IMG/VR virus record: IMGVR_UViG_3300045988_101018
Coordinates: 32,001-96,000 of that record
DNA: 64,000 bases
DNA from: a virus
Reading direction: 5' to 3' (one strand)
The notes under the pieces: model-generated
Seen by the model: the letters and a program-made list of their open reading frames with translations, nothing else
Databases searched by the model: none
What the model was told of the DNA's origin: nothing
Shown: positions 1 through 64,000 of the stretch, piece after piece
Numbering within the stretch: the first letter of the stretch is position 1
How the letters are laid out: each line of letters starts with the position of its first letter
Position numbers and translations under genes: made by a program

Positions 1-3000
1 TTGCAAAAAATCCGGATCTTTTAGATGGGCTTGAAGATACGCAAAAACAGGTTGTTGTTGATTTTGTTAAAAATACAAAAGATATAGATAGTTACACGCC
101 AGAACAATTAACGTCAATTGTTAATTTTGTTAAAAATTCTAGTGATGTTGATAATTACACTCCAGCCGAGAAGCAAGCAATCGCTAAGTATGCTGTTGAT
201 GGCGGAGACGTAAATAACTATCAGCCAGCAGACAGAGCTGCAATTGTTAAATTCCTAACTAACTCTGCTGACCCAGATAGTTACACGCCAGAACAAAAGC
301 AGGCAATTGCAAAATTCTTGAAAGACTCTGGTGAAGTAGATGGGTATCAGCCCGGGCAAAAAGAAGCCATTGCAAGATTTTTAAAAGACAGTTCGCAACC
401 AGATTCTTATCAGCCAAATGATAAAAATGCAACTGCGTCATATGGTGTTGATAGTTCAAAGGTTGATTCTTATACACCTCCGACAAAAACTGGTGTTGTG
501 AATTATGTTGCTAATGTAATTGGTTCGGTGGCTGGCAAGGTAAAAGAGATTGTTGGCGGCGGTGTCGCAAATGGCACTGCCCATGCAAACGGAACGGCGT
601 TTGCGCAAGGTAATTGGGGTACAAAAGAAAATGGCACGGCTCTTATGGGCGAGCTTGGGCAAGAAGTTATTGTAAGAGACGGTCATTTCTTTACGGTTGG
701 CGATAACGGCGCTGAGTTTGTAAAATATAAAAAAGGCGATATAGTCTTTAATCATAAACAATCTGAGGAATTGTTTAAGAATGGTTATGTTACAAGTGGT
801 GGTGGTCGCGGCAAAGCCTTGGTATCTGGCACTGCATTTGGTCGTGGTTCTGGCGGCATTGGACGTGCCAATAAAGGCTCCTCTGTAAAGACAAGCTCAT
901 CTTCCTCTTCTGGTTCAAAGTCTTCTTCCTCATCCTCTTCTAACTCTAACTCAAATTCTAGCGCTAATAAAGAAGCTGAGAAGTTTGAGGAAACTCTTGA
1001 CTGGATTGAGACTGCCTTAGATCGTGTTGAAAGAGCAATTTCAAAACTTGATAAGACCGCCACCAGTACATATAAGAATTGGACTAAGCGCGGTACTGCT
1101 CTCAACGACCAGATTAGTCAAACCAGAAGAGAAATCGACCTACAGAATCAGGCTTATAATCGCTATATTCAGCAAGCGAACTCTGTTGGCCTTGATGCTG
1201 GTTATGCCGCGAAGGTGCGAGACGGTACAATAGACATCGAGAAAATTACAGACGAAGACCTTAATAATAAGATTTCTGAGTATAAGCAGTGGTATGAGAA
1301 AGCGCTAGATTGTTTAGATGCTATTGATGATTTGCGTGAAAGCGAATCCAAACTATATGAGCAGAGATTCGAAAACGTCTCTACTAAGTACGATGGATAT
1401 CTTGGTGTAATTCAACATGAGAAAGACATGCTTGATGAGTTTGTGTCTCAGACCGAGACTGCTGGATATATTACCTCTGGTAAATATTACGATGCAATGT
1501 CTGCCAACGCTAAGAAACAGCAGGAAGAGCTTAAGAAGCAACGTGACGAAATGATTTCTGAGCTTAATAACGCCGTTAATAGTGGCACTATTGAAAAGTA
1601 CGGCGAGTCTTGGTATAACATGGTCAATTCAATTGATGATGTTACTAAGTCCATTGAAGAGTGCAACACTTCACTTCTTGAGTATCAGAAGAATCTTCGT
1701 GAGCTAGATTGGCAAATCTTTGGTTTGGTTCAGGATAAGATTTCTAAGGTTGCCGATGAATCTGAATTCCTGATTAATCTCATGAGCAATAAAAAGCTTT
1801 ATGAGGATAACGGTCAGCTTACCGATGAGGGTATGGCATCTATGGGTCAGTACGGCGTTAAATATAACGTGTATATGGCTCAGGCTGATAAGTATGCTAA
1901 GAAGATTAAAGAACTTCAGGCAGACCTTGCTAAAGACCCATATAATCAGGATATTGCAAATCAGTTACAAGAGTATATCGAAGCTCAGCAGGAAGCCATT
2001 CTTAATGCAGAGGACATGAAGAACTCTATTAAGGACATGGTTTCTGATGGTATTGATAAGGAGCTTGATTCATTACAGAAGCTTATTGATAAGCGCAATG
2101 ATGCTCTTGACGCAGCCAAGGATTTATATGACTATCAGAAAAAGATAAAGGAAAGCACAAAGGATATCGCAAACCTTGAGAAGCAGATGGCTGCATATCA
2201 GGGTGATGTATCTGAAGAGACTAAGGCTAAGATTCAGCAAATCAAGGTAGACCTTGAAGAAGCTAAGTCTGACTTAGAGGAGACGGAATACGAACAGTAC
2301 ATTTCCGACCAACAAAAGATGCTCGATGATTTATATACTGATTACGAAACCATTCTAAATCAACGTCTTGATGATATTGATGCTCTTATGGCTGATATGA
2401 TTTCTGAGATTAATAACAATGCTTCTACTATTGGAGCCACGATAGAATCTCAGGCTGATAAGGTTGGCTATACTTTGTCTGAGTCTATGAATACAATTTG
2501 GCTTTCTGGTAATGGCAGTATATCAAATGTAATCACAACGTATGGTACGAAATTTGATACGGCTTTGACAACTACCAATACCGCTCTTGGATATATCAAT
2601 ACCAATATCCAGAATATGATTGCACAGCTGAATAAGATTGCTGGTACAAAGATAAAGGCGGCTGGTGCTTCTGCTGCAACGGAGAAGCCAACGCCAAAGC
2701 CCTCTTCTACTCCTACTCAGCAGCAGCAGCAACAACAGCAGAAAAAACAAATAACTGTTGGTGGCACGATTAACGCTGGCGGTGCTAGGATTTACGCAGA
2801 CTCTTATGGCAATGGTGGCGGCAGACAGACATTTGGCAGCGACCCAATCTATACCGTTTTACAGGAACGCAATGGTTATATCTTAACTCGTTGGCACAAG
2901 CTTTCAAGTGGATATACTGGTTGGTTTAAGAAATCTGATGTTAGCGCATACGCACTTGGCGCTAAGAATATCAGAAACAATGAGATGGCTTGGACTCAGG

Positions 3001-3365
3001 AAGACGGTTCTGAGATGATTATGCGCCCATCTGACGGAGCTATCTTGACTCCTCTTGCTAAGAATGATAGCGTGCTTACATCTGCTGCAAGCTCTAATAT
3101 CTGGAATATGGCAAACAATCCATCTGACTTTATCAAAGACAATCTTAATTTTGATAAGATTGATACTGGTGCTAATGTTGGAAACAAGACAACATACACT
3201 CAGAATCTTGACAAGGTTGTATTCAATCTGCCTAATGTCAAGAATTATGACGAACTGCTTAAGTCTATGCAGCATGATAAGAATTTTGAGCGTCTTATTA
3301 TGGCTATGACAATTGACCCCCTTGCAGGTAAGAGCAGCTTAGCAAAGGGCAAGGCGATTCGTTAA
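1..3365 (+). CDS. tail tape-measure protein (5' partial; frame open from nt 3 to TAA at 3363-3365)
   Basis: Over 1100 codons with no stop from the window start. Seven 21-aa tandem repeats (D-x-Y-T/Q-P-x-x-K-x-A-I-A-K-F-L-K-D-S). Gly-rich, Ser-rich, poly-Q and long coiled-coil segments. Followed by Dit/Tal-like genes. Confidence 0.6.
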   Translation, partial: AKNPDLLDGLEDTQKQVVVDFVKNTKDIDSYTPEQLTSIVNFVKNSSDVDNYTPAEKQAIAKYAVDGGDVNNYQPADRAAIVKFLTNSADPDSYTPEQKQAIAKFLKDSGEVDGYQPGQKEAIARFLKDSSQPDSYQPNDKNATASYGVDSSKVDSYTPPTKTGVVNYVANVIGSVAGKVKEIVGGGVANGTAHANGTAFAQGNWGTKENGTALMGELGQEVIVRDGHFFTVGDNGAEFVKYKKGDIVFNHKQSEELFKNGYVTSGGGRGKALVSGTAFGRGSGGIGRANKGSSVKTSSSSSSGSKSSSSSSSNSNSNSSANKEAEKFEETLDWIETALDRVERAISKLDKTATSTYKNWTKRGTALNDQISQTRREIDLQNQAYNRYIQQANSVGLDAGYAAKVRDGTIDIEKITDEDLNNKISEYKQWYEKALDCLDAIDDLRESESKLYEQRFENVSTKYDGYLGVIQHEKDMLDEFVSQTETAGYITSGKYYDAMSANAKKQQEELKKQRDEMISELNNAVNSGTIEKYGESWYNMVNSIDDVTKSIEECNTSLLEYQKNLRELDWQIFGLVQDKISKVADESEFLINLMSNKKLYEDNGQLTDEGMASMGQYGVKYNVYMAQADKYAKKIKELQADLAKDPYNQDIANQLQEYIEAQQEAILNAEDMKNSIKDMVSDGIDKELDSLQKLIDKRNDALDAAKDLYDYQKKIKESTKDIANLEKQMAAYQGDVSEETKAKIQQIKVDLEEAKSDLEETEYEQYISDQQKMLDDLYTDYETILNQRLDDIDALMADMISEINNNASTIGATIESQADKVGYTLSESMNTIWLSGNGSISNVITTYGTKFDTALTTTNTALGYINTNIQNMIAQLNKIAGTKIKAAGASAATEKPTPKPSSTPTQQQQQQQQKKQITVGGTINAGGARIYADSYGNGGGRQTFGSDPIYTVLQERNGYILTRWHKLSSGYTGWFKKSDVSAYALGAKNIRNNEMAWTQEDGSEMIMRPSDGAILTPLAKNDSVLTSAASSNIWNMANNPSDFIKDNLNFDKIDTGANVGNKTTYTQNLDKVVFNLPNVKNYDELLKSMQHDKNFERLIMAMTIDPLAGKSSLAKGKAIR
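75..515 (+). repeat. 63-bp tandem repeat (7 copies) inside the tape-measure gene
   Basis: The motif gat-agt-tac-acg-cca and close variants recur at 78, 141, 204, 267, 330, 393 and 456, exactly 63 nt apart. Confidence 0.7.
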
Positions 3366-3407
3366 TCCCCGAAGGCTACGGGTCGGCTTAGCCGAAGAAT
3401 ATAGCCT

Positions 3408-3446
3408 ACTTGTTGAGTGGGGAGTGATTTATATTCACTCCCCTTC
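3408..3446 (+). terminator. putative rho-independent terminator after the tape-measure gene
   Basis: Stem gtggggagtga / tcactcccc with a 7-nt loop, then ttctctttgttt. Confidence 0.45.
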
Positions 3447-3471
3447 TCTTTGTTTGAAACGAGGTAGAAGT

Positions 3472-3774
3472 ATGAATACTGGAAAAAGAAATAGAAAATC
3501 GAATATTAAAAGTAGAATTATTGAGAGACAGACAAATGAAATTGAATCTCTCAAGAAAAGAATCTCCGAGCTTGAAATAGATTGCAATGAGAAGGATGAA
3601 TTAATTAACTCTGTAGATTCTCTTCGCATTGAAATGGAACAAATCGTTGAAGACCTTAAGAATAAAGGCGAGGTATATGACAGGCTTGTCGGAGAATTAA
3701 CTGAAATGAAGAAGATTATGAATGAAGAGGTCTTTAAGGGTAGATGGAATATCATTCGTTTTCTTTTAAAATAA
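3472..3774 (+). CDS. hypothetical coiled-coil protein
   Basis: ATG preceded by aggtag. Charged heptad-like sequence. The longer track ORF 3424..3774 has no RBS. Confidence 0.35.
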   Translation: MNTGKRNRKSNIKSRIIERQTNEIESLKKRISELEIDCNEKDELINSVDSLRIEMEQIVEDLKNKGEVYDRLVGELTEMKKIMNEEVFKGRWNIIRFLLK

Positions 3775-3798
3775 ATATAACTTCGAGCGATTGGAGGT

Positions 3799-4602
3799 GT
3801 GTCGGTGAAAGCATATGACTTTGAATACGATGGTGTCAAGCTGAGCGATCTTGGGTTTATTATTTGCAAGTTTGATTCAAGCGATGTCGATACAATAGAT
3901 AATGGTTCACAGATAACTTTTAATACTGTGCCGACCTTGAACGGAATGAAGCACGAATTAACGAGTTCTACATATGAAGATTGCCTTAATACGACTTTTC
4001 AGATATGTAAGAACAAGTGCGATTCCAATCAAACCGATACAGTTTCATTCGATGAGATGCGCAACATCATGTCTTGGTTGAACAGAAAAGGCTTCCATAA
4101 ATTTAGATTACTTGACGATGAATATTCGGGTGTCTATTTTGAAGCTTCATTCAATGTAAGCAGAATTGAAGTTAACGGTATGATTTATGGGTTTGAGCTT
4201 GAGATGTTTACCAATAGACCGTTTGCCATAAGAGAGCCTGTTGTCACTACAATTAAGAATGGTTCAAATAACGGTATAAATGTTATCTACAATGAATCTG
4301 ATGAAGAAGGTTGCATTTATCCCGATATGGAAATCACCATAGAAAAAGACGGTGATTTTATAATGAAGAATTCTTTTAATAATAGAGTGATGAGAATTGC
4401 AAATTGTAAAACAGGAGAAGTTATCAAAGTGTCATATCCAGTGATTAGCTCTTCTTTGGATTCTCATAAGATACAGAACGATTTCAACTGGTCTTTCTTC
4501 AGATTGGAGAATACATTTAGAGACAAAAAGAATAAAATAACGTTGTCTCTACCGTGTGTCGTTAGGATAGCTTATTCGCCTATAGTTAAGGTTACTATAT
4601 AA
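3799..4602 (+). CDS. distal tail protein (Dit-like), called by position
   Basis: 267 aa immediately after the tape measure and before the large Tal-like gene. GGAGG lies upstream of GTG. Confidence 0.4.
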   Translation: MSVKAYDFEYDGVKLSDLGFIICKFDSSDVDTIDNGSQITFNTVPTLNGMKHELTSSTYEDCLNTTFQICKNKCDSNQTDTVSFDEMRNIMSWLNRKGFHKFRLLDDEYSGVYFEASFNVSRIEVNGMIYGFELEMFTNRPFAIREPVVTTIKNGSNNGINVIYNESDEEGCIYPDMEITIEKDGDFIMKNSFNNRVMRIANCKTGEVIKVSYPVISSSLDSHKIQNDFNWSFFRLENTFRDKKNKITLSLPCVVRIAYSPIVKVTI

Positions 4603-4607
4603 TTGGG

Positions 4608-7600
4608 GTGGTTTATATGGCTATAAAGATTGACTTTGATGCTGCTCATAATCCACAACCACCAACGATTATATTGGCAAAAAAGAATGGCGATAAACTT
4701 GGTCGAATAGATTCTGTTGAGATAGAATCAACTGATTCGATGAATGACGCTGCTGAGATATCGTTCAAAGTATATAAAACAGTAGATGAAAATAAGAATA
4801 ATCTGTGGGATGAGATTATCAATTTTAGGCTTATATATTGTTTAGAGTGGAATCAATGGTTTGAGATTACAGTTGAGACAGATGAAGATACAAAAACAGT
4901 CAAAACTGTGACTGGTACTAATCTTGGATGTGCCGAGCTGTCTCAAATCATGCTGTATGATATTGAAATTAACACTGAAGACGATATCGCAAGAGAAGAT
5001 TATGATAAAGACCATCCGACTATTTTCTATAATCCAGATAGACCAAGCTCCTCTCTTTTACATAGGCTGATGGAAAAGGCTCCGCACTATACAATAGGGC
5101 ATGTTGATTCTACAATTGCAAAGATTCAAAGAACGTTTTCTTTTGATGATAAATCTATATATGATGCTTTCCAAGATGTTGCAGAAGAAATTAAATGCCT
5201 GTTTGTGTTTGATGTTAATGCAGATAAGTATGGTAATTTAAATAGATCCGTTTCTGTTTACGACCTTGAATCAAATTGTCATGAATGTGGGTACAGAGGT
5301 GAGTATACAGATATATGTCCTAAGTGCGGTAGCGCCGATATTGATGAAGGATATGGCGAAGATACGACTATATTTGTAACGTCTGATGAGATTGCTGATA
5401 GCATTAACATGTCATTTGATACCGACTCTATCAAGAATTGTTTCAAGCTTGAGGGCGGAGACGATTTGATGACAGCCACTATTAGAAACTGCAATCCTAA
5501 TGGCAGTGATTATATCTGGTATATTTCTGACGATACTAAATATGACATGTCAAATGAGCTTGTTAGGGCTATTGATTCTTACAATAAACTATATAAAGAA
5601 TATCAGAGTGATTATGTTTATTTAAGCAATCAAGAAGATATCGTTAATAGATATAATTCTCTTGTAAGCAAATATAGCTCTAAAAGCATATATATAAAAT
5701 CATCTGCTGATGAAAGGCTGTTCAGTTCAAAAAACGAACATCTTGCAATTAAAAAAGAAGTCGGATACAACAACGACATCCAAGAGATTGAGTTGCCAGT
5801 AAAGGGCTATCCTGCTTTGATGAATGCTTATTACAATACAATTGATTTAGGACTGTATCTCACAAGCGGGTTGATGCCGACTGTTGAGATGAGCGATACC
5901 AATGCCGAGAAGGAAGCGGCAAAACTTACGGCTGCAAATCTCTCTCCTGTTGCAGTTGAAAAGATAGATAACATATCTGTCGCTACTGCCGATAGCGTTG
6001 TTTTGTCTATGGCAAAGGTAGTTGTTGATTCTACTAGGTATAGGGTCAAAGTACATGATGGCTCTACTCTTTCTGGTTCAAAGCCAGATCCAACAAGAAT
6101 ATGGACTGGTTGTTTTGATGTAATCAATTATTCTGATGAAGAAGATAAGTTTACAAGCAAAGAAATAAGCGTAACGATAAATAGCGACTATGAAACTTTT
6201 ATCAAGCAAAAGATTGACAAAACTCTTGCAAAGGAAGATAGCGAGAACAAATATGGAATTTCTGAATTATTTGATATTGACGGCTCGTTGGATGATTTTA
6301 AAAAGGAATTGCAAAAGTATTGTCTAAATAGACTCATTTCTTTCCATGATGCTTGCCAGAGCTGTATAGATATCCTTGTAGAGCAAGGTGTAAATGAAGG
6401 CTCTTCGTGGTCTAAAGAGTTATATGATAAGCTTTACACTCCATATATCGACAGAATGAATGCCATTGAAAAAGAGATGAAGACACGTCAAGATGAGATT
6501 TATCTAATATCTGGTAGACGTGATGACGATGGAGAATTAAAAGAATATGGTTTGCAGAATTATATTATCAAGGAAAAGGATAAGACGCAAGACATCCTTA
6601 ACTTCCAGCAGTATTTAACGAATTATAATGCTGGCGGCGCTAATCTGTGGCTTGAATTCTGCTCGTTCCGCAGAGAAGACAAATACTCTAATGAAAATTA
6701 TATTTCAGACGGTCTTAACAATGCCGAGTTGTTTGAGAAGGCAAACGAATTTATCAGCGTTGCCAACGATGAAATATATAAGTCTTCTGAATTGCAGACT
6801 ACAATCAGTGCAGACCTAAAGAATCTTTTGCTCATCGATAAATTTGCACCAATTGTTGATGATTTTGCTATTGGCAATTGGATTAGAGTTATGATTGATG
6901 ATAAGTTATACAAGCTTAGATTGATTGAATATACCGTAGATTATGATGACTTAGACAATATCTCGGTTGAATTCTCTGATGCGGTGCGTGTTAAAAGCAC
7001 CGTGAAGAGTATTAAGGGCGTAATAGATCAAGCTTCTTCAATGGCTACATCTTATAGCTATGTGCAAAGACAGGCTAAACAGGGTGAAAAAGGAACTACT
7101 GTTGTAAATAACTGGATTGACAATGGTCTTGATGTGACTCACACAAAGATTGTCGGCGGTTCTGATAATCAGACACAATCATGGGACAATCATGGTATGC
7201 TGTTTAGAAAGTTTGATGAAGTGTCAAATAACTATGAGCCTACGCAGATGAAGATTATCAATTCAACGATTGCTATTACCGATGATAATTGGAATACGAC
7301 AAAAACGGCTATAGGCAAATACTATTATACCGATCCCGACACTGGCGATACAGTGAGCGCCTATGGTATCAATGGCGAAACAATTATCGGTAAGTTGTTC
7401 TTAGGTAAGAATATTGAACTTCAGAATGATGCTGGAACATTGATATTCAATGAAAATGGACTAGAGGTAAGTCACGGTAAAAACAAGGTGTCTATCAGCC
7501 CCAGTAACAAAGAAGTCATCAATATTACCAGCGACAAAGATTCTGTATTTAACGTTAATGACGAAGGCAGGCTCTACATCAGCGGCGATATTATGGCTCG

Positions 7601-7979
7601 AAGCTTAGAGCTTGATACTGGTGTTAAGATTGACTCTGGCGTTATCGTCAACTTGGCAAAGGTTGCCACGTCTGGTAGCTATACTGCTTTGATTGGCGAT
7701 AAGTCTAAAAGCGGTCAAGTGCTGTCTCTTGATGAGAATGATAAAGTAGTTGCAAAACAATTGAGTTGCAATGATTTGTCTGACTTGGCATCTGTTGCTA
7801 AGTCTGGAAGCTATAATGATTTAAAAGATAAGCCATCGTTAAAGTCGGTTGCTACTTCTGGAAAGTATACTGATTTGACTGGTAGTAGTTCTGAAGCTGG
7901 TAAATTATTATATGTTGATGCAGACGGTTCTGTGACTACGATTACAATAGATAAGCTGAAAGAGCTTTTGGGTATATAA
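4608..7979 (+). CDS. tail-associated / minor structural protein (Tal-like) with C-terminal tail-fibre repeats
   Basis: 1123 aa after the Dit-like gene. The C-terminus has repeated SGSY-x-DL-x-DKP motifs (AKVATSGSYTAL, VAKSGSYNDLKDKPSL, VATSGKYTDLTG) typical of the phage tail-fibre repeat. An internal C-x-x-C...C-P-K-C zinc-ribbon-like segment is present. Confidence 0.55.
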   Translation: MVYMAIKIDFDAAHNPQPPTIILAKKNGDKLGRIDSVEIESTDSMNDAAEISFKVYKTVDENKNNLWDEIINFRLIYCLEWNQWFEITVETDEDTKTVKTVTGTNLGCAELSQIMLYDIEINTEDDIAREDYDKDHPTIFYNPDRPSSSLLHRLMEKAPHYTIGHVDSTIAKIQRTFSFDDKSIYDAFQDVAEEIKCLFVFDVNADKYGNLNRSVSVYDLESNCHECGYRGEYTDICPKCGSADIDEGYGEDTTIFVTSDEIADSINMSFDTDSIKNCFKLEGGDDLMTATIRNCNPNGSDYIWYISDDTKYDMSNELVRAIDSYNKLYKEYQSDYVYLSNQEDIVNRYNSLVSKYSSKSIYIKSSADERLFSSKNEHLAIKKEVGYNNDIQEIELPVKGYPALMNAYYNTIDLGLYLTSGLMPTVEMSDTNAEKEAAKLTAANLSPVAVEKIDNISVATADSVVLSMAKVVVDSTRYRVKVHDGSTLSGSKPDPTRIWTGCFDVINYSDEEDKFTSKEISVTINSDYETFIKQKIDKTLAKEDSENKYGISELFDIDGSLDDFKKELQKYCLNRLISFHDACQSCIDILVEQGVNEGSSWSKELYDKLYTPYIDRMNAIEKEMKTRQDEIYLISGRRDDDGELKEYGLQNYIIKEKDKTQDILNFQQYLTNYNAGGANLWLEFCSFRREDKYSNENYISDGLNNAELFEKANEFISVANDEIYKSSELQTTISADLKNLLLIDKFAPIVDDFAIGNWIRVMIDDKLYKLRLIEYTVDYDDLDNISVEFSDAVRVKSTVKSIKGVIDQASSMATSYSYVQRQAKQGEKGTTVVNNWIDNGLDVTHTKIVGGSDNQTQSWDNHGMLFRKFDEVSNNYEPTQMKIINSTIAITDDNWNTTKTAIGKYYYTDPDTGDTVSAYGINGETIIGKLFLGKNIELQNDAGTLIFNENGLEVSHGKNKVSISPSNKEVINITSDKDSVFNVNDEGRLYISGDIMARSLELDTGVKIDSGVIVNLAKVATSGSYTALIGDKSKSGQVLSLDENDKVVAKQLSCNDLSDLASVAKSGSYNDLKDKPSLKSVATSGKYTDLTGSSSEAGKLLYVDADGSVTTITIDKLKELLGI

Positions 7980-7996
7980 GAATTTGTGGTGATGTT

Positions 7997-8689
7997 GTGA
8001 ATAGGCGTATTAATAAATTAATTGTTATTTTTATCGTTACTGTTTTAGCATCATTTATGATTATGTTTGTTTCTTGTAATAGCGTGAAACAGAATACCGT
8101 TATAGAACATGATGTTGAAACACCGATATTATACGATAGGCCAGCGAAGTATGTTTTTGATGAAAAGCAGGATTTGCAAATGCCTGAACTTCCTACTGGG
8201 TGTGAAGCAACCGCCCTTGGAACACTGTTGCGAATGAACGGCGTAAATGTAACGAAGTTCGATGTCGCCGATGCTATGCCTAAAAGTGACGGAAGCGATT
8301 TCGTATATAGCTTTTGGGGAAATCCATATAGCGCCACAGACGGGTGGGCTTGCATGGCACCGTGTTCTGTGATAACTGCAAATAAATTTTTAAAAGATAC
8401 CAATAAGGTTGCAGTTGAATACACTGGTACAAACTTAACTGACTTAAAGTTCCCGTCTGCTGTATGGGTAACTATGTATTTAAATGACCCGCAGCCGTCA
8501 AACTATGAGTCAAATGGATATAGATTGTTTAGAAATCCACATTGTGTTGTTGTTACCAGAATAGAATTAGATAGCGTATATGTCATAGACCCTCTTGTTG
8601 GCGAGGTTGCGTATCCATTTGAAAGGTTTAATGATGTATATAAAAGGCTTGGATGTCAGGCAGTGTGTATAGAAATAGCAAAGAAATAA
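7997..8689 (+). CDS. putative lipoprotein with a papain/C39-like cysteine peptidase motif
   Basis: The N-terminus is hydrophobic with a lipobox-like FVSC. Motif PTGCEATALGTLLRMNG resembles the catalytic-Cys region of C39-like peptidases. Confidence 0.4.
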   Translation: MNRRINKLIVIFIVTVLASFMIMFVSCNSVKQNTVIEHDVETPILYDRPAKYVFDEKQDLQMPELPTGCEATALGTLLRMNGVNVTKFDVADAMPKSDGSDFVYSFWGNPYSATDGWACMAPCSVITANKFLKDTNKVAVEYTGTNLTDLKFPSAVWVTMYLNDPQPSNYESNGYRLFRNPHCVVVTRIELDSVYVIDPLVGEVAYPFERFNDVYKRLGCQAVCIEIAKK

Positions 8690-8710
8690 TTTGATTGGCG
8701 GTGATTATCT

Positions 8711-9112
8711 ATGAATTATATATCTGATAGAGATTATAACGCTCAGATGAAAGCTATTAAAAGAATGAATCAGAGCAAAGAACGAGAAATAAAGCTGCGC
8801 GAAGAAAGAGAAAAGTACAGTTTTAAGTTTAAGATGCCGTCAACTAGCAAGATTGTTTTATTTGTATCTTTGGTAATATGTTTGCAGATTATATTCTTCT
8901 GTGAACGACTTATGGTTGAACTTAAAGATACGAGCGCATTGTATGTGTTGTTGGGTATTCCAGCGGCAATGGCTCCAATAATTTGGGCTTATTTTAGTAA
9001 GGCCAAGGCCGAGAACACAAAAAATGGCATAGTTTATGAAACCGCTATGCGCAATCAGGCTGGTTCAGAAGATGAATCATGCGATGACGTACCAAATGAT
9101 CCGTCATTTTAA
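8711..9112 (+). CDS. small membrane protein (2 TM), holin-like
   Basis: Two hydrophobic helices (IVLFVSLVICLQIIFF and LLGIPAAMAPIIWAYF). Sits directly upstream of the holin/endolysin pair. Confidence 0.35.
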   Translation: MNYISDRDYNAQMKAIKRMNQSKEREIKLREEREKYSFKFKMPSTSKIVLFVSLVICLQIIFFCERLMVELKDTSALYVLLGIPAAMAPIIWAYFSKAKAENTKNGIVYETAMRNQAGSEDESCDDVPNDPSF

Positions 9113-9123
9113 GGAGTGATTTT

Positions 9124-9537
9124 ATGAACGTTGATTTCAATGCTTTATATGCTATTCAGAATTTTCTTCAGTTAGTCAATGATAATTGGACTGTAATTAT
9201 TGTTATCGTGGCACTTCTTATTTCTATCGGCAAGAAGGCAAAAGAATTTTTCAGCAAGTCAGATGACGAAAAGATTGCAATTGCCAAAAAGCAGGTTCAG
9301 GAGACTATGTTGAAACTGATTACTGATGCCGAGATTGATTGGCAGGATTATAAGAAAGCTGGTTCTGTCAAACGCGCTCAGGTAATCGAGGAGATTTTCG
9401 AGAAGTACCCAGTTTTATCAAAGGTTACAGACCAAGAAGCGTTAATTGCTTGGATTGACGAAACAATTGATGACGCTCTCAAGACGATGAGAGAGGTATT
9501 CACTGAAAACAAAACTGTTGAAAGTGAGGTCAAGTAA
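9124..9537 (+). CDS. putative holin (single N-terminal TM, charged C-terminal tail)
   Basis: TM segment WTVIIVIVALLISIG, then a highly charged tail. Immediately precedes the endolysin. Confidence 0.4.
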   Translation: MNVDFNALYAIQNFLQLVNDNWTVIIVIVALLISIGKKAKEFFSKSDDEKIAIAKKQVQETMLKLITDAEIDWQDYKKAGSVKRAQVIEEIFEKYPVLSKVTDQEALIAWIDETIDDALKTMREVFTENKTVESEVK

Positions 9538-9538
9538 T

Positions 9539-10456
9539 ATGAGTATTTCTAATTGTGGACACGATGAACGCAATAGATATAGCGGTGGTCAGGATGGCGA
9601 CCAGTCTAAGACAGAGTGGTATATTCGTCCTTGGTGGAATGATAGCTGGAATGTAGTGCTTAGACATCCAGACGCAAAGACTCGTGCGCTTATTGCAGAT
9701 ATGGCTATCAAAGCAGCTCAGAATAACTTAGTTGGCTATGACCAAAATGAGCGCCTTACATTTTGGAATCATCTAAAGGCATCCAATTACGATCCAGCTC
9801 AGATTACAATTAAATGTGAAGCAGATTGCTCTAGTGGCGTTGCCGCTATTGTCAAGGGTGCTGGTTATCGTCTCGGTAATACCGCTATGCAGAATGTAAA
9901 TGTGAGTATTACTACTTGGAATGAGAAGAACGCCCTTAAGGCTGCTGGCTTCCAAGTGCTTACGGATTCTAAGTATTTAACAAGCGATGCCTATCTGCTT
10001 GCTGGCGATATTCTACTTAACGAGAGTCGGCATACAGCAATCAATGTAACCAATGGAAGTAAGTCTGGTGGCTCTTCTACTGCTGTCGCCCCCTCTACAT
10101 CTGCTTCATCTGGCAAGCTGTCTGTTGATGGATATTGGGGTGTTGCGACAACAAAGGCACTTCAGAAGAGACTTGGAACCACTGCCGATGGTATCGTGAG
10201 CGGTCAGGACGCTAACAACATGGCTTCTGTAAATCGCGGAGGTCTTGAACGTGCTTCATGGAAGACTGGCAAAGGCGGCTCTCGGATGGTCAGAGCGCTA
10301 CAGAGAAAGATTGGCGTATCTGCCGATGGTTATTTCGGTAAGAATACATGTAAGGCTTTACAGCGTTATCTTGGAACCACTCAGGATGGCATTGTAAGCG
10401 CACCGTCTTCTATGGTTAAAACATTGCAGCGCAAGTTGAATGCTGGCTCGTTTTAA
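9539..10456 (+). CDS. endolysin: N-terminal Cys-containing amidase-like domain plus three C-terminal peptidoglycan-binding repeats
   Basis: ATG with a GAGG RBS. The N-terminus carries D-C-S-S-G. Three ~45-aa repeats follow (DGYWGVATTKALQKRLGTTADGIVSGQ, MVRALQRKIGVSADGYFGKNTCKALQRYLGTTQDGIVSA, MVKTLQRKL) that resemble PG_binding-type repeats. Confidence 0.6.
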   Translation: MSISNCGHDERNRYSGGQDGDQSKTEWYIRPWWNDSWNVVLRHPDAKTRALIADMAIKAAQNNLVGYDQNERLTFWNHLKASNYDPAQITIKCEADCSSGVAAIVKGAGYRLGNTAMQNVNVSITTWNEKNALKAAGFQVLTDSKYLTSDAYLLAGDILLNESRHTAINVTNGSKSGGSSTAVAPSTSASSGKLSVDGYWGVATTKALQKRLGTTADGIVSGQDANNMASVNRGGLERASWKTGKGGSRMVRALQRKIGVSADGYFGKNTCKALQRYLGTTQDGIVSAPSSMVKTLQRKLNAGSF

Positions 10457-10466
10457 ATAATATATA

Positions 10467-10502
10467 TATAAATACAGGGAGGACTTCAACCACTCCTCCC
10501 TT
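10467..10502 (+). terminator. rho-independent terminator after the endolysin
   Basis: gggagga...tcctccc stem followed by ttatctttttt. Confidence 0.5.
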
Positions 10503-10557
10503 ATCTTTTTTAATATACTAGAACGCCAACATCGAATGAAAGGCAGCGTAAATGTAA

Positions 10558-11166
10558 ATGCTTAATTATATAGAATATCTTAATGTACCATCTCAAATAG
10601 CGATTGCCTTGATTGCCGTGTTGTTTGTTCTTCAGATTATTGGTGAATTTTTAAACTTCAAAGGCAAGGCAGTCCCAGAGATTATGAGTGTAAGAAAGTA
10701 TTTCGCAAGAAAGAAATCCGAGCGCAAAGTAATTAGAGAATTACCAGACACGATACAAGATTTAAAAAATATAGTTAACAATATTGATAAGCATTATAAT
10801 GCAGATAATATCTCTATGAGAGATAAATGGATTGATAGTGTTAACAATAAACTTATTATGGAAGATAAACTTGTACGTGACTTAGATAAAAAACTCGATG
10901 AAGCGAATAAAGATATAGTGTCTATTCTTGTCGATAATAAAAGAGATACTATTATAGATTTTGCATCAAGGGTTTCGAACTCTAGTGTCCTTGTCACAAA
11001 AGAACAGTTTAATAGAGTCTTTAAACTGTATAAAGAATATGAAGACCTTATCAGTAAGAATGGTCTGACTAATGGAGAAGTAGATATTGCATACCGCATT
11101 ATCGTTGAATCATATGAAGAGCACTTATCTAATCATACGTTCATTGAAGATACTCGCGGTTGGTAA
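10558..11166 (+). CDS. hypothetical membrane-anchored coiled-coil protein
   Basis: N-terminal TM (IAIALIAVLFVLQIIG) followed by a charged helical region. Confidence 0.35.
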   Translation: MLNYIEYLNVPSQIAIALIAVLFVLQIIGEFLNFKGKAVPEIMSVRKYFARKKSERKVIRELPDTIQDLKNIVNNIDKHYNADNISMRDKWIDSVNNKLIMEDKLVRDLDKKLDEANKDIVSILVDNKRDTIIDFASRVSNSSVLVTKEQFNRVFKLYKEYEDLISKNGLTNGEVDIAYRIIVESYEEHLSNHTFIEDTRGW

Positions 11167-11205
11167 CAAATATACAATGAATGTTTTATGAAATGAGGTG
11201 TCTTT

Positions 11206-11904
11206 ATGGCTTATGTGATTTTAGTAAATGAAGACAATACTTTGACTGCAAGCAAAAAGGAACGTATTATGCAAAGGTCAAAGTTGTTTAATAACCTATG
11301 GTTTCTTGCTGAGCCGACATACAACGGGTACGATATGAGTACCTGTACTGTTGTTATGGAATATATTTTACCCATTAGCAAGAAGTATCATAGCGATATT
11401 CTTGAGCTGTCAGAAGAGGGGTATCAGGAGTATCTGAAATATGTCGTTCCAATTGACAGCAAGCTAACTGCCGAGACTGGCGAGGTTGAGCTACAGCTTA
11501 CTTTTATCTATAGTGATTTAGACGAAAATGGTGAAAGTATTCAGCGTGTTCGCAAGACTTCTACTGCAAAGGTAAATATCGTCCCCATTAGTGCGTGGAG
11601 TGATATTATCCCAGATGCCGCTCTTGGTGCGCTTGACCAGAGAATCATTAAGATGGATGCTCAAATCAAAGAACTCCTCGACCTTGGTGATGCATATGAT
11701 GCGGCTAAGGCAGATAACATTGCATATGATGCAGATAAGCAGACGCTACAGCTTCTAGCTGGTGAAAACAAGATTGGCGATGAAGTTTCCCTTAACGTTG
11801 ATGGCGGTGCCGATGGCACTACTGCCGTTGACTTCTCAGACCTTGAGGTTGGAGCAGGCGTTGCAAAGCTGTTAGCGGATAGCCGCAAGGTTGTCAGTTT
11901 CTAA
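11206..11904 (+). CDS. hypothetical protein, possibly structural
   Basis: 232-aa ORF with an aggtg RBS-like sequence. Acidic C-terminal half. Confidence 0.35.
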   Translation: MAYVILVNEDNTLTASKKERIMQRSKLFNNLWFLAEPTYNGYDMSTCTVVMEYILPISKKYHSDILELSEEGYQEYLKYVVPIDSKLTAETGEVELQLTFIYSDLDENGESIQRVRKTSTAKVNIVPISAWSDIIPDAALGALDQRIIKMDAQIKELLDLGDAYDAAKADNIAYDADKQTLQLLAGENKIGDEVSLNVDGGADGTTAVDFSDLEVGAGVAKLLADSRKVVSF

Positions 11905-11940
11905 ATACACTTATATTTATTGAATAATATGAGGGTGATT

Positions 11941-11984
11941 TGTCATCCTCTTTTTTATTATTGTTTGAAAGGAGGATGACAATG
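11941..11984 (+). promoter_or_regulatory. hairpin that sequesters the RBS of the giant gene
   Basis: tgtcatcctc (11941-11950) pairs perfectly with gaggatgaca (11972-11981). The second arm overlaps the GGAGG RBS and abuts the ATG at 11982. Confidence 0.3.
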
Positions 11985-14900
11985 GGTTTATCTTTTAAAG
12001 ACTCGTTAAATAAAGTTAAAGAAAACAATAATGCGAGAATGATAAATAATAACATTTCTCCTATGTCTCTTGATGATGATGTGTCAGCATATGATGACAT
12101 CTCTCTTACATCTCTTGATGATGAATCCGCTGTCGCTGCGGCTTCTGATTCACTAGAAGGTTGGACTCGCAGCAGTAATTACCTATATTACGAAGAGTAT
12201 TCAGATGATAACATTTCAAATGTTGACGATTTGAAGAACGTCTTAATCGACAAGAAGCAAATTAACCTTACACAAGAATCGAATTCTCAGTATATCCCAT
12301 TTAAGATGCCGCGTAGATATGATGGCTTTGACCTTCTCAATACGACCATCATTATTCATTATGTTAATAAAGACGGATATGAAGACCGCAGCAACGTTGT
12401 AAACGTATATTATAATGAAGAGTATATTAAATTTGGTTGGCTTGTCAATAAGAATGCAACAGCCGTTGAAGGCACTCTTGAGTTTGAGATTATTGCGTCT
12501 GGCGTAAACTCAAAGGGCGATGAGTATGTATGGAAGACAAAGCCGAATAATCAGCTAAGCGTTCTTAAGTCTCTTGCTGGCAATGGAGCTATTGAGCCTG
12601 ATAATACATGGATTACAAGCTTTATGACTCAGGTGAATGAGAAGGTTGCGGAAGCCCAGCGTTATGCGCAGGAAGCGAAGACAACTGTTGACGGTATTTC
12701 TGATTACGCCGATAAAGCTGAAGCGTCTGCCAACAAAGCTCAGCAGGTTGTTGATACGGCAAAGACTCAGCTTGAGGGTACAGTCGGCGATGCTGTAAAC
12801 AACAAGGTCGATGCCGCTTTGTCATCTTATTATACCAAGAAGCAGGTTGACGATATCGTTCACAATATTGATATTTCAGACCAGCTTGAAGAAGTGAAGC
12901 AGCAGATTGCCAATCTTGATGGCCTTGCTAAATTCAATGTCACATATGACGGCAGTGAAATGACATTCTATAATGGTGAAGCCGTGATGAAGAAAATTGC
13001 AATCACGAGTAACCCAACCGAGGAATGGACTAATAACTATACTGCTTCTATTGAAGGCAAGATTAATACTGCTAAGTCTGAAATTCAAAGTAGTGCAGAC
13101 GAGAAGTTCGCTACAAAAGCCAGTCTGAATTCTGCAAATGCAAATATCTCAGCTGTTATATCTACCGCGAATGCAAACAAGGAAAATGTGACCAAGCTTG
13201 GTGATAAGGTTGCTAAGTTTGAGGAAACTGTTAACGGTCTTGATACCTCACCTCGTTTGACATATGATGCCACATATGATGAAGAGCAGACTTATACTCT
13301 TTGGGAAATCCAAAATGAGGGTAAAGAGAACGAGAAGAAAGAGCCGAAAGCTCAGTTCAAGATTCAAGGCGGTGGCGGTGGCGGTGGCACCAGCAGTATC
13401 TTGAAGATTACATATATCACCACGACTCCCGTTGTGGCGACACTAGATGATAAGATTATCATTAAATATAATTTTTCAAGAACAGACTCCTCTGGTGACG
13501 TTGGTGGCGATGGTGCTGCAACGTGGAAGGTTGACGGCTCTATTGTTGCTACGAATACCGCTGCATCTGGTGAGAATTCTTTTGATATCACCGACCATAT
13601 TACGGTAGGCACGCACAAGGTTAACCTTAGTATCGTTGACGATGCTGGCAGTCTTGTGACTAAGACTTGGACTGTTCAGAGGGTCGATGTAAGACTTGAA
13701 TCTTCCTTTAATGATACCTTTACCTATCCTATTGGAAAAGTATCTTTCGATTATACTCCATATGGTGCCATTCAAAAGAGAGTACATTTTGTTTTAGACG
13801 GCAAAGAAATCGGAACTGTGGATACCACTGTGTCTGGTGTTCCTTTGGCATATGAACTTCCCGCTCAGACACATGGCGCTCATTTACTCGAAGTGTATAT
13901 GACGGCAGAAATTAACGGTAAGGCAGTTGAATCTAATCATATTATCAAAGATATTATTTGGTATGATTCAGCAAGTGATAAGCCTGTAATTGGATGTGTT
14001 AAGCAGAAGTTTACAGCCAAGCAGTACGATACGGCAAACATTGTGTATACCGTATACGACCCATCCACTGAAGCCCCACAGGTTACGCTTGCTGTTGATG
14101 GAAAGACCGTCTCAACGCTGACAATTGATAGTAATACTCAGACGTGGCAGTTTAAGCCTTCTGATGTTGGCACACATACGCTTACAATTACTTGTCGTGA
14201 TACTGTTAAGACTTTAACGGTAACTGTTGAAAAACTTGATATTGATGTTGAGCCTGTTACTGCTGGTCTTGCATTTGATTTCAATCCCGTTGGTAAGTCT
14301 AATAACGATACCGATAGATTGTGGTCTGATGGCGATGTTGCCATGACCGTATCTGATAATTTCGACTGGGTTAACGGTGGATATCAGATTGATGATAATG
14401 GCGATCAATACTTTGGCGTTAAGGCTGGAACTACGGCAACTATTTCCTATAATCTTTTTGCAGATGATGCCAAGAAGAATGGTAAGGAATTTAAATTGAT
14501 TTTCAAGACAACAAATGTTGCGAAGAGCAATGCTACATTCTTGACTTGTCAGTCTGGTACTACGTCTAATGTCGGCCTTCAGATGAATGTACATGAAGCA
14601 TACATTAAATCAAGTGCGAAGTCTTTGTATATCCCGTATAGCGAGGAAGATGTTATCGAGTGGGAGTTCAATATCAATAAGGATACCGACATTCCCATTG
14701 TCATGTCTTATGAAGATGGTACGCCGTGCCGTCCTATGAGCTATACAGGCGATTATTCATTTACTCAGGACTCTCCCGTACCGATTACCATTGGCTCTCC
14801 TGATTGCGATGTTTTGATTTATCGTATGAAGGCATATAATACAAGCCTTACAAGCTCGGCAATTTTGTCTAATTTTATTGCGGATGCACGTACTGCAACC

Positions 14901-17900
14901 GAGATGATTGCTCGCTATACACGTAACCAGATTTATGATGAGAACAAGCTTTTGACTCCTGAGTCTGTTGCCAATGCTTGTCCTAATATGCGTGTTATCA
15001 AGATTGAAGCTCCGCATTTCACCAATAACAAGAAGGACTTTGTAGCCAATACATCTTTCGAATGCATCTATAAGAATGGTGACGCAGTTCTTGACAACTG
15101 GAAGTTTGAGAATTGCTATCATTCTGGACAAGGCACTACATCAAATGAGTATGGTGCAGCTGGTCGTAACATCGACCTTATTGCTGGTTTTGATGGCAAG
15201 CATCAGGTGAGTAGCAAGATTGAGCTAGACCCAAATTATATTACAAAGCTTACGCTTGGCGATGGTAGTGTTGTTACTGACGGCTCTGGCAAGATTGCCC
15301 TTACTAGAACCTCTGTGCCTAATAACTGGTTCAACGTCAAAGTCAATATCGCAAGCTCCGAGATGGTGAACAACGCATATCTTCAGAAGAGATATAATGA
15401 TTATATCCCATATGCTACTCCTGCAACTCGTAGAGATTCTAAGATTAAGAACGACATGGAGTTCGTTAACTGCGTTGTGTTCATTAAGGAAAGCGACACA
15501 GATTTAACTACACACAGGGAATTCCAAGATACCTCATGGCATTTCTACGCCTTGGGCAACATCGGTGACTCTAAGAAGACAGATGTTACAAGAGCGTATG
15601 ACCCAGACGATATGAAAGAATTCGCTGTTGAGATTAGCGATAATACATTGCCTAATTCCATCTTCCAAACTGGCGTTGCCAATCCTGATGGTTCTATGAA
15701 ATATCCTATCACAAAAGCTGAATGGGTTGCTGGCAATACAGCATATGACGCTTTGTATAATGATTGGGATGGTTCGTTTGAGTTTAGGTACGATTGTTGC
15801 GGAGACTCAAAAGACGGCGAAGCTATTTCAAGCAGCGAGGAAAAGACTAAAATCAGAACGAAGAATAAACAGATTTGGCGAGACTTCTATGAGTTCGTAA
15901 TTACATCTACAGATGAGGAATTCAAGAACAATCTCAAGAATTGGTTTATTGTTGATTCTGCTACATACTTCTATCTATTCACGCTTAGATATACGATGAT
16001 AGACAACAGAAGTAAGAATACCTTCTGGCATTGGGCTAAGCATTATATTACAACGGCAGAAGCGGCAACGCTTGGCGATAAAGCTGCTTATTATACTGTT
16101 GACGATGAAGCCGCTGACATCAATAACGGATATCGTTTTGATCTCTGGGACTATGATAATGATAGCGCTTTGGGCATCAACAACAGCGGTGAGCTTACCA
16201 TGACTTATGGTAAGGAAGATACCGATTATCGCACAGATGGAGATAAGTCTTCTGGCTATATCTTCAATGCTGCTGAGTCCGTATTCTTCTGTCGTGTTCG
16301 TGACCTAATGGGTTCTGAGCTTCAGAAGATGTACGTAAGCCGTGAAAGTAAAAACTGTTGGAGCGCTTCTTCGCTTATCAATCAGTTCGATGAGAAACAG
16401 AATGAATGGTGCGAAGAGCTTTGGCGCGTTGACTATGTGCGTAAATACGAACGTCCTTATAAGGATGGCAACACTCGCTTCCTTGAGCAGATGATGAATG
16501 GCAAGAAGAAGTATCAGCGTAGACAGTTCGAGCGTGACCAAGAGATGTATATGGCAACTAAGTTCATTGGCAATACCGCTACATCTGACCAAATTATGTT
16601 TAGATGTAACACTCCAAAGGATGCCGTTGTCGCACCTAACTATACTCTTCATCTCACTCCATTTGCAGACATGTATCTGTCTGTAATGTTCGGCAATTCC
16701 TCTCCTACTCAGGTAAGGGCAAAAGCTGGCAAACAGTATGATATCACATGCCCATATGATACGATGGACGATACGGCTGTGCTTATCTATGGCGCATCTA
16801 GGATTCAGTCTGTCGGCGATGTGTCTGCTTGCTATATTCATGACAATGACTTCTCTAAGGCTGAAAAGCTAAAGGAGCTTATTATCGGTAACGCAACAGA
16901 AGGTTATTCTAACACCTTCTTGACGAACCTCGTTATCGGCAACAACAAGCTTCTTGAGAAACTTGATATCAGAAACACCCCAAACCTTGTAAGCAGCTTG
17001 GACTTCTCAAAGTGTATGAACCTTGAGGAGCTTTACGCTTCTGGCTCTGGTCTGAAAGGTGTTTTGTTTGCAAGCGGTGGCAGTATCAGGTTGGCTCAGT
17101 TACCTGACACCCTTACATCTATCAACATGAAGAATCTAATGTACCTAACCAATCTTTCTATTGCTGGGTACGATTCAATCTCTACGCTTATCATAGAGAA
17201 TTGTAATACGATAGATGTTAAAGATTTGCTTAATAAAGCTAAGAACGTCAACAGGGTTCGAATTACTGGTATCGATTGGAGTCTCGAAGACACGTCTCTT
17301 CTTGATAGAATCTACAAGATGTCTGGTATCGATAAGAACGGATACAATGTCGATAAGGCTGTGTTGGCTGGCACGGTACACGTTCCTATTGTAAAGCAGC
17401 AGCAGTTGTATGATTATCAGGAAGCATGGCCTGATTTAGAGATTATATTCAATACGATGGTTGAGCAGTTTATTGTCAAGTTCGTAAACTATGATGATGC
17501 TGTTCTTGATACGCAGTATGTCGATAAGGGCGGCAATGCCGTTGACCCGATAACGAGAGTAGACAATCCTATCGACACGCCCACCAAGCCAAGCTCCGTA
17601 AGCACAGACTTTACGTTTGAAGCATGGGATTTGCCGTTGACTGGCATCTTTAGTGATAGAACAATAAAGGCAACGTATAGCGAAACAACGAGACGCTATA
17701 CTATTAAGTATGTTTCCCGTGGTGTAACGCTTCAGGAGTCTACTGGCTTGTATGGTGAGAATGTTGAATACACTGGTGCAATTCCCACTTACACCCTTGA
17801 GGAAAACGCATATAAATATTATATGTTTGATAGGTGGGATAAGAGCGGTTTTATTGACGGAGATAAGACCGTAAATGCAATATTCGATACGTTTACATAT

Positions 17901-19127
17901 ACTCCAACTGCCCTTGCTGGCAAAGAGCTAAAGGATATGCGACCTGTTGAGGTTTATGCCATTACAAAACTAGGTCTTGATAATTCTGGTGCCAACATTC
18001 AGGCTGGTGACGCATATTCGTTTAATATGGGATATGATATTGATTATGATGATATCACATCGAAAACAGTTATCTCTGAGAAAACCGTTTTTGCTGGCAA
18101 GAATTATGTTGATACAGGAATCAAGCTTTTTGATACCGACAAAGATTTCGTATTGGCAATTGATTATAAATTCTTAAGCGGCACATCTGAAAAAAGCGTC
18201 CTTGCCCAATGTTTCCAGTCAAATGGTTCAAACGGATTTAAGTTGTGGTCTAATAGCGGAATCAAGATGAGCTGGGGTACGTCTTCGACTAGTGCTGGTT
18301 CTGTTGGCAGCCGTGACATGGTTGTACTTAGACACAAAAAAGGTGACAATAATATCTATGTATATTATTCTAACCTTAATGGCGGCGAACCCGATATTAT
18401 AAAGCTTGAAAGAACAAAGTCAACAATCATAGATAGCACTCTTGTATTCGGCTGTTCTAAGGCTGACGATGGCGCATATGAGAACTATGCTGTCGGCAAC
18501 GTGTATTGGAGCAAGATTTGGTACGAAGACCTTGGCGATGCAGTCTGCAAGAAGCTCGCTGGTTGGACGCATGAGAACATAGCGCTTGAGGTATGTAGTT
18601 TTAAAAAATACTATCTCAGCAATGAGCCGTCTAAGCGTTGTACGTTCAGCTTGCTTGCAAAGCACCTTCTTGACAGAAAGCGCGTATTTAATGAGAACGG
18701 AAGCAACGCTGGCGGTTGGACTAGCTCTGACCTGAATAGTTTCTTGAATACAAGATTCTATGAAGCATTGCCTGTAAAGATTAAACTTCTCATTAAGCAG
18801 GTCACGGTTAACTCTTCTATCGGCAATGGATCAAAAGAGCTTAGCGCATCTCAATGCTACGTCTCCATTCCTGCCGCTATCGAGCTTAGTAATTCATATG
18901 AAGTCAGCGGAGAGCCATTTGTTAACGAGGGTGAAATCATTTCTTATATGACATCTAATGATGCTAGGAAGCGTGCAGCTGTCGATGGCGATTACACGCC
19001 TTACTGGACTCGCTCACAGAACGTTTCGTATACAAATTATATCTATACGGTAAACGAGCAGGGCGATCTATATGGATTCAATACAGCTGGAACACAAAAC
19101 GGCGTATTGATTGAGATTTCTTTCTAA
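11982..19127 (+). CDS. giant (2382-aa) multi-domain tail fibre / host-adhesion protein
   Basis: ATG after gaaaggagg. The track ORF from 11940 has no RBS. Contains a Gly run, an LRR-like segment (17000-17300, L-x-x-L-x-L pattern) and a LamG/jelly-roll-like segment near the C-terminus (KLWSNSGIKMSWGT...VYYSNLNGGEP...VFGCSKADDG). Confidence 0.6.
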   Translation: MGLSFKDSLNKVKENNNARMINNNISPMSLDDDVSAYDDISLTSLDDESAVAAASDSLEGWTRSSNYLYYEEYSDDNISNVDDLKNVLIDKKQINLTQESNSQYIPFKMPRRYDGFDLLNTTIIIHYVNKDGYEDRSNVVNVYYNEEYIKFGWLVNKNATAVEGTLEFEIIASGVNSKGDEYVWKTKPNNQLSVLKSLAGNGAIEPDNTWITSFMTQVNEKVAEAQRYAQEAKTTVDGISDYADKAEASANKAQQVVDTAKTQLEGTVGDAVNNKVDAALSSYYTKKQVDDIVHNIDISDQLEEVKQQIANLDGLAKFNVTYDGSEMTFYNGEAVMKKIAITSNPTEEWTNNYTASIEGKINTAKSEIQSSADEKFATKASLNSANANISAVISTANANKENVTKLGDKVAKFEETVNGLDTSPRLTYDATYDEEQTYTLWEIQNEGKENEKKEPKAQFKIQGGGGGGGTSSILKITYITTTPVVATLDDKIIIKYNFSRTDSSGDVGGDGAATWKVDGSIVATNTAASGENSFDITDHITVGTHKVNLSIVDDAGSLVTKTWTVQRVDVRLESSFNDTFTYPIGKVSFDYTPYGAIQKRVHFVLDGKEIGTVDTTVSGVPLAYELPAQTHGAHLLEVYMTAEINGKAVESNHIIKDIIWYDSASDKPVIGCVKQKFTAKQYDTANIVYTVYDPSTEAPQVTLAVDGKTVSTLTIDSNTQTWQFKPSDVGTHTLTITCRDTVKTLTVTVEKLDIDVEPVTAGLAFDFNPVGKSNNDTDRLWSDGDVAMTVSDNFDWVNGGYQIDDNGDQYFGVKAGTTATISYNLFADDAKKNGKEFKLIFKTTNVAKSNATFLTCQSGTTSNVGLQMNVHEAYIKSSAKSLYIPYSEEDVIEWEFNINKDTDIPIVMSYEDGTPCRPMSYTGDYSFTQDSPVPITIGSPDCDVLIYRMKAYNTSLTSSAILSNFIADARTATEMIARYTRNQIYDENKLLTPESVANACPNMRVIKIEAPHFTNNKKDFVANTSFECIYKNGDAVLDNWKFENCYHSGQGTTSNEYGAAGRNIDLIAGFDGKHQVSSKIELDPNYITKLTLGDGSVVTDGSGKIALTRTSVPNNWFNVKVNIASSEMVNNAYLQKRYNDYIPYATPATRRDSKIKNDMEFVNCVVFIKESDTDLTTHREFQDTSWHFYALGNIGDSKKTDVTRAYDPDDMKEFAVEISDNTLPNSIFQTGVANPDGSMKYPITKAEWVAGNTAYDALYNDWDGSFEFRYDCCGDSKDGEAISSSEEKTKIRTKNKQIWRDFYEFVITSTDEEFKNNLKNWFIVDSATYFYLFTLRYTMIDNRSKNTFWHWAKHYITTAEAATLGDKAAYYTVDDEAADINNGYRFDLWDYDNDSALGINNSGELTMTYGKEDTDYRTDGDKSSGYIFNAAESVFFCRVRDLMGSELQKMYVSRESKNCWSASSLINQFDEKQNEWCEELWRVDYVRKYERPYKDGNTRFLEQMMNGKKKYQRRQFERDQEMYMATKFIGNTATSDQIMFRCNTPKDAVVAPNYTLHLTPFADMYLSVMFGNSSPTQVRAKAGKQYDITCPYDTMDDTAVLIYGASRIQSVGDVSACYIHDNDFSKAEKLKELIIGNATEGYSNTFLTNLVIGNNKLLEKLDIRNTPNLVSSLDFSKCMNLEELYASGSGLKGVLFASGGSIRLAQLPDTLTSINMKNLMYLTNLSIAGYDSISTLIIENCNTIDVKDLLNKAKNVNRVRITGIDWSLEDTSLLDRIYKMSGIDKNGYNVDKAVLAGTVHVPIVKQQQLYDYQEAWPDLEIIFNTMVEQFIVKFVNYDDAVLDTQYVDKGGNAVDPITRVDNPIDTPTKPSSVSTDFTFEAWDLPLTGIFSDRTIKATYSETTRRYTIKYVSRGVTLQESTGLYGENVEYTGAIPTYTLEENAYKYYMFDRWDKSGFIDGDKTVNAIFDTFTYTPTALAGKELKDMRPVEVYAITKLGLDNSGANIQAGDAYSFNMGYDIDYDDITSKTVISEKTVFAGKNYVDTGIKLFDTDKDFVLAIDYKFLSGTSEKSVLAQCFQSNGSNGFKLWSNSGIKMSWGTSSTSAGSVGSRDMVVLRHKKGDNNIYVYYSNLNGGEPDIIKLERTKSTIIDSTLVFGCSKADDGAYENYAVGNVYWSKIWYEDLGDAVCKKLAGWTHENIALEVCSFKKYYLSNEPSKRCTFSLLAKHLLDRKRVFNENGSNAGGWTSSDLNSFLNTRFYEALPVKIKLLIKQVTVNSSIGNGSKELSASQCYVSIPAAIELSNSYEVSGEPFVNEGEIISYMTSNDARKRAAVDGDYTPYWTRSQNVSYTNYIYTVNEQGDLYGFNTAGTQNGVLIEISF

Positions 19128-19138
19128 TTATATTGCAA

Positions 19139-19169
19139 GGGTGTCACTGAAATATGTGACACCCTTTTT
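19139..19169 (+). terminator. rho-independent terminator after the giant gene
   Basis: gggtgtcac - tgaaatat - gtgacaccc followed by ttttt. Confidence 0.7.
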
Positions 19170-19183
19170 AATGAGGTGAGCGC

Positions 19184-19498
19184 ATGTTCTACAAGGTCGT
19201 AAAAGACGGCAAAGTTGTTGATGTGCTTGACAGACTCATATACCTAAAGTATCAGGAGAAGTATGACCGTATGATATTCTGCGATGAAGAGGAAGCGCAG
19301 GCTATCTATTCTTCTGATGGCAAACATATTTGGCATGAAGAATCGTTATATCGAATTCCAGTTGACGGATATGATACCGTTCAATTGGAAGAGGTTGACG
19401 AATACGAATATGAACAGCTAAAGGTTCTTAATATGAAAACCCCAGAGGAAATTATTGACGCATATACAGCTATGCTATTAAGCGATGGGGTGATTTAA
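19184..19498 (+). CDS. hypothetical protein
   Basis: 104-aa ORF after the terminator. The RBS-like gaggtgag lies upstream. Confidence 0.4.
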   Translation: MFYKVVKDGKVVDVLDRLIYLKYQEKYDRMIFCDEEEAQAIYSSDGKHIWHEESLYRIPVDGYDTVQLEEVDEYEYEQLKVLNMKTPEEIIDAYTAMLLSDGVI

Positions 19499-19627
19499 AT
19501 GAATCAGTTTGTAGAGTCTTTAAAGCGCCTATATGACAACCACACCATTAAAGAGACAAAGGTTGTTTCTTTATACAATAACAATAAAATAACGAAAGAC
19601 GAAATGATATATATCTTGGGAAAATAG
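19499..19627 (+). CDS. small hypothetical ORF (42 aa)
   Basis: The ATG overlaps the upstream stop (TAAATG). Weak evidence. Confidence 0.2.
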   Translation: MNQFVESLKRLYDNHTIKETKVVSLYNNNKITKDEMIYILGK

Positions 19628-19711
19628 ATATATACCACCCTTCTTTTTGAAAAAATAGTCGATATGGCTGTTTTAATATGTAACTGCTAACACAATAAAA
19701 GGAGGTACTGT

Positions 19712-20071
19712 ATGGCGATTAAATCAAAGAACGCATTCGGTAGCAAGGCAAACATTGAGACTGCTAAAACCAATGGGATGATTGACGAGTATGATATTCT
19801 TTATCTTGACGATGGCGAAATCGCTTGGCTAGACAAGAGCAAGAATACTGTTATCAACACTCCTCGCACTCAGGAAGATATTGTTGTCTCGTCTGTCGAT
19901 AGCTTTGATGAGACTGATGGCAACAAGATTGTCGCTGGCAAGACGCTAGAGGAAGCTATCAAGATTGTCGCAAATTCCGTTTTGCCGAAAGTCCAAGAGA
20001 AAACCCTACAGTCTGCAAAGGATTATGCCGATACCGTTGCTGGCGGGAGTGTTGACGTAGTAGAGTTTTAA
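19712..20071 (+). CDS. hypothetical small structural protein
   Basis: Strong RBS aaaggaggt upstream. 119 aa. Confidence 0.45.
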   Translation: MAIKSKNAFGSKANIETAKTNGMIDEYDILYLDDGEIAWLDKSKNTVINTPRTQEDIVVSSVDSFDETDGNKIVAGKTLEEAIKIVANSVLPKVQEKTLQSAKDYADTVAGGSVDVVEF

Positions 20072-20095
20072 CCCTGATTTTGGAGGTAATAAAAT

Positions 20096-20587
20096 ATGGC
20101 AGATACGGCGAATAAAGCCCCAATGTCAGTCGTTGTGACTACCTCCGAAAGACTGTCTAGTTTGTTGATTCAGAATGGTCAGCTTGTATTTGTAAAAGAC
20201 AAGCGTAGAATTGCGTTTGACTGGAATGACAAAAGAACATTCTATAATCAAATCACGGAGTTGGAAACAGATTACGAGAGGATGTCAACTTCCTCCCCGT
20301 CTGATGGATACTATTTTGTTATCGAAACTGCTATTCTTTGGCGATACGATAACGGCTGGACTCAGATAACAACTAAGCCAGATGATATAGTATTCATAGG
20401 TGCTGAACTGCCAGAATTGGGGCAAGCCAAAGAAAAAACACTATATGTTGACAAAACAAAAAAAGAAATATCTGTTTATGATAAGGCCGCGAATTCATAT
20501 GTCGTGGTGGCGAACAAAACAGATGGTTCTGGTGGCGGGTCTATCGATACCGTCACAAATGATGATATTGATTCTCTTTTTAAATAG
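20096..20587 (+). CDS. hypothetical structural protein
   Basis: RBS ggaggt upstream. 163 aa. Confidence 0.45.
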   Translation: MADTANKAPMSVVVTTSERLSSLLIQNGQLVFVKDKRRIAFDWNDKRTFYNQITELETDYERMSTSSPSDGYYFVIETAILWRYDNGWTQITTKPDDIVFIGAELPELGQAKEKTLYVDKTKKEISVYDKAANSYVVVANKTDGSGGGSIDTVTNDDIDSLFK

Positions 20588-20598
20588 GAGGAAAATTT

Positions 20599-21972
20599 AT
20601 GGCTGAAAAGAAGTATATTGATCTAACTGGTCTTACTCATTATGACGAGAAGATTAAGGCTGTAATTGATTCTAAGGATGCCGCCGCCCTTAAGTCGGCT
20701 AAGGACTACGCAGATAGTCTTGCTGGAAATTATGATGCCGCTGGCACTGCCGAGACTAAGGTTCAGGAGCTTGCCAATGGTCAGGTGAAGACCAATACCG
20801 CTGCTATCTCTAAGCTCAATGGCGATGCTAAGACCGAGGGTTCTGTCGCTAAGGCTGTTGCCGATGCTCAGGCTGGTCTTGAGACTAAGATTTCTGCTGC
20901 TGATGCTAAGGCCGCTGCTGCTCAGACTGCTGCCGATAACCTTAAGACCTATGTTGGCACTATCCCCGAAGGTGCAACTTCCACTGATGTTGTGTCTTAC
21001 GTAAACGAGAAGACCGCAGGTATTGCAACCGATGCTTCTCTTTCCGCTCTTACAAAGCGTGTAGGCACCGCCGAGGGTAAGATTACTGCTGCCGAGGGCA
21101 ACATCACCAACCTTTCTGGTCGCGCTGATGCCGTTGAGGGCAAGGTTACTACGCTTATCGGCGAGGATACTGGTAAGTCTGCTCGTACAATTGCCAACGA
21201 GGAGCTTACTAAGCAGCTCATTCCTGAAAATGCTAAGGATAGTCTTAACACGCTTCAGGAAATTGCTGCTTGGATTCAGAATCACCCAGACGATGCTTCT
21301 GCAATGAATGCAGTTATCTCTGCTCTTAAGACTAAGGTTGGCGATATTCCCGAGGGTGCCACCGCTACTACTATTGTAGCCTATATCAAGGAGCTTGTTG
21401 ACGCTGAAAAGACTCGCGCTACTGGTGTCGAGGGCGGTCTTGATACGAGGGTTAAGGCTGTCGAAGCCAAACTTGGCGATGGCGATGGTTCTGTCGCAAA
21501 GCAGATTGAAGCCGCCGTTAAGGTCGAGACTGACGCTCGTGTTGCCGCAGACGGCGCTCTCGATGGTAAGATTACCACCGCTCAGGGTGCTGCTGATAAG
21601 GCTCAGGGCGATGTAGATGCGCTTAAGGATGTTGTGGCTTCTAAGGCTGCTGCTTCTGATGTTACCGCTCTAACTACTCGTGTGACTGCTGCCGAGAAGG
21701 ATATCGATGACCTTCAGGCTGCTATCGCGGCTGACGGCAAAGTTACCGCCGCAATCGCCGATGCTAAGAAGGCTGGTACTGACGCTCAGGCAACTGCTGA
21801 TAAGAACAAGACTGACATTGCCACTCTTACCACGACTGTTGGTGGTCATACTACTACCCTAAGTTCTCAGGGCGATCGCATCTCTGCCCTTGAGACTAAG
21901 GTTGGCGATGGTTTTGTAGCCATTACAAATGAAGAGATTGACAATCTTTTTGCAGCCAAGCCAGCTGTATAA
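20599..21972 (+). CDS. Ala-rich coiled-coil fibre-like protein
   Basis: 457 aa, about 25% Ala, with repeated TKVGDIPEGAT / TRVTAAE heptad-like units. RBS taggagg upstream. Overlapping minus-strand ORFs are GC-skew artefacts. Confidence 0.5.
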   Translation: MAEKKYIDLTGLTHYDEKIKAVIDSKDAAALKSAKDYADSLAGNYDAAGTAETKVQELANGQVKTNTAAISKLNGDAKTEGSVAKAVADAQAGLETKISAADAKAAAAQTAADNLKTYVGTIPEGATSTDVVSYVNEKTAGIATDASLSALTKRVGTAEGKITAAEGNITNLSGRADAVEGKVTTLIGEDTGKSARTIANEELTKQLIPENAKDSLNTLQEIAAWIQNHPDDASAMNAVISALKTKVGDIPEGATATTIVAYIKELVDAEKTRATGVEGGLDTRVKAVEAKLGDGDGSVAKQIEAAVKVETDARVAADGALDGKITTAQGAADKAQGDVDALKDVVASKAAASDVTALTTRVTAAEKDIDDLQAAIAADGKVTAAIADAKKAGTDAQATADKNKTDIATLTTTVGGHTTTLSSQGDRISALETKVGDGFVAITNEEIDNLFAAKPAV

Positions 21973-22054
21973 TATAACGACAATAGAATAAGAGTTTTAA
22001 GCGGGGAGGAAGAGGTGTATACACCTCTTCCCCACCCTTCTACCCTGCCGTTTA

Positions 22055-22100
22055 CCCTACAATTGTCAGAATAATAACAATTGTAGGGTAATTATTTTTT
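22055..22100 (+). terminator. rho-independent terminator (second of two hairpins after the coiled-coil gene)
   Basis: ccctacaattgt - loop - acaattgtaggg followed by taattatttttt. It is preceded by a 14-bp GC-rich palindrome at 22004-22034. Confidence 0.55.
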
Positions 22101-22196
22101 ATAAAAATTATTTCTCAACGTCTCTGTTTTTTATTAATAGATATCTAATGGAAAATAAAGACGTTGAGAAATCAACATATTGAAAGGAGTGGTCGC

Positions 22197-23279
22197 ATGG
22201 CAGAAACAAAGTTTCTTGACAGCATCGGCTTAACTTATCTACTTGAGAAGATAAACGCGAAGTTTTCAAAGATAGGTCATAAACATACCAAGGCGGACAT
22301 TACTGACTTCGCACATGACCACGATGGGAGATATTATACCGAAACCGAAATCGACACAAAGGTTTCCGCGCTAAACTCTGCGATTTCTGGTAAGGCCAAT
22401 TCTTCTCATAAACACGCTGCTGCTGATATTACGTCTGTGAATGCTTCTGCCATTACAGGTAGAATTGCTGCTGCTAATTTACCTAGTTACGTAGATGATG
22501 TGCTTGAGTATGCTGGAACATCTAAATTCCCTTCAACTGGTGAAGCTGGTAAGATTTATACTGATACAACGACAAACAAGATTTACCGCTGGGGCGGATC
22601 GTCTTATGTAGTTATTTCAGACACTATTGCCTTGGGTGAAACCAACTCTACCGCCTACCGTGGCGATAGAGGTAAAACTGCTTATAATCATTCGCAGATT
22701 ACAAGCGGAAACCCACATAAGGTAACTAAGTCCGATGTTGGTCTTGGCAGTGTTGACAATACTTCTGACGCAAATAAAAGTGTTAAGTACGCCAAAAGTG
22801 CAACGGCTAACAACCCGATAAAAACAACAGGTACGGGCGCTGCATATGCGGCAATTGTTGATGGCATTACGGCTCTTACTATTGGTGTTAAATTTACTAT
22901 GGTGCCACATGTTACTAGTACCACTAGGGCACCAACTCTTAATGTGAACAGTCTTGGTGCTAAAAGCATTAGAATGAGACTAACAAGCTCTACTACGGCT
23001 ACAATTCAGCTTACAAGTGCTAGTTTCTTAACCGCCAATAAGCCCGTAAATGTTATGTATGACGGGACTTATTGGGTAATTGATGACTTTGCACAGCCTG
23101 ACGTAAACAGTCTATATGGCACTGTGCCGATAGAAAAGGTTCAAGCTCATATTGCAAACACTACAATTCACATCACTGCCGCTGAGCGTGCTAAGTGGAA
23201 TGCCAAAGCAGATATTACCATTGGCACTGCTGAACCAACTTCAAGTACGTCTGGAATTTTTTATATTCAGACAAATTAA
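22197..23279 (+). CDS. tail fibre protein with H-x-H His-box motifs (paralogue of 32524..33345)
   Basis: ATG after aaaggag. Motifs GHKHTKADITDFAHDHDG and SSHKHAAADITS. About 110 aa (VMVPHVTSTTRAPTLNVNSLGAKSIR...YDGTYWVIDD...LYGTVP) are shared with 32524..33345. Confidence 0.5.
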   Translation: MAETKFLDSIGLTYLLEKINAKFSKIGHKHTKADITDFAHDHDGRYYTETEIDTKVSALNSAISGKANSSHKHAAADITSVNASAITGRIAAANLPSYVDDVLEYAGTSKFPSTGEAGKIYTDTTTNKIYRWGGSSYVVISDTIALGETNSTAYRGDRGKTAYNHSQITSGNPHKVTKSDVGLGSVDNTSDANKSVKYAKSATANNPIKTTGTGAAYAAIVDGITALTIGVKFTMVPHVTSTTRAPTLNVNSLGAKSIRMRLTSSTTATIQLTSASFLTANKPVNVMYDGTYWVIDDFAQPDVNSLYGTVPIEKVQAHIANTTIHITAAERAKWNAKADITIGTAEPTSSTSGIFYIQTN

Positions 23280-23344
23280 TAGACGTTATTCTGCTATAAT
23301 ATAGCAAAGTAAAAGTTCTTTTATTTAAGAGGAGGTGTAGAATT

Positions 23345-23773
23345 ATGAAGATGTATTTAGGAGATGTACCAGTCAAGGCATTATATACGCATACCGATAC
23401 TGATGAGGGCGACATTACTGCGCCAGATATGCAATCTGGCATGATTGCTTTTGCCAAAGGTGTAAAATTGACTGGCACTGGAAAGGCGTTTGCCTTTGTT
23501 TCTTATGGACAAATGTCAACAAATAAAGCTTGGCCTGTTCCATCTATTATCAATATTATTGAAGTGTCTTCATTGACGTATCCTGTAAAAACGAATATAG
23601 CACTAAGTTCTATGAAAAACACAAATTTTTCTACAATCCAAAAAATTGGGGCTGTTACTATTAACGGAACAGCGTATGACATCACAGCGCAAGTTTCCAA
23701 TAATATGCTAACAGTAGGATGTTCTAAGGATATAGGTCTTGAAGTATTCTGCGGAAGGGATGAACACGTATGA
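23345..23773 (+). CDS. hypothetical protein
   Basis: RBS aagaggaggt upstream. 142 aa. Confidence 0.45.
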   Translation: MKMYLGDVPVKALYTHTDTDEGDITAPDMQSGMIAFAKGVKLTGTGKAFAFVSYGQMSTNKAWPVPSIINIIEVSSLTYPVKTNIALSSMKNTNFSTIQKIGAVTINGTAYDITAQVSNNMLTVGCSKDIGLEVFCGRDEHV

Positions 23774-23979
23774 GTGTAAAAAGACTACAGTATAATTATG
23801 CACAGATTGAACTTGACACTGGTTTGTGCGTTGGTTGCATGACTTGTTCTTATGAGATTACTATGGAAGGCTTTATTGCCGTTCCTAGTGCAAGTAATGA
23901 TTATGTTGGTAAGTATTATCATGATGGATCTTGGTACGAGGATGCAGAATTCACTATTCCTTGGACTTTTGAAGGTTAA
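23770..23979 (+). CDS. hypothetical small Cys-containing protein
   Basis: ATGA overlap with the upstream gene. Motif C-V-G-C-M-T-C. Confidence 0.35.
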   Translation: MSVKRLQYNYAQIELDTGLCVGCMTCSYEITMEGFIAVPSASNDYVGKYYHDGSWYEDAEFTIPWTFEG

Positions 23980-24005
23980 TTAAAAACTAAATACATAACC
24001 TTATT

Positions 24006-24046
24006 AGGGGTGTGAGTATTTCGCTTACGCCCCTTTTTATTTTTTA
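24006..24046 (+). terminator. rho-independent terminator
   Basis: ggggtgtgag...cttacgcccc imperfect stem followed by tttttatttttt. Confidence 0.5.
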
Positions 24047-24078
24047 TTATATAAAAATAAAAATTTGGAGGTGATTAT

Positions 24079-24177
24079 ATGGCATTACCATACGTAAGCG
24101 TGTCAGCAAGCAGCTCTGGCAATAGATATATCACTGTGACTGGTAGGATGAACTGGTTCTTCAGCAGAATAAAATGA
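24079..24177 (+). CDS. small ORF (32 aa) with a strong RBS
   Basis: ggaggtgattat then ATG. Too short to assess. Confidence 0.2.
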   Translation: MALPYVSVSASSSGNRYITVTGRMNWFFSRIK

Positions 24178-24256
24178 TAATTTTAAATAACAATTGAATA
24201 ATACGTGTACTGGGCATAGTGGGTTATTTATATTCTCCATGCCTTTGTTATCGAAC

Positions 24257-24270
24257 AAAAAAAAAAAAAA
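24257..24270. repeat. homopolymeric A14 tract upstream of the Listeria-Bacteroides repeat gene
   Basis: Fourteen consecutive A at 24257-24270, directly followed by TGA and then the TTG start at 24289. ORF 24194..24382 reads through the tract in a different frame. Confidence 0.8.
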
Positions 24271-24288
24271 TGAAAGGCGGTTGGTAAA

Positions 24289-25248
24289 TTGGCGAGTAAT
24301 AGCAATACTAAAAATAGCGGCAAGGGCGGCGTTACAACTGCGGTCAGCGCATGGTATGATAGCGAAACTGGGAATACAGTAAGACTTTGCATAAGTACGA
24401 GCGTTAAGGGAAGCTCTAATGGCCCGTGGGGCTATGGCGTAGTCGGGCAGTCTGGCTACGAAGGGAATGGAGCAAACTGGAAAGAGGTCGGTCGCGGAGT
24501 TTTTAACTATGCCAACACTGTCGTTAATGGTACAGCATATTTTACAGTCGGAAAAACCCATAGCGGATGGACTGCGAGCTGTTGGGCAAAGTCGTGGGGC
24601 GAAGCGGCTGGTGGATATGGCGCATACATTGCCAGCGATGATGTTCGCTGTAACGTATGGATCCCAGCAACGTCTAGATACACTCTTTCCTATAATGCCA
24701 ACGGTGGCTCGGGCGCTCCTTCGAGCCAAACAAAATGGCATGGCGAAACATTAACGCTCTCCTCTGCTAAGCCAACAAGAGACGGATATGAATTTGCTGG
24801 TTGGGGTACGTCTGCCACTGATACTGGCGTTAAATATGCTGCTGGCGGACAATATACAGGAAATGCAAGCATCACACTGTATGCTATCTGGACTAACGCT
24901 GCAAAGATGACTCTTGCATATAATGCCAACGGTGGCTCGGGCGCTCCTTCGAGCCAAACACATTTGATAAATACAACCTCTAAAATATCTGGTGCTAAGC
25001 CCACTAGAGACAAGTATGTGTTTTTAGGGTGGTCTACGAGCAGTTCTGCCACAAGTGCAACATATATCGCAGACGGGCAGTACACAAACAACAATTTTAC
25101 CAATGGCGCAACCGTCACGTTGTACGCTGTGTGGCTGAAGAAGAGTCCGAGTATATATATAAATTCATCAGAACATAGTTTCAAATCGGTTTGGGTAAAT
25201 GTGCCTTCTGGCAAGAGCCTTAAATCAATCTGGTTCAAGACTGGTTAG
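24289..25248 (+). CDS. Listeria-Bacteroides (Flg_new-type) repeat-containing surface-binding protein
   Basis: Two copies of Y-N-A-N-G-G-S-G-A-P-S-S-Q-T...A-K-P-T-R-D-G-Y-x-F-x-G-W-x-T-S...Y...T-L-Y-A-(I/V)-W, matching the Flg_new/List-Bact repeat consensus. Confidence 0.55.
   Translation: MASNSNTKNSGKGGVTTAVSAWYDSETGNTVRLCISTSVKGSSNGPWGYGVVGQSGYEGNGANWKEVGRGVFNYANTVVNGTAYFTVGKTHSGWTASCWAKSWGEAAGGYGAYIASDDVRCNVWIPATSRYTLSYNANGGSGAPSSQTKWHGETLTLSSAKPTRDGYEFAGWGTSATDTGVKYAAGGQYTGNASITLYAIWTNAAKMTLAYNANGGSGAPSSQTHLINTTSKISGAKPTRDKYVFLGWSTSSSATSATYIADGQYTNNNFTNGATVTLYAVWLKKSPSIYINSSEHSFKSVWVNVPSGKSLKSIWFKTG
24691..24960 (+). repeat. two identical 42-bp direct repeats (24691-24732 and 24919-24960) encoding the Flg_new repeat core
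   Basis: tataatgccaacggtggctcgggcgctccttcgagccaaaca occurs twice verbatim. Confidence 0.7.
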
Positions 25249-25267
25249 TTGATGGGAGGTAATTGAG

Positions 25268-25627
25268 TTGGCTGACGAAGTTGAATTAAGTGAAGTTGAT
25301 TACAAGCTTAAATATACAGGCGAGGAAGTCGATAGTCTCCTTGCGTTTATAAAAGATTTTAAAAATATCTACAACAAGATGAAGCGCGTTCAGGCTGGAT
25401 GTGAAGCTATCTCTACGACTACGGCTGGTGCAGATGTGATTAAGGTTATAGATTTCAGTGTTGCCTTTAACGGTGTGCCGAATGTTATGCTCATACCTAC
25501 TTTTCTAAATGATAAAACGGCTAAGGCAAAAGTTCTTAATATCACGTCTTCTAATTTCAAGGTTCAGGTAGTAGGAAATGATAACGATGCCACAACCAAC
25601 TTGTATTGGATAGCTACTGAACAGTAA
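25268..25627 (+). CDS. hypothetical protein
   Basis: TTG start after gggagg. 119 aa. Confidence 0.4.
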   Translation: MADEVELSEVDYKLKYTGEEVDSLLAFIKDFKNIYNKMKRVQAGCEAISTTTAGADVIKVIDFSVAFNGVPNVMLIPTFLNDKTAKAKVLNITSSNFKVQVVGNDNDATTNLYWIATEQ

Positions 25628-25674
25628 ATCTTGTTTGATTATATATCAAAGTTTGAATGAAAGGAAGTAAAAAT

Positions 25675-26118
25675 ATGAGTTGGGTTAATCTTAATGATGT
25701 TTATGTAAATCAGACTGGCGGAACTATTGCTGGCGATCTATCTGTAAACGGCGCTTTGACGGTAAATGATGGCAAGGGAACGAACACCACATACAATGTT
25801 GCCAATGAAATTACAACGTTGCGGGATTCCGTATCCCAATGTAAACCGCAATATAAAATTTATGCTGGGTCGAGGGTAATAAACATCACACAATCTTGGG
25901 GTACGCTATTTACAAAAGACGAATTTATATCCTCTTTTGGACGCGAATTTAATAATTCAAGAGACAGCATATCAGTTATGAATGGAGATGCGAAAGCCAA
26001 CAATATTACCGTTTTTGGTGTTTCGTATTATCCACAAGACGGCAAGTTGCTTGTTGCATTATCGGCGAACGGCGGCGGTGCTTTTAGGATCAATTATATC
26101 GTAGTTCTTGCTGAGTAG
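25675..26118 (+). CDS. shufflon expression locus: 56-aa constant N-terminus, then site-encoded D-S-V-S-Q, then the currently fused C-terminal cassette (cassette 0)
   Basis: ATG after aaaggaag. An in-frame copy of the 13-bp site in reverse orientation (gggattccgtatcccaa, 25823-25839) encodes D-S-V-S-Q. This is the only copy preceded by an RBS, a start codon and an N-terminal domain. The N-terminus carries a GGTIAGDLSVNGALTV beta-strand-like motif. Confidence 0.6.
   Translation: MSWVNLNDVYVNQTGGTIAGDLSVNGALTVNDGKGTNTTYNVANEITTLRDSVSQCKPQYKIYAGSRVINITQSWGTLFTKDEFISSFGREFNNSRDSISVMNGDAKANNITVFGVSYYPQDGKLLVALSANGGGAFRINYIVVLAE
25823..25839 (-). repeat. recombination site R0 (reverse orientation) inside the expressed gene
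   Basis: Its reverse complement, ttgggatacggaatccc, matches the core of R1-R8. Confidence 0.75.
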
Positions 26119-26152
26119 ACGTTATTGGCATACGCATATAAGAAATCATGCG

Positions 26153-26488
26153 CTAGTTGATATACCATGAACAAATACCCCTGTTAATAGCACCAGATAT
26201 CGAAGCAGCAACTTGAAACCCAATTGCTCCGTTTGGATGGACATAGCCATATGCGCATACGTTGAGTATGTAGCCATTGGCATTTGTCACACATGATGGC
26301 GAATAAATTGTATGGTCTGGTCGAAGATTTTCTGGAATGACATGTTCTATTCCCCAATACTCATTTGTTGATTGAGAAACAGTCCATACGAGTATACACG
26401 TGTATCCAACACGCCGAATATGAACGTATGAGGAACTACCCGGCGCTCCGTATAGCACAAGCGTATCGTCTTGGGATACGGAATGCTA
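26153..26488 (-). other. silent C-terminal cassette A (starts at the R1 forward arm with H-S-V-S-Q, ~105 codons)
   Basis: The minus-strand frame opens at the TAG inside R1 and reads CAT-TCC-GTA-TCC-CAA before the unique sequence. No RBS or ATG. Converges on the expressed gene, 35 bp apart. Confidence 0.6.
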
Positions 26489-26508
26489 AGTATGGGTTTC
26501 CGTATCCC
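26471..26508. repeat. site R1, a palindromic double site (forward arm 26471-26488 ttgggatacggaatgcta; reverse arm 26498-26508 ttccgtatccc)
   Basis: Seen directly. Cassettes diverge from the two arms. Confidence 0.75.
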
Positions 26509-26843
26509 TGACAAAAGACACATGCAAAGGAGCCAACGGCTGGGTTGTACAAACTGGCGCAATTACACGTACAGAAAATTGTGTAACCATGTGGGTAGAT
26601 GTTGTTGCTGGAAATAGCGCGAATAAGAATGTAAATACAACGTTTGCGACAATGCCGTCTGCTTTCGCGCCTAGCACATATAATATTGAACTTCCAGTAT
26701 TAGGGTTCACTACAACGTCTTATCCAATTAGCTTTTGGATAATAATCACTACAAGTGGAGAAATCAAAATTAAGCAATATGTACTACCGTCTAACACAGT
26801 TCTAGGCCAAATTAAATGTTGTTGTACGTATTTAAAAATTTAA
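26498..26843 (+). other. silent cassette B (plus strand, starts at the R1 reverse arm with V-S-V-S-L)
   Basis: The frame opens after the TAA inside R1 (gctaag) and reads GTT-TCC-GTA-TCC-CTG. It contains track ORF 26589..26843 and ends with TAA immediately before R1b. Confidence 0.55.
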
Positions 26844-26860
26844 TAGCATTCCGTATCTCA
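26844..26860 (-). repeat. site R1b (reverse orientation, 1 mismatch: tagcattccgtatctca)
   Basis: Seen directly. Confidence 0.7.
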
Positions 26861-27221
26861 GATTAAATTATTGTGGAGCGGGTCTGTGTACGGCGGCGGT
26901 TCATTTGTCGTACCAGAGCTAAAAGAATATACATTTGTAGAAGTGGTTACTTCAAATGCTGATGAAAATCATTGGGGCGTATTATGTTTTAATGACATGA
27001 ATGCATTAAAATCTACCGATGATGCATATGGCATGTGGGTATACGCAGATATACACGCTGGCTTGGATTACATAGTATCAATAAAATCAAAATTGGAAAT
27101 ACAGAAAGACTTAAAGACTGTGAAATTCACAGCTGGATATGCATTTAACGTAATGAAAGAAAACACCGTTATTACTTCAACGCAAAAACTTCGTATCGTT
27201 GCTGTGTATGGCGTTAGATAG
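26844..27221 (+). other. silent cassette B' (plus strand, starts at R1b with H-S-V-S-Q-I-K-L-L-W-S-G)
   Basis: TAG-CAT-TCC-GTA-TCT-CAG then an open frame that includes track ORF 26871..27221. Confidence 0.6.
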
Positions 27222-27227
27222 GCTGTA

Positions 27228-27581
27228 TTATAGATACAACATTCCAGATATCTTACGCACTCCATATGCATACATGCCGTTATAGTATGATGCATTTAAA
27301 GTCAGTTTTCCATCTGGGTCAAGCTCAACAAATACTGAAAATTGCGCAGAAAAATCTGCAACTCCTACAAAATATACATTTGTTTTTGGTCTATATTTTG
27401 ATGGCAATGATATGGACACTGACTTATATCCATTTCCACTTGCAGACATAAAGCCAGAAACCCTGTCACATATAACCTTTATCGCGTTTTGACTTGGAAT
27501 ATACACGACATTTATATCAAATGTTGCACCAACAAGGTCAACGCTATAGTCGCCAATTTTCTCTTGGGATACGGAATGCTA
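27228..27581 (-). other. silent cassette C (minus strand from R2, H-S-V-S-Q-E-K-I-G-D)
   Basis: Extends track ORF 27228..27506 up to R2. Converges on B', 6 bp apart. Confidence 0.6.
27564..27581 (+). repeat. site R2 (ttgggatacggaatgcta)
   Basis: Seen directly. Its last 3 nt (cta, read as TAG on the minus strand) form the stop codon of cassette D0. Confidence 0.75.
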
Positions 27582-27905
27582 TTTTAACTTTCCTATAACA
27601 GTTTCCTGTACGTACATTCCTACATTAGACATAGATGTTGCAGATGAAAGATAGCATCTAACGTCTGTTACATTCTTAATTTCGACATAATGTCCAATCC
27701 ATAATCCATTTCCAGTGACGGGATTAACATCTGCATATAAGATAGAGTCGTATATATCAGGGGCGTTAAACGCATAAGAACAAAAGTACAATGAACCAAA
27801 TAGAGCTGTTGCAGAAATGGTTTTATGAACTTTTCTTGTTGACAGAGCATAGCCTATTCCAAAATTAAAAATAGTCCAATCTCCATTTTGGGATACGGAA
27901 TACTA
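27579..27905 (-). other. silent cassette D0 (minus strand from R3, Y-S-V-S-Q-N-G-D-W)
   Basis: Extends track ORF 27579..27791. The stop codon lies inside R2. Confidence 0.6.
27888..27905 (+). repeat. site R3 (ttgggatacggaatacta)
   Basis: Seen directly. Confidence 0.75.
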
Positions 27906-27910
27906 GGTTA

Positions 27911-28161
27911 TTAAACTTCAATATAATAAACGATAACATTTATTTTTCTATTTGAATATTTCCCTGCGCTGCCGTCCCATGCCATAAGACGAACTGTTCT
28001 ACCCTGTTGTGCGTCAGTTCCCGTATGAAACGCATATCTCGCATCGTACATCCCACCAATTCCTATTGGAATCTGCCTTGCGTTAAGTCCCGTTTCGAAA
28101 TATCCATTAGGGTCTGTAGTTGTATCTATTTGTTTTGTTTTTATAATATGGGATACGGAAT
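27911..28161 (-). other. silent cassette D (minus strand from the R4 forward arm, N-S-V-S-H-I-I-K-T-K)
   Basis: Open frame of about 83 codons ending with TAA at 27911-27913. Not in the ORF track because it has no M. Confidence 0.5.
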
Positions 28162-28187
28162 TCCCATGTTTAGTATTCCGTATCCCA
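28149..28187. repeat. site R4, a palindromic double site (tgggatacggaat - tcccatgtttagt - attccgtatccca)
   Basis: Seen directly. Nearly identical to R6. Confidence 0.75.
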
Positions 28188-28527
28188 AATCAGTAATAGA
28201 GTATTGCTTTGGAGTGGAACGGCTGGCAAAGGTGTGAAAATTACGATTGACAGCGACTATTCATTTAAAGAATTCAAATCATTTTATTGCCTTACAAGTA
28301 TCGATAAAACAATCGGATTGCCGCTTGTAAGAAACTCTGGAATACAACAAGACCAGCATTTACACGGCATTACTGGATGGGATGATGGTAATACAACATA
28401 TACGCTTGTTGGGCTAATTAGAATAAATACAGAGACAACTGCGACCATTACGTCTATATCAAAACACGATATAAGTGGCAATGGTGGAATTGCTGGCAGC
28501 TTACTTAAACTATGGGGATGTTACTAA
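28175..28527 (+). other. silent cassette E (plus strand from the R4 reverse arm, S-V-S-Q-I-S-N-R-V-L-L-W-S-G)
   Basis: Extends track ORF 28204..28527. Shares the LLWSG motif with B'. Confidence 0.6.
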
Positions 28528-28530
28528 TCG

Positions 28531-28881
28531 TTACTTCCACATGCCTTTGACGTTATATTCTATAAATGCCACTGTAGTAGTATTGTTATATTTTATATCT
28601 TGGTTTAACACATATACTCCAGTGTCTACTAGCCCAATAGAAGCTCCTGTACCAGATAATACGTAAACGCCCTTTTGTCCAGAGCTATATATTGCAGAAG
28701 CGCCCTTATACAATAAACTAGTTAAAGGAAATGGAAAATCAACAGCGGGTGCAGTAACACTACCAATCCCTTTTATTTCTTTTCCTCCCCAAAATTCTGC
28801 AAGACCGCTATTCCATTTGCGATAAAACCAGATTCCAGATGTTCCCTGTGCGACAATATAGTCGTGGGATACGGAATGCTA
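28531..28881 (-). other. silent cassette F (minus strand from R5, H-S-V-S-H-D-Y-I-V)
   Basis: Extends track ORF 28531..28713 to R5. Converges on E, 3 bp apart. Confidence 0.6.
28865..28881 (+). repeat. site R5 (tgggatacggaatgcta)
   Basis: Seen directly. Its last 3 nt provide the stop codon of cassette G. Confidence 0.75.
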
Positions 28882-29144
28882 TAACGGTATAGCAATCCAA
28901 TTTATAGTACATTGTATGTGTTGATATTCTTGGTGACTATTCCAAACGTCCATAGTAAACCCAGTTGATGTTTTGTTATACACCATTTCCGTAACAGAAG
29001 GCCATCCCCATGTTTCAATTTTTGGAAACTGAAGAGATGTGATAACAACATAATCTGTTTCGATTGGTGTATTAAATTTAACCTGAACAACGTTATCATT
29101 TATGTTTGTTGTCATGGTAACAACACCTCTTTGGGATACGGAAT
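28879..29144 (-). other. silent cassette G (minus strand from the R6 forward arm, Y-S-V-S-Q-R-G-V-V-T)
   Basis: Contains track ORF 28879..29115. The stop codon is the TAG inside R5. Confidence 0.6.
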
Positions 29145-29170
29145 ACCCATGTTTAGTATTCCGTATCCCA
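29131..29170. repeat. site R6, a palindromic double site (ttgggatacggaat - acccatgtttagt - attccgtatccca)
   Basis: Seen directly. Confidence 0.75.
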
Positions 29171-29501
29171 GAGCGAATGGAAAGTCCTCAAGGGCAACAT
29201 CGGCTCCAACCATCTGGCGTACAAAATCTGCAATGGCATCTGCTATCTGAGCATCGATTGCGGCGGAGACTGGAGCATCAAGGCCAACGCGAAGTCCACT
29301 GTTGACATCATTACCATGCCAGACGAAGCATTGCCATCCACGTGGATTGTTTCAGCTGCTTGTTACCCAAAGGGCGGCAATTCAGACTTCGTTTGCGGTG
29401 TGACATTAAACAGGAAGACTAAGAAGCTATCCGTATGCAACTACTCGAACACGGCAACCAACTACTATTCCGTCACTTTCTGCTATCCAGTCAAAAATTA
29501 G
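29158..29501 (+). other. silent cassette H (plus strand from the R6 reverse arm, S-V-S-Q-S-E-W-K-V)
   Basis: Extends track ORF 29316..29501. Confidence 0.55.
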
Positions 29502-29504
29502 CAG

Positions 29505-29795
29505 TTATATGACATTCTTTTTGTATAGAATTACGAATGTAATTTTAAAATCATGCCATGTGCCTTTGTTTGTTACCTCGTTATTTTGAATGCTTGCATA
29601 TGCAGTGTCGTTATCGCGCAGACCAAATTGCGTGATAATACATGAACCTGTGTGGTTTGACTTCACCGTGGTAAGGCATACAGGCGTATAGCCATCGTAT
29701 TTCACGCTGGTGTCAAAGTCGGCAACCGCGCCATACCTTAATGATTTGGCGGCAGACGTGAAGCTCTTTGTCGTGTACTGGGATACGGAATGCTA
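29505..29795 (-). other. silent cassette I (minus strand from R7, H-S-V-S-Q-Y-T-T-K)
   Basis: Extends track ORF 29505..29705. Converges on H, 3 bp apart. Confidence 0.6.
29779..29795 (+). repeat. site R7 (tgggatacggaatgcta)
   Basis: Seen directly. Confidence 0.75.
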
Positions 29796-29797
29796 TG

Positions 29798-30102
29798 TTA
29801 AAAAATAACAAAGGTTGCCCTTACGCTTCTGTTGCCAGACTGTAAATATAAATATCCATTTTGATAATAGGCAGTTGCGTGTAGGCTTATGTCAGAAACA
29901 TAATAGCAATCTACACAATCGTCAGGCCGTGTATTATTTTTAATAAAATGAGATATGGGAAACACTGTAGAACATAGCGGTCTATTATTGTAAACGCATA
30001 TTAAACAACCCATTTTTGTTGTGGGTAAATTGACTTTAAATGATTCGTATGAAGTAGAACCGCTTGTTTTTGCCACCTCTACAGGAGCTTGGGATACGGA
30101 AT
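29798..30102 (-). other. silent cassette J (minus strand from R8, D-S-V-S-Q-A-P-V-E)
   Basis: Extends track ORF 29798..30076. The frame is closed by TAA at 30128-30130, so it is not fused to the recombinase. Confidence 0.55.
30089..30102 (+). repeat. site R8 (ttgggatacggaatcccc), the closest match to R0 and the outermost inverted partner
   Basis: Seen directly. Lies 6 bp from the recombinase stop codon. Confidence 0.75.
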
Positions 30103-30108
30103 CCCCAG

Positions 30109-31005
30109 TTAGCTTATAGCCCTTATTTTAGACTTTCTAGCTTTGTCGAATATCAGCTTCTCAACAGCCGCCTGAGCTTCTTGGCAGATTGTTTTACGAG
30201 GAACGATATAGTGATTATATGCTGTGCTAATCTCTGTATGACCAAGCATCATGGCAACGGTTTCGATGCCAACTCCTGCTTCAATTGCAAGTGTAGCCCA
30301 TGTATGACGCATGTTAGTCATAGATACATATGGTACACCCATCTTCTTACACTGTGACTTGATAGCACGAGCTGCTTTATCGGGAGATACATCACCGATA
30401 AGAAGCCCATGTCCTTTAATCTGCTTTAGGCGCTGACGTGCAAACTTAGGTAGATAGCAAGACCTAGTAGACTTTTCTGTCTTAGTTTTTACTGTGATGA
30501 TTTGACCGTTCACATATTGGCGCGACTTGCTAATACGCACCTCGCCAGTCTTAAGATTGATATCAGACCATTCGAGAGCGCAAGCTTCGCCACGGCGCAA
30601 ACCAAGAGTTACAGCACAGATAGTTACGGCTTCAGCCCAATGACCCCACATGCCGCGAAGCATCTCTGATACCTCTTGTGCGTCTAAAACATCTGGGCGA
30701 TAAGGCTTGGGGTGGTTTACTTCTATGTATGCGGTTGGATCGATAATATGTAGGCGCTTCTTGCGAATCCACCAACGGATGATTTGGCGAATACATTTAA
30801 ACGCTTTCTCTCCTGCGCCAGCTTTTTCAAATGAGTCTACCCACTCCTGCAAATCATCAGGGCAGATATCTTCAATCTCACATTCGCCCCATCGCGGAAG
30901 TACATGAAGACGCATTGATGAGTCGTATCCAGCTATGGTGGATGCCGCCATCTTCTGTGTTTTCTCGGGTAGATAATGCTGTTCATAGATGTCGATAAGT
31001 TTCAT
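30109..31005 (-). CDS. tyrosine site-specific recombinase (298 aa), candidate shufflon invertase
   Basis: R (LGLRRGEA), H-x-x-R (MRHTWATLA), LGHT and the Y of STAYNHY in canonical order. Sits directly beside the site array. Confidence 0.75.
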   Translation of the reverse strand: MKLIDIYEQHYLPEKTQKMAASTIAGYDSSMRLHVLPRWGECEIEDICPDDLQEWVDSFEKAGAGEKAFKCIRQIIRWWIRKKRLHIIDPTAYIEVNHPKPYRPDVLDAQEVSEMLRGMWGHWAEAVTICAVTLGLRRGEACALEWSDINLKTGEVRISKSRQYVNGQIITVKTKTEKSTRSCYLPKFARQRLKQIKGHGLLIGDVSPDKAARAIKSQCKKMGVPYVSMTNMRHTWATLAIEAGVGIETVAMMLGHTEISTAYNHYIVPRKTICQEAQAAVEKLIFDKARKSKIRAIS

Positions 31006-31021
31006 TTTTTAAATCCTTTCA

Positions 31022-31082
31022 TTGAAAAAATCCCACGCAATTTAACTCGAAATGAGTATATAACTTGCGTGGGATTTTTTCA
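31022..31082. promoter_or_regulatory. perfect 19-bp inverted repeat (ttgaaaaaatcccacgcaa ... ttgcgtgggattttttcaa, 23-nt loop) in the divergent promoter region
   Basis: Seen directly. Lies between the recombinase start (31005) and the divergent plus-strand gene (31200). Confidence 0.5.
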
Positions 31083-31199
31083 ATGGTGCATATAAATTTA
31101 TTTATATATAAATTAAAAGTTCTACAATTTTGAATATTAGAAAACACATTTTATGTTACAATATTAACCATATTTATAAACTCTAATGACCAAGGAGGT

Positions 31200-32036
31200 A
31201 TGTCTATGTACGAAGTGCCTTGTTTAAATCTTAACGGAGACACAATTAATAGATTCTATCAATGGGACATAGACCAGAAGATAGTTATCGACCTTAATGG
31301 ATGCGATGAGAGATATCTTCAGAATCCACCTGAAGTACATTTCTCTAATTCAAGTAGGAAAGAAGCGTTGGTTGTTCGCTCTACTGTAAAATATAGTGGT
31401 GATGATGTAGCTGTTCAAGATGACAGTGTGGCAACAATGCACGCAGGAGATATCATTATTGCCGATATTCCTAATATTCTATTGCAGGAGCCTTATCCTC
31501 TACTTGTCTATGTATATTTAACTGACGCAGATGATTCGTCTTCTCAGAAAACAATTCTATATAGTGAGATCCCTGTTCGTAAACGTGCAAAGCCAAGCGA
31601 TTATCTCTACGTTGAGAATATTACTCGCATTACTGCCGAGATGATTAAAAAAGAAATTGAATCTAGCACCGAGACGGCTAGAACAAATGCCATTAACGAG
31701 ATTAATAACGTTAAAACAGAGTCTATAGCTACTGTTACAGATACAAGAGATGCTGCTGTAAATACCATAACACAGACTAAGACAAACGCCGTTAGCACTG
31801 TTGATGAAGCCAAAGAAGGCTTTATCACCACTGGCAACGCCCTTGTTAATACCGCCACTGAGATTAAGAATAATACTCAGAAGACATATGATAATGCCGT
31901 TTCTGTTGCAAATAAGACTCAGCAGACTATTGAGACAAACATAAACACGCTCATCACAAAGAACGGCGTGTATCTTAAGACTGTTAACGATGGAAGCGGC
32001 AATGCAAATCTTGCCATTCTCGTAAACCAATCATAA
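31200..32036 (+). CDS. hypothetical structural protein (fibre-module associated)
   Basis: RBS aaggaggt upstream. The C-terminal motif VNDGSGNANLAI is shared with the next ORF. Confidence 0.45.
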   Translation: MSMYEVPCLNLNGDTINRFYQWDIDQKIVIDLNGCDERYLQNPPEVHFSNSSRKEALVVRSTVKYSGDDVAVQDDSVATMHAGDIIIADIPNILLQEPYPLLVYVYLTDADDSSSQKTILYSEIPVRKRAKPSDYLYVENITRITAEMIKKEIESSTETARTNAINEINNVKTESIATVTDTRDAAVNTITQTKTNAVSTVDEAKEGFITTGNALVNTATEIKNNTQKTYDNAVSVANKTQQTIETNINTLITKNGVYLKTVNDGSGNANLAILVNQS

Positions 32037-32051
32037 AGGAGGTGCGATGAT

Positions 32052-32519
32052 ATGTCAACTGCCTATCATGTTGAAACTATCGAGCGCATCACCGAGCAGA
32101 TGTTGACAGAGGAAGTAATCAGCGATGTAAACAAGATAATGTGGGACGCAGACACACAGGTTAAAAAGATTAAAACTGATGCTGTTAATGAGATTGAAAA
32201 AATTACTCCCGAAGCTGTCAATACAATCAACAAAATTGAACAAGATGCTTTAAAGTATATTGCCAGTGAAAAGCGGGATATGATTTTCACTTTGGGTGAG
32301 AATGATGCCGATGGTAATCCAGCAGTAAGGGGCAAACTGCGCAAAATTGATACTGATACTACTGCGATATATAATAAGCTTCTTGATGTCGCTCCCAATA
32401 CAGAAGCAAAGATACAGCAAAATATAAGAATTATGATTGTTAATGATGGTTATGCTATTGAGCTTGTAAACGATGGCAGTGGAAACATTGCCGTTAATTT
32501 AGCAAGGAGGTCTGTATAA
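32052..32519 (+). CDS. hypothetical protein (shares the C-terminal VNDGSGN motif)
   Basis: RBS aaggaggtg upstream. 155 aa. Confidence 0.45.
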   Translation: MSTAYHVETIERITEQMLTEEVISDVNKIMWDADTQVKKIKTDAVNEIEKITPEAVNTINKIEQDALKYIASEKRDMIFTLGENDADGNPAVRGKLRKIDTDTTAIYNKLLDVAPNTEAKIQQNIRIMIVNDGYAIELVNDGSGNIAVNLARRSV

Positions 32520-32523
32520 AAAT

Positions 32524-33345
32524 ATGGATGGAAATAAGATAATGAAATCCCTTGGCGGTCTTGAGGTGTATGACGAAGCTTGCAGACAGCGCGTTGTAGG
32601 TATTACAAGTGCTGGCACTGGTGCTGCATATACTGCTGCCGTTAAGGCAATTGAAGTTCTTTCTGTTGGTGCTAACTTTGTTATGGTGCCACATGTTACT
32701 AGCACTACTACTGCGCCAACATTAAATGTCAATGGTCTTGGCGCGAAGAATATTAGGATACGTATTTCTAGCTCTCCTAAATCTACTATTCAGCTGCCAA
32801 GTGAAGATTTCCTTACAAACGGCAAGCCAGTAAGACTTATATATGACGGTCAATATTGGATTGTAGATGATATGGTTCAGCCTAATGCCAATGGCCTATA
32901 CGGTACTGTTCCTGTGGCTTCTGGTGGCACTGGTGGCACAACTGTTGAAGAAGCCAGAAACAACTTGGGTCTTGGAAATACAAGCGGTGCTCTGCCTATT
33001 GCTAATGGCGGTACTGGATGTACAACACTTGCAGATGCTAAGAAGCTATTTAGCGTAGCAGATGATACTGGTGTCATTCCAGTATCGAGTGGCGGCACTG
33101 GTGCCAAGACCGCTGCTGATGCTAGAACGAATCTCGGTATTACTCTTGCCAATATCGGAGCCGCTGCAAGTTCTCATAAGCATGATGCTTCAGATATTAC
33201 AAGCGGCGCTCTTGCTATCGAGCATGGTGGTACTGGTGCAACAAATGCGAAAGCTGCCTTGAATAATCTCGGTATCAGATGGGGTAAAGATAAAGCCGAG
33301 GATTCTGGTACACCGAATACCATCTATATTCAGTTGCTTGATTAG
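32524..33345 (+). CDS. tail fibre protein (paralogue of 22197..23279)
   Basis: VMVPHVTSTTTAPTLNVNGLGAKNIRIRISS...YDGQYWIVDD...LYGTVP. The C-terminus carries G-G-T-G repeats. Confidence 0.5.
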   Translation: MDGNKIMKSLGGLEVYDEACRQRVVGITSAGTGAAYTAAVKAIEVLSVGANFVMVPHVTSTTTAPTLNVNGLGAKNIRIRISSSPKSTIQLPSEDFLTNGKPVRLIYDGQYWIVDDMVQPNANGLYGTVPVASGGTGGTTVEEARNNLGLGNTSGALPIANGGTGCTTLADAKKLFSVADDTGVIPVSSGGTGAKTAADARTNLGITLANIGAAASSHKHDASDITSGALAIEHGGTGATNAKAALNNLGIRWGKDKAEDSGTPNTIYIQLLD

Positions 33346-33357
33346 GTGGTGATGTAG

Positions 33358-34191
33358 ATGGCTGTTGACAAATATGGTGGCGAAGATACGCACTCTTATA
33401 GCTGGGGTACTGGCACAAGCCAAGCATATGTATGGGCTGAAGTGACAAATAAAGACGATGATACATCTTATGTACATGTAAAAGGATGTGTTTCATCTAA
33501 AGGCAATTATAGAATTAGTCAATATGGTGTTCATGTTCAATCTGGACAAAATGGGTCTAATCAATGGACTGACACAACCGCCGTATTTGACTATAATAAT
33601 TGGGTCGGCAATATTGATAGCACATGGGAAGTAGCCCGTGGAAAAAACGATAAAAGCGTAAATTGTTGGACTAAGTATTGGGGAGAAAAGGTAGGCGGCA
33701 TAGGCGCTGGTTCTTGGGCTGGCAGTGTATCTGTAGATGTTACAGTTCCAAAACGTCCATATCATGAGCATGGAACCCCAACTTTAACAACTATAAAGAC
33801 AACCGCACACTATGGCGAAACCATAACATTGTCTTTTGCCAAAAGTGAAACACAGGGCAACGCAAACTTTAAGCGCTTTGAATTATATCAAGGAACTACT
33901 AAGCTATATAGTGGTACTGATACAAGCTATACAGTTACACCTTCTGATGTCACTGGTGTAGTAGGTGGTACTGCAACATATACTCTTAAAGAAGTGCATG
34001 AGTGGTATGATGAATACCCGTCTAAAGAAACCTCAATATCTATTAAGGTACAGTCTGGTGTTGTCACTATATATGATGAGAATAGGGTAAAGCACGTTGG
34101 TCTTGTCACAATGTATGATGAGCAGCGTGTCAAACACTATGTATTGATTACTGCATATGACGAAAACGGCAAGGCTCATAATGTGGTATAA
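33358..34191 (+). CDS. hypothetical protein with three C-terminal Y-D-E-x-R-V-K-H repeats
   Basis: VVTIYDENRVKHVGLVTMYDEQRVKHYVLITAYDENGKAHNVV. Confidence 0.45.
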   Translation: MAVDKYGGEDTHSYSWGTGTSQAYVWAEVTNKDDDTSYVHVKGCVSSKGNYRISQYGVHVQSGQNGSNQWTDTTAVFDYNNWVGNIDSTWEVARGKNDKSVNCWTKYWGEKVGGIGAGSWAGSVSVDVTVPKRPYHEHGTPTLTTIKTTAHYGETITLSFAKSETQGNANFKRFELYQGTTKLYSGTDTSYTVTPSDVTGVVGGTATYTLKEVHEWYDEYPSKETSISIKVQSGVVTIYDENRVKHVGLVTMYDEQRVKHYVLITAYDENGKAHNVV

Positions 34192-34232
34192 TATAGGTAA
34201 CATAAGTTAGGCTGCGTTCTAATGAGAACATT

Positions 34233-35045
34233 ATGTCTGAAACATCAGAACAATCTTTTATTGGCACAATGTCAACCAATGAGATTTGGAGGGGCAATGA
34301 TACAAGTCGGTGTCTAACTGACGATCTAAATGCTATGGACACAATTCATGAATCTTTGCCAAACACTTATGCTGCTAAGAATCATACGCACTCTGGATAT
34401 GCTGCTAAAAACCACACTCACAGTTATCTGCCTTTAAGCGGTGGCACACTCACAGGAAATGTCACAACAAGCAAAGACATTAATATGGGTGTAGAAGCTG
34501 CTATACAAGGCAAGACATCAGACGGAACTTTGAAGAATGTATTCGTCCCCGTGTCTGCTGCTGGCAATACGGCAATTGGATATGACAACTATCAAAAGTC
34601 TGACGGAACAACTAATCTATACGGAAACTCTGTTCGTATTTGGAGTAAAACTGGCGGTCTTACTGGTTCTAATTATGGTGAAAATAAGGTTCTGTGGAGC
34701 GGTGCCTTATACGTAAAAGAGGATACTACTATTGCCCTTTCTGGCAATGTGTCTGCGCAACCTCATGGCATTTCTCTAATATTCAGTGCATATGACGTTG
34801 ACAATGCATCTCCTGTTAATTCTAGCTGGAACTCTTTCTTTGTTCCTAAATATGCTGTAGCAAATGATAACGGCGGTGGGTTCTCATTCATACTTGAGCG
34901 TGCTGGAAAGTTCTACAAGAAGTATCTTTATATTAATAATAATGAGATAAAAGGTAATGCTGTAAATAACAACTCAGCCCTTTCTCTTCATGGTCAAACA
35001 GTTGACAACAGAAACATGGTTCTTCGTTACGTAATCGGTGTTTAA
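34233..35045 (+). CDS. tail fibre protein (N-H-T-H-S His-box repeats, L-S-G-G-T-L-T-G-N)
   Basis: YAAKNHTHSGYAAKNHTHSYLPLSGGTLTGNV resembles His-box and beta-helix motifs of phage fibres. Confidence 0.5.
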   Translation: MSETSEQSFIGTMSTNEIWRGNDTSRCLTDDLNAMDTIHESLPNTYAAKNHTHSGYAAKNHTHSYLPLSGGTLTGNVTTSKDINMGVEAAIQGKTSDGTLKNVFVPVSAAGNTAIGYDNYQKSDGTTNLYGNSVRIWSKTGGLTGSNYGENKVLWSGALYVKEDTTIALSGNVSAQPHGISLIFSAYDVDNASPVNSSWNSFFVPKYAVANDNGGGFSFILERAGKFYKKYLYINNNEIKGNAVNNNSALSLHGQTVDNRNMVLRYVIGV

Positions 35046-35051
35046 ATAATT

Positions 35052-35088
35052 CAGGGAAACAGATTAATTTCTGTTTCCCTTTTTTTTA
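35052..35088 (+). terminator. rho-independent terminator
   Basis: agggaaacag - attaattt - ctgtttccct followed by T8. Confidence 0.7.
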
Positions 35089-35220
35089 CGATTTTTGGTT
35101 GCCTTCTTTTTCAATAATGTATTTTAAATCACTGCAAATAGATTGTATTTCCTTTTGAACACTTTCTAATCTAGATAATATTTTATTTACTGAATCTCGC
35201 TGTAATGTCATTGAATCCAT
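35086..35220 (-). CDS. small ORF (44 aa), possible excisionase/regulator; weak
   Basis: ATG to TAA with no obvious RBS. Lies between the integrase and the fibre operon. Confidence 0.15.
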   Translation of the reverse strand: MDSMTLQRDSVNKILSRLESVQKEIQSICSDLKYIIEKEGNQKS

Positions 35221-35557
35221 CTCCTTTTAGATATTAATTATAGTATATAAAAAAGAGGTTCAATTAAGAACCTCAGTGAGTGTAAGGTGTTGTATATTTG
35301 AGCCTAGTTGCGTAGACTTAGCCGAAGGAAATGGACGATAGTGTTTAAGCAAATCCATAAGCAAATATGACTCAAATACATACAACATTAATATAAGGTA
35401 TTGCTTAATTTAAGCAAATATAGGAAATCCCAAACCCTTTGTCTATCAAGGAGTCATAATTACTTACTCGTTGTTATCTCCTAGAACTCCAAATGCAAAG
35501 CCCTTATATATATTACTTTATTTATATGGCGTTTGCAAGCCTGTTTAGAAATTTTAC

Positions 35558-35650
35558 GCAAACGATACGCAACTGCTTTAAAACGTAAAAAATAAATTTG
35601 CTTAAATTTCTACGCAAATTGAATCTCTACGCAAATACGCAAATAATGAA
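35558..35650. repeat. five direct copies of (T)ACGCAA(A/C), candidate integrase arm-type binding sites / attP arm
   Basis: ttttacgcaaacgatacgcaactg ... tctacgcaaattgaatctctacgcaaatacgcaaataatg, just downstream of the integrase stop. Confidence 0.45.
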
Positions 35651-35668
35651 TATAAAAAAAGACTCCCA

Positions 35669-36865
35669 TTATAATAGGAAGTCTTCTGCTTTTGCCACTT
35701 CTTCATTCAGTTTTGTCTCTAACAAGTGGGTATATTTCAAAGTGGTAGCATAACTAGTATGCCCCATGATTCTTTGTATAAACACTGGATCTAATTTCTT
35801 TTCAAAACACCTAGTAGCAAACGTATGTCTAAACGCATGTGGATAGATGTGTTCCATTTTTTCTGGCGCTCTGCCTTCTATTGCCGCATTATATTCTTCT
35901 TTTTCGTTGATGTTCTTCAATACCTTTTCAATGTTATGGGACAATGCATATCTTGTTACTGGCGAGCCAAGTGTTGTCGTAAAAACTAAATCGCCTAACT
36001 CTGGTCGCAATCTCCATCTACTTCCAAGCTTTGCTTTGTATTGGTCTTGTTTTACCTTCCAATCTTTAAATAGTTCTCCTACATTCCCGAAGAACGGAAT
36101 AGTTCTGTAGCTATTGCTCGTCTTTGGCGTTGTGAGATATTCCATTTTCTTGCCGTCAACATAGCCAATGCTCAGGCTTCTTTGTATCCTGATTGTTTTG
36201 TTTTGCCAGTTTATATCCTGCCATTGAAGGCCGCTGAATTCACCGATTCTCATGCCAGTAAGTAATAAGATTTGGTAAGCTTCATTGTAATACTCATGTT
36301 CTATTTCATCTAAAAACATTTTCATTTCACGAGAACTCAAAACCCTACGTTCTTGAACAGCTTCATTCTCGTCTTTTATTGCTATATTAATACACGGGTT
36401 AGACTTAATGATTTGATTCATAACCGCTATATCCAAACACTCTCTGAGTACGCCAAGTGCTTCTCTCAGCGTTCTTGCTTTGAATTTACTAAGCAATTCG
36501 TTTGTTGTGTCTTGCATATTCATATGAGATATATTCTCTATCTTTTTATCCCCTATTGCAGCAATGTATGTGTTAGATACTTTTCTATGATATGCCTTTT
36601 TAGACACTTCCGACTTCAATGCTGGCTTTTTGTATTTTTCAAACCACTCTTCAAACCATTCAGACAGTGTAAGGTTTGGTCTAATATTCTTTTCGTCTCT
36701 TAGAATCTTAATTTTTTCTTCTTCAAAACGTTTCTTTAATGTTGGTAGATGCATATCGTATAAGCAAATTTTTGTACCATTAATCATTGCACGCGCTTCA
36801 AAACGTTTATCTTTTCGTTGACTGTATCCGCGCCCCAAGTCTTTGCCTTTAAGGTCTTTCCCCAT
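35669..36865 (-). CDS. int: phage-type tyrosine integrase
   Basis: 398 aa. R (LLTGMRIGEF), HAFRHTFAT, IMGHTSYATTLKYTHL. A repeat-rich non-coding region lies alongside. Confidence 0.8.
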   Translation of the reverse strand: MGKDLKGKDLGRGYSQRKDKRFEARAMINGTKICLYDMHLPTLKKRFEEEKIKILRDEKNIRPNLTLSEWFEEWFEKYKKPALKSEVSKKAYHRKVSNTYIAAIGDKKIENISHMNMQDTTNELLSKFKARTLREALGVLRECLDIAVMNQIIKSNPCINIAIKDENEAVQERRVLSSREMKMFLDEIEHEYYNEAYQILLLTGMRIGEFSGLQWQDINWQNKTIRIQRSLSIGYVDGKKMEYLTTPKTSNSYRTIPFFGNVGELFKDWKVKQDQYKAKLGSRWRLRPELGDLVFTTTLGSPVTRYALSHNIEKVLKNINEKEEYNAAIEGRAPEKMEHIYPHAFRHTFATRCFEKKLDPVFIQRIMGHTSYATTLKYTHLLETKLNEEVAKAEDFLL

Positions 36866-36959
36866 GATGTTAACACACCTTTATAATATATTTTTACAAC
36901 AATATTGTATCTTTGTTTTACGTAAATTACAAAAGATAAGTTCTATAAAGAATATTTGC

Positions 36960-36986
36960 ACAAAAATGGGGCTTGTTATAGCCCCA
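36960..36986 (-). terminator. rho-independent terminator (minus strand) upstream of int
   Basis: ggggct-tgttat-agcccc hairpin, with aaaaat on the plus side giving a T-run on the minus strand. Confidence 0.45.
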
Positions 36987-37049
36987 CTGCATATATATTT
37001 AGTTGTTATTTTGCCGCGGGTAATCCAACGGTATGTTGACCACATCTAT

Positions 37050-37439
37050 CTAATTGTTCTTTGCCTGCGTAGTAAATGTATTAGAAACAATAATAAAACC
37101 ACTTAGCTCTTTATACTTATTAAGATACCAACGAGACTTTTCCATGTTCTCTTCGATATCACCTTTATATGGCGCTCTATACCTGTATTTCCAGCAGTTT
37201 AGAAGACAAAAATTCATAACTGCTTCTTTTCCAAAGACAAGAATCATCTCATCAATACATTCCATTCCATGCTCATAATGAGGAGGTTCGTTTACCATAT
37301 CAACATCATCCTCATCATTAACAGGCTTGTCATACATACTGTTTACAAACTCAGCAACCTCCTTAAGCTCCTCCTCATTACCATGAACAATAAGAGAGTT
37401 GTTGCCGCTCTTGCTCTCGTTATAACTAATTACCGCCAT
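37050..37439 (-). CDS. hypothetical protein (E-P-P-H-Y motif, DUF3310-like?)
   Basis: 129-aa ORF. Function not recognisable. Confidence 0.35.
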   Translation of the reverse strand: MAVISYNESKSGNNSLIVHGNEEELKEVAEFVNSMYDKPVNDEDDVDMVNEPPHYEHGMECIDEMILVFGKEAVMNFCLLNCWKYRYRAPYKGDIEENMEKSRWYLNKYKELSGFIIVSNTFTTQAKNN

Positions 37440-37440
37440 G

Positions 37441-38172
37441 CTACTCCTCCTCGCCTGTAATCAATTCTGAATATGGAAGTGTTTTGATCCAGTCGCACAA
37501 CGTATGCCACTCATTAAGCTTATGGTTCTTGCGAGACTTATACATGTTCGCAAGAACCTCATAATTCAGCATGACAGTGCGCTTCTGATTATACGAGCTA
37601 GGTAGAAGCTGAATCATTTGCCACCAATATTTTTTATCTTTCGTCTCAAGATAGGCGCTTCGATATTTGTTCAAGCCTTCAATGGTTAATTCGAGAAGAT
37701 CTTTTGGCCAGATGGTAGTAGCATATTTAAAATATGTGTAGTGTTCATCATCCGCATAGGGCTCGGCGACAAGCCTATCATTATCCGAGTCTTGGTCTGG
37801 ATTCTCAGCCAAATGCTCATGACTAAAATCATCAATAGTAAACTCTTTAGCCTGAATCTTATGCATTGTGCTGCAAGAGTTTGCGACTGTGCCAACCTTG
37901 TAAGTATCGAATTCCTTCCACCAGTATAGCGGAGCTGTGATATCGCAATACACAGTAATCATACGAAGATACTTACGATGGTCTGTGCCAGCATTGCGAA
38001 GGCGCTTCATAAGATTCAAATCGTTATTGCCGACTTCAAATACGCCCTTATATGAATCTCCACCATAATACTTATATTCGCTGTCGCTCTTAGCCCAAGA
38101 GTTCATTGGGTTGCGCATACCACGAATAGCGGGTTCCAATCCACATATCTCGGTCTTTTCAATTTTCAGCAT
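37441..38172 (-). CDS. ThyX-like (flavin-dependent thymidylate synthase fold) protein, divergent and lacking the R-H-R signature
   Basis: Length and spacing of hydrophobic and Pro positions (ITVYCDITAPLYWWKEFDTYKVGTV versus ThyX [24 protein letters not shown]) parallel ThyX, but R-H-R is replaced by T-Y-K. Nucleotide-metabolism neighbourhood. Confidence 0.35.
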   Translation of the reverse strand: MLKIEKTEICGLEPAIRGMRNPMNSWAKSDSEYKYYGGDSYKGVFEVGNNDLNLMKRLRNAGTDHRKYLRMITVYCDITAPLYWWKEFDTYKVGTVANSCSTMHKIQAKEFTIDDFSHEHLAENPDQDSDNDRLVAEPYADDEHYTYFKYATTIWPKDLLELTIEGLNKYRSAYLETKDKKYWWQMIQLLPSSYNQKRTVMLNYEVLANMYKSRKNHKLNEWHTLCDWIKTLPYSELITGEEE

Positions 38173-38252
38173 ATATCCTCCTAGAACTTTATATGAAGTG
38201 CCAAAAGACTAATATCTTTATATGTCTTTTGGCACTATTATAACATATGTAT

Positions 38253-38939
38253 TTATTTGTTTAGATAAGAATCAATGGCAATCTCTAAGAACTTTAGGTA
38301 GTCTTCCCAAAGACCACGCTTATAGATATAGCCCTTGACATCGCGTGTAAGACACAAAGACTTCATATCTTGCCTGTAGTCAAACAACTTGCGCTTACCC
38401 TTCGGCCTTAGTTTCTTCGCTAGAACTTCATTGAGAAATCTATCATTAAACTTCTTAATGACGATATAGTTGTCTAGCTTTGAAACTAGACTTTTATAAC
38501 GAGCAAGCTCATTTTCGGGTATATCTACCTGCGCTTTTGGTAGGTTCTTTGACGAGAATGGGCTAGTTTTCGCACCACTAGTCTTAGGCTTCATTAAAGA
38601 AGCAACTTGATCCATATCAGAAGCGTTAAACTTAAATACTACCTCTCCATCTGATTCATCACAGTCAAAAACATTTACGCCATTTTTCTTGAGGGCTTTA
38701 ACTACGTTATGACCACGTTGAACAGATGGAATATAAGCAATAAGCTTAGACCTACCATAATGCCAAATTCTTGAATTGTAATAGCATGGAATATACACAT
38801 TATCCTCGTCAATCTTACCATTACAATCACGACAGAAATCATTTGTTGCATTATTGATAACAGGTAAAATACGATATACAGATTTATAATGATTAACTAA
38901 ATAACCACTCATTAAACCACCCCCCCTACAGATAATCAC
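38253..38939 (-). CDS. hypothetical protein (start uncertain; probably Met at ~38912)
   Basis: ORF only. Basic C-terminal half. Confidence 0.4.
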   Translation of the reverse strand: MIICRGGGLMSGYLVNHYKSVYRILPVINNATNDFCRDCNGKIDEDNVYIPCYYNSRIWHYGRSKLIAYIPSVQRGHNVVKALKKNGVNVFDCDESDGEVVFKFNASDMDQVASLMKPKTSGAKTSPFSSKNLPKAQVDIPENELARYKSLVSKLDNYIVIKKFNDRFLNEVLAKKLRPKGKRKLFDYRQDMKSLCLTRDVKGYIYKRGLWEDYLKFLEIAIDSYLNK

Positions 38940-39468
38940 CGATAGACCATCCGCTTAATACACCGTTGCCAATAAGATACATCATAAACATATCCACAGA
39001 TTCTTTAACCTCAATAGCAGGTGCAAACTTTGGATTACGCTCAAGCATACTCTGATAATCATATGGCTGAAGAAACTCTTCGTCCAATACGTCAATTTTT
39101 AAATCTTCTGGCTTATCTTTTGGAATTGTGACATTGAATGTTATTGTCGGATATTTATGTACATGCTTGCATAGATACCATGATGAAGCACCTAAATCAT
39201 AAAACCCGAGTCTATTCATTTCATCATCGGAGAGAATATGCGCTTTTACATTTGCATTCAATCCATTTTTATTAATAGGTACTTTGCGAAACATACAACG
39301 CGCCTTTCCAATTGGGCGAAAGCATTCACATGCGTTTAAGTCTTTATCAATATCATCATACTTGACTTCACAAGGAATCGCCCAGTCATTCCAACCAAGA
39401 TAGTGCTTGCATACATCACATGTATACTTACTTTGCATCTGTTGACCCCAGACCACCATTGCGCACAT
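38926..39468 (-). CDS. hypothetical Cys-rich protein
   Basis: ORF only. C-D-V-C ... C-E-C near the N-terminus. Confidence 0.4.
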   Translation of the reverse strand: MCAMVVWGQQMQSKYTCDVCKHYLGWNDWAIPCEVKYDDIDKDLNACECFRPIGKARCMFRKVPINKNGLNANVKAHILSDDEMNRLGFYDLGASSWYLCKHVHKYPTITFNVTIPKDKPEDLKIDVLDEEFLQPYDYQSMLERNPKFAPAIEVKESVDMFMMYLIGNGVLSGWSIGDYL

Positions 39469-39994
39469 CGCTGGTGTTATCGTCTAGGGTAATACCAAAT
39501 GGAAGGAAAACGCCCTGACAGAAAGCATCTCCCTTGTTAATACGAATCTCCTTGGCTAGACAACTGTTATTTGTCAACTTTACAAAAATATTGCCTTCAT
39601 TATCAGAGTCAAAGTAATCGCCATCAATAATAGATACAGTGTTTGCCATTGACAAACCGTATTTGAAACCAAGTCCACTACGCGGGAATCCCATCAGAAC
39701 CCAGCCATCATACATCTCACAGCGAATACCAGTCGGAATCTTAATGGAGTCGTTAGGCTCAAGAACAAAGCTCATTGGAGAAAAGAAATCATAACCTGCA
39801 CTCTGAGCTGTGGCACGCTTAGGGAGCTTGATACCATTATAGATATTGCGAAGATGCTTCTCAAGCTTATCGTTATCAGTCTCGTCCTTTAGGGCATCGA
39901 AGGTATCAAGCCAATCATCGTGGAACTGATTGTAGGATACCTTAGAGAACTCAGCCATACGCTTCATATAAATCACCTTTCTTTGTTGTCGCAT
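39428..39994 (-). CDS. dut: dUTP diphosphatase (trimeric dUTPase)
   Basis: Motifs AGYDF, PRSGLG, IIDGDYFDSDNEG and a C-terminal GVFLPFG. Confidence 0.7.
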   Translation of the reverse strand: MRQQRKVIYMKRMAEFSKVSYNQFHDDWLDTFDALKDETDNDKLEKHLRNIYNGIKLPKRATAQSAGYDFFSPMSFVLEPNDSIKIPTGIRCEMYDGWVLMGFPRSGLGFKYGLSMANTVSIIDGDYFDSDNEGNIFVKLTNNSCLAKEIRINKGDAFCQGVFLPFGITLDDNTSDVRNGGLGSTDAK

Positions 39995-40000
39995 ATAACG

Positions 40001-40570
40001 TTAATTATTATACAGTACAATCTTATTTGTTGCTAGAGTTTTTTGAACATTTATTACACGCTGATTTGAACTTCCACACCACTTTAAAGATATGTCATTA
40101 AGCTCATCAACATATTTACCATCGACAACAACATCGCACATAGAAACAATGTTCTTTCGAGCTGTCTTAACTTTAACAGTCTTAAAAAAGTCTAATGGGT
40201 TTAAATCATTTAACATAGCTGGCTTAAAGATTTGTTCCCATGTAAATCCAGTATACAGCCAGATTTTCTTGTCTGGAAACTTGGCTTTAATGTCTTTGAT
40301 GAGAGAAAGAACATCGTATACATTTTCAGGCTCAAGCGGCTCTCCACCAAGGATGGTTACTCTGGCAACAAACGACTGCGCAACAAGCTTAAGAAACTCT
40401 TCTTTAGTCTGCTTAGTCCATTCTTTGCCACCAGTAAATCCCCATGTCTCACTGTTAAAACAGTTTTTACAATGGGCGCGGCACCCTTGTACAAAAAGAG
40501 AAACGCCGATGCCGCTGCCATTTGAAATATCCATCTTGCGAATTAATGCATACCTAATTTTAATCACCAT
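40001..40570 (-). CDS. nrdG: anaerobic ribonucleotide reductase activating protein (radical SAM)
   Basis: C-R-A-H-C-K-N-C (CxxxCxxC) close to the N-terminus, about 189 aa, next to nrdD. Confidence 0.8.
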   Translation of the reverse strand: MVIKIRYALIRKMDISNGSGIGVSLFVQGCRAHCKNCFNSETWGFTGGKEWTKQTKEEFLKLVAQSFVARVTILGGEPLEPENVYDVLSLIKDIKAKFPDKKIWLYTGFTWEQIFKPAMLNDLNPLDFFKTVKVKTARKNIVSMCDVVVDGKYVDELNDISLKWCGSSNQRVINVQKTLATNKIVLYNN

Positions 40571-40723
40571 CTTCCGCTGGCATATCGTCTACATGAAGGA
40601 CACGCTCTTTAATCTCTTGAGTGCGTCCAGCATTCCAGAAGTTACTTCCAATGTCCTTACTACCCTCGGTTTCCCGATATTTATTAGGGGAGTAGACTAT
40701 ACAATCTAATCATTACCAATACG

Positions 40724-41128
40724 TTAAAGCCCACTTATGAAACGACCAGTTTCTTCATCTCGTTTTAAATTACCAAGCGATACTGCATAGCCAACATTTT
40801 CTTTTGTGGTACACCACTCTAGATTCTCTGCCCTATTGTCATCTCTTTGGCAATTTTTATGATTAACCACATTTTTATTATCTGGATTCGGAATAAAGTA
40901 TTTCGCAACTAACCTATGAACATATAAGTCTTTGCGTTTCCCAGTTGACATCTGCCTACAACATATTCTCATATATCCATTTTTTGTTGGCCTTGGATTT
41001 ATTTCGTATAATTCTGTGGTTTTGTCGTTCCTTCTTCTATTTCCCTTACCTAAATTACAATATACCTTTCCGTCATCAGAAATAAAGTATCCATCAAAAT
41101 CTTCTATTGGCTTCATCATGCGCATCAC
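40724..41128 (-). CDS. HNH homing-type endonuclease
   Basis: VHRLVAKYFIPNPDNKNVVNHKNCQRDDNRAENLEWCTTKEN (HNH_3-like H...N...N). Inserted between nrdD and nrdG. Confidence 0.65.
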   Translation of the reverse strand: MMRMMKPIEDFDGYFISDDGKVYCNLGKGNRRRNDKTTELYEINPRPTKNGYMRICCRQMSTGKRKDLYVHRLVAKYFIPNPDNKNVVNHKNCQRDDNRAENLEWCTTKENVGYAVSLGNLKRDEETGRFISGL

Positions 41129-41335
41129 CTCATTAGAGGTAATGATTAGTCGGTATTATAGTCGTTGAAGGTTTCTCCTATTTAGGAGACTTCCCTGCGT
41201 TTGATTACCCAATTCTTAACGATGTTACCATACCAAGTCCGTTACTACTCGCCGCAATTATATTACTATAATTGTTTGGTTGTTAAGACTCTAAGGGCTT
41301 CCCCGCAATTTAACCGATTTAACGTGGACTACATT

Positions 41336-43525
41336 TTACTTCAATCCACATGTTCTGCGTGCCACGCTCATTTTATCATGGTCGCGGTTGCCACAGTTGG
41401 GGCATTCCCAAACAAGCTCGCCAGTATCCTTATCCTCTACAATAAGGATCTCCTTGTCCCAACCGCACACCATACAATAATCGCTCTTTGTATTCAGCTC
41501 AGCATACATAATATTGTCATAGATAAACTGAATAATCTGAATCACTGCATCGATATTGTTTGTTAGATTTGGCACCTCAACATAGCTAATGGCACCGCCC
41601 TGAGAAAGCTTCTGGAACTTAGACTCGATAGCAAGCTTGCTAAACGCATCGATGTGTTCAGTAACATTAACATGATAAGAGTTGGTAATATAATCCTTAT
41701 CAGTGATACCCTCGATTACACCAAAGCGCTTCTTTAAACACTTTGCAAATTTGTATGTGGTAGATTCAATTGGGCTACCGTATGGACTGTAATCAATGTT
41801 CTCTGCTTCCTTCCATTGATTGCACTTATCGGTAAGAGCCTGCATTACCTCAAGTCCAAACTTCTCACCAATATCACCATCTGTATGGCTATGACCAGTC
41901 ATATACTTTACACACTCATAAAGCCCAGCGTATCCAAGTGAAATTGTTGAATATCCATTGTAAAGAAGCTTGTCAATCTTTTCACCCTTGTCCAAGCGAG
42001 CAAAAGCGCCATGCTGCCAAAGGATAGGTGCTACATCAGATGGAGTACCCATGAGCCTATTATGACGTGCCTGTAGCGCCTTGTGACAAAGTTCAGTGCG
42101 CTCATCAAAAAGCTTCCAGAACTTATCAAAGTCGCCGCCAGACGATAGTGCAACATCAGGAAGGTTGATTGTCACAACACCTTGATTTAGGCGACCATAA
42201 TACTTCGGCTTGCCATCATAGTTCTTAGCCTTTGCAATGTTATCATATCCATTACCACTACGGTCTGGGGTAAGGAACGAGCGGCACCCCATACAAGGAT
42301 AACAATCCCCATTTCCAACCTCTTCGCCCTTAGATAGCTTATATTCCTTCATCTTCTTTTCAGAAATATAATCAGGCACCATACGCTTTGCGGTACACTT
42401 GGCAGCAAGCTTAGTGAGATAGAAATACTTATCGCCCTCATGGATATTATCATCCTCAAGGACATAAAGCAGCTTCGGGAATGCAGGCGTTACCCATACG
42501 CCCTTCTCATTCTTAACGCCCTGAATGCGCTGATTAAGAACCTCTTCAATAACTAGAGCAAGGTCGTTCTTAGTTTGCTCATCTTTTGCTTCGTTAAGAT
42601 ACATGTTCACAGAAAGGAATGGAGCCTGTCCATTGGTTGTCATAAGTGTTACAACTTGATACTGAATAGTCTGAACGCCGCGCTTAATCTCGTCCTTCAC
42701 CATAGACTCGACAATATCATTGTAATTGGCAATCTCGTCATCTGTCTTAGGCTCATGTCCGACAAACTCAACATATGTATCCATCGCCTGCTTCTTAATC
42801 TTCTGTCGACTCACGTCAACAAAAGGAGCAAGATGTGTAAGGCTAATTGTCTGTCCACCATACTGACTTGATGCAACCTGAGCAATAATCTGAGTGGCGA
42901 TATTGCAAGCGGTGGCAAAGCTATGCGGCTTCTCAATCATAACATTAGAGATAACAGTGCCATTCTGAAGCATGTCTTCTAGGTTAATTAGGCAGCAATT
43001 ACTGAGAGCATTCTGCCCAAAATAATCAATGTCATGAAAATGAATGATGCCAGCTTCATGAGCTTCAACAACATCCTCTGGTAGCAAAAAGCGCTTGGAG
43101 ATATCTTCACTTACAACGCCAGCCATATAATCTCGTTGAGTGGTGACAAGACTGGCATTCTTATTTGAGTTTTCGTTATTCCAATAATCGCTGTCTCCGC
43201 TTAGCAGCTCCATAATTGTTTCATCTGTTGTATTGACCTCACGAATAATCTTACGCTTATAACGGTACTCAACGTAATGAGAAGCCACATCTTTGCGCGA
43301 GGTTGACATAAGCTTGTTCACAACCATGTCTTGAATATCCTCAACGGACATTTTCTCTTTCTTGATATTTGCGATTTCATTTGAAATCTTATTTGCAATT
43401 TTATTTGCGTCCTCGGTAACATCGCCATCGACTTCAATAAATGCTTTCTTAATAGCGTTTGAAATCTTGTTCTTGTCAAAAGCGTCTTCTCGTCCATTTC
43501 TCTTAATAACAAACATCATACGCAT
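41336..43525 (-). CDS. nrdD: anaerobic ribonucleoside-triphosphate reductase
   Basis: N-terminal ATP-cone (VIKRNGREDAFDKNKISNAI). C-terminal Zn ribbon C-M-V-C...C-P-N-C and a glycyl-radical motif ARRTCGL at the extreme C-terminus. Confidence 0.8.
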   Translation of the reverse strand: MRMMFVIKRNGREDAFDKNKISNAIKKAFIEVDGDVTEDANKIANKISNEIANIKKEKMSVEDIQDMVVNKLMSTSRKDVASHYVEYRYKRKIIREVNTTDETIMELLSGDSDYWNNENSNKNASLVTTQRDYMAGVVSEDISKRFLLPEDVVEAHEAGIIHFHDIDYFGQNALSNCCLINLEDMLQNGTVISNVMIEKPHSFATACNIATQIIAQVASSQYGGQTISLTHLAPFVDVSRQKIKKQAMDTYVEFVGHEPKTDDEIANYNDIVESMVKDEIKRGVQTIQYQVVTLMTTNGQAPFLSVNMYLNEAKDEQTKNDLALVIEEVLNQRIQGVKNEKGVWVTPAFPKLLYVLEDDNIHEGDKYFYLTKLAAKCTAKRMVPDYISEKKMKEYKLSKGEEVGNGDCYPCMGCRSFLTPDRSGNGYDNIAKAKNYDGKPKYYGRLNQGVVTINLPDVALSSGGDFDKFWKLFDERTELCHKALQARHNRLMGTPSDVAPILWQHGAFARLDKGEKIDKLLYNGYSTISLGYAGLYECVKYMTGHSHTDGDIGEKFGLEVMQALTDKCNQWKEAENIDYSPYGSPIESTTYKFAKCLKKRFGVIEGITDKDYITNSYHVNVTEHIDAFSKLAIESKFQKLSQGGAISYVEVPNLTNNIDAVIQIIQFIYDNIMYAELNTKSDYCMVCGWDKEILIVEDKDTGELVWECPNCGNRDHDKMSVARRTCGLK

Positions 43526-43610
43526 TACCTCCTAATTAAAGCATATAACTTTATTTGATACAATTAAATATTATACAGCATTTAGCCACTAATATACATA
43601 AGAATATAAA

Positions 43611-44315
43611 TTAATATTCAAAAATATTTCTGTTGTATACCTTGATAGTTTTAATGGGACTGTCCCAATCTTTTAAACAGTAAGACATGTCACCGTGGAA
43701 CTTAATATCCTCATTCAGCGCATCTGAATCAACGATAAATTCACTCATACATCCATTGTGCTTTGTGATGATATTATCTGAATCGGTATCTACATCAGCC
43801 TTTTGATCTCCCAAAATACACGGGATAACAGTACCATTTTCAAGTATAATATCAAAATACTGACCAACATCAGATGTAAAATATGTACCGATAGCCACGA
43901 TATATCTGCTATCAGCCATCCTAATACCGTATTCGCCAGTCTCAGCATAATGCTGTTGTAGCCTGTACTGTTTAGAATCGGTATTAGTTATCGTTCTATA
44001 ATCCATAAAAGATTTAAATCCACTATTCTTAGGAGCATCATAAGTCTCGTAGCTTACATATTTTGCAGTTAAATCAGCGTATTCATCATCAGACTCTTCT
44101 GCTTTCTCTTTGTCTTTAATAATTACAACACTTGTATCATCGCTATCCTTGCCATCATTGTCACTATGAACTGGTTGAAATACGAAGTACAAAATACTAA
44201 ATAAAAGAACCGCAAATATACTCAACATACCAATAGACACTAGAATATCTTTATTCTTCAATCCAATCACCTCTTTGCATATAACATTAGGAGTTTGCAG
44301 TATGTATAATACCAC
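43611..44315 (-). CDS. hypothetical membrane-anchored protein
   Basis: N-terminal TM (ILVSIGMLSIFAVLLFSILYFVF). Confidence 0.4.
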   Translation of the reverse strand: MVLYILQTPNVICKEVIGLKNKDILVSIGMLSIFAVLLFSILYFVFQPVHSDNDGKDSDDTSVVIIKDKEKAEESDDEYADLTAKYVSYETYDAPKNSGFKSFMDYRTITNTDSKQYRLQQHYAETGEYGIRMADSRYIVAIGTYFTSDVGQYFDIILENGTVIPCILGDQKADVDTDSDNIITKHNGCMSEFIVDSDALNEDIKFHGDMSYCLKDWDSPIKTIKVYNRNIFEY

Positions 44316-44330
44316 AAACTCCTATTAATA

Positions 44331-46607
44331 TTATGCAGATTTTGTGTCACATAGACGCAACATTTTCTGCATAAACGTTCGCCTTGACAAGTTGGCCTTC
44401 TTTTTAACTGCAATATTAACAGCATCTACGGAGCCTAAATGATAACAACGAGACGTTGTACGTGTTAAAGCTACATATACCAAGTTGCTGTTGAGCATGA
44501 AGATATCGCTCTTAGAAGTACATACGATTACATTCTTAATGCCAGAACCCTGTGACTTGTGTATTGTCGAAGCATAACCGAGTCCAACCGTTGTCATAAC
44601 TTCTTTCCCGTATTTAACAATGGTGCCATCGAAATCAAGAACAACATACGAGGGACATGCGTATAAAATCTTTGCAGTCTCTCCATTTGCAATAAATGCA
44701 GTCTCATATTCTTCACCATCGACACTCTCTTTGCCGTTCTCGTCACATATTACGGCTTTATAGTTGTTTTGTTTTTGCATAACTATGTCATCGTCATAAT
44801 ATAATACATCTCCGACCTTCATGCAGCGCTTAGATCCGAAATTTTTATTAACTTCTTTTTGAACCATATTATTAAGCGTATTTACACCACATTCACCTAC
44901 ATTTTTTGCGGTAATGATTTGAATATCTTCAATGCGCTCGCCGCTGTTTAACAACTTCTTGTATAATGCAACTGCGTTTTTTGGTATATCTTCTTTCGCA
45001 AGGTCAATAAACATATAGTCCTTATTTGCACCAAACCATGTTGCCTTATTCTTCATATCTTTATTAAGATATTGTTTGCAGAATCGTACATCTGTCGCAA
45101 CAGTTGATACACCTCCTTCACCGTAACGAAATACTTTGGTCAATGTCGTTGTTGGGATAACTTTGCTCTGCATGAAATCATGAAACAAATTGCCGCAACC
45201 GACAGAAGGTAGCTGTGCGCTATCTCCAATGAGCAACAATTTCGTACATCCAAAATCTATTGCATCGATAAGATGCGTAAACAAATTAACACTCACCATA
45301 GAGCACTCGTCTACTACGATAACATCATAATCAAGCTTATTATTTTTATTATAAGTCCAGCCGCTTCGTGGATTATACCCACACATCCTATGAATTGTAG
45401 AAGCTTTTCGTCTTGTGAATTCCGAAAGCACCTTTGAAGCTTTCCCCGTAGGTGCGCAGAGCGCATATCTTTTCCCCCCATCATCTAACATGTTGATAAC
45501 GGCCTGCATAGATGATGACTTGCCTGTTCCTGCCGCACCATTAAGAATGCTAATGTTATATTTACATAAATTCTCTACAGTGTGCATCTGTTCGTCAGAA
45601 AGCTCAAATTCTCCAATTCTGCGATATCTATCTGTATCAAAATCCCAAACGTTGTTGTCGTTATAAACATTATTTGCAATCGTTTCGGCAATGTACAATT
45701 CCTTATTGTATGTTGATGCAATGGCTGCATTCATTGTAAATTTATCATAATAAATATTGCTATTTTGAATCGCTTCGACAAAATGATTTGCACAAGCTGG
45801 AACCATTGAGCAGCACTGTTCTCGAAGATCGGCAAGGTTCATCCTTGTATTACCTTCATCTTCATTCTCTTTAAGTAAATATACAATACAAGCTAAGCAT
45901 CTATCTTTGCTAGTTTTCACATCATGCCCAAAATCAACAGCGCCTTCTTTTTGTAGATTAAGAATAATAGAGTCAGCTGTTTTAAAACCTACACCGCTAA
46001 TCATAGTAAGCATAGCATACGGTTCTTCTCTAAGGCGTTCTCTCAAAACATTTATATCGCAATAAGTATTATAGATTTTTTTAACCATACTAAGTGAAAT
46101 AGTGCCTTTAAATTCATCTACAATATCGACAAGCTTAAAATTTTCGATAATCTTATTCTTGATTTTCTCAAACGTCTTATCGCCTATGCCTTTAAGCTTA
46201 CTAATGTCCACCACATCGTCTTTGCCCTGCATTACAAGGTCAAGAATGTTAGGATAGTTTGCGTAAAGAGTTTCAGCCTGATTATGAGTAAGCACCTCTT
46301 CTAGAAACGCCTTTGTGCCAGTAGCGCTAGTTGGCATGTCTCTATGAACATTAATTGCGCGATAGCTAACGCTATACTTAGTTTGTTCCTCTGTAGCAAC
46401 AATATCATATTCAAGATTTATAGTAAGGTCAGATAAATCTCCAATGAGGGAAACGTTATTGAATTTATTGTGTTTGATGTTTGGATACTTTTCTTTGTCC
46501 ACATCAAGTGCATAAGTTTTGAAATTAGGAGAAGAGTAGACACATTTAACAACAGTGCCTTTGAACTCTACCTGATTGTTATCCATTGTGTCTACCCTTT
46601 CATACAT
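44331..46607 (-). CDS. RecD/Dda-like SF1 DNA helicase
   Basis: Walker A LNGAAGTGKSSS, Walker B VIVVDECSMV, and motif YASTIHKSQGS. Confidence 0.75.
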   Translation of the reverse strand: MYERVDTMDNNQVEFKGTVVKCVYSSPNFKTYALDVDKEKYPNIKHNKFNNVSLIGDLSDLTINLEYDIVATEEQTKYSVSYRAINVHRDMPTSATGTKAFLEEVLTHNQAETLYANYPNILDLVMQGKDDVVDISKLKGIGDKTFEKIKNKIIENFKLVDIVDEFKGTISLSMVKKIYNTYCDINVLRERLREEPYAMLTMISGVGFKTADSIILNLQKEGAVDFGHDVKTSKDRCLACIVYLLKENEDEGNTRMNLADLREQCCSMVPACANHFVEAIQNSNIYYDKFTMNAAIASTYNKELYIAETIANNVYNDNNVWDFDTDRYRRIGEFELSDEQMHTVENLCKYNISILNGAAGTGKSSSMQAVINMLDDGGKRYALCAPTGKASKVLSEFTRRKASTIHRMCGYNPRSGWTYNKNNKLDYDVIVVDECSMVSVNLFTHLIDAIDFGCTKLLLIGDSAQLPSVGCGNLFHDFMQSKVIPTTTLTKVFRYGEGGVSTVATDVRFCKQYLNKDMKNKATWFGANKDYMFIDLAKEDIPKNAVALYKKLLNSGERIEDIQIITAKNVGECGVNTLNNMVQKEVNKNFGSKRCMKVGDVLYYDDDIVMQKQNNYKAVICDENGKESVDGEEYETAFIANGETAKILYACPSYVVLDFDGTIVKYGKEVMTTVGLGYASTIHKSQGSGIKNVIVCTSKSDIFMLNSNLVYVALTRTTSRCYHLGSVDAVNIAVKKKANLSRRTFMQKMLRLCDTKSA

Positions 46608-49600
46608 TCATAATTTTCAAGTACAATCTCGCGCTCATCTGACTTTTGCCATTCACCATTAATCTTCTTGTTCTTGAAGTCATATGTAAATCCTTCAATC
46701 TTCAAGATAGAATACATGCCAAATGGAGTCTCCTTGAACACCTTTGACTGCTTAATTCTACACCCTATCTCTTCGCCGTCACAAATTCTACGCAAAACAA
46801 GATTGGGAGTGCAGGGATTCTTGTATGTCACAAAGCCAGTGACAATATAATAATCGTCTGCCATATTGGAGTTAACATAATTCACATAGCCAAGATAATC
46901 CATCTCCGCTCTTACTTGAGAAACAATATCAAGAGATTTATTCTCAAGTCTATTACAAAGCTCATTGATTAATCCTTGGTTATCGAGCTGTCTCCACTGT
47001 GATTTCGTCTCCTTGCCAGCATACTTTTGCATCAGATAATCAGATACGCCAAGCTCCTCCATCTTCTTTTTGGCAATGATTTTTGAGTTGGCAAACTTAT
47101 CATAGATATCAACAACATCTAACAGATACCTATTCTTACCAAAGTCTGAAAAGAAATTAAGACTGATAAGGATGGTCAGCTGTCTAGAGTTAATAGATGT
47201 CTTATCTTTAATGTCTTTCAGCAGCTCCGTAAACGAATCATACTTGTTCTTAGATAGCTCAAGTAGTTCATCTGCGATTTGACGATTACAATGCTTTACA
47301 CTGGCAATGCCCTTATATACACAGTTCTCCTTCTTATCCATTGTATAATCAGCAGTTGATTTACCAAACTTAATCGGCTTAAGCTCAATACCGTTTCTCT
47401 TCGCATATGCAATGATTTCCAAACACTTGGCATCGTCTTCTGCATAAATGTTTAAAGCTGTTGTAACTGTCTCAAGCTTGTAATAACAACGTAGATAACC
47501 AACAACATAGCCAAGAAAACTATATGGTACAGCGTGATTATGTGAGAATAGATATGAACTTGCATCAATAATTACCTTGATAAAATTCTCAATAAGCCTA
47601 TCTGCTTCTTCCTTCTCTACACCATACTTTTCCTTCATTGTCTTGATAAATCCTTCCTTAATCTTAGGAATAAACTTATCAGTACCAGTCTTCTTAGCAA
47701 AGCCACGGCGAACAATGTCGGCTTCTCCCATTGTGTAACCACAGAAAGAATGCAGGAACTCGATAATCTGTTCCTGATATACCAAATATCCTAGCGTTGG
47801 AGCCAAAAATTTATTTAGTGCTTCATGTCCATTATCACGATATTTACCAATAGAAAGTTCCTCTCGATAACTTGCACCAGCAGGTCTGATTGCGCCGTTT
47901 GCCATTGACATTAGTTCGATATATGAGAAGTCTGGGTTCTTTTCTCTAATCTTCGCAATCGTCTCATCGCTAAACAGCTGCTTAATATAGTCACCTGCAT
48001 ATGAAGACTCAAACTGAAAAATCATAGTACAGTCATCCCTAATCTCATTCCATACTTTCACATCATCAAATGAGATATTATCAGGAGTAATTCTAGGAAT
48101 GCCAGCTAAATCACACGTCTCATTGATAAGACCAACGCAATCAAGACCAAGAACATCAAGTTTAACAAACTGTAAACCATCAAGTTCCTTCATGTTGATT
48201 TGAGAAATCATATTGTCGTTTGATTTAGTACTACAAAGACCAAACCACTCGTCAACAGGATAAGGAGAAACAACCAGACCAGATGGATGATTGCCAATTG
48301 ATACGATTGTACCTTTTACAATATCAACATATTTAAATAGCTCTGGATATTTATCTGTATAGTAGGCATCAATGCAATCCTTCTTTTTATCATCTTGGTA
48401 AACAGCATCGCTAATAGTCTGAGTATCCTCAACGCCCATACCAAGCGCCCTGCCAACATCTTTAATAGCGCCCTTCATGGCAATAGTGTTGAATGTAACA
48501 ATATCGCAGCAATACAAGCCGTCCTTATTGAACATATAATCTCTTACTTTATATCTGTCTTTTTTAGACCAGTCTGTATCAATATCAGCAAGCGACACAC
48601 GCTCTTTATTCATAAAACGTTCAAAGTTAAGGTTATATTTAATTGAATCTACCTCTGTAATACCAAGAAGATACGCAATTACACTGCCACTTACCGATCC
48701 ACGGGAATATCCATACGACACACCATGCTTTTTAAGAGCGGCCTTATAATCCTCGTCAAGTAGCAGAAAGTCAACGGCTCCATTATGCTTATATGTATCT
48801 AGCTCATATTGAATCTTCTTCTTATACTCGTCAAAGTTTGGGTATTTATCAATACCCCTCTTCTTAATGCCATCAACAATTTTCTTCTTTAACGTTCCTT
48901 CAGAATCAGCATATAGCTTAGGGTACTTCTTTGAATAGTCAAGCTCGAACTCTTCAATAGAATCAGCCATGATATTTGTGTTATCAATTGCCTGCATATA
49001 TACGTTCTCTGGTAGTGAATTCTGGATCTTATATGCAGCAACAAGCTCGTCATAGGTCTTGAAAGTTAAATCCCAATCATCTTCATCAGAAAAGAACACG
49101 TTCTTGGCTTTTTGAAGAATCTTTCGCCCCTCAACATGCTCGTCATTAAGGCAGTGTGTATCTGTGCCAGCAATCAGAGGAATGCCAGTCTTCATACTAA
49201 TAGCATATAATGCCTTATTATATGTAATTTGGTCTATACAATTATGATGTTGAATCTCAAGATAGCATCTATCCTTATTAGTAATAAGGAATTTCATAAA
49301 TCTCTTCTTTGTATCATTGCTACCCTTGTTTAACACACCGCCAAGACAAGCGGTTGTAATAATGATATTGTCCGATGTTGCGAACAGCTCTTCAAAAGTA
49401 ATGCGCGGCATATAGTAGAAGTGATAATCGTCTCGATGAAATGACTTAGACACCATCTTATTAAGCTCTTTAACGCCATCATAGTTCTTAGCAATCAGAA
49501 CACAGTGATAATTATCCCTGTGCTTGTCTTCAACATCATTGTCTTCTGTTAGGTATGCTTCTACAGCATGAATGTATTTCATACCAGCAGCTTCAATCGC

Positions 49601-49774
49601 TTGCTTTTTATGAACCCACTCAAAGATGCAGCCATGCTCACTAAATGCCATCGCTTTCATACCAATGGAAGCGGCATAATCAACATACTCTGTATATTTT
49701 GTAACCGAATCCACATTAGTGACCCCATTGCTTAGATCCGAATGGCAATGATACACACAATAGTTATCCTGCAT
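46592..49774 (-). CDS. dnaE: DNA polymerase III alpha subunit (DnaE-type, N-terminal PHP domain)
   Basis: PHP motif YHCHSDLSNG...EHG. Polymerase core motif GYSRGSVSGSVIAYLLGITEVDSIKYNLNFERFMNKERVSLADIDTDW. Ends with TAG. Confidence 0.8.
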   Translation of the reverse strand: MQDNYCVYHCHSDLSNGVTNVDSVTKYTEYVDYAASIGMKAMAFSEHGCIFEWVHKKQAIEAAGMKYIHAVEAYLTEDNDVEDKHRDNYHCVLIAKNYDGVKELNKMVSKSFHRDDYHFYYMPRITFEELFATSDNIIITTACLGGVLNKGSNDTKKRFMKFLITNKDRCYLEIQHHNCIDQITYNKALYAISMKTGIPLIAGTDTHCLNDEHVEGRKILQKAKNVFFSDEDDWDLTFKTYDELVAAYKIQNSLPENVYMQAIDNTNIMADSIEEFELDYSKKYPKLYADSEGTLKKKIVDGIKKRGIDKYPNFDEYKKKIQYELDTYKHNGAVDFLLLDEDYKAALKKHGVSYGYSRGSVSGSVIAYLLGITEVDSIKYNLNFERFMNKERVSLADIDTDWSKKDRYKVRDYMFNKDGLYCCDIVTFNTIAMKGAIKDVGRALGMGVEDTQTISDAVYQDDKKKDCIDAYYTDKYPELFKYVDIVKGTIVSIGNHPSGLVVSPYPVDEWFGLCSTKSNDNMISQINMKELDGLQFVKLDVLGLDCVGLINETCDLAGIPRITPDNISFDDVKVWNEIRDDCTMIFQFESSYAGDYIKQLFSDETIAKIREKNPDFSYIELMSMANGAIRPAGASYREELSIGKYRDNGHEALNKFLAPTLGYLVYQEQIIEFLHSFCGYTMGEADIVRRGFAKKTGTDKFIPKIKEGFIKTMKEKYGVEKEEADRLIENFIKVIIDASSYLFSHNHAVPYSFLGYVVGYLRCYYKLETVTTALNIYAEDDAKCLEIIAYAKRNGIELKPIKFGKSTADYTMDKKENCVYKGIASVKHCNRQIADELLELSKNKYDSFTELLKDIKDKTSINSRQLTILISLNFFSDFGKNRYLLDVVDIYDKFANSKIIAKKKMEELGVSDYLMQKYAGKETKSQWRQLDNQGLINELCNRLENKSLDIVSQVRAEMDYLGYVNYVNSNMADDYYIVTGFVTYKNPCTPNLVLRRICDGEEIGCRIKQSKVFKETPFGMYSILKIEGFTYDFKNKKINGEWQKSDEREIVLENYECMKG

Positions 49775-49790
49775 ATATGCACCCTCTCAA

Positions 49791-49826
49791 TAAAAAATTA
49801 GGGGAAACAAACGTCTCCCCTAAGTA
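49791..49826 (-). terminator. rho-independent terminator (minus strand)
   Basis: ttagggga...tcccctaa hairpin with an A-run on the plus side, giving a T-run on the minus strand. Confidence 0.5.
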
Positions 49827-49868
49827 TAGCATATATTCGCTTTAATTTGCCTGTGTTTTATTAAAATA

Positions 49869-50165
49869 TTATCGGTTTGAAATAAAAAATGCAATTGCAA
49901 ACCCAATAAGCATTATTAATATACCAGCAAAACCAGACAGCAAAATTTTAATAATCGTTATGCCGACAATTGTTGCAGTCAAAGTACCAGCATCAAAGCA
50001 CTGGCAAGCGTAAATAATAGGCTCAACTAGCATTACCCAAATGCTCACATAGAATCCGATGATAATACTAATTGCATATACGATAGCGCCAAGCCAATCA
50101 CGAATCTTATTAAACATATCCATACTATTACTCTTCATCGTCATCAACAGTACAGCGCGGAACAA
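49869..50165 (-). CDS. small integral membrane protein
   Basis: 98 aa, three hydrophobic segments. Confidence 0.4.
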   Translation of the reverse strand: MFRAVLLMTMKSNSMDMFNKIRDWLGAIVYAISIIIGFYVSIWVMLVEPIIYACQCFDAGTLTATIVGITIIKILLSGFAGILIMLIGFAIAFFISNR

Positions 50166-50289
50166 AAACTACATCGTCCATTACGCCGTTCTCATCATGT
50201 AGCACAACGCAATCAAGCTCATCGTTGATTGCAAGATACTCCATATCAACATCAAATTCTACCATATTAACCACCTTAAAACAATAATT

Positions 50290-50601
50290 TTATATATCAG
50301 AACGCTTAATCACATATCGGTTACACTCTTCTACCACCCAATTGGTATCAAGTATAGCTACATTGTCACGATATTTAACCTTGATTTCTGACCCATAATA
50401 AAGAACTGGGAAATAGCTAAGCGGCGTATTCAGCAAAATAGCAAATGATTTATCCATATTGTCATCTTGATATGCCCATACGTTTTCTGGTATACCATCT
50501 CTACACTCGATTAAAACTCTAATGGTTCCATTATCAAGCTCTTCTTTTTTAAGAGACTTCAAGAATTCAGATTTATTGCAAATCATCTTGTTGGCCTTCA
50601 T
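50290..50601 (-). CDS. hypothetical protein
   Basis: ORF only. Confidence 0.35.
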   Translation of the reverse strand: MKANKMICNKSEFLKSLKKEELDNGTIRVLIECRDGIPENVWAYQDDNMDKSFAILLNTPLSYFPVLYYGSEIKVKYRDNVAILDTNWVVEECNRYVIKRSDI

Positions 50602-50902
50602 ACTTTGCCTTTAGTCTGGCAAGCTCTGCAAGCTCCTTATTTCTAAATTCTTCTTTCTCTTTCTTTTGCATTGCCTTCTCAGCTTCATCAAGTTCTTTAA
50701 GGAGTGCGGTATAATCAGTATCATCAAACTCATATTTTTCTAAGCTATACGCATCGCACATATACTCATAGTCGCTTGGCTTTGTTCTCATGTAATATTC
50801 CATACATTTCTCTGTGTCTTCTTCGCTCGTAAAATAGCCAAGACAAAACTCAGTATCGTAATCACGAAAACGAACAAGATAGATAGACATAATCAACCTC
50901 AT
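50573..50902 (-). CDS. hypothetical protein
   Basis: ORF only. Acidic. Confidence 0.35.
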   Translation of the reverse strand: MRLIMSIYLVRFRDYDTEFCLGYFTSEEDTEKCMEYYMRTKPSDYEYMCDAYSLEKYEFDDTDYTALLKELDEAEKAMQKKEKEEFRNKELAELARLKAKYEGQQDDLQ

Positions 50903-51099
50903 CTACTCAAGAACTATTACCATATCGCCATCTCTAATATTAATGTAGCCAATATAATCTATGTATCGCATATCATATTCACCATATGGATGGTCATAGG
51001 TTGCAGCAGATATAGGCACACGCACAACAACATCAAAGTCTGGATATTTCAGCAGCTCTTCTGCAAGCTCTTTTGCTTTCATTGTAGCATATTCTTTCT

Positions 51100-51294
51100 T
51101 TAAAACAGGTTATAGAACAAAGCAGGCAGAGTTCTCTTCCACTCGCCGTTTTTATATTCATACCCATTCATATAAATCTTGTCACCGATAATGCTGATTG
51201 ATGAGCGTTTTGAATTTGAAGGACATTTGGGAAGCGGTCTAGTATCGATATATACTTCACCGCAACACTGAACTATAGTATGCTCTGTATCCAT
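51100..51294 (-). CDS. hypothetical small protein
   Basis: ORF only. Confidence 0.3.
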   Translation of the reverse strand: MDTEHTIVQCCGEVYIDTRPLPKCPSNSKRSSISIIGDKIYMNGYEYKNGEWKRTLPALFYNLF

Positions 51295-51308
51295 TAAACC
51301 AACATCTC

Positions 51309-51593
51309 CTACACTCTAAAGAAACCGAGCCAGCAGCGGCATCGCGTTCCCTCTTTAATAGCACCGCCGTCAATCATCTCTTGGCTTATAGTATATCCCT
51401 CTTCGATACCATCAATAGCCCAAGGATTAGTCTCATACACATAAACCACTTGACAATAGAACCACTCAGAAGGATTTTTCGGCTTTCTAATCTTCTGCGT
51501 CTCTGTGTCTACGATATAGATATCGTTGTTTTTAATATCTTCACCAGCTATGTAATCCTTTATGACCCCACCATGGGTAAGAATTGGCGGCAT
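51309..51593 (-). CDS. hypothetical protein
   Basis: ORF only. Confidence 0.35.
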   Translation of the reverse strand: MPPILTHGGVIKDYIAGEDIKNNDIYIVDTETQKIRKPKNPSEWFYCQVVYVYETNPWAIDGIEEGYTISQEMIDGGAIKEGTRCRCWLGFFRV

Positions 51594-51602
51594 TTTGTCT
51601 CC

Positions 51603-51800
51603 TTAAAATCGCTGTCGCAGGTTTAATACGATTGTTTTTGTCTTATCGTCTGCATACCCATCTACGGGACAGAAATGTAAGGACTCTGGACTACTCAAAT
51701 CATGGCTGCAATTGTCATCAAAATCATAATCCCAAATAAAGCTTGTGATTTCGTAATCTGGATATCCCATCATTAAGTTCATTAAATCTCTGGCAGTCAT
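51603..51800 (-). CDS. hypothetical small protein
   Basis: ORF only. Confidence 0.3.
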   Translation of the reverse strand: MTARDLMNLMMGYPDYEITSFIWDYDFDDNCSHDLSSPESLHFCPVDGYADDKTKTIVLNLRQRF

Positions 51801-52408
51801 TACACTTTCTTTCTAAAGACCCTAAATTTAATTTCGTACTCTCGACCGGCTTTGCCCTTGTTAATGGCTTCGCCCTTAAACTTTAGCACGCCATTATCTT
51901 CACCGACATAGGTTACGCGCTCTTGCATATCGGGGTTTGGATATTGGTGCGTCACCTCGCCGTACTCGCTATTAAGGTCATGTCCTTTCTCATGGAACAC
52001 AAAGTAAGAAGCGTCTTCAACGCTCTTAAAATAAGACGTTTTCAGCTCATCCTTTTTATATTCGCCGATAACATCAACGACATAGACATACTTCTCAAAG
52101 CTCTTGACGGTATCGACCATCTTGTTATCAATATAAAATGCAAGCTCTGTCTCTGGGTCTACGATACCGTTTTTCGTATCGTATTCAGGTGATGATAGCT
52201 CAACGTAGATGTTTGTGTTAGCTTGCGACAGCCACATTCTACCGCCATGACACGAACACATCTCCCACGTAATAGACACTGGCAGGCAACCAGCCTTGAC
52301 TACGACCTTATAGGAGGATGCTTCCATAACAATAAATCCAGCTTCTTCTGCTTTCATTGCTATAGCCAACATGACCTTATCTTTTTTAACTAAATCAAGA
52401 GTAGTCAT
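51800..52408 (-). CDS. hypothetical protein
   Basis: 202-aa ORF. Confidence 0.4.
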   Translation of the reverse strand: MTTLDLVKKDKVMLAIAMKAEEAGFIVMEASSYKVVVKAGCLPVSITWEMCSCHGGRMWLSQANTNIYVELSSPEYDTKNGIVDPETELAFYIDNKMVDTVKSFEKYVYVVDVIGEYKKDELKTSYFKSVEDASYFVFHEKGHDLNSEYGEVTHQYPNPDMQERVTYVGEDNGVLKFKGEAINKGKAGREYEIKFRVFRKKV

Positions 52409-52417
52409 TATAATTCC

Positions 52418-52801
52418 TTAATCCTCGTCTGGAAGATACACGTCAATCGTATATCCAGTACCATAATAACCATTGCCATCCGTACCATATACATCAAGCA
52501 ACTCTGTTGTCATGCCGTCTGCGATAACGAAAATCTTATAGTGTTCATAATAACAATCATCCTCGAACTCTTCAACGAATTCAACGTTTGTAATTGCATT
52601 ATTTACAGATGCAATATGCTCCAAATAATAATTACCAGACTCACAGCCGCCGCACCCGATGTTTGGATTAATCTGAAGCACTACGCCGTTGTCAAGAACA
52701 AGGTTGTCATAATCATCTACTGTGACTTTATGCCCAATCAGCAGCTCTTCAATTTCTTTCTCGTTGCATTCGCAAAGCGTTCTATCTTTATACATTGTCA
52801 C
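52418..52801 (-). CDS. hypothetical Cys-rich protein (N-terminus M-x-K-D-R-T-L-C-E-C-N-E-K shared with 52788..53027)
   Basis: ORF plus a shared N-terminal module. Confidence 0.4.
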   Translation of the reverse strand: MTMYKDRTLCECNEKEIEELLIGHKVTVDDYDNLVLDNGVVLQINPNIGCGGCESGNYYLEHIASVNNAITNVEFVEEFEDDCYYEHYKIFVIADGMTTELLDVYGTDGNGYYGTGYTIDVYLPDED

Positions 52802-53027
52802 TCCTTAAGGCGCTCAAATCCATGCCCAGAATCTTGCCAACCTCAAATGCCGCCATACAGGTTGCGCATTTATATCCTTTACTAAAGCCATCAATCGAGC
52901 TATCACTTAGGCATCTACTACCACATTCTTTTCTATAACGTCCTTTTACCCAGTTTTCAAGATGTTCAATAATGTCAGGATTTTTCTCGTTGTATTCGCA
53001 AAGTGTTCTGTCTTTAGACATATCCAT
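52788..53027 (-). CDS. small Cys-rich protein (paralogue of 53433..53615)
   Basis: Shares PDIIEHLENWV ... C-A-T-C-M-A-A-F-E-V-G-K-I-L-G-M-D with 53433..53615. Confidence 0.4.
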   Translation of the reverse strand: MDMSKDRTLCEYNEKNPDIIEHLENWVKGRYRKECGSRCLSDSSIDGFSKGYKCATCMAAFEVGKILGMDLSALRSDNV

Positions 53028-53050
53028 TCCTTAAAACATATTTTTATTAT

Positions 53051-53413
53051 CTAATCGCAGCTAATAGTTAAATTCCTTTTAGGCAAGGAATAATATGCTT
53101 CAATATCAACATATGGACTACAAGTACAAGCTACGACATTGCTATTAAAATAATTATTTAGAGCCTTTTTAAGAATTCCATCAAGTGTAACCTCATCAAC
53201 AAGAATATTGTCGTATTGTATTTTGCCAGTTACAATATCAGAAATTAAAACTGGCTCTGAAATCTTGCATCCAAGTTTTGTAGCCGTACTTTTTATATTG
53301 TCAATCATTGTTTTATAAGCAACAACAATAGGATAGCCAGTTGCTTCGCTAATATGAATTAATTGGGTTGTTTTACCCATGCCACGGTCTTTAATAATAA
53401 GTTTCATAATCAA
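53051..53413 (-). CDS. small P-loop NTPase
   Basis: Walker A DRGMGKTT and Walker B ILVDEV. Confidence 0.4.
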   Translation of the reverse strand: MIMKLIIKDRGMGKTTQLIHISEATGYPIVVAYKTMIDNIKSTATKLGCKISEPVLISDIVTGKIQYDNILVDEVTLDGILKKALNNYFNSNVVACTCSPYVDIEAYYSLPKRNLTISCD

Positions 53414-53432
53414 TCCTTAAAATGTGTACTTA

Positions 53433-53615
53433 TTACTCGATATCCATACCTAGAATTTTACCAACATCAAATGCCGCAAGGCTTGTACCACACGCAACAC
53501 CATCTACAAAACAATTGTACGAATTGCCCTCTGAACATTCATAAGTCAATTCACAATCGCGTGCGTTATAGTTCTCTTCTACCCAATTCTTAAGCTGCTC
53601 AATAACGTCAGGCAT
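53433..53615 (-). CDS. small Cys-rich protein (paralogue of 52788..53027)
   Basis: MPDVIEQLKNWVEENY ... C-G-T-S-L-A-A-F-D-V-G-K-I-L-G-M-D. Confidence 0.4.
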   Translation of the reverse strand: MPDVIEQLKNWVEENYNARDCELTYECSEGNSYNCFVDGVACGTSLAAFDVGKILGMDIE

Positions 53616-53638
53616 ATTATCTCCTTAGAATAAATGTT

Positions 53639-54052
53639 TTACTCCACAATACGATAAGGTGGAACAATACTACTGATATACGTCATTACATCTTTATTTG
53701 AAGAAAAGCTTTCAAGTTTACTCTTGCTAATAACAGAAGGTTCACGCTCCCAAACAAGCTCTGGTTTATATTTATCATATAAATCCTCTACGTTTAGTAC
53801 AAACGGAAATTGAAGCGGGATTGAATCATATACATCAGTAATGCTTGCTATCGGGTCGTTAATATTAATTAGATCATCGTTAAACTCTCGTTCTTTATAA
53901 AAAACAGCGCTTATGTCTTCATCCAATTCTTCTTCTGTTGGAGTGCCAACAACAAACCAATCATTATCTATGTCTTTGCCTTCAAGCAGAAGAAGCATAT
54001 CACCATATCCATTGATAACAATCATATAGCTTTTCATGTCTGACTTTTTCAT
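53639..54052 (-). CDS. hypothetical protein
   Basis: 137-aa ORF. Confidence 0.35.
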   Translation of the reverse strand: MKKSDMKSYMIVINGYGDMLLLLEGKDIDNDWFVVGTPTEEELDEDISAVFYKEREFNDDLININDPIASITDVYDSIPLQFPFVLNVEDLYDKYKPELVWEREPSVISKSKLESFSSNKDVMTYISSIVPPYRIVE

Positions 54053-54075
54053 ATTTGTTCCTTAAAATAGATATT

Positions 54076-55026
54076 TTACTGCTTCATAAAACTAAGGATC
54101 CATGCAATTACGTCAACAGTCCAACCATTGCCGATCGCCTTGACCCTGTTGCTCCTAACCCAACCTTCTGTATACCCATCAGGCAGCGTTTGAAGGCGCT
54201 CTAGCTCGGTGCAAGTCAAACGTCTAATCGTATTGTCGTAATACACAGATGCATCGCAGGCACAATCAAGAGTAGATGACTTCTGCTTAATCACACGACC
54301 ACGCCGAGTCTTGCTAGTCGGGAATGATAGATTAACGCCATCACCATTATGCGCTACAATATAACCCTTCTTGGTTGCTTGATTGATACGTAGCTCGCCA
54401 TCAACTCGATTAACAATGGCAACAGCATTCTCTGGAAAGTATGAATCGAACATGATTCCCTTATGCTCAACCAATTCAACATCGGGATTGTCTTCAAGAA
54501 TATCAAGCAGCTTAATACCCTTGTCCTTTGGCTTTTCAACATTGGGGATATTAGTCCAATATGTACGCCAACGATTTTGTGCGCTCATAAGTTTACTGTT
54601 AATCTCAATAGGCTCAACGCCAAGCTTATCGGTGATAATATCTTTCCACACATCTTTCATCTTGACATTCTCAAATAGAAACAAGACATCTGGATTCTTT
54701 GTCTTAATGTCATTAAGAATATCAACGAATTCAAAAAATAGTTTACTGCGCTCATCCTTGAAATTAAGCATCATACCAGCACGAGAGAAGCCCTGACAAG
54801 GCGTGCCTGACAAAACCAAGTCGATATGCGGCAAATCCCATTCACGCCACTTAGTAATATCACCAAGACGAATAATACCATCGTGGTTCTTCTTAGAAAT
54901 AGCAATGGCATTCTAGTCAATCTCGCTTGAAAAATACTTATTCACCTTGATGCCAGCGCGGTCAAGAGCGACCTTGCCACACGAAATACCATCACATAGA
55001 TTTAAAACGTTAATACCATTGCTCAC
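54076..55026 (-). pseudogene. DNA (cytosine-5)-methyltransferase interrupted by an in-frame amber codon
   Basis: GTG start after AGGAGG. Motif I-like LNLCDGISCG, then ...FSSEID-TAG-NAIAISKKNHDGIIRLGDITKW..., then motif IV GTPCQGFS, then ENV. The TAG (plus-strand cta at 54913-54915) sits where homologues have K or P (EIDKYA). All motifs share one frame. Confidence 0.6.
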
Positions 55027-55044
55027 TGTATATCCTCCTACAAG

Positions 55045-56253
55045 TTAGGCTAGTTCATCTAACCAAGATAAATCTACTTCATCGGTCTTATTATTGCATA
55101 TATCCTGACTAGTTACAACATCGTTTTTAGAATTATTACCGACATTATCGAATAAATCAATGCCATTCTTCTGTGCTTCTAGCTTATCTAGGTATTCTTT
55201 ATATGGCTTATGTAGATTTGCACTGTATCCCATTAATGTCGAGAAGTAATACGACTGCGCTTTAACATCTTCCTCAGAATCCCAAAACGCGGCATCGCTC
55301 TTAGTCTCTTCGTAATCTTTCTCGCGCATGTTAATATCTTGAATGGTAGACACAATCGTATCAGTCCACTTATCAATTAACTCCTGTGTAAATGGAATAA
55401 ATACATGGCAATCTGTAATCACATACTTATCACGTACATCATCTGGCAATACATCAATGGTGTTTGTATCAATAAGAAGCTTCAGATAATTATCAACTTC
55501 GTCTTCCGAATACCCATCGGCTTTAAGCCACATCTTAACATTTGTCTTGAGACTGTCACCAAGCTTATAGCGCTCTACCTGTCGCTCTTTTACTGCGCCA
55601 TTCTTCTGATGATACTGAACGTTACAATACTTTAAGAAATTAAAGCAAATCTTTACCTTATCAAGTGGAATACCAGCTTGTACTAGTCCTAATCCATAGA
55701 TAGTTAGCTGCCCTGAATGCTCTTCAAGCGTCTTGCCCTTGTACATAGAGCTAGTTTTAAAATCTATGATATTATAGCAACCATTATCATCCTTGAACAA
55801 TGCATCGATATAGCCAACAAATACATTATCACCAACCTGTGCAATTACAGGCTTCTCAATAAGCAGTTTATGCTCATACTTAATATGGTTTTTAAAGAAG
55901 ATTTGTAAATCTTCCTTGTATTTAGCCTTGATACTAGCATCATGCTCTTCATCATTACGGTCAAGCTTAAGGTCTGCAATGTCAATGGCAGTAAGCCAAC
56001 CATCCTCGAACTGACTAATCATATCTTCATATGAAATATCACCCTCATAGAATGCGTCAAGAGTGTCATGTGCGATAGATCCGAGTGGCGCATATCCGCA
56101 GTCTGTTCTATCTTCATTCACGTGCTTGACGTATTTAAGATAATACTCGTACTTAGAAGTCATGTAGGTATTTACACGACTCCATGACCATATACGTGAT
56201 ACGCTGTATTTTTCTTTGATTTTATCAAGTTCTTCTTTTGACAAACGCGCCAT
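55045..56253 (-). CDS. PD-(D/E)XK family nuclease (RecB/Cas4-like exonuclease)
   Basis: GYIDALF ... IIDFKTS ... QLTIYGL matches the D...D-x-K...Q-x-x-x-Y pattern. Confidence 0.5.
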   Translation of the reverse strand: MARLSKEELDKIKEKYSVSRIWSWSRVNTYMTSKYEYYLKYVKHVNEDRTDCGYAPLGSIAHDTLDAFYEGDISYEDMISQFEDGWLTAIDIADLKLDRNDEEHDASIKAKYKEDLQIFFKNHIKYEHKLLIEKPVIAQVGDNVFVGYIDALFKDDNGCYNIIDFKTSSMYKGKTLEEHSGQLTIYGLGLVQAGIPLDKVKICFNFLKYCNVQYHQKNGAVKERQVERYKLGDSLKTNVKMWLKADGYSEDEVDNYLKLLIDTNTIDVLPDDVRDKYVITDCHVFIPFTQELIDKWTDTIVSTIQDINMREKDYEETKSDAAFWDSEEDVKAQSYYFSTLMGYSANLHKPYKEYLDKLEAQKNGIDLFDNVGNNSKNDVVTSQDICNNKTDEVDLSWLDELA

Positions 56254-56474
56254 TAATACAACTCCTTTGTAATGTATTCAAACGGATAGTTATTCTCTAA
56301 ACAAAACTTCTTAGCCTGTTTACGTTTGTTGAAATAGTATTTCTCTTCTGGAATACAGACTTGTGTTTCTTCTGGTGTAATACCTATGCATGTGCCAAAC
56401 TTTTTTGTGCTAAAAGAAATTTCTTTCTTTGTATGTTCTGGAATCGTTACGACATAAAATGTGTCTAGCTCCAT
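56253..56474 (-). CDS. hypothetical small protein
   Basis: ORF only. Confidence 0.3.
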   Translation of the reverse strand: MELDTFYVVTIPEHTKKEISFSTKKFGTCIGITPEETQVCIPEEKYYFNKRKQAKKFCLENNYPFEYITKELY

Positions 56475-56493
56475 ATCGTCTCCCTATACAAAT

Positions 56494-56526
56494 AATGACC
56501 GCCTTATATACGGTCATTATTATATC
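56494..56526. promoter_or_regulatory. perfect 11-bp inverted repeat aataatgaccg-N11-cggtcattatt
   Basis: Seen directly in the AT-rich 228-bp intergenic region. Confidence 0.4.
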
Positions 56527-56701
56527 ACAATATTAAATTGAATTAGACGTTAAAGGTATGTTTTATTCTTTGATAATTCCAATATTTTTTGTTGCTTCCA
56601 ATTGCTATTTGGAATTAACATTTTTATTGGAATTATCAAACTTTTAAAATCACGATTTTAAAGCTTTTTTCGTCAACAAAACCGCAGGTCAGAGCGTTGT
56701 T

Positions 56702-56971
56702 TTAGCGCACTTTCTTGTCAATATCGTACCACGCCGCGATATATCGACCGTCTGGCTCATTATACTGGATAGACTCGCTAAACTTATAAAGATATGCGTT
56801 AATAGGGCTATCCATAGACACATACGCCGCTTCATTCCAGATTACACGGTCAACTAAATCAAGCGCATCCTCGGCGTGCGTGAAATAATATATTCGCTGC
56901 TCCTGCTCATACCAAGGCTTATCCTCATCCTCGACTGTCCACCAATCAAATACAACTTTATATATAGCCAT
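56702..56971 (-). CDS. hypothetical protein
   Basis: 89-aa ORF. Confidence 0.35.
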   Translation of the reverse strand: MAIYKVVFDWWTVEDEDKPWYEQEQRIYYFTHAEDALDLVDRVIWNEAAYVSMDSPINAYLYKFSESIQYNEPDGRYIAAWYDIDKKVR

Positions 56972-57256
56972 ATCAATTCCCTTCTATGAATCCTCTAACA
57001 TCTTCAATGCGTTTGGCATCTCGGCAATGGTGTCTTCAATCACATTGCCAACAACCAAGCCCTTAAGCTTATTATCAACCGAATCCTTAAGTTTAAACTT
57101 AAACTTCTTCATCCAATAATCTTCAATTGCCGCAGTGACTCAATTGTACATAGTCCACTCTGGCTCATCGCAGCCTTCCATGTGGTGAAGACAATAGGTA
57201 TAGAACGTTTCGATATCTCCATCTACGTCAAACCATGTTAAATCCAACGCCATAAT

Positions 57257-57529
57257 CTACACCTCCTTCTTTAACCACTTACGGAACTCGCCTGAACAAT
57301 CATCACATAAGTCAAGTCTATCTTCTATACTATCCCATAGGCAAAACCTATCAAACAATATACATGTATGATGATAAAACCTTTTACCTACATTGTATGG
57401 TACTTCCTTGCCACACCTATCGCAGATTATAGTGCTTTTCTTACTCATCATAACCATCTTCTTCATACCATTTATCCAAAACATCATTATGCTCTTCTGA
57501 CATGAATGAATAAAAGGTACATGAATCAA
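57257..57529 (-). CDS. small zinc-ribbon-like protein (true start probably at M-S-K-K ~57450)
   Basis: C-D-R-C-G-K ... C-D-D-C-S. Confidence 0.35.
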   Translation of the reverse strand: MIHVPFIHSCQKSIMMFWINGMKKMVMMSKKSTIICDRCGKEVPYNVGKRFYHHTCILFDRFCLWDSIEDRLDLCDDCSGEFRKWLKKEV

Positions 57530-57734
57530 GTCCGTCTAGGTCGTTATCAAAACCTATGCTCCACAGCTCATCGACATACGGTTTGCATCTATCGCACTGA
57601 TGAAACGTATACATCTCATTATAACAGACTAGATTCTGAGCTTCGTACTCTTCACCGATTTCAATCTTCTTGCCGCACATATCACACTTATGCGGCTTGC
57701 GAGCCTTCACGCGGTCAATGCTTACAATTTCCAT
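57441..57734 (-). CDS. small zinc-ribbon-like protein
   Basis: C-D-M-C-G-K ... C-D-R-C-K. Confidence 0.35.
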   Translation of the reverse strand: MEIVSIDRVKARKPHKCDMCGKKIEIGEEYEAQNLVCYNEMYTFHQCDRCKPYVDELWSIGFDNDLDGLDSCTFYSFMSEEHNDVLDKWYEEDGYDE

Positions 57735-57750
57735 TATCGCACCGCTCTAT

Positions 57751-57960
57751 TTATTGCATATATTTCTTTCGGAACTCTATGATATCGTGCATTTCTTTGT
57801 GCATTTTTCGAAACATACGCAGCTCATCGTCTCGAAACCCACCGTATGATGAAGCGTCTGAGATATCCATAAATTCATCTACAATGCCCATCATATAATA
57901 TGTCATTTCCATAAACTGCTGAATATCATCTTTAATATAACTACCAGTCATATACAACAT
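57751..57960 (-). CDS. hypothetical small protein
   Basis: ORF only. Confidence 0.3.
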   Translation of the reverse strand: MLYMTGSYIKDDIQQFMEMTYYMMGIVDEFMDISDASSYGGFRDDELRMFRKMHKEMHDIIEFRKKYMQ

Positions 57961-57962
57961 CC

Positions 57963-58280
57963 TTAATATAGTTCAAAAGAAGCACACGCATCGTCTTCGC
58001 CACTAAAATAATCACAGCATTCAATGCAATATCCCATGTCGGTTGCACAGATATCATCTGGAATCTTTGCGAACATCGAACACTGCTTACACTTCTTGTC
58101 GATGTAACCTTCATCGCTATTCCACGGTGCGTAGGAATCTTGTTCCCAAGTGTAGTCTGGATAGTTACTCATACTTATAACCCATTTCATTCCAATGATA
58201 ATAGTCGGCAAGGAAGTCATACAAATCATCAACTGTCTTGATGACATAGTGCTCAACCTCATTGCCATACTCGCCGACAC
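57963..58280 (-). CDS. hypothetical Cys-rich protein
   Basis: C-K-Q-C ... C-I-E-C-C. Confidence 0.3.
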   Translation of the reverse strand: MSASMAMRLSTMSSRQLMICMTSLPTIIIGMKWVISMSNYPDYTWEQDSYAPWNSDEGYIDKKCKQCSMFAKIPDDICATDMGYCIECCDYFSGEDDACASFELY

Positions 58281-58476
58281 TTACAGTATTGTTCACTTCA
58301 CCATATCGAGTCGTATTGATATACCATGCAACCCACTCATATTTATCACCAACAGAATCTACAAGCGTTTGGATTAGCGAGTTTTTAACGTAGCACTTAT
58401 GACCATACTGATGATAGAAGTTCTCAACTTCTTTAATTGAATTCACTGCGGAAACAAAATCTTTTTTCGTAATCAT
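58165..58476 (-). CDS. hypothetical protein
   Basis: ORF only. Overlaps the previous ORF, so one of the two starts is probably wrong. Confidence 0.3.
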   Translation of the reverse strand: MITKKDFVSAVNSIKEVENFYHQYGHKCYVKNSLIQTLVDSVGDKYEWVAWYINTTRYGEVNNTVSVGEYGNEVEHYVIKTVDDLYDFLADYYHWNEMGYKYE

Positions 58477-58694
58477 TTCTGCCCCTTATTGTCTGGATAC
58501 AGCTTAAAAAAGTCTACATGCGACCCAACGTCATAGACTGCCGCACCATCATCGTCTTGCCAAACGCGGGTATAATAAATGTGAAAGTCTCGTTCTCTAC
58601 AGAATTTTTTAATTTCAGAATATGCATCGTCAGCCGTTGCAACATCTGCAATAGTTCGCTCATGTCCTTGACTGTTCTGAAATACGAGCTTCAT
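58473..58694 (-). CDS. hypothetical small protein
   Basis: ORF only. Confidence 0.3.
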   Translation of the reverse strand: MKLVFQNSQGHERTIADVATADDAYSEIKKFCRERDFHIYYTRVWQDDDGAAVYDVGSHVDFFKLYPDNKGQK

Positions 58695-58702
58695 TGTCTA
58701 CC

Positions 58703-59788
58703 TCATTTCTTCTTAAGACCATTTAAATACTTTCGATGCTCTGACTCATCATACTTAACTCGATGCTTGATAAGAAAATTATACACCTTATTTTCTGCAT
58801 CGGCGGGAGCATCCTTGTCCCCGAGTAAATTCCATCGATCCTTCACATATGACACACTTTTGTGAAGATGCAATTGCTCACATATATATCGCACTTCTTC
58901 TATCGGAACGTCATTATCAAGAGCAACAATAATTTCATCAACATTTAACTTTAAGATAATTTGTTTTTGCTTTTCACTTAGCTTCTTTCCTTGAAGCGCA
59001 ACGCAAGTTCCGTCATTGCGCGAATATCTCTTTAATACAGATTTCTCAGACTCACAAATAACTATAACTTTCTTGCGTTCAATCTCTTCTTTGTTTTCCC
59101 AAAGTCCATAAAGATTAAGATTTTTCTTATATGAAGGTGTCAGGAAATATTTACGGATTCCTAGCTCTTCATAATTTTCAACAGTAGTTCTTTGATTAAA
59201 CCCAACTAGCTCACCATCTTCCCAATATCTAATGGGAATAACTACACGATGATATTTATATGAATACGCCAACCCAAACTTCTTAGCAGCCCAAGGCATA
59301 ATGCCTTCTCGCAACCAATCAATATAAAGCAAAGGAACGTAATCATTGATAGCTTCTTCTTTGATAGCCTGTATCTCTGATACGTCTGCTATATTTCTAT
59401 GTCTATTGCGCCTATTACGTTTATTAATAGCATTCTTAAATACAGCAAGCGGGTCTTTCTTTTCTTCTTTTTTATACGGCGTTGATTCAAGTCCAAGAAT
59501 GTTATGAAGATATTTAACAGCATCTACAAATGAACACTTCTTATTGTATTGGACAAGAGAAATAATATCTGACATATCACCAAATTCATTCTCTCTAGTC
59601 CAATTATGTATTAATAAATATTTTGTATTATATACATTAATTGCGCTAGCGTTGTCACCATTGTAATTAGCTGCACTGTAGAAATTTTTAGAGGAGTGAT
59701 ACTTAATTGACTTACAACCAATTTTCTCTAGAACAAATTCAACCTTATTATTATTGAAGATATATTTCTTCAAAGAAGCTGCATCCAT
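58703..59788 (-). CDS. DNA primase (TOPRIM domain)
   Basis: VIVICESEKSV ... IIVALDNDV (E and D-x-D of TOPRIM). Adjacent to the DnaB-like helicase. Confidence 0.55.
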   Translation of the reverse strand: MDAASLKKYIFNNNKVEFVLEKIGCKSIKYHSSKNFYSAANYNGDNASAINVYNTKYLLIHNWTRENEFGDMSDIISLVQYNKKCSFVDAVKYLHNILGLESTPYKKEEKKDPLAVFKNAINKRNRRNRHRNIADVSEIQAIKEEAINDYVPLLYIDWLREGIMPWAAKKFGLAYSYKYHRVVIPIRYWEDGELVGFNQRTTVENYEELGIRKYFLTPSYKKNLNLYGLWENKEEIERKKVIVICESEKSVLKRYSRNDGTCVALQGKKLSEKQKQIILKLNVDEIIVALDNDVPIEEVRYICEQLHLHKSVSYVKDRWNLLGDKDAPADAENKVYNFLIKHRVKYDESEHRKYLNGLKKK

Positions 59789-59862
59789 CTAAATATCACT
59801 CCTTTCACGTTTAGTCACTTATTAAAGTATAGCACTATTTGCATATAACGTTAATAGAAAAA

Positions 59863-61350
59863 TTAATAATCTACTGCTACAGTTGTATATCCAATGTCTT
59901 CATATCTATTGATTGAGAAGTCCGCTTCACTAACAATCTGAATATCGCTTTGACCAAAACGATTCTTACTTAAAAAAGTAATCATATAATGTTCGCCTTT
60001 TTCAAGTTTAAATGGAATGGTCGTAGCACTATTCTCTGTTGGCTTCTTCCAGCAATATAGTTCTTCTTTTTCATCTTTGAACTCAGATGGTAGCGGCCTT
60101 CTAAAGAACATATTAACACTGAATACATCAAGAATGCCCTTTGACACGCCAATATCGGCATTAGTAAGGTATTTACTCTTATTCTTTACAAGCTGATATG
60201 TGATAATCATGCACGTATTGGTATGCTTAATGCGGTCATAAAAATCAACACAGTCAGTCATTAACGATTTCCACGACTCTTGATTACGAGAGTCATAACT
60301 TTCTTTCAGTGTATCAAGAACTATAACGTCAATACCCATCCTTGTATATTTCTTAATAAGCTTGATTACCGTCCTTGCAGTATATTGCTCAAGAGGAATA
60401 ATTGTAATGTTGTGATTGTCTTTCTGACTTTCAAACCATTCAGATGCTTTATAAAGAGCTTCTTTTGTTTCTTTGTCAAAACCACCATCACGAAGAACAC
60501 GCTTCTGAACTGGATGTTTTAATACATTTGTACAATACCAGACAAGCGCTTCTTTTTTAAACTTGTTTTGATCTTCCTCATTGATAATAAATAAAGCCTT
60601 AAGATTATATTTTATCATAGAAGGAAAAACATAATTAATGCTCAAGGTACTCTTACCAACGCCGCTACTGGCACCCATGCCAATGATATTTCCTCCTAGC
60701 ATACCACCAGTTTCCTTGTTAAGAATTGAACAATTTGCAAACGGAATGCCAACATTCATTCCCTCATCAAGCTCATCAACAAGCTCTCGCATACCTTCAA
60801 AGCCATTATATGATTTAACATTGTTGTCAATGTTAGCAAAAATATCATTAAGATATACCGTATATTCAGCATAAATCTCGTCTGCTGACATATCACATAA
60901 TTCGCTAATACGTTTTTTATCACAAGGGAATCCGCACTTAATAAGCTTGATTACAACATTCCACTTTCTAAGATCAGTTACATAACCATCAAAGTTTCCA
61001 GTATCGATATATGCATCAGAATCTTCAATAGTTTGATAGCCGCCATATTCATCGTATTTCTTAGAGAGCTTTGGATGTTTCTCAAGATAAAGAGCCACCG
61101 TAACATCGGTAAGAACGGTCTTCTTTTCGTTGATAATTAGGTCACGAGCAATCTCAAAATATACGCGCCATGCATTATTGTGAAACTCATTAATATCTAG
61201 ATTGCTTTCAATAAGAAAATCTGGTTGCTTATAAATCATTGGCACAATGGATGCTTCTGCACCAAGTTTATATTCTAGAACCTGCTCAGCAGCTTTCTTT
61301 TGTTGTTGCTCAAATGGGCTTAACTTAGTGTTTTTTTCTGCCATGCACAC
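59863..61350 (-). CDS. DnaB-family replicative helicase
   Basis: Walker A GMGASSGVGKST. RecA-like C-terminal domain and an N-terminal helical domain. Confidence 0.7.
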   Translation of the reverse strand: MCMAEKNTKLSPFEQQQKKAAEQVLEYKLGAEASIVPMIYKQPDFLIESNLDINEFHNNAWRVYFEIARDLIINEKKTVLTDVTVALYLEKHPKLSKKYDEYGGYQTIEDSDAYIDTGNFDGYVTDLRKWNVVIKLIKCGFPCDKKRISELCDMSADEIYAEYTVYLNDIFANIDNNVKSYNGFEGMRELVDELDEGMNVGIPFANCSILNKETGGMLGGNIIGMGASSGVGKSTLSINYVFPSMIKYNLKALFIINEEDQNKFKKEALVWYCTNVLKHPVQKRVLRDGGFDKETKEALYKASEWFESQKDNHNITIIPLEQYTARTVIKLIKKYTRMGIDVIVLDTLKESYDSRNQESWKSLMTDCVDFYDRIKHTNTCMIITYQLVKNKSKYLTNADIGVSKGILDVFSVNMFFRRPLPSEFKDEKEELYCWKKPTENSATTIPFKLEKGEHYMITFLSKNRFGQSDIQIVSEADFSINRYEDIGYTTVAVDY

Positions 61351-61360
61351 ACCACCTTTA

Positions 61361-61831
61361 TTACCACAAGTCAGAAAACTTATCTGTCTTTACAGTTTGT
61401 TTCTTAGGTTTATATTGTACATCTTTATATGCTGGTTCAATAGCAGAAGTTTTAATCGCTTCTTCTTTTGCTTTCTCTACATTCTTCATGCGCATATACA
61501 CTGTATTGATATTGTTCTCTACAATTCTCATAATATAGTTAAACTTACCGCATGTATCCTTAAAAGCAATACGCCCAACAGCACGTTGAATATCTGGCAT
61601 ACAATACTTAAATGTATTTAAAATAAGTTTATAAGAGTAATGCGCCTTGTCTTTAATCTTTTTATTTGCAATAGTCTTACCGTCAGCAAGACCTTTTAGT
61701 CTTAATACGATATAAGGCTCTAACGATTGGTTCTTATCGTAGCCCATTACTTTTGAACGCACATACTCATAAAGCTCGTCCCAATCTGCAAGCTCTTGCT
61801 CTGTCATTTTTTTCTTAGATGTCTTAGCCAC
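61361..61831 (-). CDS. hypothetical protein
   Basis: 156-aa ORF. Confidence 0.35.
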   Translation of the reverse strand: MAKTSKKKMTEQELADWDELYEYVRSKVMGYDKNQSLEPYIVLRLKGLADGKTIANKKIKDKAHYSYKLILNTFKYCMPDIQRAVGRIAFKDTCGKFNYIMRIVENNINTVYMRMKNVEKAKEEAIKTSAIEPAYKDVQYKPKKQTVKTDKFSDLW

Positions 61832-61895
61832 GGCGGAACCTCCTTATACAAAACTGCCCACGACTGTTATGTCATGGGCAGAACATTCAAGTCAA

Positions 61896-62492
61896 TTAAT
61901 TATCTAGCAAATTCAAGTCGATATACTTGTCTTTCCAATAAACAAAGTCTTTCCACTTTACATGCGGAATATTTTCGCCAGACCAGTTTGCAAAGCTCTG
62001 CCACTCTTTATTGCTCTTGTTGTAAGTTAAACCGATACAAAAACCGAATGTACCAACTCGAATATTTGGGAAAATCTTTGCAATCTCATCAGTTTCCTGA
62101 AAGCTGTTCAGCTTGCCGCAAATAGGACAATAACTTACATAAGTATCAGTCCATTTGCCAGCCACCTTATCATACGACTGAATAATTAAATTCTTATATT
62201 CATGTTTATGATTAGACTTCTTAGGCTTTTGCTTCTTCGTCTTCTTTAATGGCTCATTGGAAGCATCGTCTGAAATATACTCATACTTGTTTTTCAGGAA
62301 CTCTTGTTTAAGGTCGGAAGACATATAGGCTCCTTTCGCTGAAGTAACATTCCATGAAGATATGCTAGGAAAGAATAATGCCGTTCTTAGCCTTATTAAT
62401 CTTACGGCGTAGCTTGCGCATAATGCCAACATTCTCGGAGTTCTTACCCTTGCGGTTGAGTAGCATCTGATAACGCTGCTCCATGACCTCAA
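61896..62492 (-). CDS. hypothetical protein (start probably the internal Met at ~62328)
   Basis: ORF only. C-P-I-C-G-K. Confidence 0.35.
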   Translation of the reverse strand: MRSWSSVIRCYSTARVRTPRMLALCASYAVRLIRLRTALFFPSISSWNVTSAKGAYMSSDLKQEFLKNKYEYISDDASNEPLKKTKKQKPKKSNHKHEYKNLIIQSYDKVAGKWTDTYVSYCPICGKLNSFQETDEIAKIFPNIRVGTFGFCIGLTYNKSNKEWQSFANWSGENIPHVKWKDFVYWKDKYIDLNLLDN

Positions 62493-62586
62493 TAGACTGT
62501 GCCATAATCAAACCTTTCTTTAGTACGTACAACCATGCTACATTTTTCTATATTTTGTAGCACGGTTGTACATTATATCAGAATTA

Positions 62587-63741
62587 CTAAGAAATTAGAG
62601 CGAGAATCTTGTTTGCGTCCTCGATATTGTCAATAGACTTGGGGTTGTCATACCCAAGATTCTTGACGGCTGCAAGAACTGGCTTAATCTTTGCAATGTC
62701 AGACTTGTTCTCAGTAAAGAAATCAACAATCTGAGCAACTACATCATCCACAGCAGCCTGAGACTTAGCCTGCTCTTCCTGCTCGGCAACGCGCTTCTCA
62801 AGCTCCTTCTCCTGCTTAGCCTGCTTCTTCTTAGCTGTATCAAGTGACACGCCAGACTTAGACTGCTCAGACTTGATTGCGTCTGTAAGCGCCTGAATAA
62901 ATGCATCTGCATTCATATCAATCTCTGGAATGATATTAGCAAAACGAGAACCAGAATCAACAGCGTAGTTATCGTCACGGAACTTAATCTTGCGCGACTC
63001 TGACGCGACCTTGTTTACAGTCTCGTCCTTCTTTGTCACAGCGTTCTTGCGCCCAGTCTTCTCCTTGATAACATCACGGTCAATGTATGCTAGACCAAGG
63101 AAGTGTAGATTCTTCTTAAGCGCGTTAAAATAATTCTGCTGCTGATCTGAAGTAAGAATCTGATAAGACTCACCAGAGACTACATCAGAAATCTCTTTCG
63201 TCTTAACATGCCCGATGATAATAGAAGCAACTCCAACATTACGAAGTCGAGCCATCATATCAAACATAATCTCAATGGCCTTTTTCTCACCGCGACCATA
63301 GCCAGACCACGCCTGATTAATGCTCTTTACACACTTCTCGGCATGTCCGCTATTGCGGCACTCCTTGTTCCACATATCGATTGACTTCTGTTCCGCAATG
63401 TCAATCAGGTGGTCATATGTATCGAAAATTACCGCCTTAAGATTGGGATACTCGCTAGTCTTATTCTCGATAATATCCTCACAAACATCAGCTAGACCAG
63501 CGCTGTTTGTAAGCTCATCATAATCCATATCCCACTCAGGACAGTTAATATAGTTAATTCCCTGAATGGCATCGGCTCCTCGCTCAGTGCCACATTCTAG
63601 GAACAGATAGCCGTCATCGCCTGCAAGCTTCTCACAAACCTCTTTCATAAGGGTAGTCTTACCAACTTTAGACTCGCCAAGAAGACAAATGTTATATGCA
63701 AGAGGGTCTAAACGCACATTATTTTTTTTACCAAACGCCAT
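62587..63741 (-). CDS. RecA-fold ATPase (Sak4/AAA_24-like) with a C-terminal coiled-coil extension
   Basis: Walker A LLGESKVGKTT, Walker B AVIFDTYD, and a Lys/Glu-rich C-terminal ~90 aa. Confidence 0.5.
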   Translation of the reverse strand: MAFGKKNNVRLDPLAYNICLLGESKVGKTTLMKEVCEKLAGDDGYLFLECGTERGADAIQGINYINCPEWDMDYDELTNSAGLADVCEDIIENKTSEYPNLKAVIFDTYDHLIDIAEQKSIDMWNKECRNSGHAEKCVKSINQAWSGYGRGEKKAIEIMFDMMARLRNVGVASIIIGHVKTKEISDVVSGESYQILTSDQQQNYFNALKKNLHFLGLAYIDRDVIKEKTGRKNAVTKKDETVNKVASESRKIKFRDDNYAVDSGSRFANIIPEIDMNADAFIQALTDAIKSEQSKSGVSLDTAKKKQAKQEKELEKRVAEQEEQAKSQAAVDDVVAQIVDFFTENKSDIAKIKPVLAAVKNLGYDNPKSIDNIEDANKILALIS

Positions 63742-63835
63742 ATGTATTCACCTTTCTAAGATGTTAATTGAGAATGAGCGGGAGAGTTCAAACTTATCTC
63801 TCCCGCATATAACCTTAATAGTATATATTGTTTAC

Positions 63836-64000
63836 AGGGAATCAAGCCAAGACATGTCCGAGTCATCTGAAGACTTCTCATCAGTATCAAATGGCGCATC
63901 CTCATCGCTACCAGTGTTAATTACAAGCTCATCCTCTTCATACTTATCATCAAAGATTTGGACAACAGGAGTCTTGTCATCGCCAACAAGCTTAATCACT
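63836..64000 (-). CDS. 3' end of a gene running off the window, with an acidic SSB-like C-terminal tail
   Basis: ...DEDAPFDTDEKSSDDSDMSWLDSL then TAA. The frame is open to the window end. Confidence 0.3.

Follow-up and report, generated by a model that had tools for sequence, protein, structure and literature searches.

The locus at positions 25675 to 31005 of the window (the whole 64,000-nucleotide stretch of viral DNA analysed) is very probably a Rin-family phage shufflon, in which an adjacent tyrosine recombinase swaps the C-terminal domains of a small tail-module protein. An in-frame inversion shufflon exchanging C-termini had been claimed in an earlier note on this DNA, and strong support for it comes from comparative data: rearrangements exact to the core of the crossover site, 11 of 13 possible fusion types among database proteins, and co-variation of site and recombinase. 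The system is not new in kind; it belongs to a family of phage shufflons, Rin, that has been described before. The earlier note had not recognised it; however, a published Eggerthella lenta rix lies inside the core and the recombinase has Rin-type relatives (PMC6109161, PMC8778435). The window's phage is a distant relative of Clostridioides phage pCD1602_4.

Crossover sites and cassettes

The core ATTCCGTATCCCA is present in 13 copies, the number given earlier, all inside 25826-30102 and 11 of them exact. When the 64-kb window was scanned with TGGGATACGGAAT at up to 2 mismatches, 13 matches were found in this interval, compared with 1.1 expected by chance per 64-kb window and never more than 4 in 100 shuffles of the window. 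A further 2-mismatch match to TGGGATACGGAAT lies outside the array at 63522. The two inexact cores are those at 26848, with a single synonymous mismatch (TCT = Ser), and at 26497, with 2; both still encode S-V-S. The features are listed below.

25660-25667: SD-like AAAGGAAG of the expressed gene, upstream of ATG 25675
25675..25827, + strand: constant 5′ part (Rc equivalent), ATG 25675, 51 codons (MSWVNLNDVYVNQTGGT...EITTLRD)
25826-25838, + strand: expression site core, flank GCGGG followed by ATTCCGTATCCCA
25828-26118 (25826..26118 with site), + strand: cassette 0, 96 aa, currently fused to give a 147-aa protein
26153..26484, - strand: cassette A, 109 aa, site 26472-26484, convergent with 0, one inversion away
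26497..26843, + strand: cassette B, 114 aa, variant site TTTCCGTATCCCT 26497-26509 (S-V-S-L), two inversions
26848..27221, + strand: cassette B′, 123 aa, site ATTCCGTATCTCA 26848-26860, in tandem after B, two inversions
27228..27577, - strand: cassette C, 115 aa, site 27565-27577, convergent with B′
27579..27901, - strand: cassette D0, 106 aa, site 27889-27901
27911..28161, - strand: cassette D, 82 aa, site 28149-28161, half of a head-to-head double site
28175..28527, + strand: cassette E, 116 aa, site 28175-28187, two inversions
28531..28877, - strand: cassette F, 114 aa, site 28865-28877, convergent with E
28879..29144, - strand: cassette G, 87 aa, site 29132-29144, an ATG inside it (codon 10) preceded by GAGGT
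29158..29501, + strand: cassette H, 113 aa, site 29158-29170, two inversions
29505..29791, - strand: cassette I, 94 aa, site 29779-29791, convergent with H
29798..30102, - strand: cassette J, 100 aa, recombinase-proximal site 30090-30102, flank CTGGGG followed by ATTCC...
30109..31005, - strand: tyrosine recombinase (Rin-like invertase), 298 aa, no N-terminal arm-binding extension
31020..31085, no strand assigned: inverted repeat of 25 nt ahead of the recombinase start, overlapping a promoter-like TTGAAA-17-TATACT of the - strand; may serve the invertase gene as terminator, operator or control element, membership of the system uncertain

Each of the 13 cores opens a segment in the TCC-GTA-TC(C/T) frame, read as S-V-S, with a length of 82-123 codons rather than the 80-115 first reported. 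Together these segments span 25828-30100, adjacent cassette ends or sites being 2-34 bp apart. In the window, an open stretch of at least 82 codons follows just 13% of randomly chosen positions and frames, so chance does not account for all 13 being open. The site consensus is asymmetric, G-N-(A/T)TTCCGTATCCC-N, and the convergent pairs 0/A, B′/C, E/F and H/I noted previously have end-to-end spacings of 34, 6, 3 and 3 bp respectively. The 25826 copy alone follows a gene start, as had been stated, and the N-terminus in front of it has 51 aa. The earlier description of the 12 silent cassettes as having neither RBS nor start codon is accurate for 11-12 of them, with cassette G as the exception, and in-frame ATG/GTG/TTG codons do occur within them. 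In a simulation of inversions all 13 fusions were attainable, which agrees with the up to 13 variants envisaged, eight by one inversion and four (B, B′, E and H) by two. Many of the 13 sites stand in direct orientation, where an unbiased recombinase would delete cassettes; a bias of recombination towards inversion is assumed by analogy.

Rearrangements in related genomes

The same cassettes recur in approximately 40 related gut-phage contigs with their order and orientation changed. At least 17 cassette families, including 11 window types, abut the constant 5′ flank with the junction exactly at the core, and the wider lineage has at least 59. Genome by genome, the flank TTACAACGTTGCGGG meets 0, B′, x11, x2, x5, E, x1 and x13 at the core, and in relatives the recombinase-proximal flank meets J, x5, x1, x10, x3, x12 and x16. 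BLAST breakpoints coincide exactly with the 13-bp cores. The convergent pairs E/F, B′/C and 0/A invert as whole units, as E/F does in L124 and L127; 0/A is both moved and inverted in L127. Contigs L135 and L137 have backbones 98-99% identical and differing configurations, and L132 and L153, with cassettes 99-100% identical, are one flip of the first pair apart. The constant flank is joined to I in L146 (a 130,671-bp contig with a backbone 95% identical), where the alignments overlap exactly on the cores 25826-25838 and 29779-29791; cassette H is silent in L146 and L147 at 96% identity. The same flank is joined to B′ in L121, L162 and L167 and to E in L126, L159, L160 and L161, and F is in the expression position in L155. 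Cassette D0 has a different position in L124, and G occurs in L120, L124, L125, L158 and L160. Among the further contigs from ENA, Logan and human-gut metagenomes (L146-L167), the expression site holds 10 named families and one unassigned cassette. In L135 and L137 the left flank keeps position 1 of the core (A or T). Positions 12-13 usually move with the cassette: E has CCAA in L126 and L128, x1 has CCCC, and of the five copies of family B all but the one in L122 (CCCA) end in CCCT (window, L121, L124 and L127).

Database proteins also carry these fusions. Many proteins with differing C-termini match the constant N-terminus with 100% identity, and among the 120 homologues listed 11 of the 13 window cassette types are attached to it at residue 52. 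The fusions include those to A (P0090, 97% identity), B (P0112, 96%), B′ (P0068), D0 (P0105, 80%), D (P0114, 94%) and F (P0103, 98%); no G or H fusion is present among the 120 listed. The predicted fusion to C exists exactly in a public collection (P0121), and its contig (L151), with a backbone 95% identical to the window, has the constant flank and C joined inside the core.

Reassortment of cassettes by general homologous recombination, or by horizontal exchange among co-infecting phages, with the 13-bp motif being a mere shared coding (neck) motif, is a very improbable source of this variation. It is true that cassette content is very different between backbones of about 95% identity, and cassette identity (75-99.7%) does not follow that of the backbone, which means that some exchange besides inversion must occur. 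However, RecA-type exchange is inefficient over a stretch as short as 13 bp. In a census of the window and 17 related IMG/VR loci (133 sites, each preceding an open cassette), the non-coding position -2 is G at all 133, and conservation extends to head-to-head double sites which code for nothing upstream. Also against such exchange, pairs invert as units with breakpoints within the core, the site variant follows the recombinase clade at each site of a locus, and a dedicated recombinase always adjoins the sites.

The recombinase and its relatives

The 298-aa ORF at 30109-31005, identified earlier as a tyrosine recombinase ending 6 bp from the last site, does have its stop codon at that distance and matches Pfam Phage_integrase (2e-16), with the catalytic residues R137, K175, R233, H256 and Y263/Y266 kept. 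A site lies 6-20 bp past the recombinase stop in most of 19 IMG/VR loci. Site sequence co-varies with the recombinase clade: the clade with 84-85% identity (L131, L134) has ATTCCATATCCC at 20/20 sites, and the 72% clade has TTTCCGTATCCCA at silent sites. Upstream of the homologous ctl617 recombinase (L140 2031-2084) there is a AAAATCCCAC hairpin similar to the inverted repeat of the window.

It is hardly credible that the protein is the prophage integrase or a Xer-like resolvase and that the repeats belong to small paralogous genes each expressed on its own, even though the protein matches PHROG integrase families besides the Pfam one and its homologues are labelled "integrase" in databases. 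The window has a longer tyrosine recombinase at 35669-36865, a 398-aa integrase candidate with an N-terminal extension, and the 298-aa protein scores far under every cutoff of the NCBIfam Xer/IntI models. Moreover, the silent segments begin exactly at the core, are without starts and RBSs, and occur in database proteins fused to the constant N-terminus.

A fossil shufflon, built by past Rin-type inversions and now static with an inactive or unexpressed recombinase and the cassettes as a frozen archive, is also unlikely. The window's exact protein is carried by six contigs, and the three that were read (L148-L150, 99.96-100% identical) have one arrangement, although minor isomers are masked in consensus assemblies. 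Nine of the ten exact alternative fusions tested were absent from a collection of 15 billion proteins. The His-II position of the recombinase is T230, in place of the second-box His of most tyrosine recombinases; this His is, however, absent throughout the Rin clade, which has Thr or Arg instead, including at loci that are clearly rearranged. Against a fossil, 12-13 related loci of differing configuration share an intact recombinase ORF at 92-99% identity, 11 of 13 cores are perfect with S-V-S kept in both variants, and all 12 silent cassettes are still open reading segments.

A database search with the recombinase, as the earlier note had suggested, gave the enzymes of the shufflon-like loci of PMBT6 and ctl617 as the closest named relatives (35-38% identity; E-values 9e-50 and 8e-53) and Coriobacteriia homologues (Collinsella MAGs, Enteroscipio rubneri) at 71-72% identity. 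The Rin shufflon has been reported for the dnaJ2-integrated Bifidobacterium prophages Bb423phi1 and Bl157phi1 with the rix TTCCCTAACCC (Mavrich et al., 2018, PMC6109161). Like the window, Bifidobacterium Rin (Bb423phi1 by its published description) and PMBT6/ctl617 have the recombinase at one end, the Rc 5′ part at the other and startless Rv cassettes between on both strands, with a short asymmetric repeat per cassette (TTCCGTAACCC in PMBT6/ctl617, TTCCGTATCCC in the window), a D/N-S-V-S/T frame over the site, a separate integrase and mutually dissimilar cassettes. In PMBT6 and ctl617 the recombinase lies inside the tail module beside small ORFs separated by TAGCTTTCCGTAACCC, and the same frame crosses the site in the window and PMBT6/ctl617-type loci (LRDSVSQ, AWNSVSQ, LWDSVTL, LWDSVTQ). 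Unlike these, the window's phage is low-GC (0.39) and approximately 125 kb, with PolIII-alpha, a RecD-like helicase and NrdD, whereas PMBT6 and ctl617 are actinobacterial temperate siphoviruses of about 36-40 kb (record lengths). The actinobacterial Rc has about 165-210 aa and is unrelated to the 51-aa constant part of the window.

The Eggerthella lenta clade-1 prophage Rin shufflon has the rix 5′-ttccgtat-3′ (Buttimer et al., 2022, PMC8778435), which sits within the window core. This likeness extends to the Coriobacteriia homologues of the recombinase, and the related high-GC viral contigs L135-L137 use TTTCCGTATCCCA. However, the GC content of the E. lenta elements is high (0.60-0.64), their Rc gene is much larger and they have fewer cassettes (5-6 in L135 and L137). 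Activity has been demonstrated by read junctions for the tail-fibre shufflon of a BV01-like Phocaeicola vulgatus phage, with three cassettes, six isoforms and the site TGGGAGAACT (PMC13596623, 2026 preprint). It is likewise phage-encoded, recombinase-flanked and multi-cassette, overlapping the 3′ end of a tail-fibre gene; its site has the TCCCA end in common with the window core and is otherwise different.

The R64/ColIb-P9 architecture (Rci, sfx, pilV) invoked in the earlier note stands as an analogy, with a tyrosine recombinase, in-gene asymmetric sites, a constant N-terminus with alternative C-termini, and convergent pairs. Its target, however, is a conjugative pilus adhesin and not a phage tail-module protein, and R64 has 7 sites and 7 C-termini against the 13 of the window. 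Kinship was rejected on the grounds of no detectable recombinase homology and no sfx-like site: a plasmid search with the recombinase gave no IncI-type (Rci) match, and no sfx-like motif exceeded chance in the window. Gin, Cin and Min of Mu, P1 and p15B also vary host range by inverting tail-fibre C-termini, Min being a multi-site shufflon, but these are enhancer/Fis-dependent serine invertases, unlike the tyrosine recombinase of the window. The vsa/vpma/vsp loci of Mycoplasma have one expression site with the 5′ end and up to about 11-13 silent 5′-truncated cassettes, which a tyrosine recombinase acting at short sites shuffles; the genes there encode bacterial lipoproteins, and neither their sites nor their recombinases are related to those of the window.

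The switched protein and its probable role

The AF2 model of the 147-aa protein has a confident beta-sandwich at residues 60-147 (pLDDT >90 over most of it) and a helix at 42-54 bridging the junction of constant part and cassette; the model of cassette E is all-beta with low confidence. The top viral fold match of the C-terminal domain is an L-shaped tail fiber protein (E-value 6.5e-7), and profile searches of Pfam, PHROGs, NCBIfam and PDB gave no match to the 147-aa protein. Its gene neighbours are tail genes with Flg_new repeat, H-type lectin and tail-fibre PHROGs. From this context and the weak-to-moderate fold matches, a small receptor-binding or tail-fibre tip protein, probably a trimer, is its most likely identity, and the switched protein would be expected to bind a receptor.

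A fixed gene start provides the promoter/operon context, the RBS and 51 constant codons ending in the helix, with codons 52-54 (S-V-S) supplied by the crossover core. Downstream, on both strands, lie twelve other promoterless C-terminal cassettes, each behind the same asymmetric site. In the proposed mechanism, the rearrangements would be catalysed by the recombinase encoded at the far end and would also arise within one population of the window's phage. This enzyme would synapse two sites in inverted orientation and exchange strands within TTCCGTATCC, upon which the intervening DNA would invert. The left flank would remain fixed while cassettes are exchanged, placing a new head domain of about 80-120 aa in frame with the N-terminus.

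What is new is the setting, a low-GC human-gut phage with 13 cassettes versus 5 in the founding Bifidobacterium example, along with the very short constant part and the size of the cassette repertoire in the lineage. The switch is unusually large: any of 13 tail-protein ends could be joined to one gene start. If this is correct, the head domain being swapped belongs to a likely receptor-binding protein, and the virions shed by a lysogenic or carrier population would therefore differ in their host-recognition heads, a form of host-range bet-hedging.

Organization of the cassette array

The core TGGGATACGGAAT occurs 13 times within 25826-30102 (4.3 kb) beside a tyrosine recombinase gene, as the earlier note had reported from the sequence. 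Eleven of the 13 copies are exact, with those at 26848 and 26497 possessing one and two mismatches, respectively (motif search of the 64-kb window, ≤2 mismatches). At this threshold 1.1 copies would be expected by chance in the whole window, and the sole further match, at 63522 with two mismatches, is compatible with chance. Oriented as ATTCCGTATCCCA, each core keeps the expressed gene's reading frame (TCC GTA TCC, read as S-V-S) and leads into 82-123 open codons, while the one-mismatch core reads TCC GTA TCT and so keeps S-V-S. The claim that the cassettes open in frame at this motif therefore holds for all 13, the earlier description being right in substance and inexact in minor numerical details (it gave 80-115 codons). 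Together the 13 segments cover 25828-30100, separated by gaps of 2-34 bp, in the order and orientation 0> <A B> B'> <C <D0 <D E> <F <G H> <I <J. Open runs of ≥82 codons occur at just 13% of positions and frames drawn at random from this gene-dense window, so 13 open cassettes out of 13 cannot be attributed to chance.

A gene start precedes the first core alone, with an ATG at 25675 and AAAGGAAG at 25660-25667. The silent cassettes had been described as lacking a start codon or ribosome binding site, which holds for 11-12 of the 12; only in cassette G does GAGGT stand upstream of an internal ATG. In this cassette (28879-29115, - strand) the in-frame ATG is codon 10 and follows GAGGT; an unfused 78-aa product may in principle be translated from it, and the signal may equally be a chance one. 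No relationship was found among the 13 cassette families, with hhalign profile-profile probabilities all <9%. The locus thus has an Rc-like layout (Rc being the constant 5′ gene part of the published Rin shufflons), with one constant 5′ part and dissimilar startless 3′ cassettes in both orientations. In a simulation on the window sequence all 13 proteins were reachable, eight cassettes needing a single inversion and four (B, B', E, H) needing two.

Upstream of the shufflon gene are those for a Flg_new repeat protein and one with an H-type lectin domain, and tail-fibre-like genes follow it. Other genes of this module are as follows:

11940-19127, + strand: 2395-aa ORF of the tail module upstream, assigned to PHROG 14959 and 24896 (function unknown), with DUF6273 on the database gene call
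24289-25248, + strand: 319-aa protein with two Listeria-Bacteroides (Flg_new) repeats, directly upstream and conserved in relatives
25268-25627, + strand: 119-aa H-type lectin domain protein, directly upstream of the shufflon gene and conserved in relatives

Profile searches of Pfam, PHROGs, NCBIfam and PDB gave nothing for the expressed protein itself (147/153 aa). It is likely to have a receptor-binding role, with the 319-aa and 119-aa proteins likely to be further adhesion components of the same tail tip.

The recombinase and placement of the locus

Two tyrosine recombinases are encoded in the window:

30109-31005, - strand: 298-aa tyrosine recombinase, Pfam Phage_integrase (2e-16) and SAM_3 from residue 9, PHROG integrase
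35669-36865, - strand: 398-aa second tyrosine recombinase with Phage_integrase, SAM_3 and Int_M domains and an N-terminal extension

The 298-aa enzyme is without an arm-binding N-terminal domain and is encoded at the edge of the cassette array, its stop codon 6 bp from the last site. Alignment with XerA, XerD and relatives shows conservation of R137, K175, R233, H256 and a tyrosine, either Y263 or Y266. The histidine position of the second box is occupied by threonine (arginine in Bifidobacterium phage PMBT6), a substitution common to the whole clade. The enzyme is not obviously dead. Identity between the two recombinases is 21%, and the 398-aa protein is probably the true phage integrase, in which case the phage would be temperate. 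It is a better candidate for that role than the 298-aa protein, which answers the reservation of the earlier note that the latter could be the prophage integrase.

Between the start of the invertase gene and the next + strand gene lies a 25-nt inverted repeat (31020-31085; 96% complementary, 16-nt loop), which overlaps a promoter-like TTGAAA-17-TATACT on the - strand. Siphoviridae sp. ctl617 has a comparable hairpin, AAAATCCCAC...GTGGGATTTT, upstream of its homologous recombinase gene (L140, 2031-2084). The repeat of the window may act as terminator, operator or binding site for the invertase.

The earlier note likened the architecture to the shufflon of R64/ColIb, whose sfx site has the conserved arm GTGCCAATCCGGT. 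The analogy stands; however, neither an Rci-like plasmid match nor an sfx-like motif was detected. A tblastn search of 72,556 plasmids with the recombinase (E≤1e-3) returned 358 records led by Bacillus, Ligilactobacillus and Thermus, with no Escherichia/Salmonella IncI group among them, while the sfx arm gave eight matches at three mismatches against 8.75 expected, none associated with the cassettes. Furthermore, the R64 target is the type IV pilus adhesin pilV, whereas the window protein is part of a phage tail module and has no Pfam match. An R64/IncI shufflon was consequently rejected, there being no Rci-family match, sfx-like site or pilV. The type of recombinase also decides against a serine-invertase switch (Gin/Cin/Min/Pin) and an integron. 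The enzyme belongs to Pfam Phage_integrase, with R/K/R/H/Y aligned to XerA and XerD; its NCBIfam matches to Xer and IntI are sub-threshold only, that to integron integrase scoring 32.9 bits against a cutoff of 265. Moreover, integron cassettes are promoterless whole ORFs with attC hairpins, whereas those of the window are in-frame 3′ ends of a gene.

The Rin shufflon of Bifidobacterium prophages combines one constant Rc with five Rv cassettes and has a rix site of 11 bp, TTCCCTAACCC, and its inversions have been observed in both prophage and virion sequence (PMC6109161). Clade-1 prophages of Eggerthella lenta also have a Rin shufflon, with the rix 5′-ttccgtat-3′ (PMC8778435), and a three-cassette tail-fibre shufflon is reported for a BV01-like Phocaeicola phage (PMC13596623). 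The window core TTCCGTATCCC agrees with TTCCCTAACCC in nine positions out of 11, and the published ttccgtat lies within it. The recombinase has two outstanding matches in a set of 50,697 phage records, ctl617 (38%, 8e-53) and PMBT6 (34.5%, 9e-50). Each has an 'integrase' in its tail module, with small ORFs alongside that are set apart by TAGCTTTCCGTAACCC repeats. Their site is TTCCGTAACCC, as against TTCCGTATCCC in the window, and a common reading frame runs across the sites (LRDSVSQ in the window, AWNSVSQ in the high-GC viral contig L135, LWDSVTL in PMBT6 and LWDSVTQ in ctl617). Coriobacteriia, namely Collinsella MAGs and Enteroscipio rubneri, have recombinase homologues of 71-72% identity.

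On the strength of these recombinase matches, the site frame, the published rix and the Coriobacteriia homologues, the locus is a member of the Rin family, its likeness to the Rin of Bb423phi1 being by published description and the recombinase being placed via ctl617 and PMBT6. The earlier note had recognised neither the site nor the cassette set; in fact both site and system have known relatives. Phage shufflons with tyrosine recombinases are already described, and the locus adds an example of Rin, not a new system. It is absent from the GuFi-phage preprint and from a survey of bacterial programmed inversions. It differs from the actinobacterial versions in its constant part, 51 aa and unrelated to their Rc of ~165-210 aa, and has 13 cassettes compared with the five Rv of Bifidobacterium Rin (PMC6109161).

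With regard to the phage itself, the exact strain is present as contigs of 125,705-125,707 bp, the samples with it including ERR1190669 and the runs underlying ERZ27272354 and ERZ19636006. Its GC content is 0.39, and genes for PolIII-alpha, a RecD-like helicase and anaerobic ribonucleotide reductase are present in the window. Megablast of 24000-32500 against the 50,697 phage records gave no match, and that of 36000-60000 against plasmids only two 45-bp matches, so no close named relative is apparent. The sole host lead is PolIII-alpha, which shares 50% identity with its counterpart in Clostridioides phage pCD1602_4 (132.5 kb); no tRNA gene was found. A scan of genome contigs located recombinase homologues in high-GC Coriobacteriia only, which cannot be the host of a phage of 39% GC. 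We infer a Bacillota gut anaerobe as host.

Rearrangement among related loci and the structure of the site

With the recombinase as query, 19 related viral contigs were obtained (72-100% aa identity), several of them 126-133 kb in size, and in most of the related loci a site lies within 6-20 bp of the recombinase stop codon. The window and 17 related loci together have 133 sites, each followed by an open cassette, these forming 59 families at ≥40% identity. The same families recur in differing order and orientation. The window has E> <F where L124 and L127 have F> <E, the B'> <C pair is kept together yet stands first in line in L121, and L127 has the 0/A pair in another place and reversed. Comparison of flanks revealed that the sequence 5′ of the core stays with the position, while that 3′ of it travels with the cassette. 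Across genomes the constant flank TTACAACGTTGCGGG (ending ..GTTGCGGG) is joined to 0, B', x11, x2, x5, E, x1 and x13 (x-numbers being families from relatives), and the recombinase-proximal flank ATAAGCTAACTGGGG to J, x5, x1, x10, x3, x12 and x16.

Inversions with end points in rix were seen between related genomes. Alignment with L146, which has a 95%-identical backbone, stops at 25838 and restarts inverted at 29791, the breakpoints being in cores, and in L151 position 25839 is joined to 27577. The contigs L135 and L137 have backbones 98-99% identical with shared cassettes inverted and a different cassette expressed, while L132 and L153 have cassettes 99-100% identical with the first pair flipped relative to the constant region. 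At the protein level, among 120 listed of the 412 homologue matches to the expressed protein, a junction at residue 52 links the 51 constant residues to cassette 0, A, B, B', C, D0, D, E, F, I or J (80-98% identity). Minor isomers of the same strain were sought by proxy, through look-up of exact fusions in the public protein collection; one exact predicted N::C protein is present, from a different strain, and the other nine of the 10 are absent (the B and B' fusions being outside the 10). A metagenome scan with the expression-site flank gave 16 contigs, one per sample and 16/16 from human gut. In contigs L146-L167 (ENA, Logan and metagenome contigs) the expression site holds 10 named cassette families and one unassigned cassette, and the three exact-strain contigs read have one common arrangement. 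An in-frame inversion shufflon acting at rix-like cores is well supported by comparison between genomes, and inversion within one population of this phage is predicted. By analogy, recombination is assumed to favour inversion over deletion at the numerous direct repeats.

Seven related contigs (L120, L123, L129, L136, L141, L146 and L151) break off within the shufflon, in many cases ~10-110 bp past a site. The core (13 bp; repeat 13-17 bp) is shorter than typical assembler k-mers. These ends are only suggestive of co-existing junctions in those samples, whether from isomers or mixed strains.

Over the 133 sites (window and 17 related loci) TTCC-R-TATCC is essentially invariant, and position -2 is always G. 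The triplet at -4 to -2 reads TAG in 88 of them, this being the stop codon of the preceding cassette at tandem junctions, and GGG or TGG in the remaining 45, among which are the expression and recombinase-proximal sites and one of the two sites in every head-to-head pair. The L135/L137 clade has A in position 1 of the expression site but T in that of its silent sites, and this base stays with the flank. Positions 12-13 usually travel with the cassette, as with CCAA for E (L126, L128), CCCC for x1 and CCCT in four of five copies of B. The behaviour of positions 1 and 12-13 suggests that strand exchange would be confined to TTCCGTATCC. The site also co-varies with the recombinase, the clade of 84-85% identity (L131, L134) having ATTCCATATCCC, read as S-I-S, at 20/20 sites.

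Head-to-head double sites occur three times in the window (26472-26509, 28149-28187 and 29132-29170) with a conserved 12-13-bp spacer (~RCTAARYATGGGW) that is also present in relatives, each pair having one TAG-type and one GGG-type left arm. Fully overlapping palindromic double sites (TGGGATACGGAATTCCGTATCCCA) are found in L121 and L126.

Possible cassette exchange and implications for host range

Backbones that are ~95% identical have very different cassette sets, the 59 families being spread over 18 loci with from two to 13 cassettes each. Identities between shared cassettes range from 75 to 99.7% and are decoupled from the backbone. Cassette C of L151 is 99.7% identical to 27226-27577 of the window with a flank of 95.2%, whereas other shared cassettes are just 75-91% identical in ~95%-identical backbones. 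In two contigs (L138, 11348-12404; L164, 8202-8810) the constant N-terminal region is present in two tandem copies, each with a site and a cassette (x5, then x1), giving two putative expression sites; in L138 a 20-aa H-like cassette fragment lies between the copies. L130 has one constant copy, at which the contig ends.

Homology also extends between the high-GC (0.60) Bifidobacterium-type cassettes and the low-GC ones, at up to 48% aa identity over 93 aa (E 5e-30) for the cassette at L140 3855 (+) and family x4 (L132 1830, L124 12388), with eight of 27 high-GC cassettes matching low-GC ones at E <1e-3. Since cassette families are homologous across low- and high-GC shufflons, recombinase and cassettes, and with them the head domains, appear to have moved together between very different phages. 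It is conceivable, if on balance doubtful, that the locus is also a horizontally exchangeable cassette platform beyond an inversion switch. Receptor-binding heads would then be moved between co-infecting phages by rix-mediated intermolecular recombination, or by excision and reinsertion between direct repeats, and such exchange could cross phages of different host phyla in an integron-like manner for tail tips. A platform of this kind would explain cassette sets and genealogies decoupled from the backbone.

To our knowledge, this would be the largest phage-encoded shufflon, and it would extend Rin from small actinobacterial prophages to phages of ~125-130 kb, the related contigs in the metagenome scan being all of human gut. 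The 13-bp site and 298-aa recombinase are candidates for a synthetic-biology toolkit of shufflon invertases. Short-read assemblies may break at such a locus or freeze an arbitrary isomer, and host prediction and annotation of receptor-binding proteins must count silent cassettes. The host range of a phage is usually treated as fixed per genome; here, the genome of one gut phage encodes, downstream of a single gene start, 13 candidate receptor-binding heads that are unlike one another, and its lineage draws on no fewer than 59 families of cassettes.

Follow-up and report, generated by a model that had tools for sequence, protein, structure and literature searches.

Why should a short DNA motif that lies in frame inside a small phage gene recur, in both orientations, over the four kilobases that follow? 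The question is raised by a 17-nt site at positions 25823-25839 of the window, by which we mean the whole 64,000-nucleotide stretch of viral DNA analysed here. The site is very probably the expression-locus crossover site of a Rin-type shufflon that switches a small tail-associated protein. In the scheme that we propose, a fixed N-terminus of 51 residues would be completed by any one of 13 alternative C-terminal modules, which are 82-123 residues long. Twelve of these modules would be stored without a start codon, both ways round, between this site (R0) and the gene of a 298-residue recombinase.

The crossover sites and the cassettes between them

The 17-mer GGGATTCCGTATCCCAA is present at 25823-25839 on the forward strand with no mismatch, inside the gene of a 147-residue protein, where it is translated in the frame of ATG 25675 as T-L-R-D-S-V-S-Q-C-K-P. 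The window holds a single further perfect copy, the reverse complement at 30089-30105. When up to three mismatches are allowed the number rises to 12 copies, as compared with a chance expectation of 0.08, and none of 100 shuffled sequences reached 12. The 64 kb contain 13 copies of the 9-nt core TTCCGTATC, every one of them within 25827-30101. Five of these cores are forward (25827, 26498, 26849, 28176 and 29159) and eight are reverse (26475, 27568, 27892, 28152, 28868, 29135, 29782 and 30093). The thirteenth site, with its core at 26849, has a variant right arm (TCTC) and keeps the 9-nt core, and the full 11-nt core is found in 12 of the 13 sites. From end to end the array measures 4283 bp (25823-30105).

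The sites are imperfect inverted repeats (TGGGA/TCCCA) that flank an asymmetric 7-bp spacer, an arrangement that represents the usual core-site anatomy of tyrosine recombinases. Across 158 unique sites, taken from the window and from its relatives, the consensus reads T(A/G)GnA / TTCCGTA / TCCCA(A/G), and the G at position -3 is conserved in 97% of this set. The left arms are GCGGGA in R0 and TGGGGA in the recombinase-proximal site, and the latter arm is also found in 10 unique sites of related loci. Because both carry the more symmetric GGGA left arm, these two sites form the best-matching inverted pair; a preliminary description of the sequence had proposed this pairing, and they are indeed the only two perfect copies of the 17-mer. 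The same description was right about the identity of the partner site and wrong about its end, which it had set at 30102: the 18-mer covers 30089-30106, not 30089-30102. A GGGA left arm marks both fixed ends and TAG the silent sites, in relatives and canonical Rin loci alike. The symmetric end sites with their GGGA arms may act as full sites, organising synapsis and tilting the reaction toward inversion.

What distinguishes R0 from the other copies is its context. It had been described as lying in frame inside a gene preceded by a ribosome-binding site, and as the only copy with a promoter-side context. Both statements hold, since only R0 is preceded by an open frame with a start codon and by a Shine-Dalgarno-like motif (Table 1). 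Motifs of this type stand upstream of 19 of the 29 long open reading frames of the window, compared with a background of 5.6%. There is an alternative in-frame ATG at 25657; we take 25675 as the start because diverged relatives keep M(S/A/T)WVNLN. A promoter and terminator scan returned no clear promoter for the expressed gene, and promoter-like consensus matches in the region were fewer overall than in shuffled sequence. The gene probably shares a transcript with the tail genes 5' of it, which follow a hairpin at 24006-24034. Its product has 412 homologues in public data, many of them 133-174 residues in length, and many that align over the first ~55 residues alone, at 98-100% identity.

Starting from TCC-GTA-TCC, a frame stays open for 82-123 codons in each of the 12 silent cassettes, and together with the expressed one the 13 open frames tile 25.8-30.1 kb with no leftover space. 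Pairwise identity among the 13 C-termini is 13-29%. No in-frame start codon was found 5' of the junction in any of the 12 silent copies, and each of the 12 sites is preceded by an in-frame stop at a distance of 2-16 codons. In eight of them this stop lies exactly two codons upstream, as TAG in seven cases (left arm TAGnA) and as TAA in one.

Table 1. Positions of the expression site, the expressed gene, the silent cassettes and the recombinase gene in the window. P numbers denote proteins that match predicted fusions of the constant part with a cassette.
Feature	Coordinates	Strand	Remarks
Shine-Dalgarno-like motif AAAGGAAG	25660..25667	+	7 nt 5' of ATG 25675
Expressed gene, 147 aa	25675..26118	+	51-aa constant N-terminus (25675-25827) and 96-aa cassette c0
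R0, predicted expression-locus crossover site	25823..25839	+	left arm GGGA, spacer TTCCGTA, right arm TCCCAA
c1, 109 aa past junction	26153..26487	-	site 26471-26487; fusion matches P0090, 98%, 160/160 aa
c2, 114 aa	26494..26843	+	site 26494-26510, direct to R0; fusion matches P0112, 97%
c3, 123 aa	26845..27221	+	core 26849-26857, arm TCTC, direct to R0; fusion matches P0068, 95%
c4, 115 aa	27228..27580	-	site 27564-27580; exact 166-aa predicted fusion is P0121
c5, 106 aa	27579..27904	-	site 27888-27904; fusion matches P0105, 87%
c6, 82 aa	27911..28164	-	site 28148-28164; fusion matches P0114, 95%
c7, 116 aa	28172..28527	+	site 28172-28188, direct to R0; fusion matches P0070, 96%
c8, 114 aa	28531..28880	-	site 28864-28880; fusion matches P0103, 99%
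c9, 87 aa	28879..29147	-	site 29131-29147
c10, 113 aa	29155..29501	+	site 29155-29171, direct to R0
c11, 94 aa	29505..29794	-	site 29778-29794; fusion matches P0083, 98%
c12, 100 aa	29798..30105	-	terminal site 30089-30105 (exact R0 reverse complement); fusion matches P0078, 92%
Tyrosine recombinase, 298 aa, predicted Rin-like DNA invertase	30109..31005	-	stop 4 nt from terminal site
Promoter-like match TTGAAA-17-TATACT	31055..31083	-	upstream of recombinase start; best in region, weak (consensus scan)

Which enzyme could act on these sites? The 298-residue recombinase encoded at the far end of the array matches the Pfam family Phage_integrase (PF00589, 2.2e-16) and phrog_1 (1.5e-45). Its best NCBIfam matches are Xer-type models below cut-off, and besides Xer models the NCBIfam scan gave only those of integron integrases. 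A SAM-like core-binding domain at the N-terminus is followed by a catalytic domain, and an arm-binding domain is absent. Frame and catalytic residues are intact, and the box I Arg, the hairpin Lys, the box II R-H, the His of LGH and the C-terminal Tyr are conserved family-wide. The first His of HxxR is of the Thr/Asn type in this enzyme and is replaced throughout the Rin family. We infer that this recombinase would pair two inverted sites and exchange strands within the asymmetric 7-bp spacer, at cleavage positions that are likewise predicted, and that the DNA between the sites would thereby be flipped. An inversion that involves R0 would put a new module in frame after ...T-L-R-D-S-V-S, and inversions between internal sites would re-orient modules for later use.

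Two other assignments of the system were considered. That the 298-residue enzyme is the integrase of the phage was rejected, as the window encodes a separate 398-residue integrase at 35669-36865 and the linkage of enzyme and array recurs in more than 60 loci. A serine-invertase system of the Min type was rejected as well, the array-adjacent enzyme being a tyrosine recombinase.

Inversion in silico and rearrangement among relatives

If inversion shuffles the array, which modules could reach the expression site? We modelled the array as a string of tokens and allowed inversion between any two oppositely oriented cores, which gives 40 one-step states. Relative to R0 eight sites are inverted and four direct, in agreement with the counts in the preliminary description, and the explicit model bears out the reach that it had derived from them: eight cassettes arrive at R0 in a single inversion, and c2, c3, c7 and c10 (cores 26498, 26849, 28176 and 29159) in two. 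The single-inversion products, checked in silico as that description had suggested, keep the TCC-GTA-TCC frame at every junction. More than 20,000 states were explored, and a cassette in coding orientation stood behind R0 in every one. The array also contains 38 directly oriented site pairs.

Relatives of the locus offer a natural counterpart to the model. A search with the recombinase yielded 19 IMG/VR loci, mostly on contigs of 66-133 kb, to which we added ENA and Logan contigs fetched via the fusion proteins. Wherever a locus spans the region, the recombinase and the same constant gene part enclose an array of 4-14 sites. The 123 cassettes of 16 low-GC loci cluster into 51 families, with order and orientation shuffled: the same family is found in either orientation among loci, and the expression site holds 11 different families across 14 loci, for example that of c3 in L002. 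Among relatives, c0/c1, c7/c8 and c10/c11, each a tail-to-tail pair, are found turned round as whole units. The c7/c8 unit is inverted in L005 and L008, and the c10/c11 unit in L022, where c11 is expressed.

Where, then, do the rearrangements break? When the window was compared with five relatives by blastn, all ends of homology blocks inside the array fell at most 21 nt from a core, most of them at most 11 nt, and at R0 the blocks stop 6-8 nt away from the core. Genomes with 99% identical recombinases differ in arrangement, again with breakpoints at cores.

Predicted fusions can also be found as genes in independent assemblies. Among 120 matches listed, called genes of the same length match 10 of the 12 predicted fusions at 87-99%, and L022 and L023 carry, at the expression site, the gene of the protein that matches the c11 fusion. 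An exact look-up of ten predicted fusions (all except those of c2 and c3) found the c4 fusion alone; it lies on contig L154, which is colinear with the predicted product of an R0 x c4 inversion over 1500 nt without gaps. No full-length c9 fusion is among the 120 matches listed, and members of the c9 family are present in L001, L005 and L006. The c10 fusion was found neither among these matches nor by exact look-up. Judged from sequence comparison, the reading of R0 as the putative expression locus of an inversion array, with which the preliminary description had started, is supported.

The switched protein, its carrier and competing readings

The gene neighbourhood is a tail block: the locus lies downstream of genes for Listeria-Bacteroides-repeat and H-type-lectin-like proteins, and the genes that flank it match tail-fibre PHROGs. 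An AF2 model of the 147-residue protein, built from 54 sequences with a pLDDT of 82, shows a confident beta-sandwich head at residues 60-146, preceded by a helix (residues 42-54) that runs across the junction and contains R-D-S-V-S; the N-terminus is poorly defined. A model of the c3-type fusion, with an alignment of 8 sequences and a pLDDT of 48, was discarded. The 147-residue product may act in receptor binding. Switching would then give a phage population virions with different receptor-binding tips, and thereby a hedge against variation of the host surface.

Is the variable protein really the one that meets the receptor? Inversion could be real and instead vary another distal tail or decoration component, such as a lectin-like accessory or an anti-defence or immune-evasion surface module. 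The 147-residue protein has no match in Pfam, PHROG or NCBIfam, and its structural matches are weak, both of which leave room for such a role. So do the short constant part, 51 residues compared with 164-169 in canonical Rin loci, and the presence of several other tail-fibre-like genes around the locus. We regard this reading as unlikely and retain a receptor-binding tail protein as the putative target.

The phage that carries the locus has a GC content of 39%, and the window also encodes a DNA polymerase III alpha, NrdD, a RecD-like helicase and an endolysin-like domain. The nearest relative of the polymerase is the one encoded by the 132.5-kb Clostridioides phage-plasmid pCD1602_4 (50% identity), followed by those of large Bacillus siphophages. 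Based on this affinity, the 39% GC and the strong Shine-Dalgarno usage, the predicted host likely belongs to the Firmicutes. No tRNAs were found in the window. A megablast search of positions 22000-32000 against INPHARED phages gave no match, and neither did a blastn search of 25000-31100 against PLSDB plasmids.

A further question is whether the library is still in use. It could be a relic that worked in ancestors and is now fixed or nearly inactive, its stored library altering only over evolutionary time, in part via deletion, duplication or homologous exchange between co-infecting phages. Three examined contigs from three samples that encode the identical 147-residue protein have exactly the arrangement of the window; switching may therefore be rare, or one isomer may dominate assemblies. 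Moreover, the differences in arrangement described above represent evolutionary time and not observed switching, because the genomes compared also differ by point mutations (83-99% identity). A relic would also fit the mutated right arm at core 26849 and, among relatives whose arrays range from 4 to 14 sites, the degenerate sites and truncated cassettes of L011 and L019. An abandoned array would, however, hardly be expected to look as the window's does, with all 12 silent frames intact over their full length, the complete 11-nt core in all but one of its sites, and the recombinase frame and catalytic residues preserved. Close genomes that differ in arrangement with breakpoints at cores also speak against a relic, as does the fact that switching of canonical Rin shufflons is visible in sequencing reads (PMC6109161). 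Taken together, a dormant array appears quite improbable to us, and the shufflon may well be active in the strain of the window.

That the repeats are simply a conserved N-terminal motif of small paralogous genes, without any site-specific recombination, is scarcely credible: in gene calls several cassettes do figure as separate small genes, and c9, as the only cassette, has an early internal ATG with an SD-like GAGG motif upstream, but a static paralogue family was rejected given that every silent cassette lacks an in-frame start ahead of the motif and that a TAG immediately precedes the motif in most of them, that the motif is conserved as DNA over 17 nt with synonymous positions and non-coding left arms included, that cassette order and orientation change between genomes exactly at the motif, and that more than 60 loci show its linkage to a dedicated recombinase.

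Relation to known inversion systems

How does this array compare with inversion systems already described? The shufflon of plasmid R64 (Komano 1999, as cited in PMC13418256) comprises the tyrosine recombinase Rci, its sfx sites and pilV, with seven sites and four segments; the sfx sites are asymmetric and 19 bp long, with one conserved arm and a 7-bp spacer. The likeness to the window lies in multiple inversion by a tyrosine recombinase that chooses among C-terminal segments of one binding-specificity protein. Compared by description, the target in R64 is the adhesin of a conjugative pilus tip and here a phage tail-region protein, and Rci has ~384 residues with a C-terminal domain as opposed to the 298 residues of the enzyme here.

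In the Gin, Cin, Pin and Min systems (of Mu, P1, e14 and p15B) and in that of Enterobacter phage FR-phi, a phage tail fibre likewise receives another C-terminal part by DNA inversion, and in Min and FR-phi, as here, several segments are available. All of these, however, employ serine invertases, whereas the enzyme of the window is a tyrosine recombinase of the Phage_integrase family. The Gin-type shufflon of FR-phi produces three isoforms that differ in tropism (PMC13418256). The tail-fibre shufflon of BV01-like phages of Phocaeicola vulgatus has three cassettes and six isoforms within 1.7 kb and differs in its 10-bp motif, TGGGAGAACT (PMC13596623).

By the likeness of enzyme, sites and layout, the system of the window falls within the Rin shufflon family, which is already known. 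Rin was described from prophages of Bifidobacterium breve and Bifidobacterium longum by Mavrich et al. 2018 (PMC6109161). Its invertase is a tyrosine enzyme that lacks an arm-binding domain, the constant part of the receptor-binding protein has 168 residues, the site, TTCCCTAACCC, is 11 bp long, and there are five variable C-termini of 95-100 residues (PMC6109161). The system has since been reported from clade 1 prophages of Eggerthella lenta as well (PMC8778435).

Several lines of comparison lead to this assignment. In a tblastn search against INPHARED the closest recombinases are those of Siphoviridae sp. ctl617 (38%, 8e-53) and Bifidobacterium phage PMBT6 (34.5%, 9e-50), with generic phage integrases at ~1e-16. 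The loci of both phages have the same layout, with sites of the form TAGC(A/T)TTCCGTAACCC and the expression site GGGATTCCGTAACCC. We also fetched IMG/VR loci by the published rix core alone, written TAGNNTTCCCTAACCC, which gave 48 loci with at least three cores. A full-length match to the recombinase of the window, 35-41% identical over residues 1-286, is encoded in 41 of the 48 (E-values 1e-50 to 1e-64), and the seven loci without it are arrays cut by the locus end. The 3' end of the recombinase gene lies 6-26 nt from a core in 39 of these 41. In the rix loci the constant parts measure 164-169 residues, silent sites carry TAG arms, and the two fixed ends carry GGGA.

At the level of the sites, the 13 cores of the window, TTCCGTATC(C/T)C, match the published rix at 9 of 11 positions; put as single sequences, TTCCGTATCCC here and TTCCCTAACCC in Rin agree at 9 of 11 positions and are read in the same frame (S-V-S and S-L-T, respectively). 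Both systems have the recombinase at one end of the array and the constant N-terminal gene part at the other. Both hold start-less C-terminal cassettes of ~100 residues in either orientation, with a mutual identity of 13-29% here and 6-30% in Rin. They differ in the number of sites and alternative C-termini (13 here, five in Bb423phi1), in the length of the constant part (51 residues compared with about 168) and in their carriers, a phage of about 125-130 kb and 39% GC here as opposed to Actinobacterium prophages of ~35-40 kb and 60% GC.

The nearest recombinases outside the phage group of the window are encoded on Coriobacteriia contigs. These loci, in Collinsella MAGs, Enteroscipio rubneri and IMG/VR L016-L018, share the identical core TTCCGTATCCC and the same layout, and their recombinases are 71-73% identical to that of the window. 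They differ in their GC content of 0.60-0.64 and in a constant region of at least 251 residues that is unrelated to MSWVNLN... Recombinases at 71-73% identity, identical cores and unrelated constant regions suggest that a module of invertase plus sites has moved between phage lineages. Could Rin be a mobile host-range generator, passed between prophages of high-GC Actinobacteria and low-GC phages of about 125-130 kb, where it gained a new 51-residue anchor and an expanded library? We consider this a serious possibility, if one that falls a little short of probable. The same tentative weight attaches to the idea that this expanded library, with 13 heads per genome and at least 51 families in 16 genomes, is the largest that we found described for a phage.

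Such a system would extend the Rin-type tyrosine-invertase shufflon beyond prophages of Actinobacteria to widespread large low-GC gut phages, in which one genome can hold 13 interchangeable heads of a tail protein, out of a pool that comprises at least 51 families. Virome studies are affected in two ways: loci of this kind break or scramble assemblies, and one phage "species" may show many adsorption specificities, which bears on host prediction and on the inference of phage-host networks. The GGGA/TAG anatomy of the arms also provides a handle on a question posed by Rin, namely how a tyrosine recombinase that lacks an arm-binding domain favours inversion over deletion.

The type of mechanism is already known from prophages of Bifidobacterium and Eggerthella. 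What is new is the 51-residue constant part, the carrier lineage, a low-GC phage of probable Firmicutes, and the scale, with 13 heads in comparison to five in Rin, three cassettes in BV01-like phages and three isoforms in FR-phi.

Integrase, upstream genes and signals

The phage carries a second tyrosine recombinase (table), whose domain order corresponds to the canonical integrase layout. The integrase of the phage is not the 298-aa enzyme of the shufflon. A temperate or plasmid-like lifestyle is possible for this phage. A strong terminator-like hairpin lies directly upstream of the three-gene group at 24289-26118. A short operon may begin past this hairpin and end with the expressed shufflon gene. 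In the Listeria-Bacteroides-repeat gene, the 5' part (24111-24677) is without blastn homology to relatives that match the window at 90-95% on either side. Judged from these alignments, 24111-24677 looks like a replaced module in the second gene upstream of the shufflon. Further upstream, a very long open reading frame, whose homologue in the related locus L026 has a DUF6273 match, presumably encodes a tape-measure protein or another giant protein of the tail.

Features of the window and of related loci (L-numbers); the coordinates of L013, L019 and L011 refer to the reverse complement of the stored loci
Feature	Position	Strand or orientation	Details
Very long ORF	11940-19127	(+)	2395 aa; upstream of tail-fibre block
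Strong terminator-like hairpin	24006-24034	(+)	12 pairs then T-run
Listeria-Bacteroides-repeat gene	24289-25248		319 aa in window vs 297 aa in relatives
Internal frame of cassette c9	28879-29115	(-)	in-frame ATG at codon 9, GAGG 8 nt upstream
Second tyrosine recombinase	35669-36865	(-)	398 aa; SAM-like, central and catalytic domains
Abutting head-to-head cores	L002 7973/7982; L007 8704/8713	window orientation	perfect palindrome GGGATACGGAATTCCGTATCCC
Internal R0-type sites	L013 8569-8625; L019 8661 and 9247; L011 542	window orientation	left arm GCGGGA

Sites, cassettes and contig ends

Among the silent cassettes of the window only c9 has a plausible start of its own, and in related contigs gene callers annotate its internal frame as a gene of 78 aa. 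Head-to-head pairs of cores, the short conserved site sequences, are spaced 14-15 nt in the window (26475/26498, 28152/28176 and 29135/29159), and in each pair one arm is of the GGG type and the other of the TAG type. Where the cores abut, in L002 and L007, either core of the palindrome serves as the left arm of its partner.

Some relatives also contain a second, internal site of the type of R0, the crossover site in the expressed gene. In L019 and L011 about 47 aa of the constant region are duplicated alongside it, while in L013 it is preceded by a cassette truncated after 11 codons. These sites are either genuine, through duplication or an illegitimate event, or the result of two isomers joined into a chimera during assembly.

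Several independent contigs (L001, L004, L010, L011, L022 and L023) terminate in the array or tens of nucleotides away, for example 20 nt past a core (L023) or 53 nt past the recombinase (L010). Such ends would be expected of an assembler where the locus varies within a sample, and they may have that origin here.

Core and recombinase among relatives

All 10-12 sites of L012 and L015 carry the core TTCCATATCCC, which encodes the junction S-I-S, instead of TTCCGTATCCC. Their recombinase is 77-85% identical and their constant part differs (MAWVNLNTIYATKSEV...). Every site in each genome has changed in concert, together with the divergence of the recombinase and of the constant part.

Five loci with a GC content of 0.60-0.64 (L016, L018, L029-L031) are associated with Coriobacteriia, namely Collinsella MAGs and Enteroscipio rubneri. 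They share the 11-nt core of the 39%-GC phage without a difference, and their recombinase has 71-73% identity with the phage enzyme, which is unusually close for such unlike base composition. This closeness suggests that the module was transferred recently.

Follow-up and report, generated by a model that had tools for sequence, protein, structure and literature searches.

An array of one expressed fibre gene, 12 silent C-terminal cassettes and a recombinase gene, embedded in a 64,000-nucleotide stretch of viral DNA (the window), is very probably a Rin-type shufflon, by which one small tail-fibre protein exchanges its C-terminal receptor-binding domain. The system, which the first-pass annotation leaves unnamed, is of a known kind and is unusually large: 13 alternative tips with almost no spacer DNA. 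Its recombination site does double duty, as the first-pass annotation had recognized: it encodes a Ser-Val-Ser joint common to all tips and, where the copy is silent, can provide the stop of the preceding tip. This built-in stop is real and recurs across the family; the publications consulted give no more than a hint of it.

The array and its sites

Sites were counted as matches to TGGGATACGGAAT with at most two mismatches and tested against shuffled sequence: 13 lie in the array, all within 25822-30106, where shuffling predicts 1.1 matches per whole 64 kb; the window-wide total of 14 was reached by none of 100 shuffles. (The fourteenth match, at 63522, is unrelated to the array.) The core of the window sites is TTCCGTAT. 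All 13 open, in the frame xAT-TCC-GTA-TCC-CAx, into an ORF of 83-124 amino acids; the residue before S-V-S is D, H, V, Y or N and the residue after it Q, H or L, exactly as had been annotated, and TAG stands immediately 5' of the xAT-TCC-GTA-TCC reading in 8 of the 12 silent sites. From left to right the elements are:

25675-26118, +: expressed tail-fibre or receptor-binding gene, 147 aa from ATG, ribosome-binding site AGGAAG
25822-25839, +: S1, expression site, CGG-GAT-TCC-GTA-TCC-CAA (R-D-S-V-S-Q)
25825-26118, +: cassette 1, expressed now, 97 aa, own TAG at 26116-26118
26153-26485, -: cassette 2, silent, 110 aa, convergent with cassette 1
26471-26510: divergent hinge of S2 (26471-26488, -) and S3 (26493-26510, +; left arm TGG-GTT)
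26496-26843, +: cassette 3, 115 aa, family 4, own TAA at 26841-26843
26844-26861, +: S4, TAG-CAT-TCC-GTA-TCT-CAG, right arm with one mismatch
26847-27221, +: cassette 4, 124 aa, family 9
27228-27578, -: cassette 5, 116 aa, family 8
27564-27581, -: S5, TAG-CAT-TCC-GTA-TCC-CAA, TAG at 27579-27581
27579-27902, -: cassette 6, 107 aa, stop supplied by S5
27888-27905, -: S6, TAG-TAT-TCC-GTA-TCC-CAA, TAG redundant
27911-28162, -: cassette 7, 83 aa, own TAA
28148-28188: divergent hinge of S7 (28148-28165, -; GGG-AAT) and S8 (28171-28188, +; TAG-TAT)
28174-28527, +: cassette 8, 117 aa, family 1
28531-28878, -: cassette 9, 115 aa
28864-28881, -: S9, TAG at 28879-28881
28879-29145, -: cassette 10, 88 aa, stop supplied by S9
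29131-29171: divergent hinge of S10 (29131-29148, -; GGG-TAT) and S11 (29154-29171, +; TAG-TAT)
29157-29501, +: cassette 11, 114 aa
29505-29792, -: cassette 12, 95 aa
29778-29795, -: S12, TAG-CAT-TCC-GTA-TCC-CAG, TAG redundant
29798-30103, -: cassette 13, 101 aa, own TAA
30089-30106, -: S13, outermost site, GGG-GAT-TCC-GTA-TCC-CAA, recombinase stop codon 2 nt away
30109-31005, -: Rin-like tyrosine recombinase, 298 aa, Xer-like, no arm-binding domain

The fibre protein, which probably binds a receptor, has three parts: ~50 aa of constant N-terminus, then the S-V-S joint, then the resident cassette. (The ORF lister places the start of its gene at 25657.) S1 has a sense codon at the position where silent sites have TAG, is nearly palindromic (GGGAT-TCCGT-ATCCC), and forms a perfect 17-nt inverted repeat with S13. 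Of the 4279 nt from 25825 to 30103, the coordinates assign 4185 (97.8%) to cassettes, with gaps of 0-8 nt between head-to-tail cassettes, and the annotated head-to-tail storage with "no intergenic DNA" is therefore essentially right. No internal frameshifts or stops were found in the 13 window cassettes. The annotated suggestion of a common structural scaffold gains no support: BLASTP at E<1e-3 links no pair among these 13, and the best profile-profile probability for their families is 15.7%, over 24 residues (the LLWSG stretch).

The recombinase matches Pfam Phage_integrase (2.2e-16), a SAM-like N-terminal domain and the PHROG 1 integrase (1.5e-45), while a search of NCBIfam gave Xer matches below threshold only; its invariant residues are R137/R138, K175, R233-H234, H256 and Y266. 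Two components are homologous to those of described Rin-type loci: the recombinase is 35-38% identical, over its full length, to the enzymes whose genes adjoin the cassette arrays in Bifidobacterium phage PMBT6 and in Siphoviridae sp. ctl617, and one cassette family of the window, that of cassette 5, is homologous to PMBT6 and ctl617 cassettes (single linkage at BLASTP E<1e-3 joins family 8 to families 67, 69, 70, 71, 73 and 75).

A stop codon in the left arm

The sites designated R2 (26471-26488, here S2) and R5 (27564-27581, here S5) had been read on the minus strand as TAG-CAT-TCC-GTA-TCC-CAA, and they do read so. The further proposal, that this TAG terminates the cassette upstream, is correct at two junctions in the window: the TAG of S5 (27579-27581) is the actual stop of cassette 6 (27579-27902), in frame and at distance 0, and the TAG of S9 (28879-28881) that of cassette 10, a junction absent from the original list. 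It fails at R2 and at three junctions whose cassettes have a TAA of their own. R2 belongs to a divergent pair of sites and therefore no cassette reads into it (neither site of the S2/S3 hinge is entered by an ORF); the "D0" ORF (26486-26710, minus), which ends on the S2 TAG and had been taken for the upstream cassette, was rejected, having no site at its head and lying antisense to the cassette at 26496-26843 (+). As to the other three, cassette 3 has a TAA as its stop, and the next codon in frame is the S4 TAG (26841-26846); the TAG of S6 is redundant because the TAA of cassette 7 (27911-27913) lies 8 nt earlier, out of frame, and that of S12 because the TAA of cassette 13 (29798-29800) starts 5 nt earlier, also out of frame. 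At S8 (28171-28173) and S11 (29154-29156) the TAG is present without any incoming ORF.

Comparison with 21 related loci (22 with the window) places these cases in a pattern, bearing in mind that counts across related loci are not independent events. TAG is found at 82 of 84 sites that lie behind a head-to-tail cassette (98%), at 9 of 22 hinge sites (41%) and at 7 of 40 outermost sites (18%), and is the actual cassette stop at 52 of 83 head-to-tail junctions; the overlap of TAG and site, on which the annotation had staked its proposal, is kept in related genomes, and frameshifts, the other feature that it had named as contrary evidence, occur in no cassette. Cassettes of 31 of 48 families always terminate on the site TAG. 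Roughly one junction in four is out of frame, and some 20 keep the TAG although the upstream cassette has already ended out of frame. The first codon of expression sites is always CGG, TGG or GGG, and all 146 left arms read N-R-G, with N-R-G-N-W-T as the common pattern. In four loci (L015, L016, L017 and L021) it is the recombinase ORF that terminates on the stop of the first site. Coriobacteriia prophages do likewise: in 12 of 12 checked, the arm contains the recombinase stop, and the TTCC core is 0-5 nt away; their arm stop occurs at several offsets, also as TGA ([TGA]TTCCGTATCC), and the TGA serves cassettes and recombinase gene alike.

Is termination what the TAG is for? TAG-YAT might instead be the left-arm sequence preferred by the recombinase or its second monomer (for example, as the asymmetry determinant that confines the enzyme to inversion), stop use being an unselected by-product. 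This is a tentative alternative, and a rather unlikely one, for which a case can nevertheless be made: 1) The TAG is retained even at out-of-frame junctions that do not need it, their own stops lying 2-18 nt upstream, and at the hinge sites, lacking an incoming ORF, that were counted above. 2) TAA, the preferred stop in long ORFs of this phage (42 TAA, 11 TAG, 2 TGA), essentially never substitutes; the sole replacement is at a site that has decayed, in L011 and L019. 3) N-R-G-N-W-T is common to all arms. 4) Rci of R64 is confined to inversion by arm asymmetry (PMC11852207). Sites without TAG recombine all the same, however: expression sites do, and a palindromic CGG-AAT hinge bears different cassettes in L002 and L007, so that the TAG is dispensable for recombination. 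Moreover, TAG frequency follows the incoming ORF, and the Coriobacteriia arms, with TGA at another offset, still provide the stop of cassettes and recombinase gene. Termination is the preferred account of the arm stop, and the annotated idea that it makes each cassette read-through-proof in its silent position is a putative purpose, but its retention where redundant or without an incoming ORF means that stop function alone is an insufficient explanation; shared descent of units composed of cassette end and arm, or a DNA-level preference, may contribute to some TAGs.

That TAG alone separates in-frame cassettes at many junctions also allows the opposite thought, that ribosomes are meant to pass through such junctions, by way of suppression or of a code in which TAG is sense, to yield multi-domain fusions; public gene calls P0025 and P0091 do translate TAG as Gln and produce fused cassettes. 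This is most improbable. The standard code fits the window (ORFs extend to 2395 aa, and TAG ends 11 ordinary genes), the window has no tRNA genes and therefore no suppressor tRNA, and a quarter or so of the junctions, as noted, are out of frame. The contigs of P0025 and P0091 are 1.0 and 2.5 kb long and nearly all cassette, and a gene-caller artefact is the simplest explanation.

Shuffling between relatives and a proposed mechanism

The 143 cassettes of the 22 loci fall into 76 families, in arrays of 2-13 sites. Relatives have cassettes in common, in changed order and orientation, with breakpoints at the sites. In five of six relatives compared, the flanks are collinear at ~87-96% identity and collinearity breaks at the two outer sites; in the sixth, L003, the flanks are more diverged. 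The expressed family differs among relatives and is in some of them silent in the window: family 9 (cassette 4) is expressed in L002 and family 1 (cassette 8) in L007, while family 13 (cassette 1, expressed in the window) is silent in L003 and L008. Convergent pairs without an intervening site keep their linkage (8/9, 3/1, 13/19, 16/5 and 22/23, by family), whereas head-to-tail neighbours lose it; the 13/19 pair is linked in L008 too, yet inverted, at 97% identity, and an S2/S3-type hinge in L005 bears other cassettes. Among public proteins one N-terminus occurs with 24 different C-terminal families. All 17 families with at least three members are found behind more than one left arm with TCCGTATCC constant, which supports, at the sequence level, the annotated placement of the crossover inside the conserved core. 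Contig ends frequently fall at or within the array; these break positions and the comparison of relatives, which are only ~87-96% identical, suggest that inversion may proceed within one phage population.

A mechanism can be proposed. The Xer-like tyrosine recombinase (30109-31005), as the likely catalyst of the inversions, would act on 18-nt sites with three parts: the left arm varies (N-R-G-N-W-T), TTCCGTA is invariant and is probably the 7-nt crossover spacer, and the right arm, TCCCA, is conserved. Recombination of the expression site, inside the gene, with an oppositely oriented silent site would furnish the ~50-aa N-terminus with a new ~100-aa cassette; inversions between silent sites would re-sort the store. 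Because spacer and right arm lie within coding sequence, the joint x-S-V-S-x appears in every variant. The left arm would never cross over and would therefore remain joined to its upstream sequence; an ORF entering a site (a cassette or, in some relatives, the recombinase gene) meets a stop codon there, in this lineage TAG, the sole stop compatible with N-R-G. With the stop supplied by the left arm, cassettes can do without one of their own and need no spacer DNA; the expression site, which needs to be read through, has CGG, TGG or GGG instead. Arm asymmetry may bias the reaction toward inversion only.

One can also think of the array as an integron-like store, in which direct-repeat units are excised as circles and re-inserted or traded between co-infecting phages, inversion being secondary. 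Direct-repeat sites are indeed numerous (nine in a row in L015); cassette content and order vary among phages with 92-99% identical recombinases, and on the scale of families and array sizes just given; and the module is found in 39%-GC phages and GC-rich Coriobacteriia prophages alike. Even so, this reading is improbable: in each both-ended locus a single expression site faces the opposite way, and nothing but inversion can serve it; convergent cassette pairs persist as invertible units; inversions are present in virion and prophage reads of described Rin loci (PMC6109161); and ordinary homologous recombination between diverged phages is an alternative source of the content differences.

Relation to known inversion systems

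The layout of the inversion-based shufflon proposed here is common to the Rin systems of Bifidobacterium and Eggerthella lenta clade-1 prophages, PMBT6 and ctl617: an armless Xer-like tyrosine recombinase at one end and a constant N-terminal fibre or receptor-binding part at the other; tandem small C-terminal cassettes (~95-125 aa), mutually dissimilar; and a short asymmetric repeat before each cassette with one more within the expressed gene. The E. lenta prophage rix repeat, "ttccgtat" in PMC8778435, is the core found here, identical to TTCCGTAT; rix of prophages Bb423phi1 and Bl157phi1, TTCCCTAACCC in Mavrich et al. 2018 (PMC6109161), is close to it. The PMBT6/ctl617 core, TTCCGTAA, is one base away, in sites that read TAG-C(T/A)T-TCC-GTA-ACC (TAG-CTT-TCC-GTA-ACC in PMBT6) with TGG-GAT-TCC-GTA-ACC for expression. 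Differences are of scale and host: a gut phage of ~130 kb and 39% GC known from metagenomes only, as against GC-rich actinobacterial prophages of ~35-40 kb; 13 sites and cassettes (relatives have up to 13) as against ~4-5 cassettes in Bb423phi1, with its five possible full-length genes (PMC6109161); and a constant part of ~50 aa as against 168. The E. lenta paper places the repeat "just after a stop codon" (PMC8778435), and the original Rin paper raises the problem of deletion between directly repeated sites (PMC6109161); the sections consulted in these two papers contain no description of a systematic left-arm stop, of stop sharing with the recombinase gene, or of two arm classes (TAG-YAT and NGG-RAT).

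The R64/IncI shufflon (Rci, sfx, pilV) is alike in that a tyrosine recombinase brings about multiple inversions among many sites, in that one adhesin gene has alternative C-terminal segments, and in that convergent segment pairs are the invertible units. The target in R64, with its 7 sfx sites and four segments, is a pilus adhesin rather than a phage fibre, and R64 is not known to have long head-to-tail cassette runs with directly repeated sites and an arm stop like those of the window. Its site is likewise asymmetric: of the arms on the two sides of a 7-bp spacer, one is conserved and the other variable (PMC11852207). Plasmid searches with the 298-aa recombinase returned generic integrases only, at no more than 26% identity, and no specific relationship to Rci. 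Gin (Mu), Cin (P1) and Min (p15B) match the window in purpose only: phage-encoded inversion swaps a tail-fibre C-terminus and changes host range, in Min with several crossover sites, but these are serine recombinases with other sites and a dependence on enhancer and Fis, whereas the window encodes a tyrosine recombinase. The shufflon of a BV01-like Phocaeicola phage (PMC13596623) is also a multi-cassette tail-fibre shufflon adjoining a recombinase, in which cassette inversions supply different stop positions; unlike the window it has three cassettes, six isoforms and another motif, TGGGAGAACT, which starts as the window site does (TGGGA...).

Thirteen sites, one fibre gene and a recombinase

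The motif TGGGATACGGAAT, read with up to two mismatches, has 14 matches in the window; 13 lie within 25826-30102, eight on the plus and five on the minus strand. Expectation is 1.1 matches per shuffle and none of 100 shuffles reached 14, an excess that can be judged statistically overwhelming; the copies seen by the first-pass annotation are real. Read on its coding strand as xAT-TCC-GTA-TCC-CAx, each of the 13 opens an uninterrupted frame of 83-124 codons; the residues flanking the encoded S-V-S are those previously listed (D, H, V, Y or N before; Q, H or L after). The sites are numbered S1 to S13, and each cassette, the C-terminal tip headed by a site, takes its site's number. Twelve sites head silent cassettes and one lies in the expressed gene; the two ends of the array are marked as follows:

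25822-25839, site S1, inside the plus-strand gene 25675-26118
30109-31005, minus strand, gene of a tyrosine recombinase (298 aa), adjoining the last site, S13

The order is S1> <S2 / S3> S4> <S5 <S6 <S7 / S8> <S9 <S10 / S11> <S12 <S13 / recombinase (> and < denote plus- and minus-strand cassettes, and the slash a divergent site pair or boundary). Cassettes take up 4185 of 4279 nt (97.8%): head-to-tail junctions span 0-8 nt, convergent ends 3-34 nt, and the three divergent site pairs about 12-13 nt. A scan of the locus for promoters and terminators found nothing beyond shuffled expectation.

The constant segment of the fibre gene (25675-25824) lies on the far side of the array from the recombinase, in a neighbourhood of tail-fibre genes. 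The expressed protein has no match in Pfam, PHROGs or NCBIfam; AlphaFold2, supplied with 44 homologues, confidently predicts a C-terminal beta-sandwich (residues 58-147, pLDDT >90); a helix before it (42-54) runs up to the S-V-S joint, and the prediction is poor for the N-terminus. No mutual homology was found among the 13 cassettes (83-124 aa): no pair scores at BLASTP E<1e-3, and the best profile-profile comparison (hhalign probability 15.7%) covers an LLWSG stretch. The common scaffold once suggested by such shared motifs is thus unsupported by either method at the level of sequence; it may yet exist at the level of the fold. (The two tail-fibre genes that flank the shufflon, 22164-23279 and 32524-33345, have a segment of about 300 nt in common, at about 69% identity (22830-23131 and 32614-32883), and this paralogy is also present in relatives.)

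The recombinase is Xer-like: it consists of the Pfam Phage_integrase and SAM-like core-binding domains only, without an arm-binding domain, and retains the invariant residues R, K, R-H, H and Y. Nineteen relatives, 72-99% identical to it, come from IMG/VR contigs (many about 130 kb long), each with an array of 2-13 sites of the same kind. A genome scan found others at 36-72% identity, mostly in Collinsella and also in Enteroscipio, Olsenella, Eggerthellaceae and Bifidobacterium; where the adjoining arrays are readable, their core is the window's. The closest cellular relatives (54-72% identity; loci L022-L069) are mostly from GC-rich Coriobacteriia, the window having 39% GC, and the recombinase and its sites appear, by such comparison, to have moved as a module between unrelated phage lineages.

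A Rin-type shufflon among its relatives

To which known system does the locus belong? On its sequence it is a Rin shufflon, of the published family described in 2018 in Bifidobacterium prophages (PMC6109161). The same type was reported in 2022 in Eggerthella lenta prophages, with an 8-bp repeat 'ttccgtat' located 'just after a stop codon' (PMC8778435); the window core TTCCGTAT is equal to the repeat as quoted in that report. The features of the Rin type are found together here: 1) an armless Xer-like recombinase; 2) a short, asymmetric, rix-like repeat that precedes every variable cassette and occurs once inside the expressed gene (13 sites); 3) a constant fibre segment opposite the recombinase; 4) dissimilar cassettes of about 100 aa. 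Homology to the Rin recombinases rests on comparison with the best annotated phage matches, Siphoviridae sp. ctl617 (38%, 8e-53) and Bifidobacterium phage PMBT6 (34.5%, 9e-50), whose recombinases are encoded beside tail-module arrays of small ORFs that carry sites of this type (TAG-C(T/A)T-TCC-GTA-ACC; expression site TGG-GAT-TCC-GTA-ACC). By megablast the locus matched none of 50,697 phage records.

The sfx site of plasmid R64 has a 7-bp spacer with one conserved and one variable arm (PMC11852207), a plan like that of the window's sites with their putative spacer of the same length. Kinship with Rci (R64, IncI plasmids) was rejected: tblastn against 72,556 plasmids returned only generic integrases at no more than 26% identity, and no Rci-annotated match was among the best. 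A serine-invertase switch (Gin/Cin/Min) is excluded by the tyrosine recombinase being the only one at the locus. Nor is this an integron: integron-integrase models match a C-terminal stretch only (32.9 against a 265-bit cut-off), the cassettes are start-less gene fragments, and the sites are simple 18-nt elements, not attC hairpins.

The 143 cassettes of the window and 21 related loci (L001-L021) fall into 76 families, and the same families recur in other orders and orientations among phages whose recombinases are 92-99% identical. The breakpoints of these rearrangements fall at the sites. Two families that are silent in the window stand at the expression site of another locus: family 9 (cassette 4) in L002 and family 1 (cassette 8) in L007. 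Family 13, expressed in the window, belongs to the silent store of L003 and L008. Convergent pairs that have no site between them (families 8/9, 3/1, 13/19, 16/5 and 22/23) are never separated, while head-to-tail neighbours separate, as recombination restricted to sites would predict. Homology with relatives breaks exactly at S1 and S13; beyond these points the flanks are collinear, at about 87-96% identity, in five of the six relatives compared, the sixth (L003) being more diverged. The expressed protein was compared with its 120 best public homologues: 114 have a common N-terminus and a joint at residue ~51, and 24 C-terminal families stand behind that N-terminus.

Several assemblies end at or within the array. 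The contig of L105 stops exactly on a hinge (a divergent pair of sites), those of L010 and L017 within 40 nt after their first site, and those of L001 and L004 likewise on or just after a site. Such ends fit the branching of assembly graphs by inversion variants, as would be expected of a region that varies within samples. The shufflon of L011 (8001-8117) seems to be in decay: its recombinase frame is stopped after 38 codons, its array is down to two or three sites, and one degenerate site (TAA-CAT-TCCGTATCACAA) heads a frame of 21 aa. L019 has the same small array and a second copy of the expression-site junction.

A stop codon in the arm that probably stays behind

The site combines an invariant TTCCGTA with a right arm, TCCCA, and with a left arm, the variable bases before TTCCGTA, of one of two classes. 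Because TTCCGTA is conserved and S1 and S13 are near-palindromes (TGGGA/TTCCGTA/TCCCA), the site probably consists of 5-nt arms flanking a 7-nt spacer, TTCCGTA. In L012 and L015 every site reads TTCCATA: a crossover spacer should co-vary in this way, since partner sites must match. All 17 cassette families with at least three members are joined to more than one type of left arm; TCCGTATCC is constant throughout, and the bases 3' of it mostly travel with the cassette. The left arm would then stay out of the exchange and remain with the upstream DNA. Consistent with this, the distance from stop to next site is constant in most families seen at several junctions (6, 11 and 12; family 4 varies). 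(S4, 26844-26861, departs from TCCCA in its right arm, which is TCTCA. Since three relatives carry this cassette family with TCCCA, the difference is read as a point change; it might weaken the site.)

In the window, TAG directly precedes xAT in eight of the 12 silent sites (S2, S4, S5, S6, S8, S9, S11 and S12); the codon is CGG or GGG at S1, S7, S10 and S13, and TGG at S3. It had been proposed that this TAG ends the upstream cassette, and the mechanism is largely right; the purpose given for it, to make silent cassettes proof against read-through, is a conjecture. Of the two examples offered, S5 (there R5) stands: its TAG (27579-27581) is the actual stop of cassette 6. The other, S2 (R2), does not: the ORF said to end there (D0, 26486-26710, minus strand) does not start with a site, runs antisense to cassette 3 and can be ruled out as a cassette. 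A true case was overlooked at S9, whose TAG (28879-28881) is the actual stop of cassette 10. Elsewhere the codon is redundant or unread. At S4 it is in frame, just after the upstream cassette's own TAA; at S6 and S12 a TAA in another frame closes the upstream cassette 8 nt (S6) and 5 nt (S12) ahead of the TAG; S2, S8 and S11 each belong to a divergent pair, so no ORF reads into their TAG.

TAG in the left arm by upstream context (146 sites, window and L001-L021; counts are without phylogenetic correction and contain pseudo-replication)
Head-to-tail cassette upstream: TAG in 82/84
Divergent hinge partner upstream: TAG in 9/22
Outermost site, nothing upstream: TAG in 7/40

Six of the seven outermost sites that bear TAG are recombinase-proximal, in loci whose recombinase ORF stops either at the TAG itself or 11 nt short of it; the remaining one (in L004) is outermost only in appearance, because its contig ends inside the array. 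At 52 of the 83 head-to-tail junctions the TAG is the working stop, and for 31 of the 48 cassette families it is so without exception. In L015, L016, L017 and L021 the recombinase gene itself stops on the TAG of the first site; in all 12 Coriobacteriia prophages checked, 0-5 nt separate its stop from the TTCC core, and the stop is sometimes a TGA fused to the core ([TGA]TTCCGTATCC), a stop that cassettes there also use.

Is the TAG, then, simply part of what the recombinase recognizes? That it is also kept where it is redundant as a stop, and that the usual stop of this genome, TAA (it ends 42 of 55 long ORFs), essentially never takes its place, would speak for recognition alone. All left arms read N-R-G, a pattern that no stop codon but TAG satisfies. 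On the other side, TAG frequency follows upstream context (82/84, 9/22, 7/40, as tabulated), and sites that lack TAG seem to recombine all the same: the expression sites would, and comparison of loci shows a palindromic hinge that holds different cassettes in L002 and L007. Recognition alone is, on balance, rather unlikely. The dependence of TAG on context, its use as a stop by recombinase and cassettes, and the apparent recombination at sites without it lead us to favour selection for the stop codon in the arm; in our reading the same left-arm bases would be under two constraints at once.

(In the hinge just mentioned, L002 10902-10925 and L007 10171-10194, two divergent sites overlap in a perfect 26-nt palindrome, TTGGGATACGGAATTCCGTATCCCAA, in which each site's left arm is the other site's core.)

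One can extend this, as a rather unlikely further reading, to the whole Rin family: the same six bases of the left arm might both set the asymmetry of the site, and hence a bias to inversion only, and terminate the abutting ORF, making spacer, right arm, cassette and stop-bearing left arm a self-contained module exchanged between lineages, from GC-rich Coriobacteriia and Bifidobacterium prophages to ~130-kb phages of 39% GC. If true, phages would in this way assemble libraries of receptor-binding tips that have no fixed limit; the 22 loci here show 76 families.

Reach of the array and its traces in assemblies

What is new is the host lineage (a human-gut phage of ~130 kb and 39% GC), an array of this size (13 tips within 4.3 kb), and a quantitative, family-wide stop-in-arm rule that includes the recombinase gene. 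Among phage-encoded tyrosine-recombinase shufflons the locus is a further, large case; it extends their range beyond actinobacterial prophages and offers a site anatomy (variable left arm, TTCCGTA, TCCCA) drawn wholly from comparative data, with the stop in the putatively non-exchanged arm as a family-wide design rule that even the recombinase gene uses. Arrays of this kind break metagenome assemblies, mislead gene callers into small 'hypothetical' ORFs and into taking some TAGs as sense, and conceal the breadth of host range of gut phages. A compact recombinase with short, defined sites could find use in inversion-based generators of diversity.

A code in which TAG is sense is rejected for the window: the standard code gives intact ORFs of up to 2395 aa, and TAG ends ordinary genes. 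There are no tRNA genes in the window. In two public homologues of the fibre protein (P0025 and P0091), TAG between in-frame cassettes is rendered as Gln, which fuses two or three cassettes (for example ...VVLAE-Q-TLLAYAYKK... and ...RTAQ-YSVSQ...). Their source contigs, 1.0 and 2.5 kb, are made of shufflon cassettes, and the fusions are best read as a gene-caller artefact, a TAG-sense code having apparently been chosen on tiny contigs.

The divergent gap between the start of the recombinase gene (31005) and the next tail gene (31200) holds an inverted repeat at 31020-31085 (AAAAAATCCCACGCAA...TTGCGTGGGATTTTTT; 25 nt, 96% complementary, 16-nt loop), which could be an operator or a bidirectional terminator; the related contig L102 ends within its counterpart.
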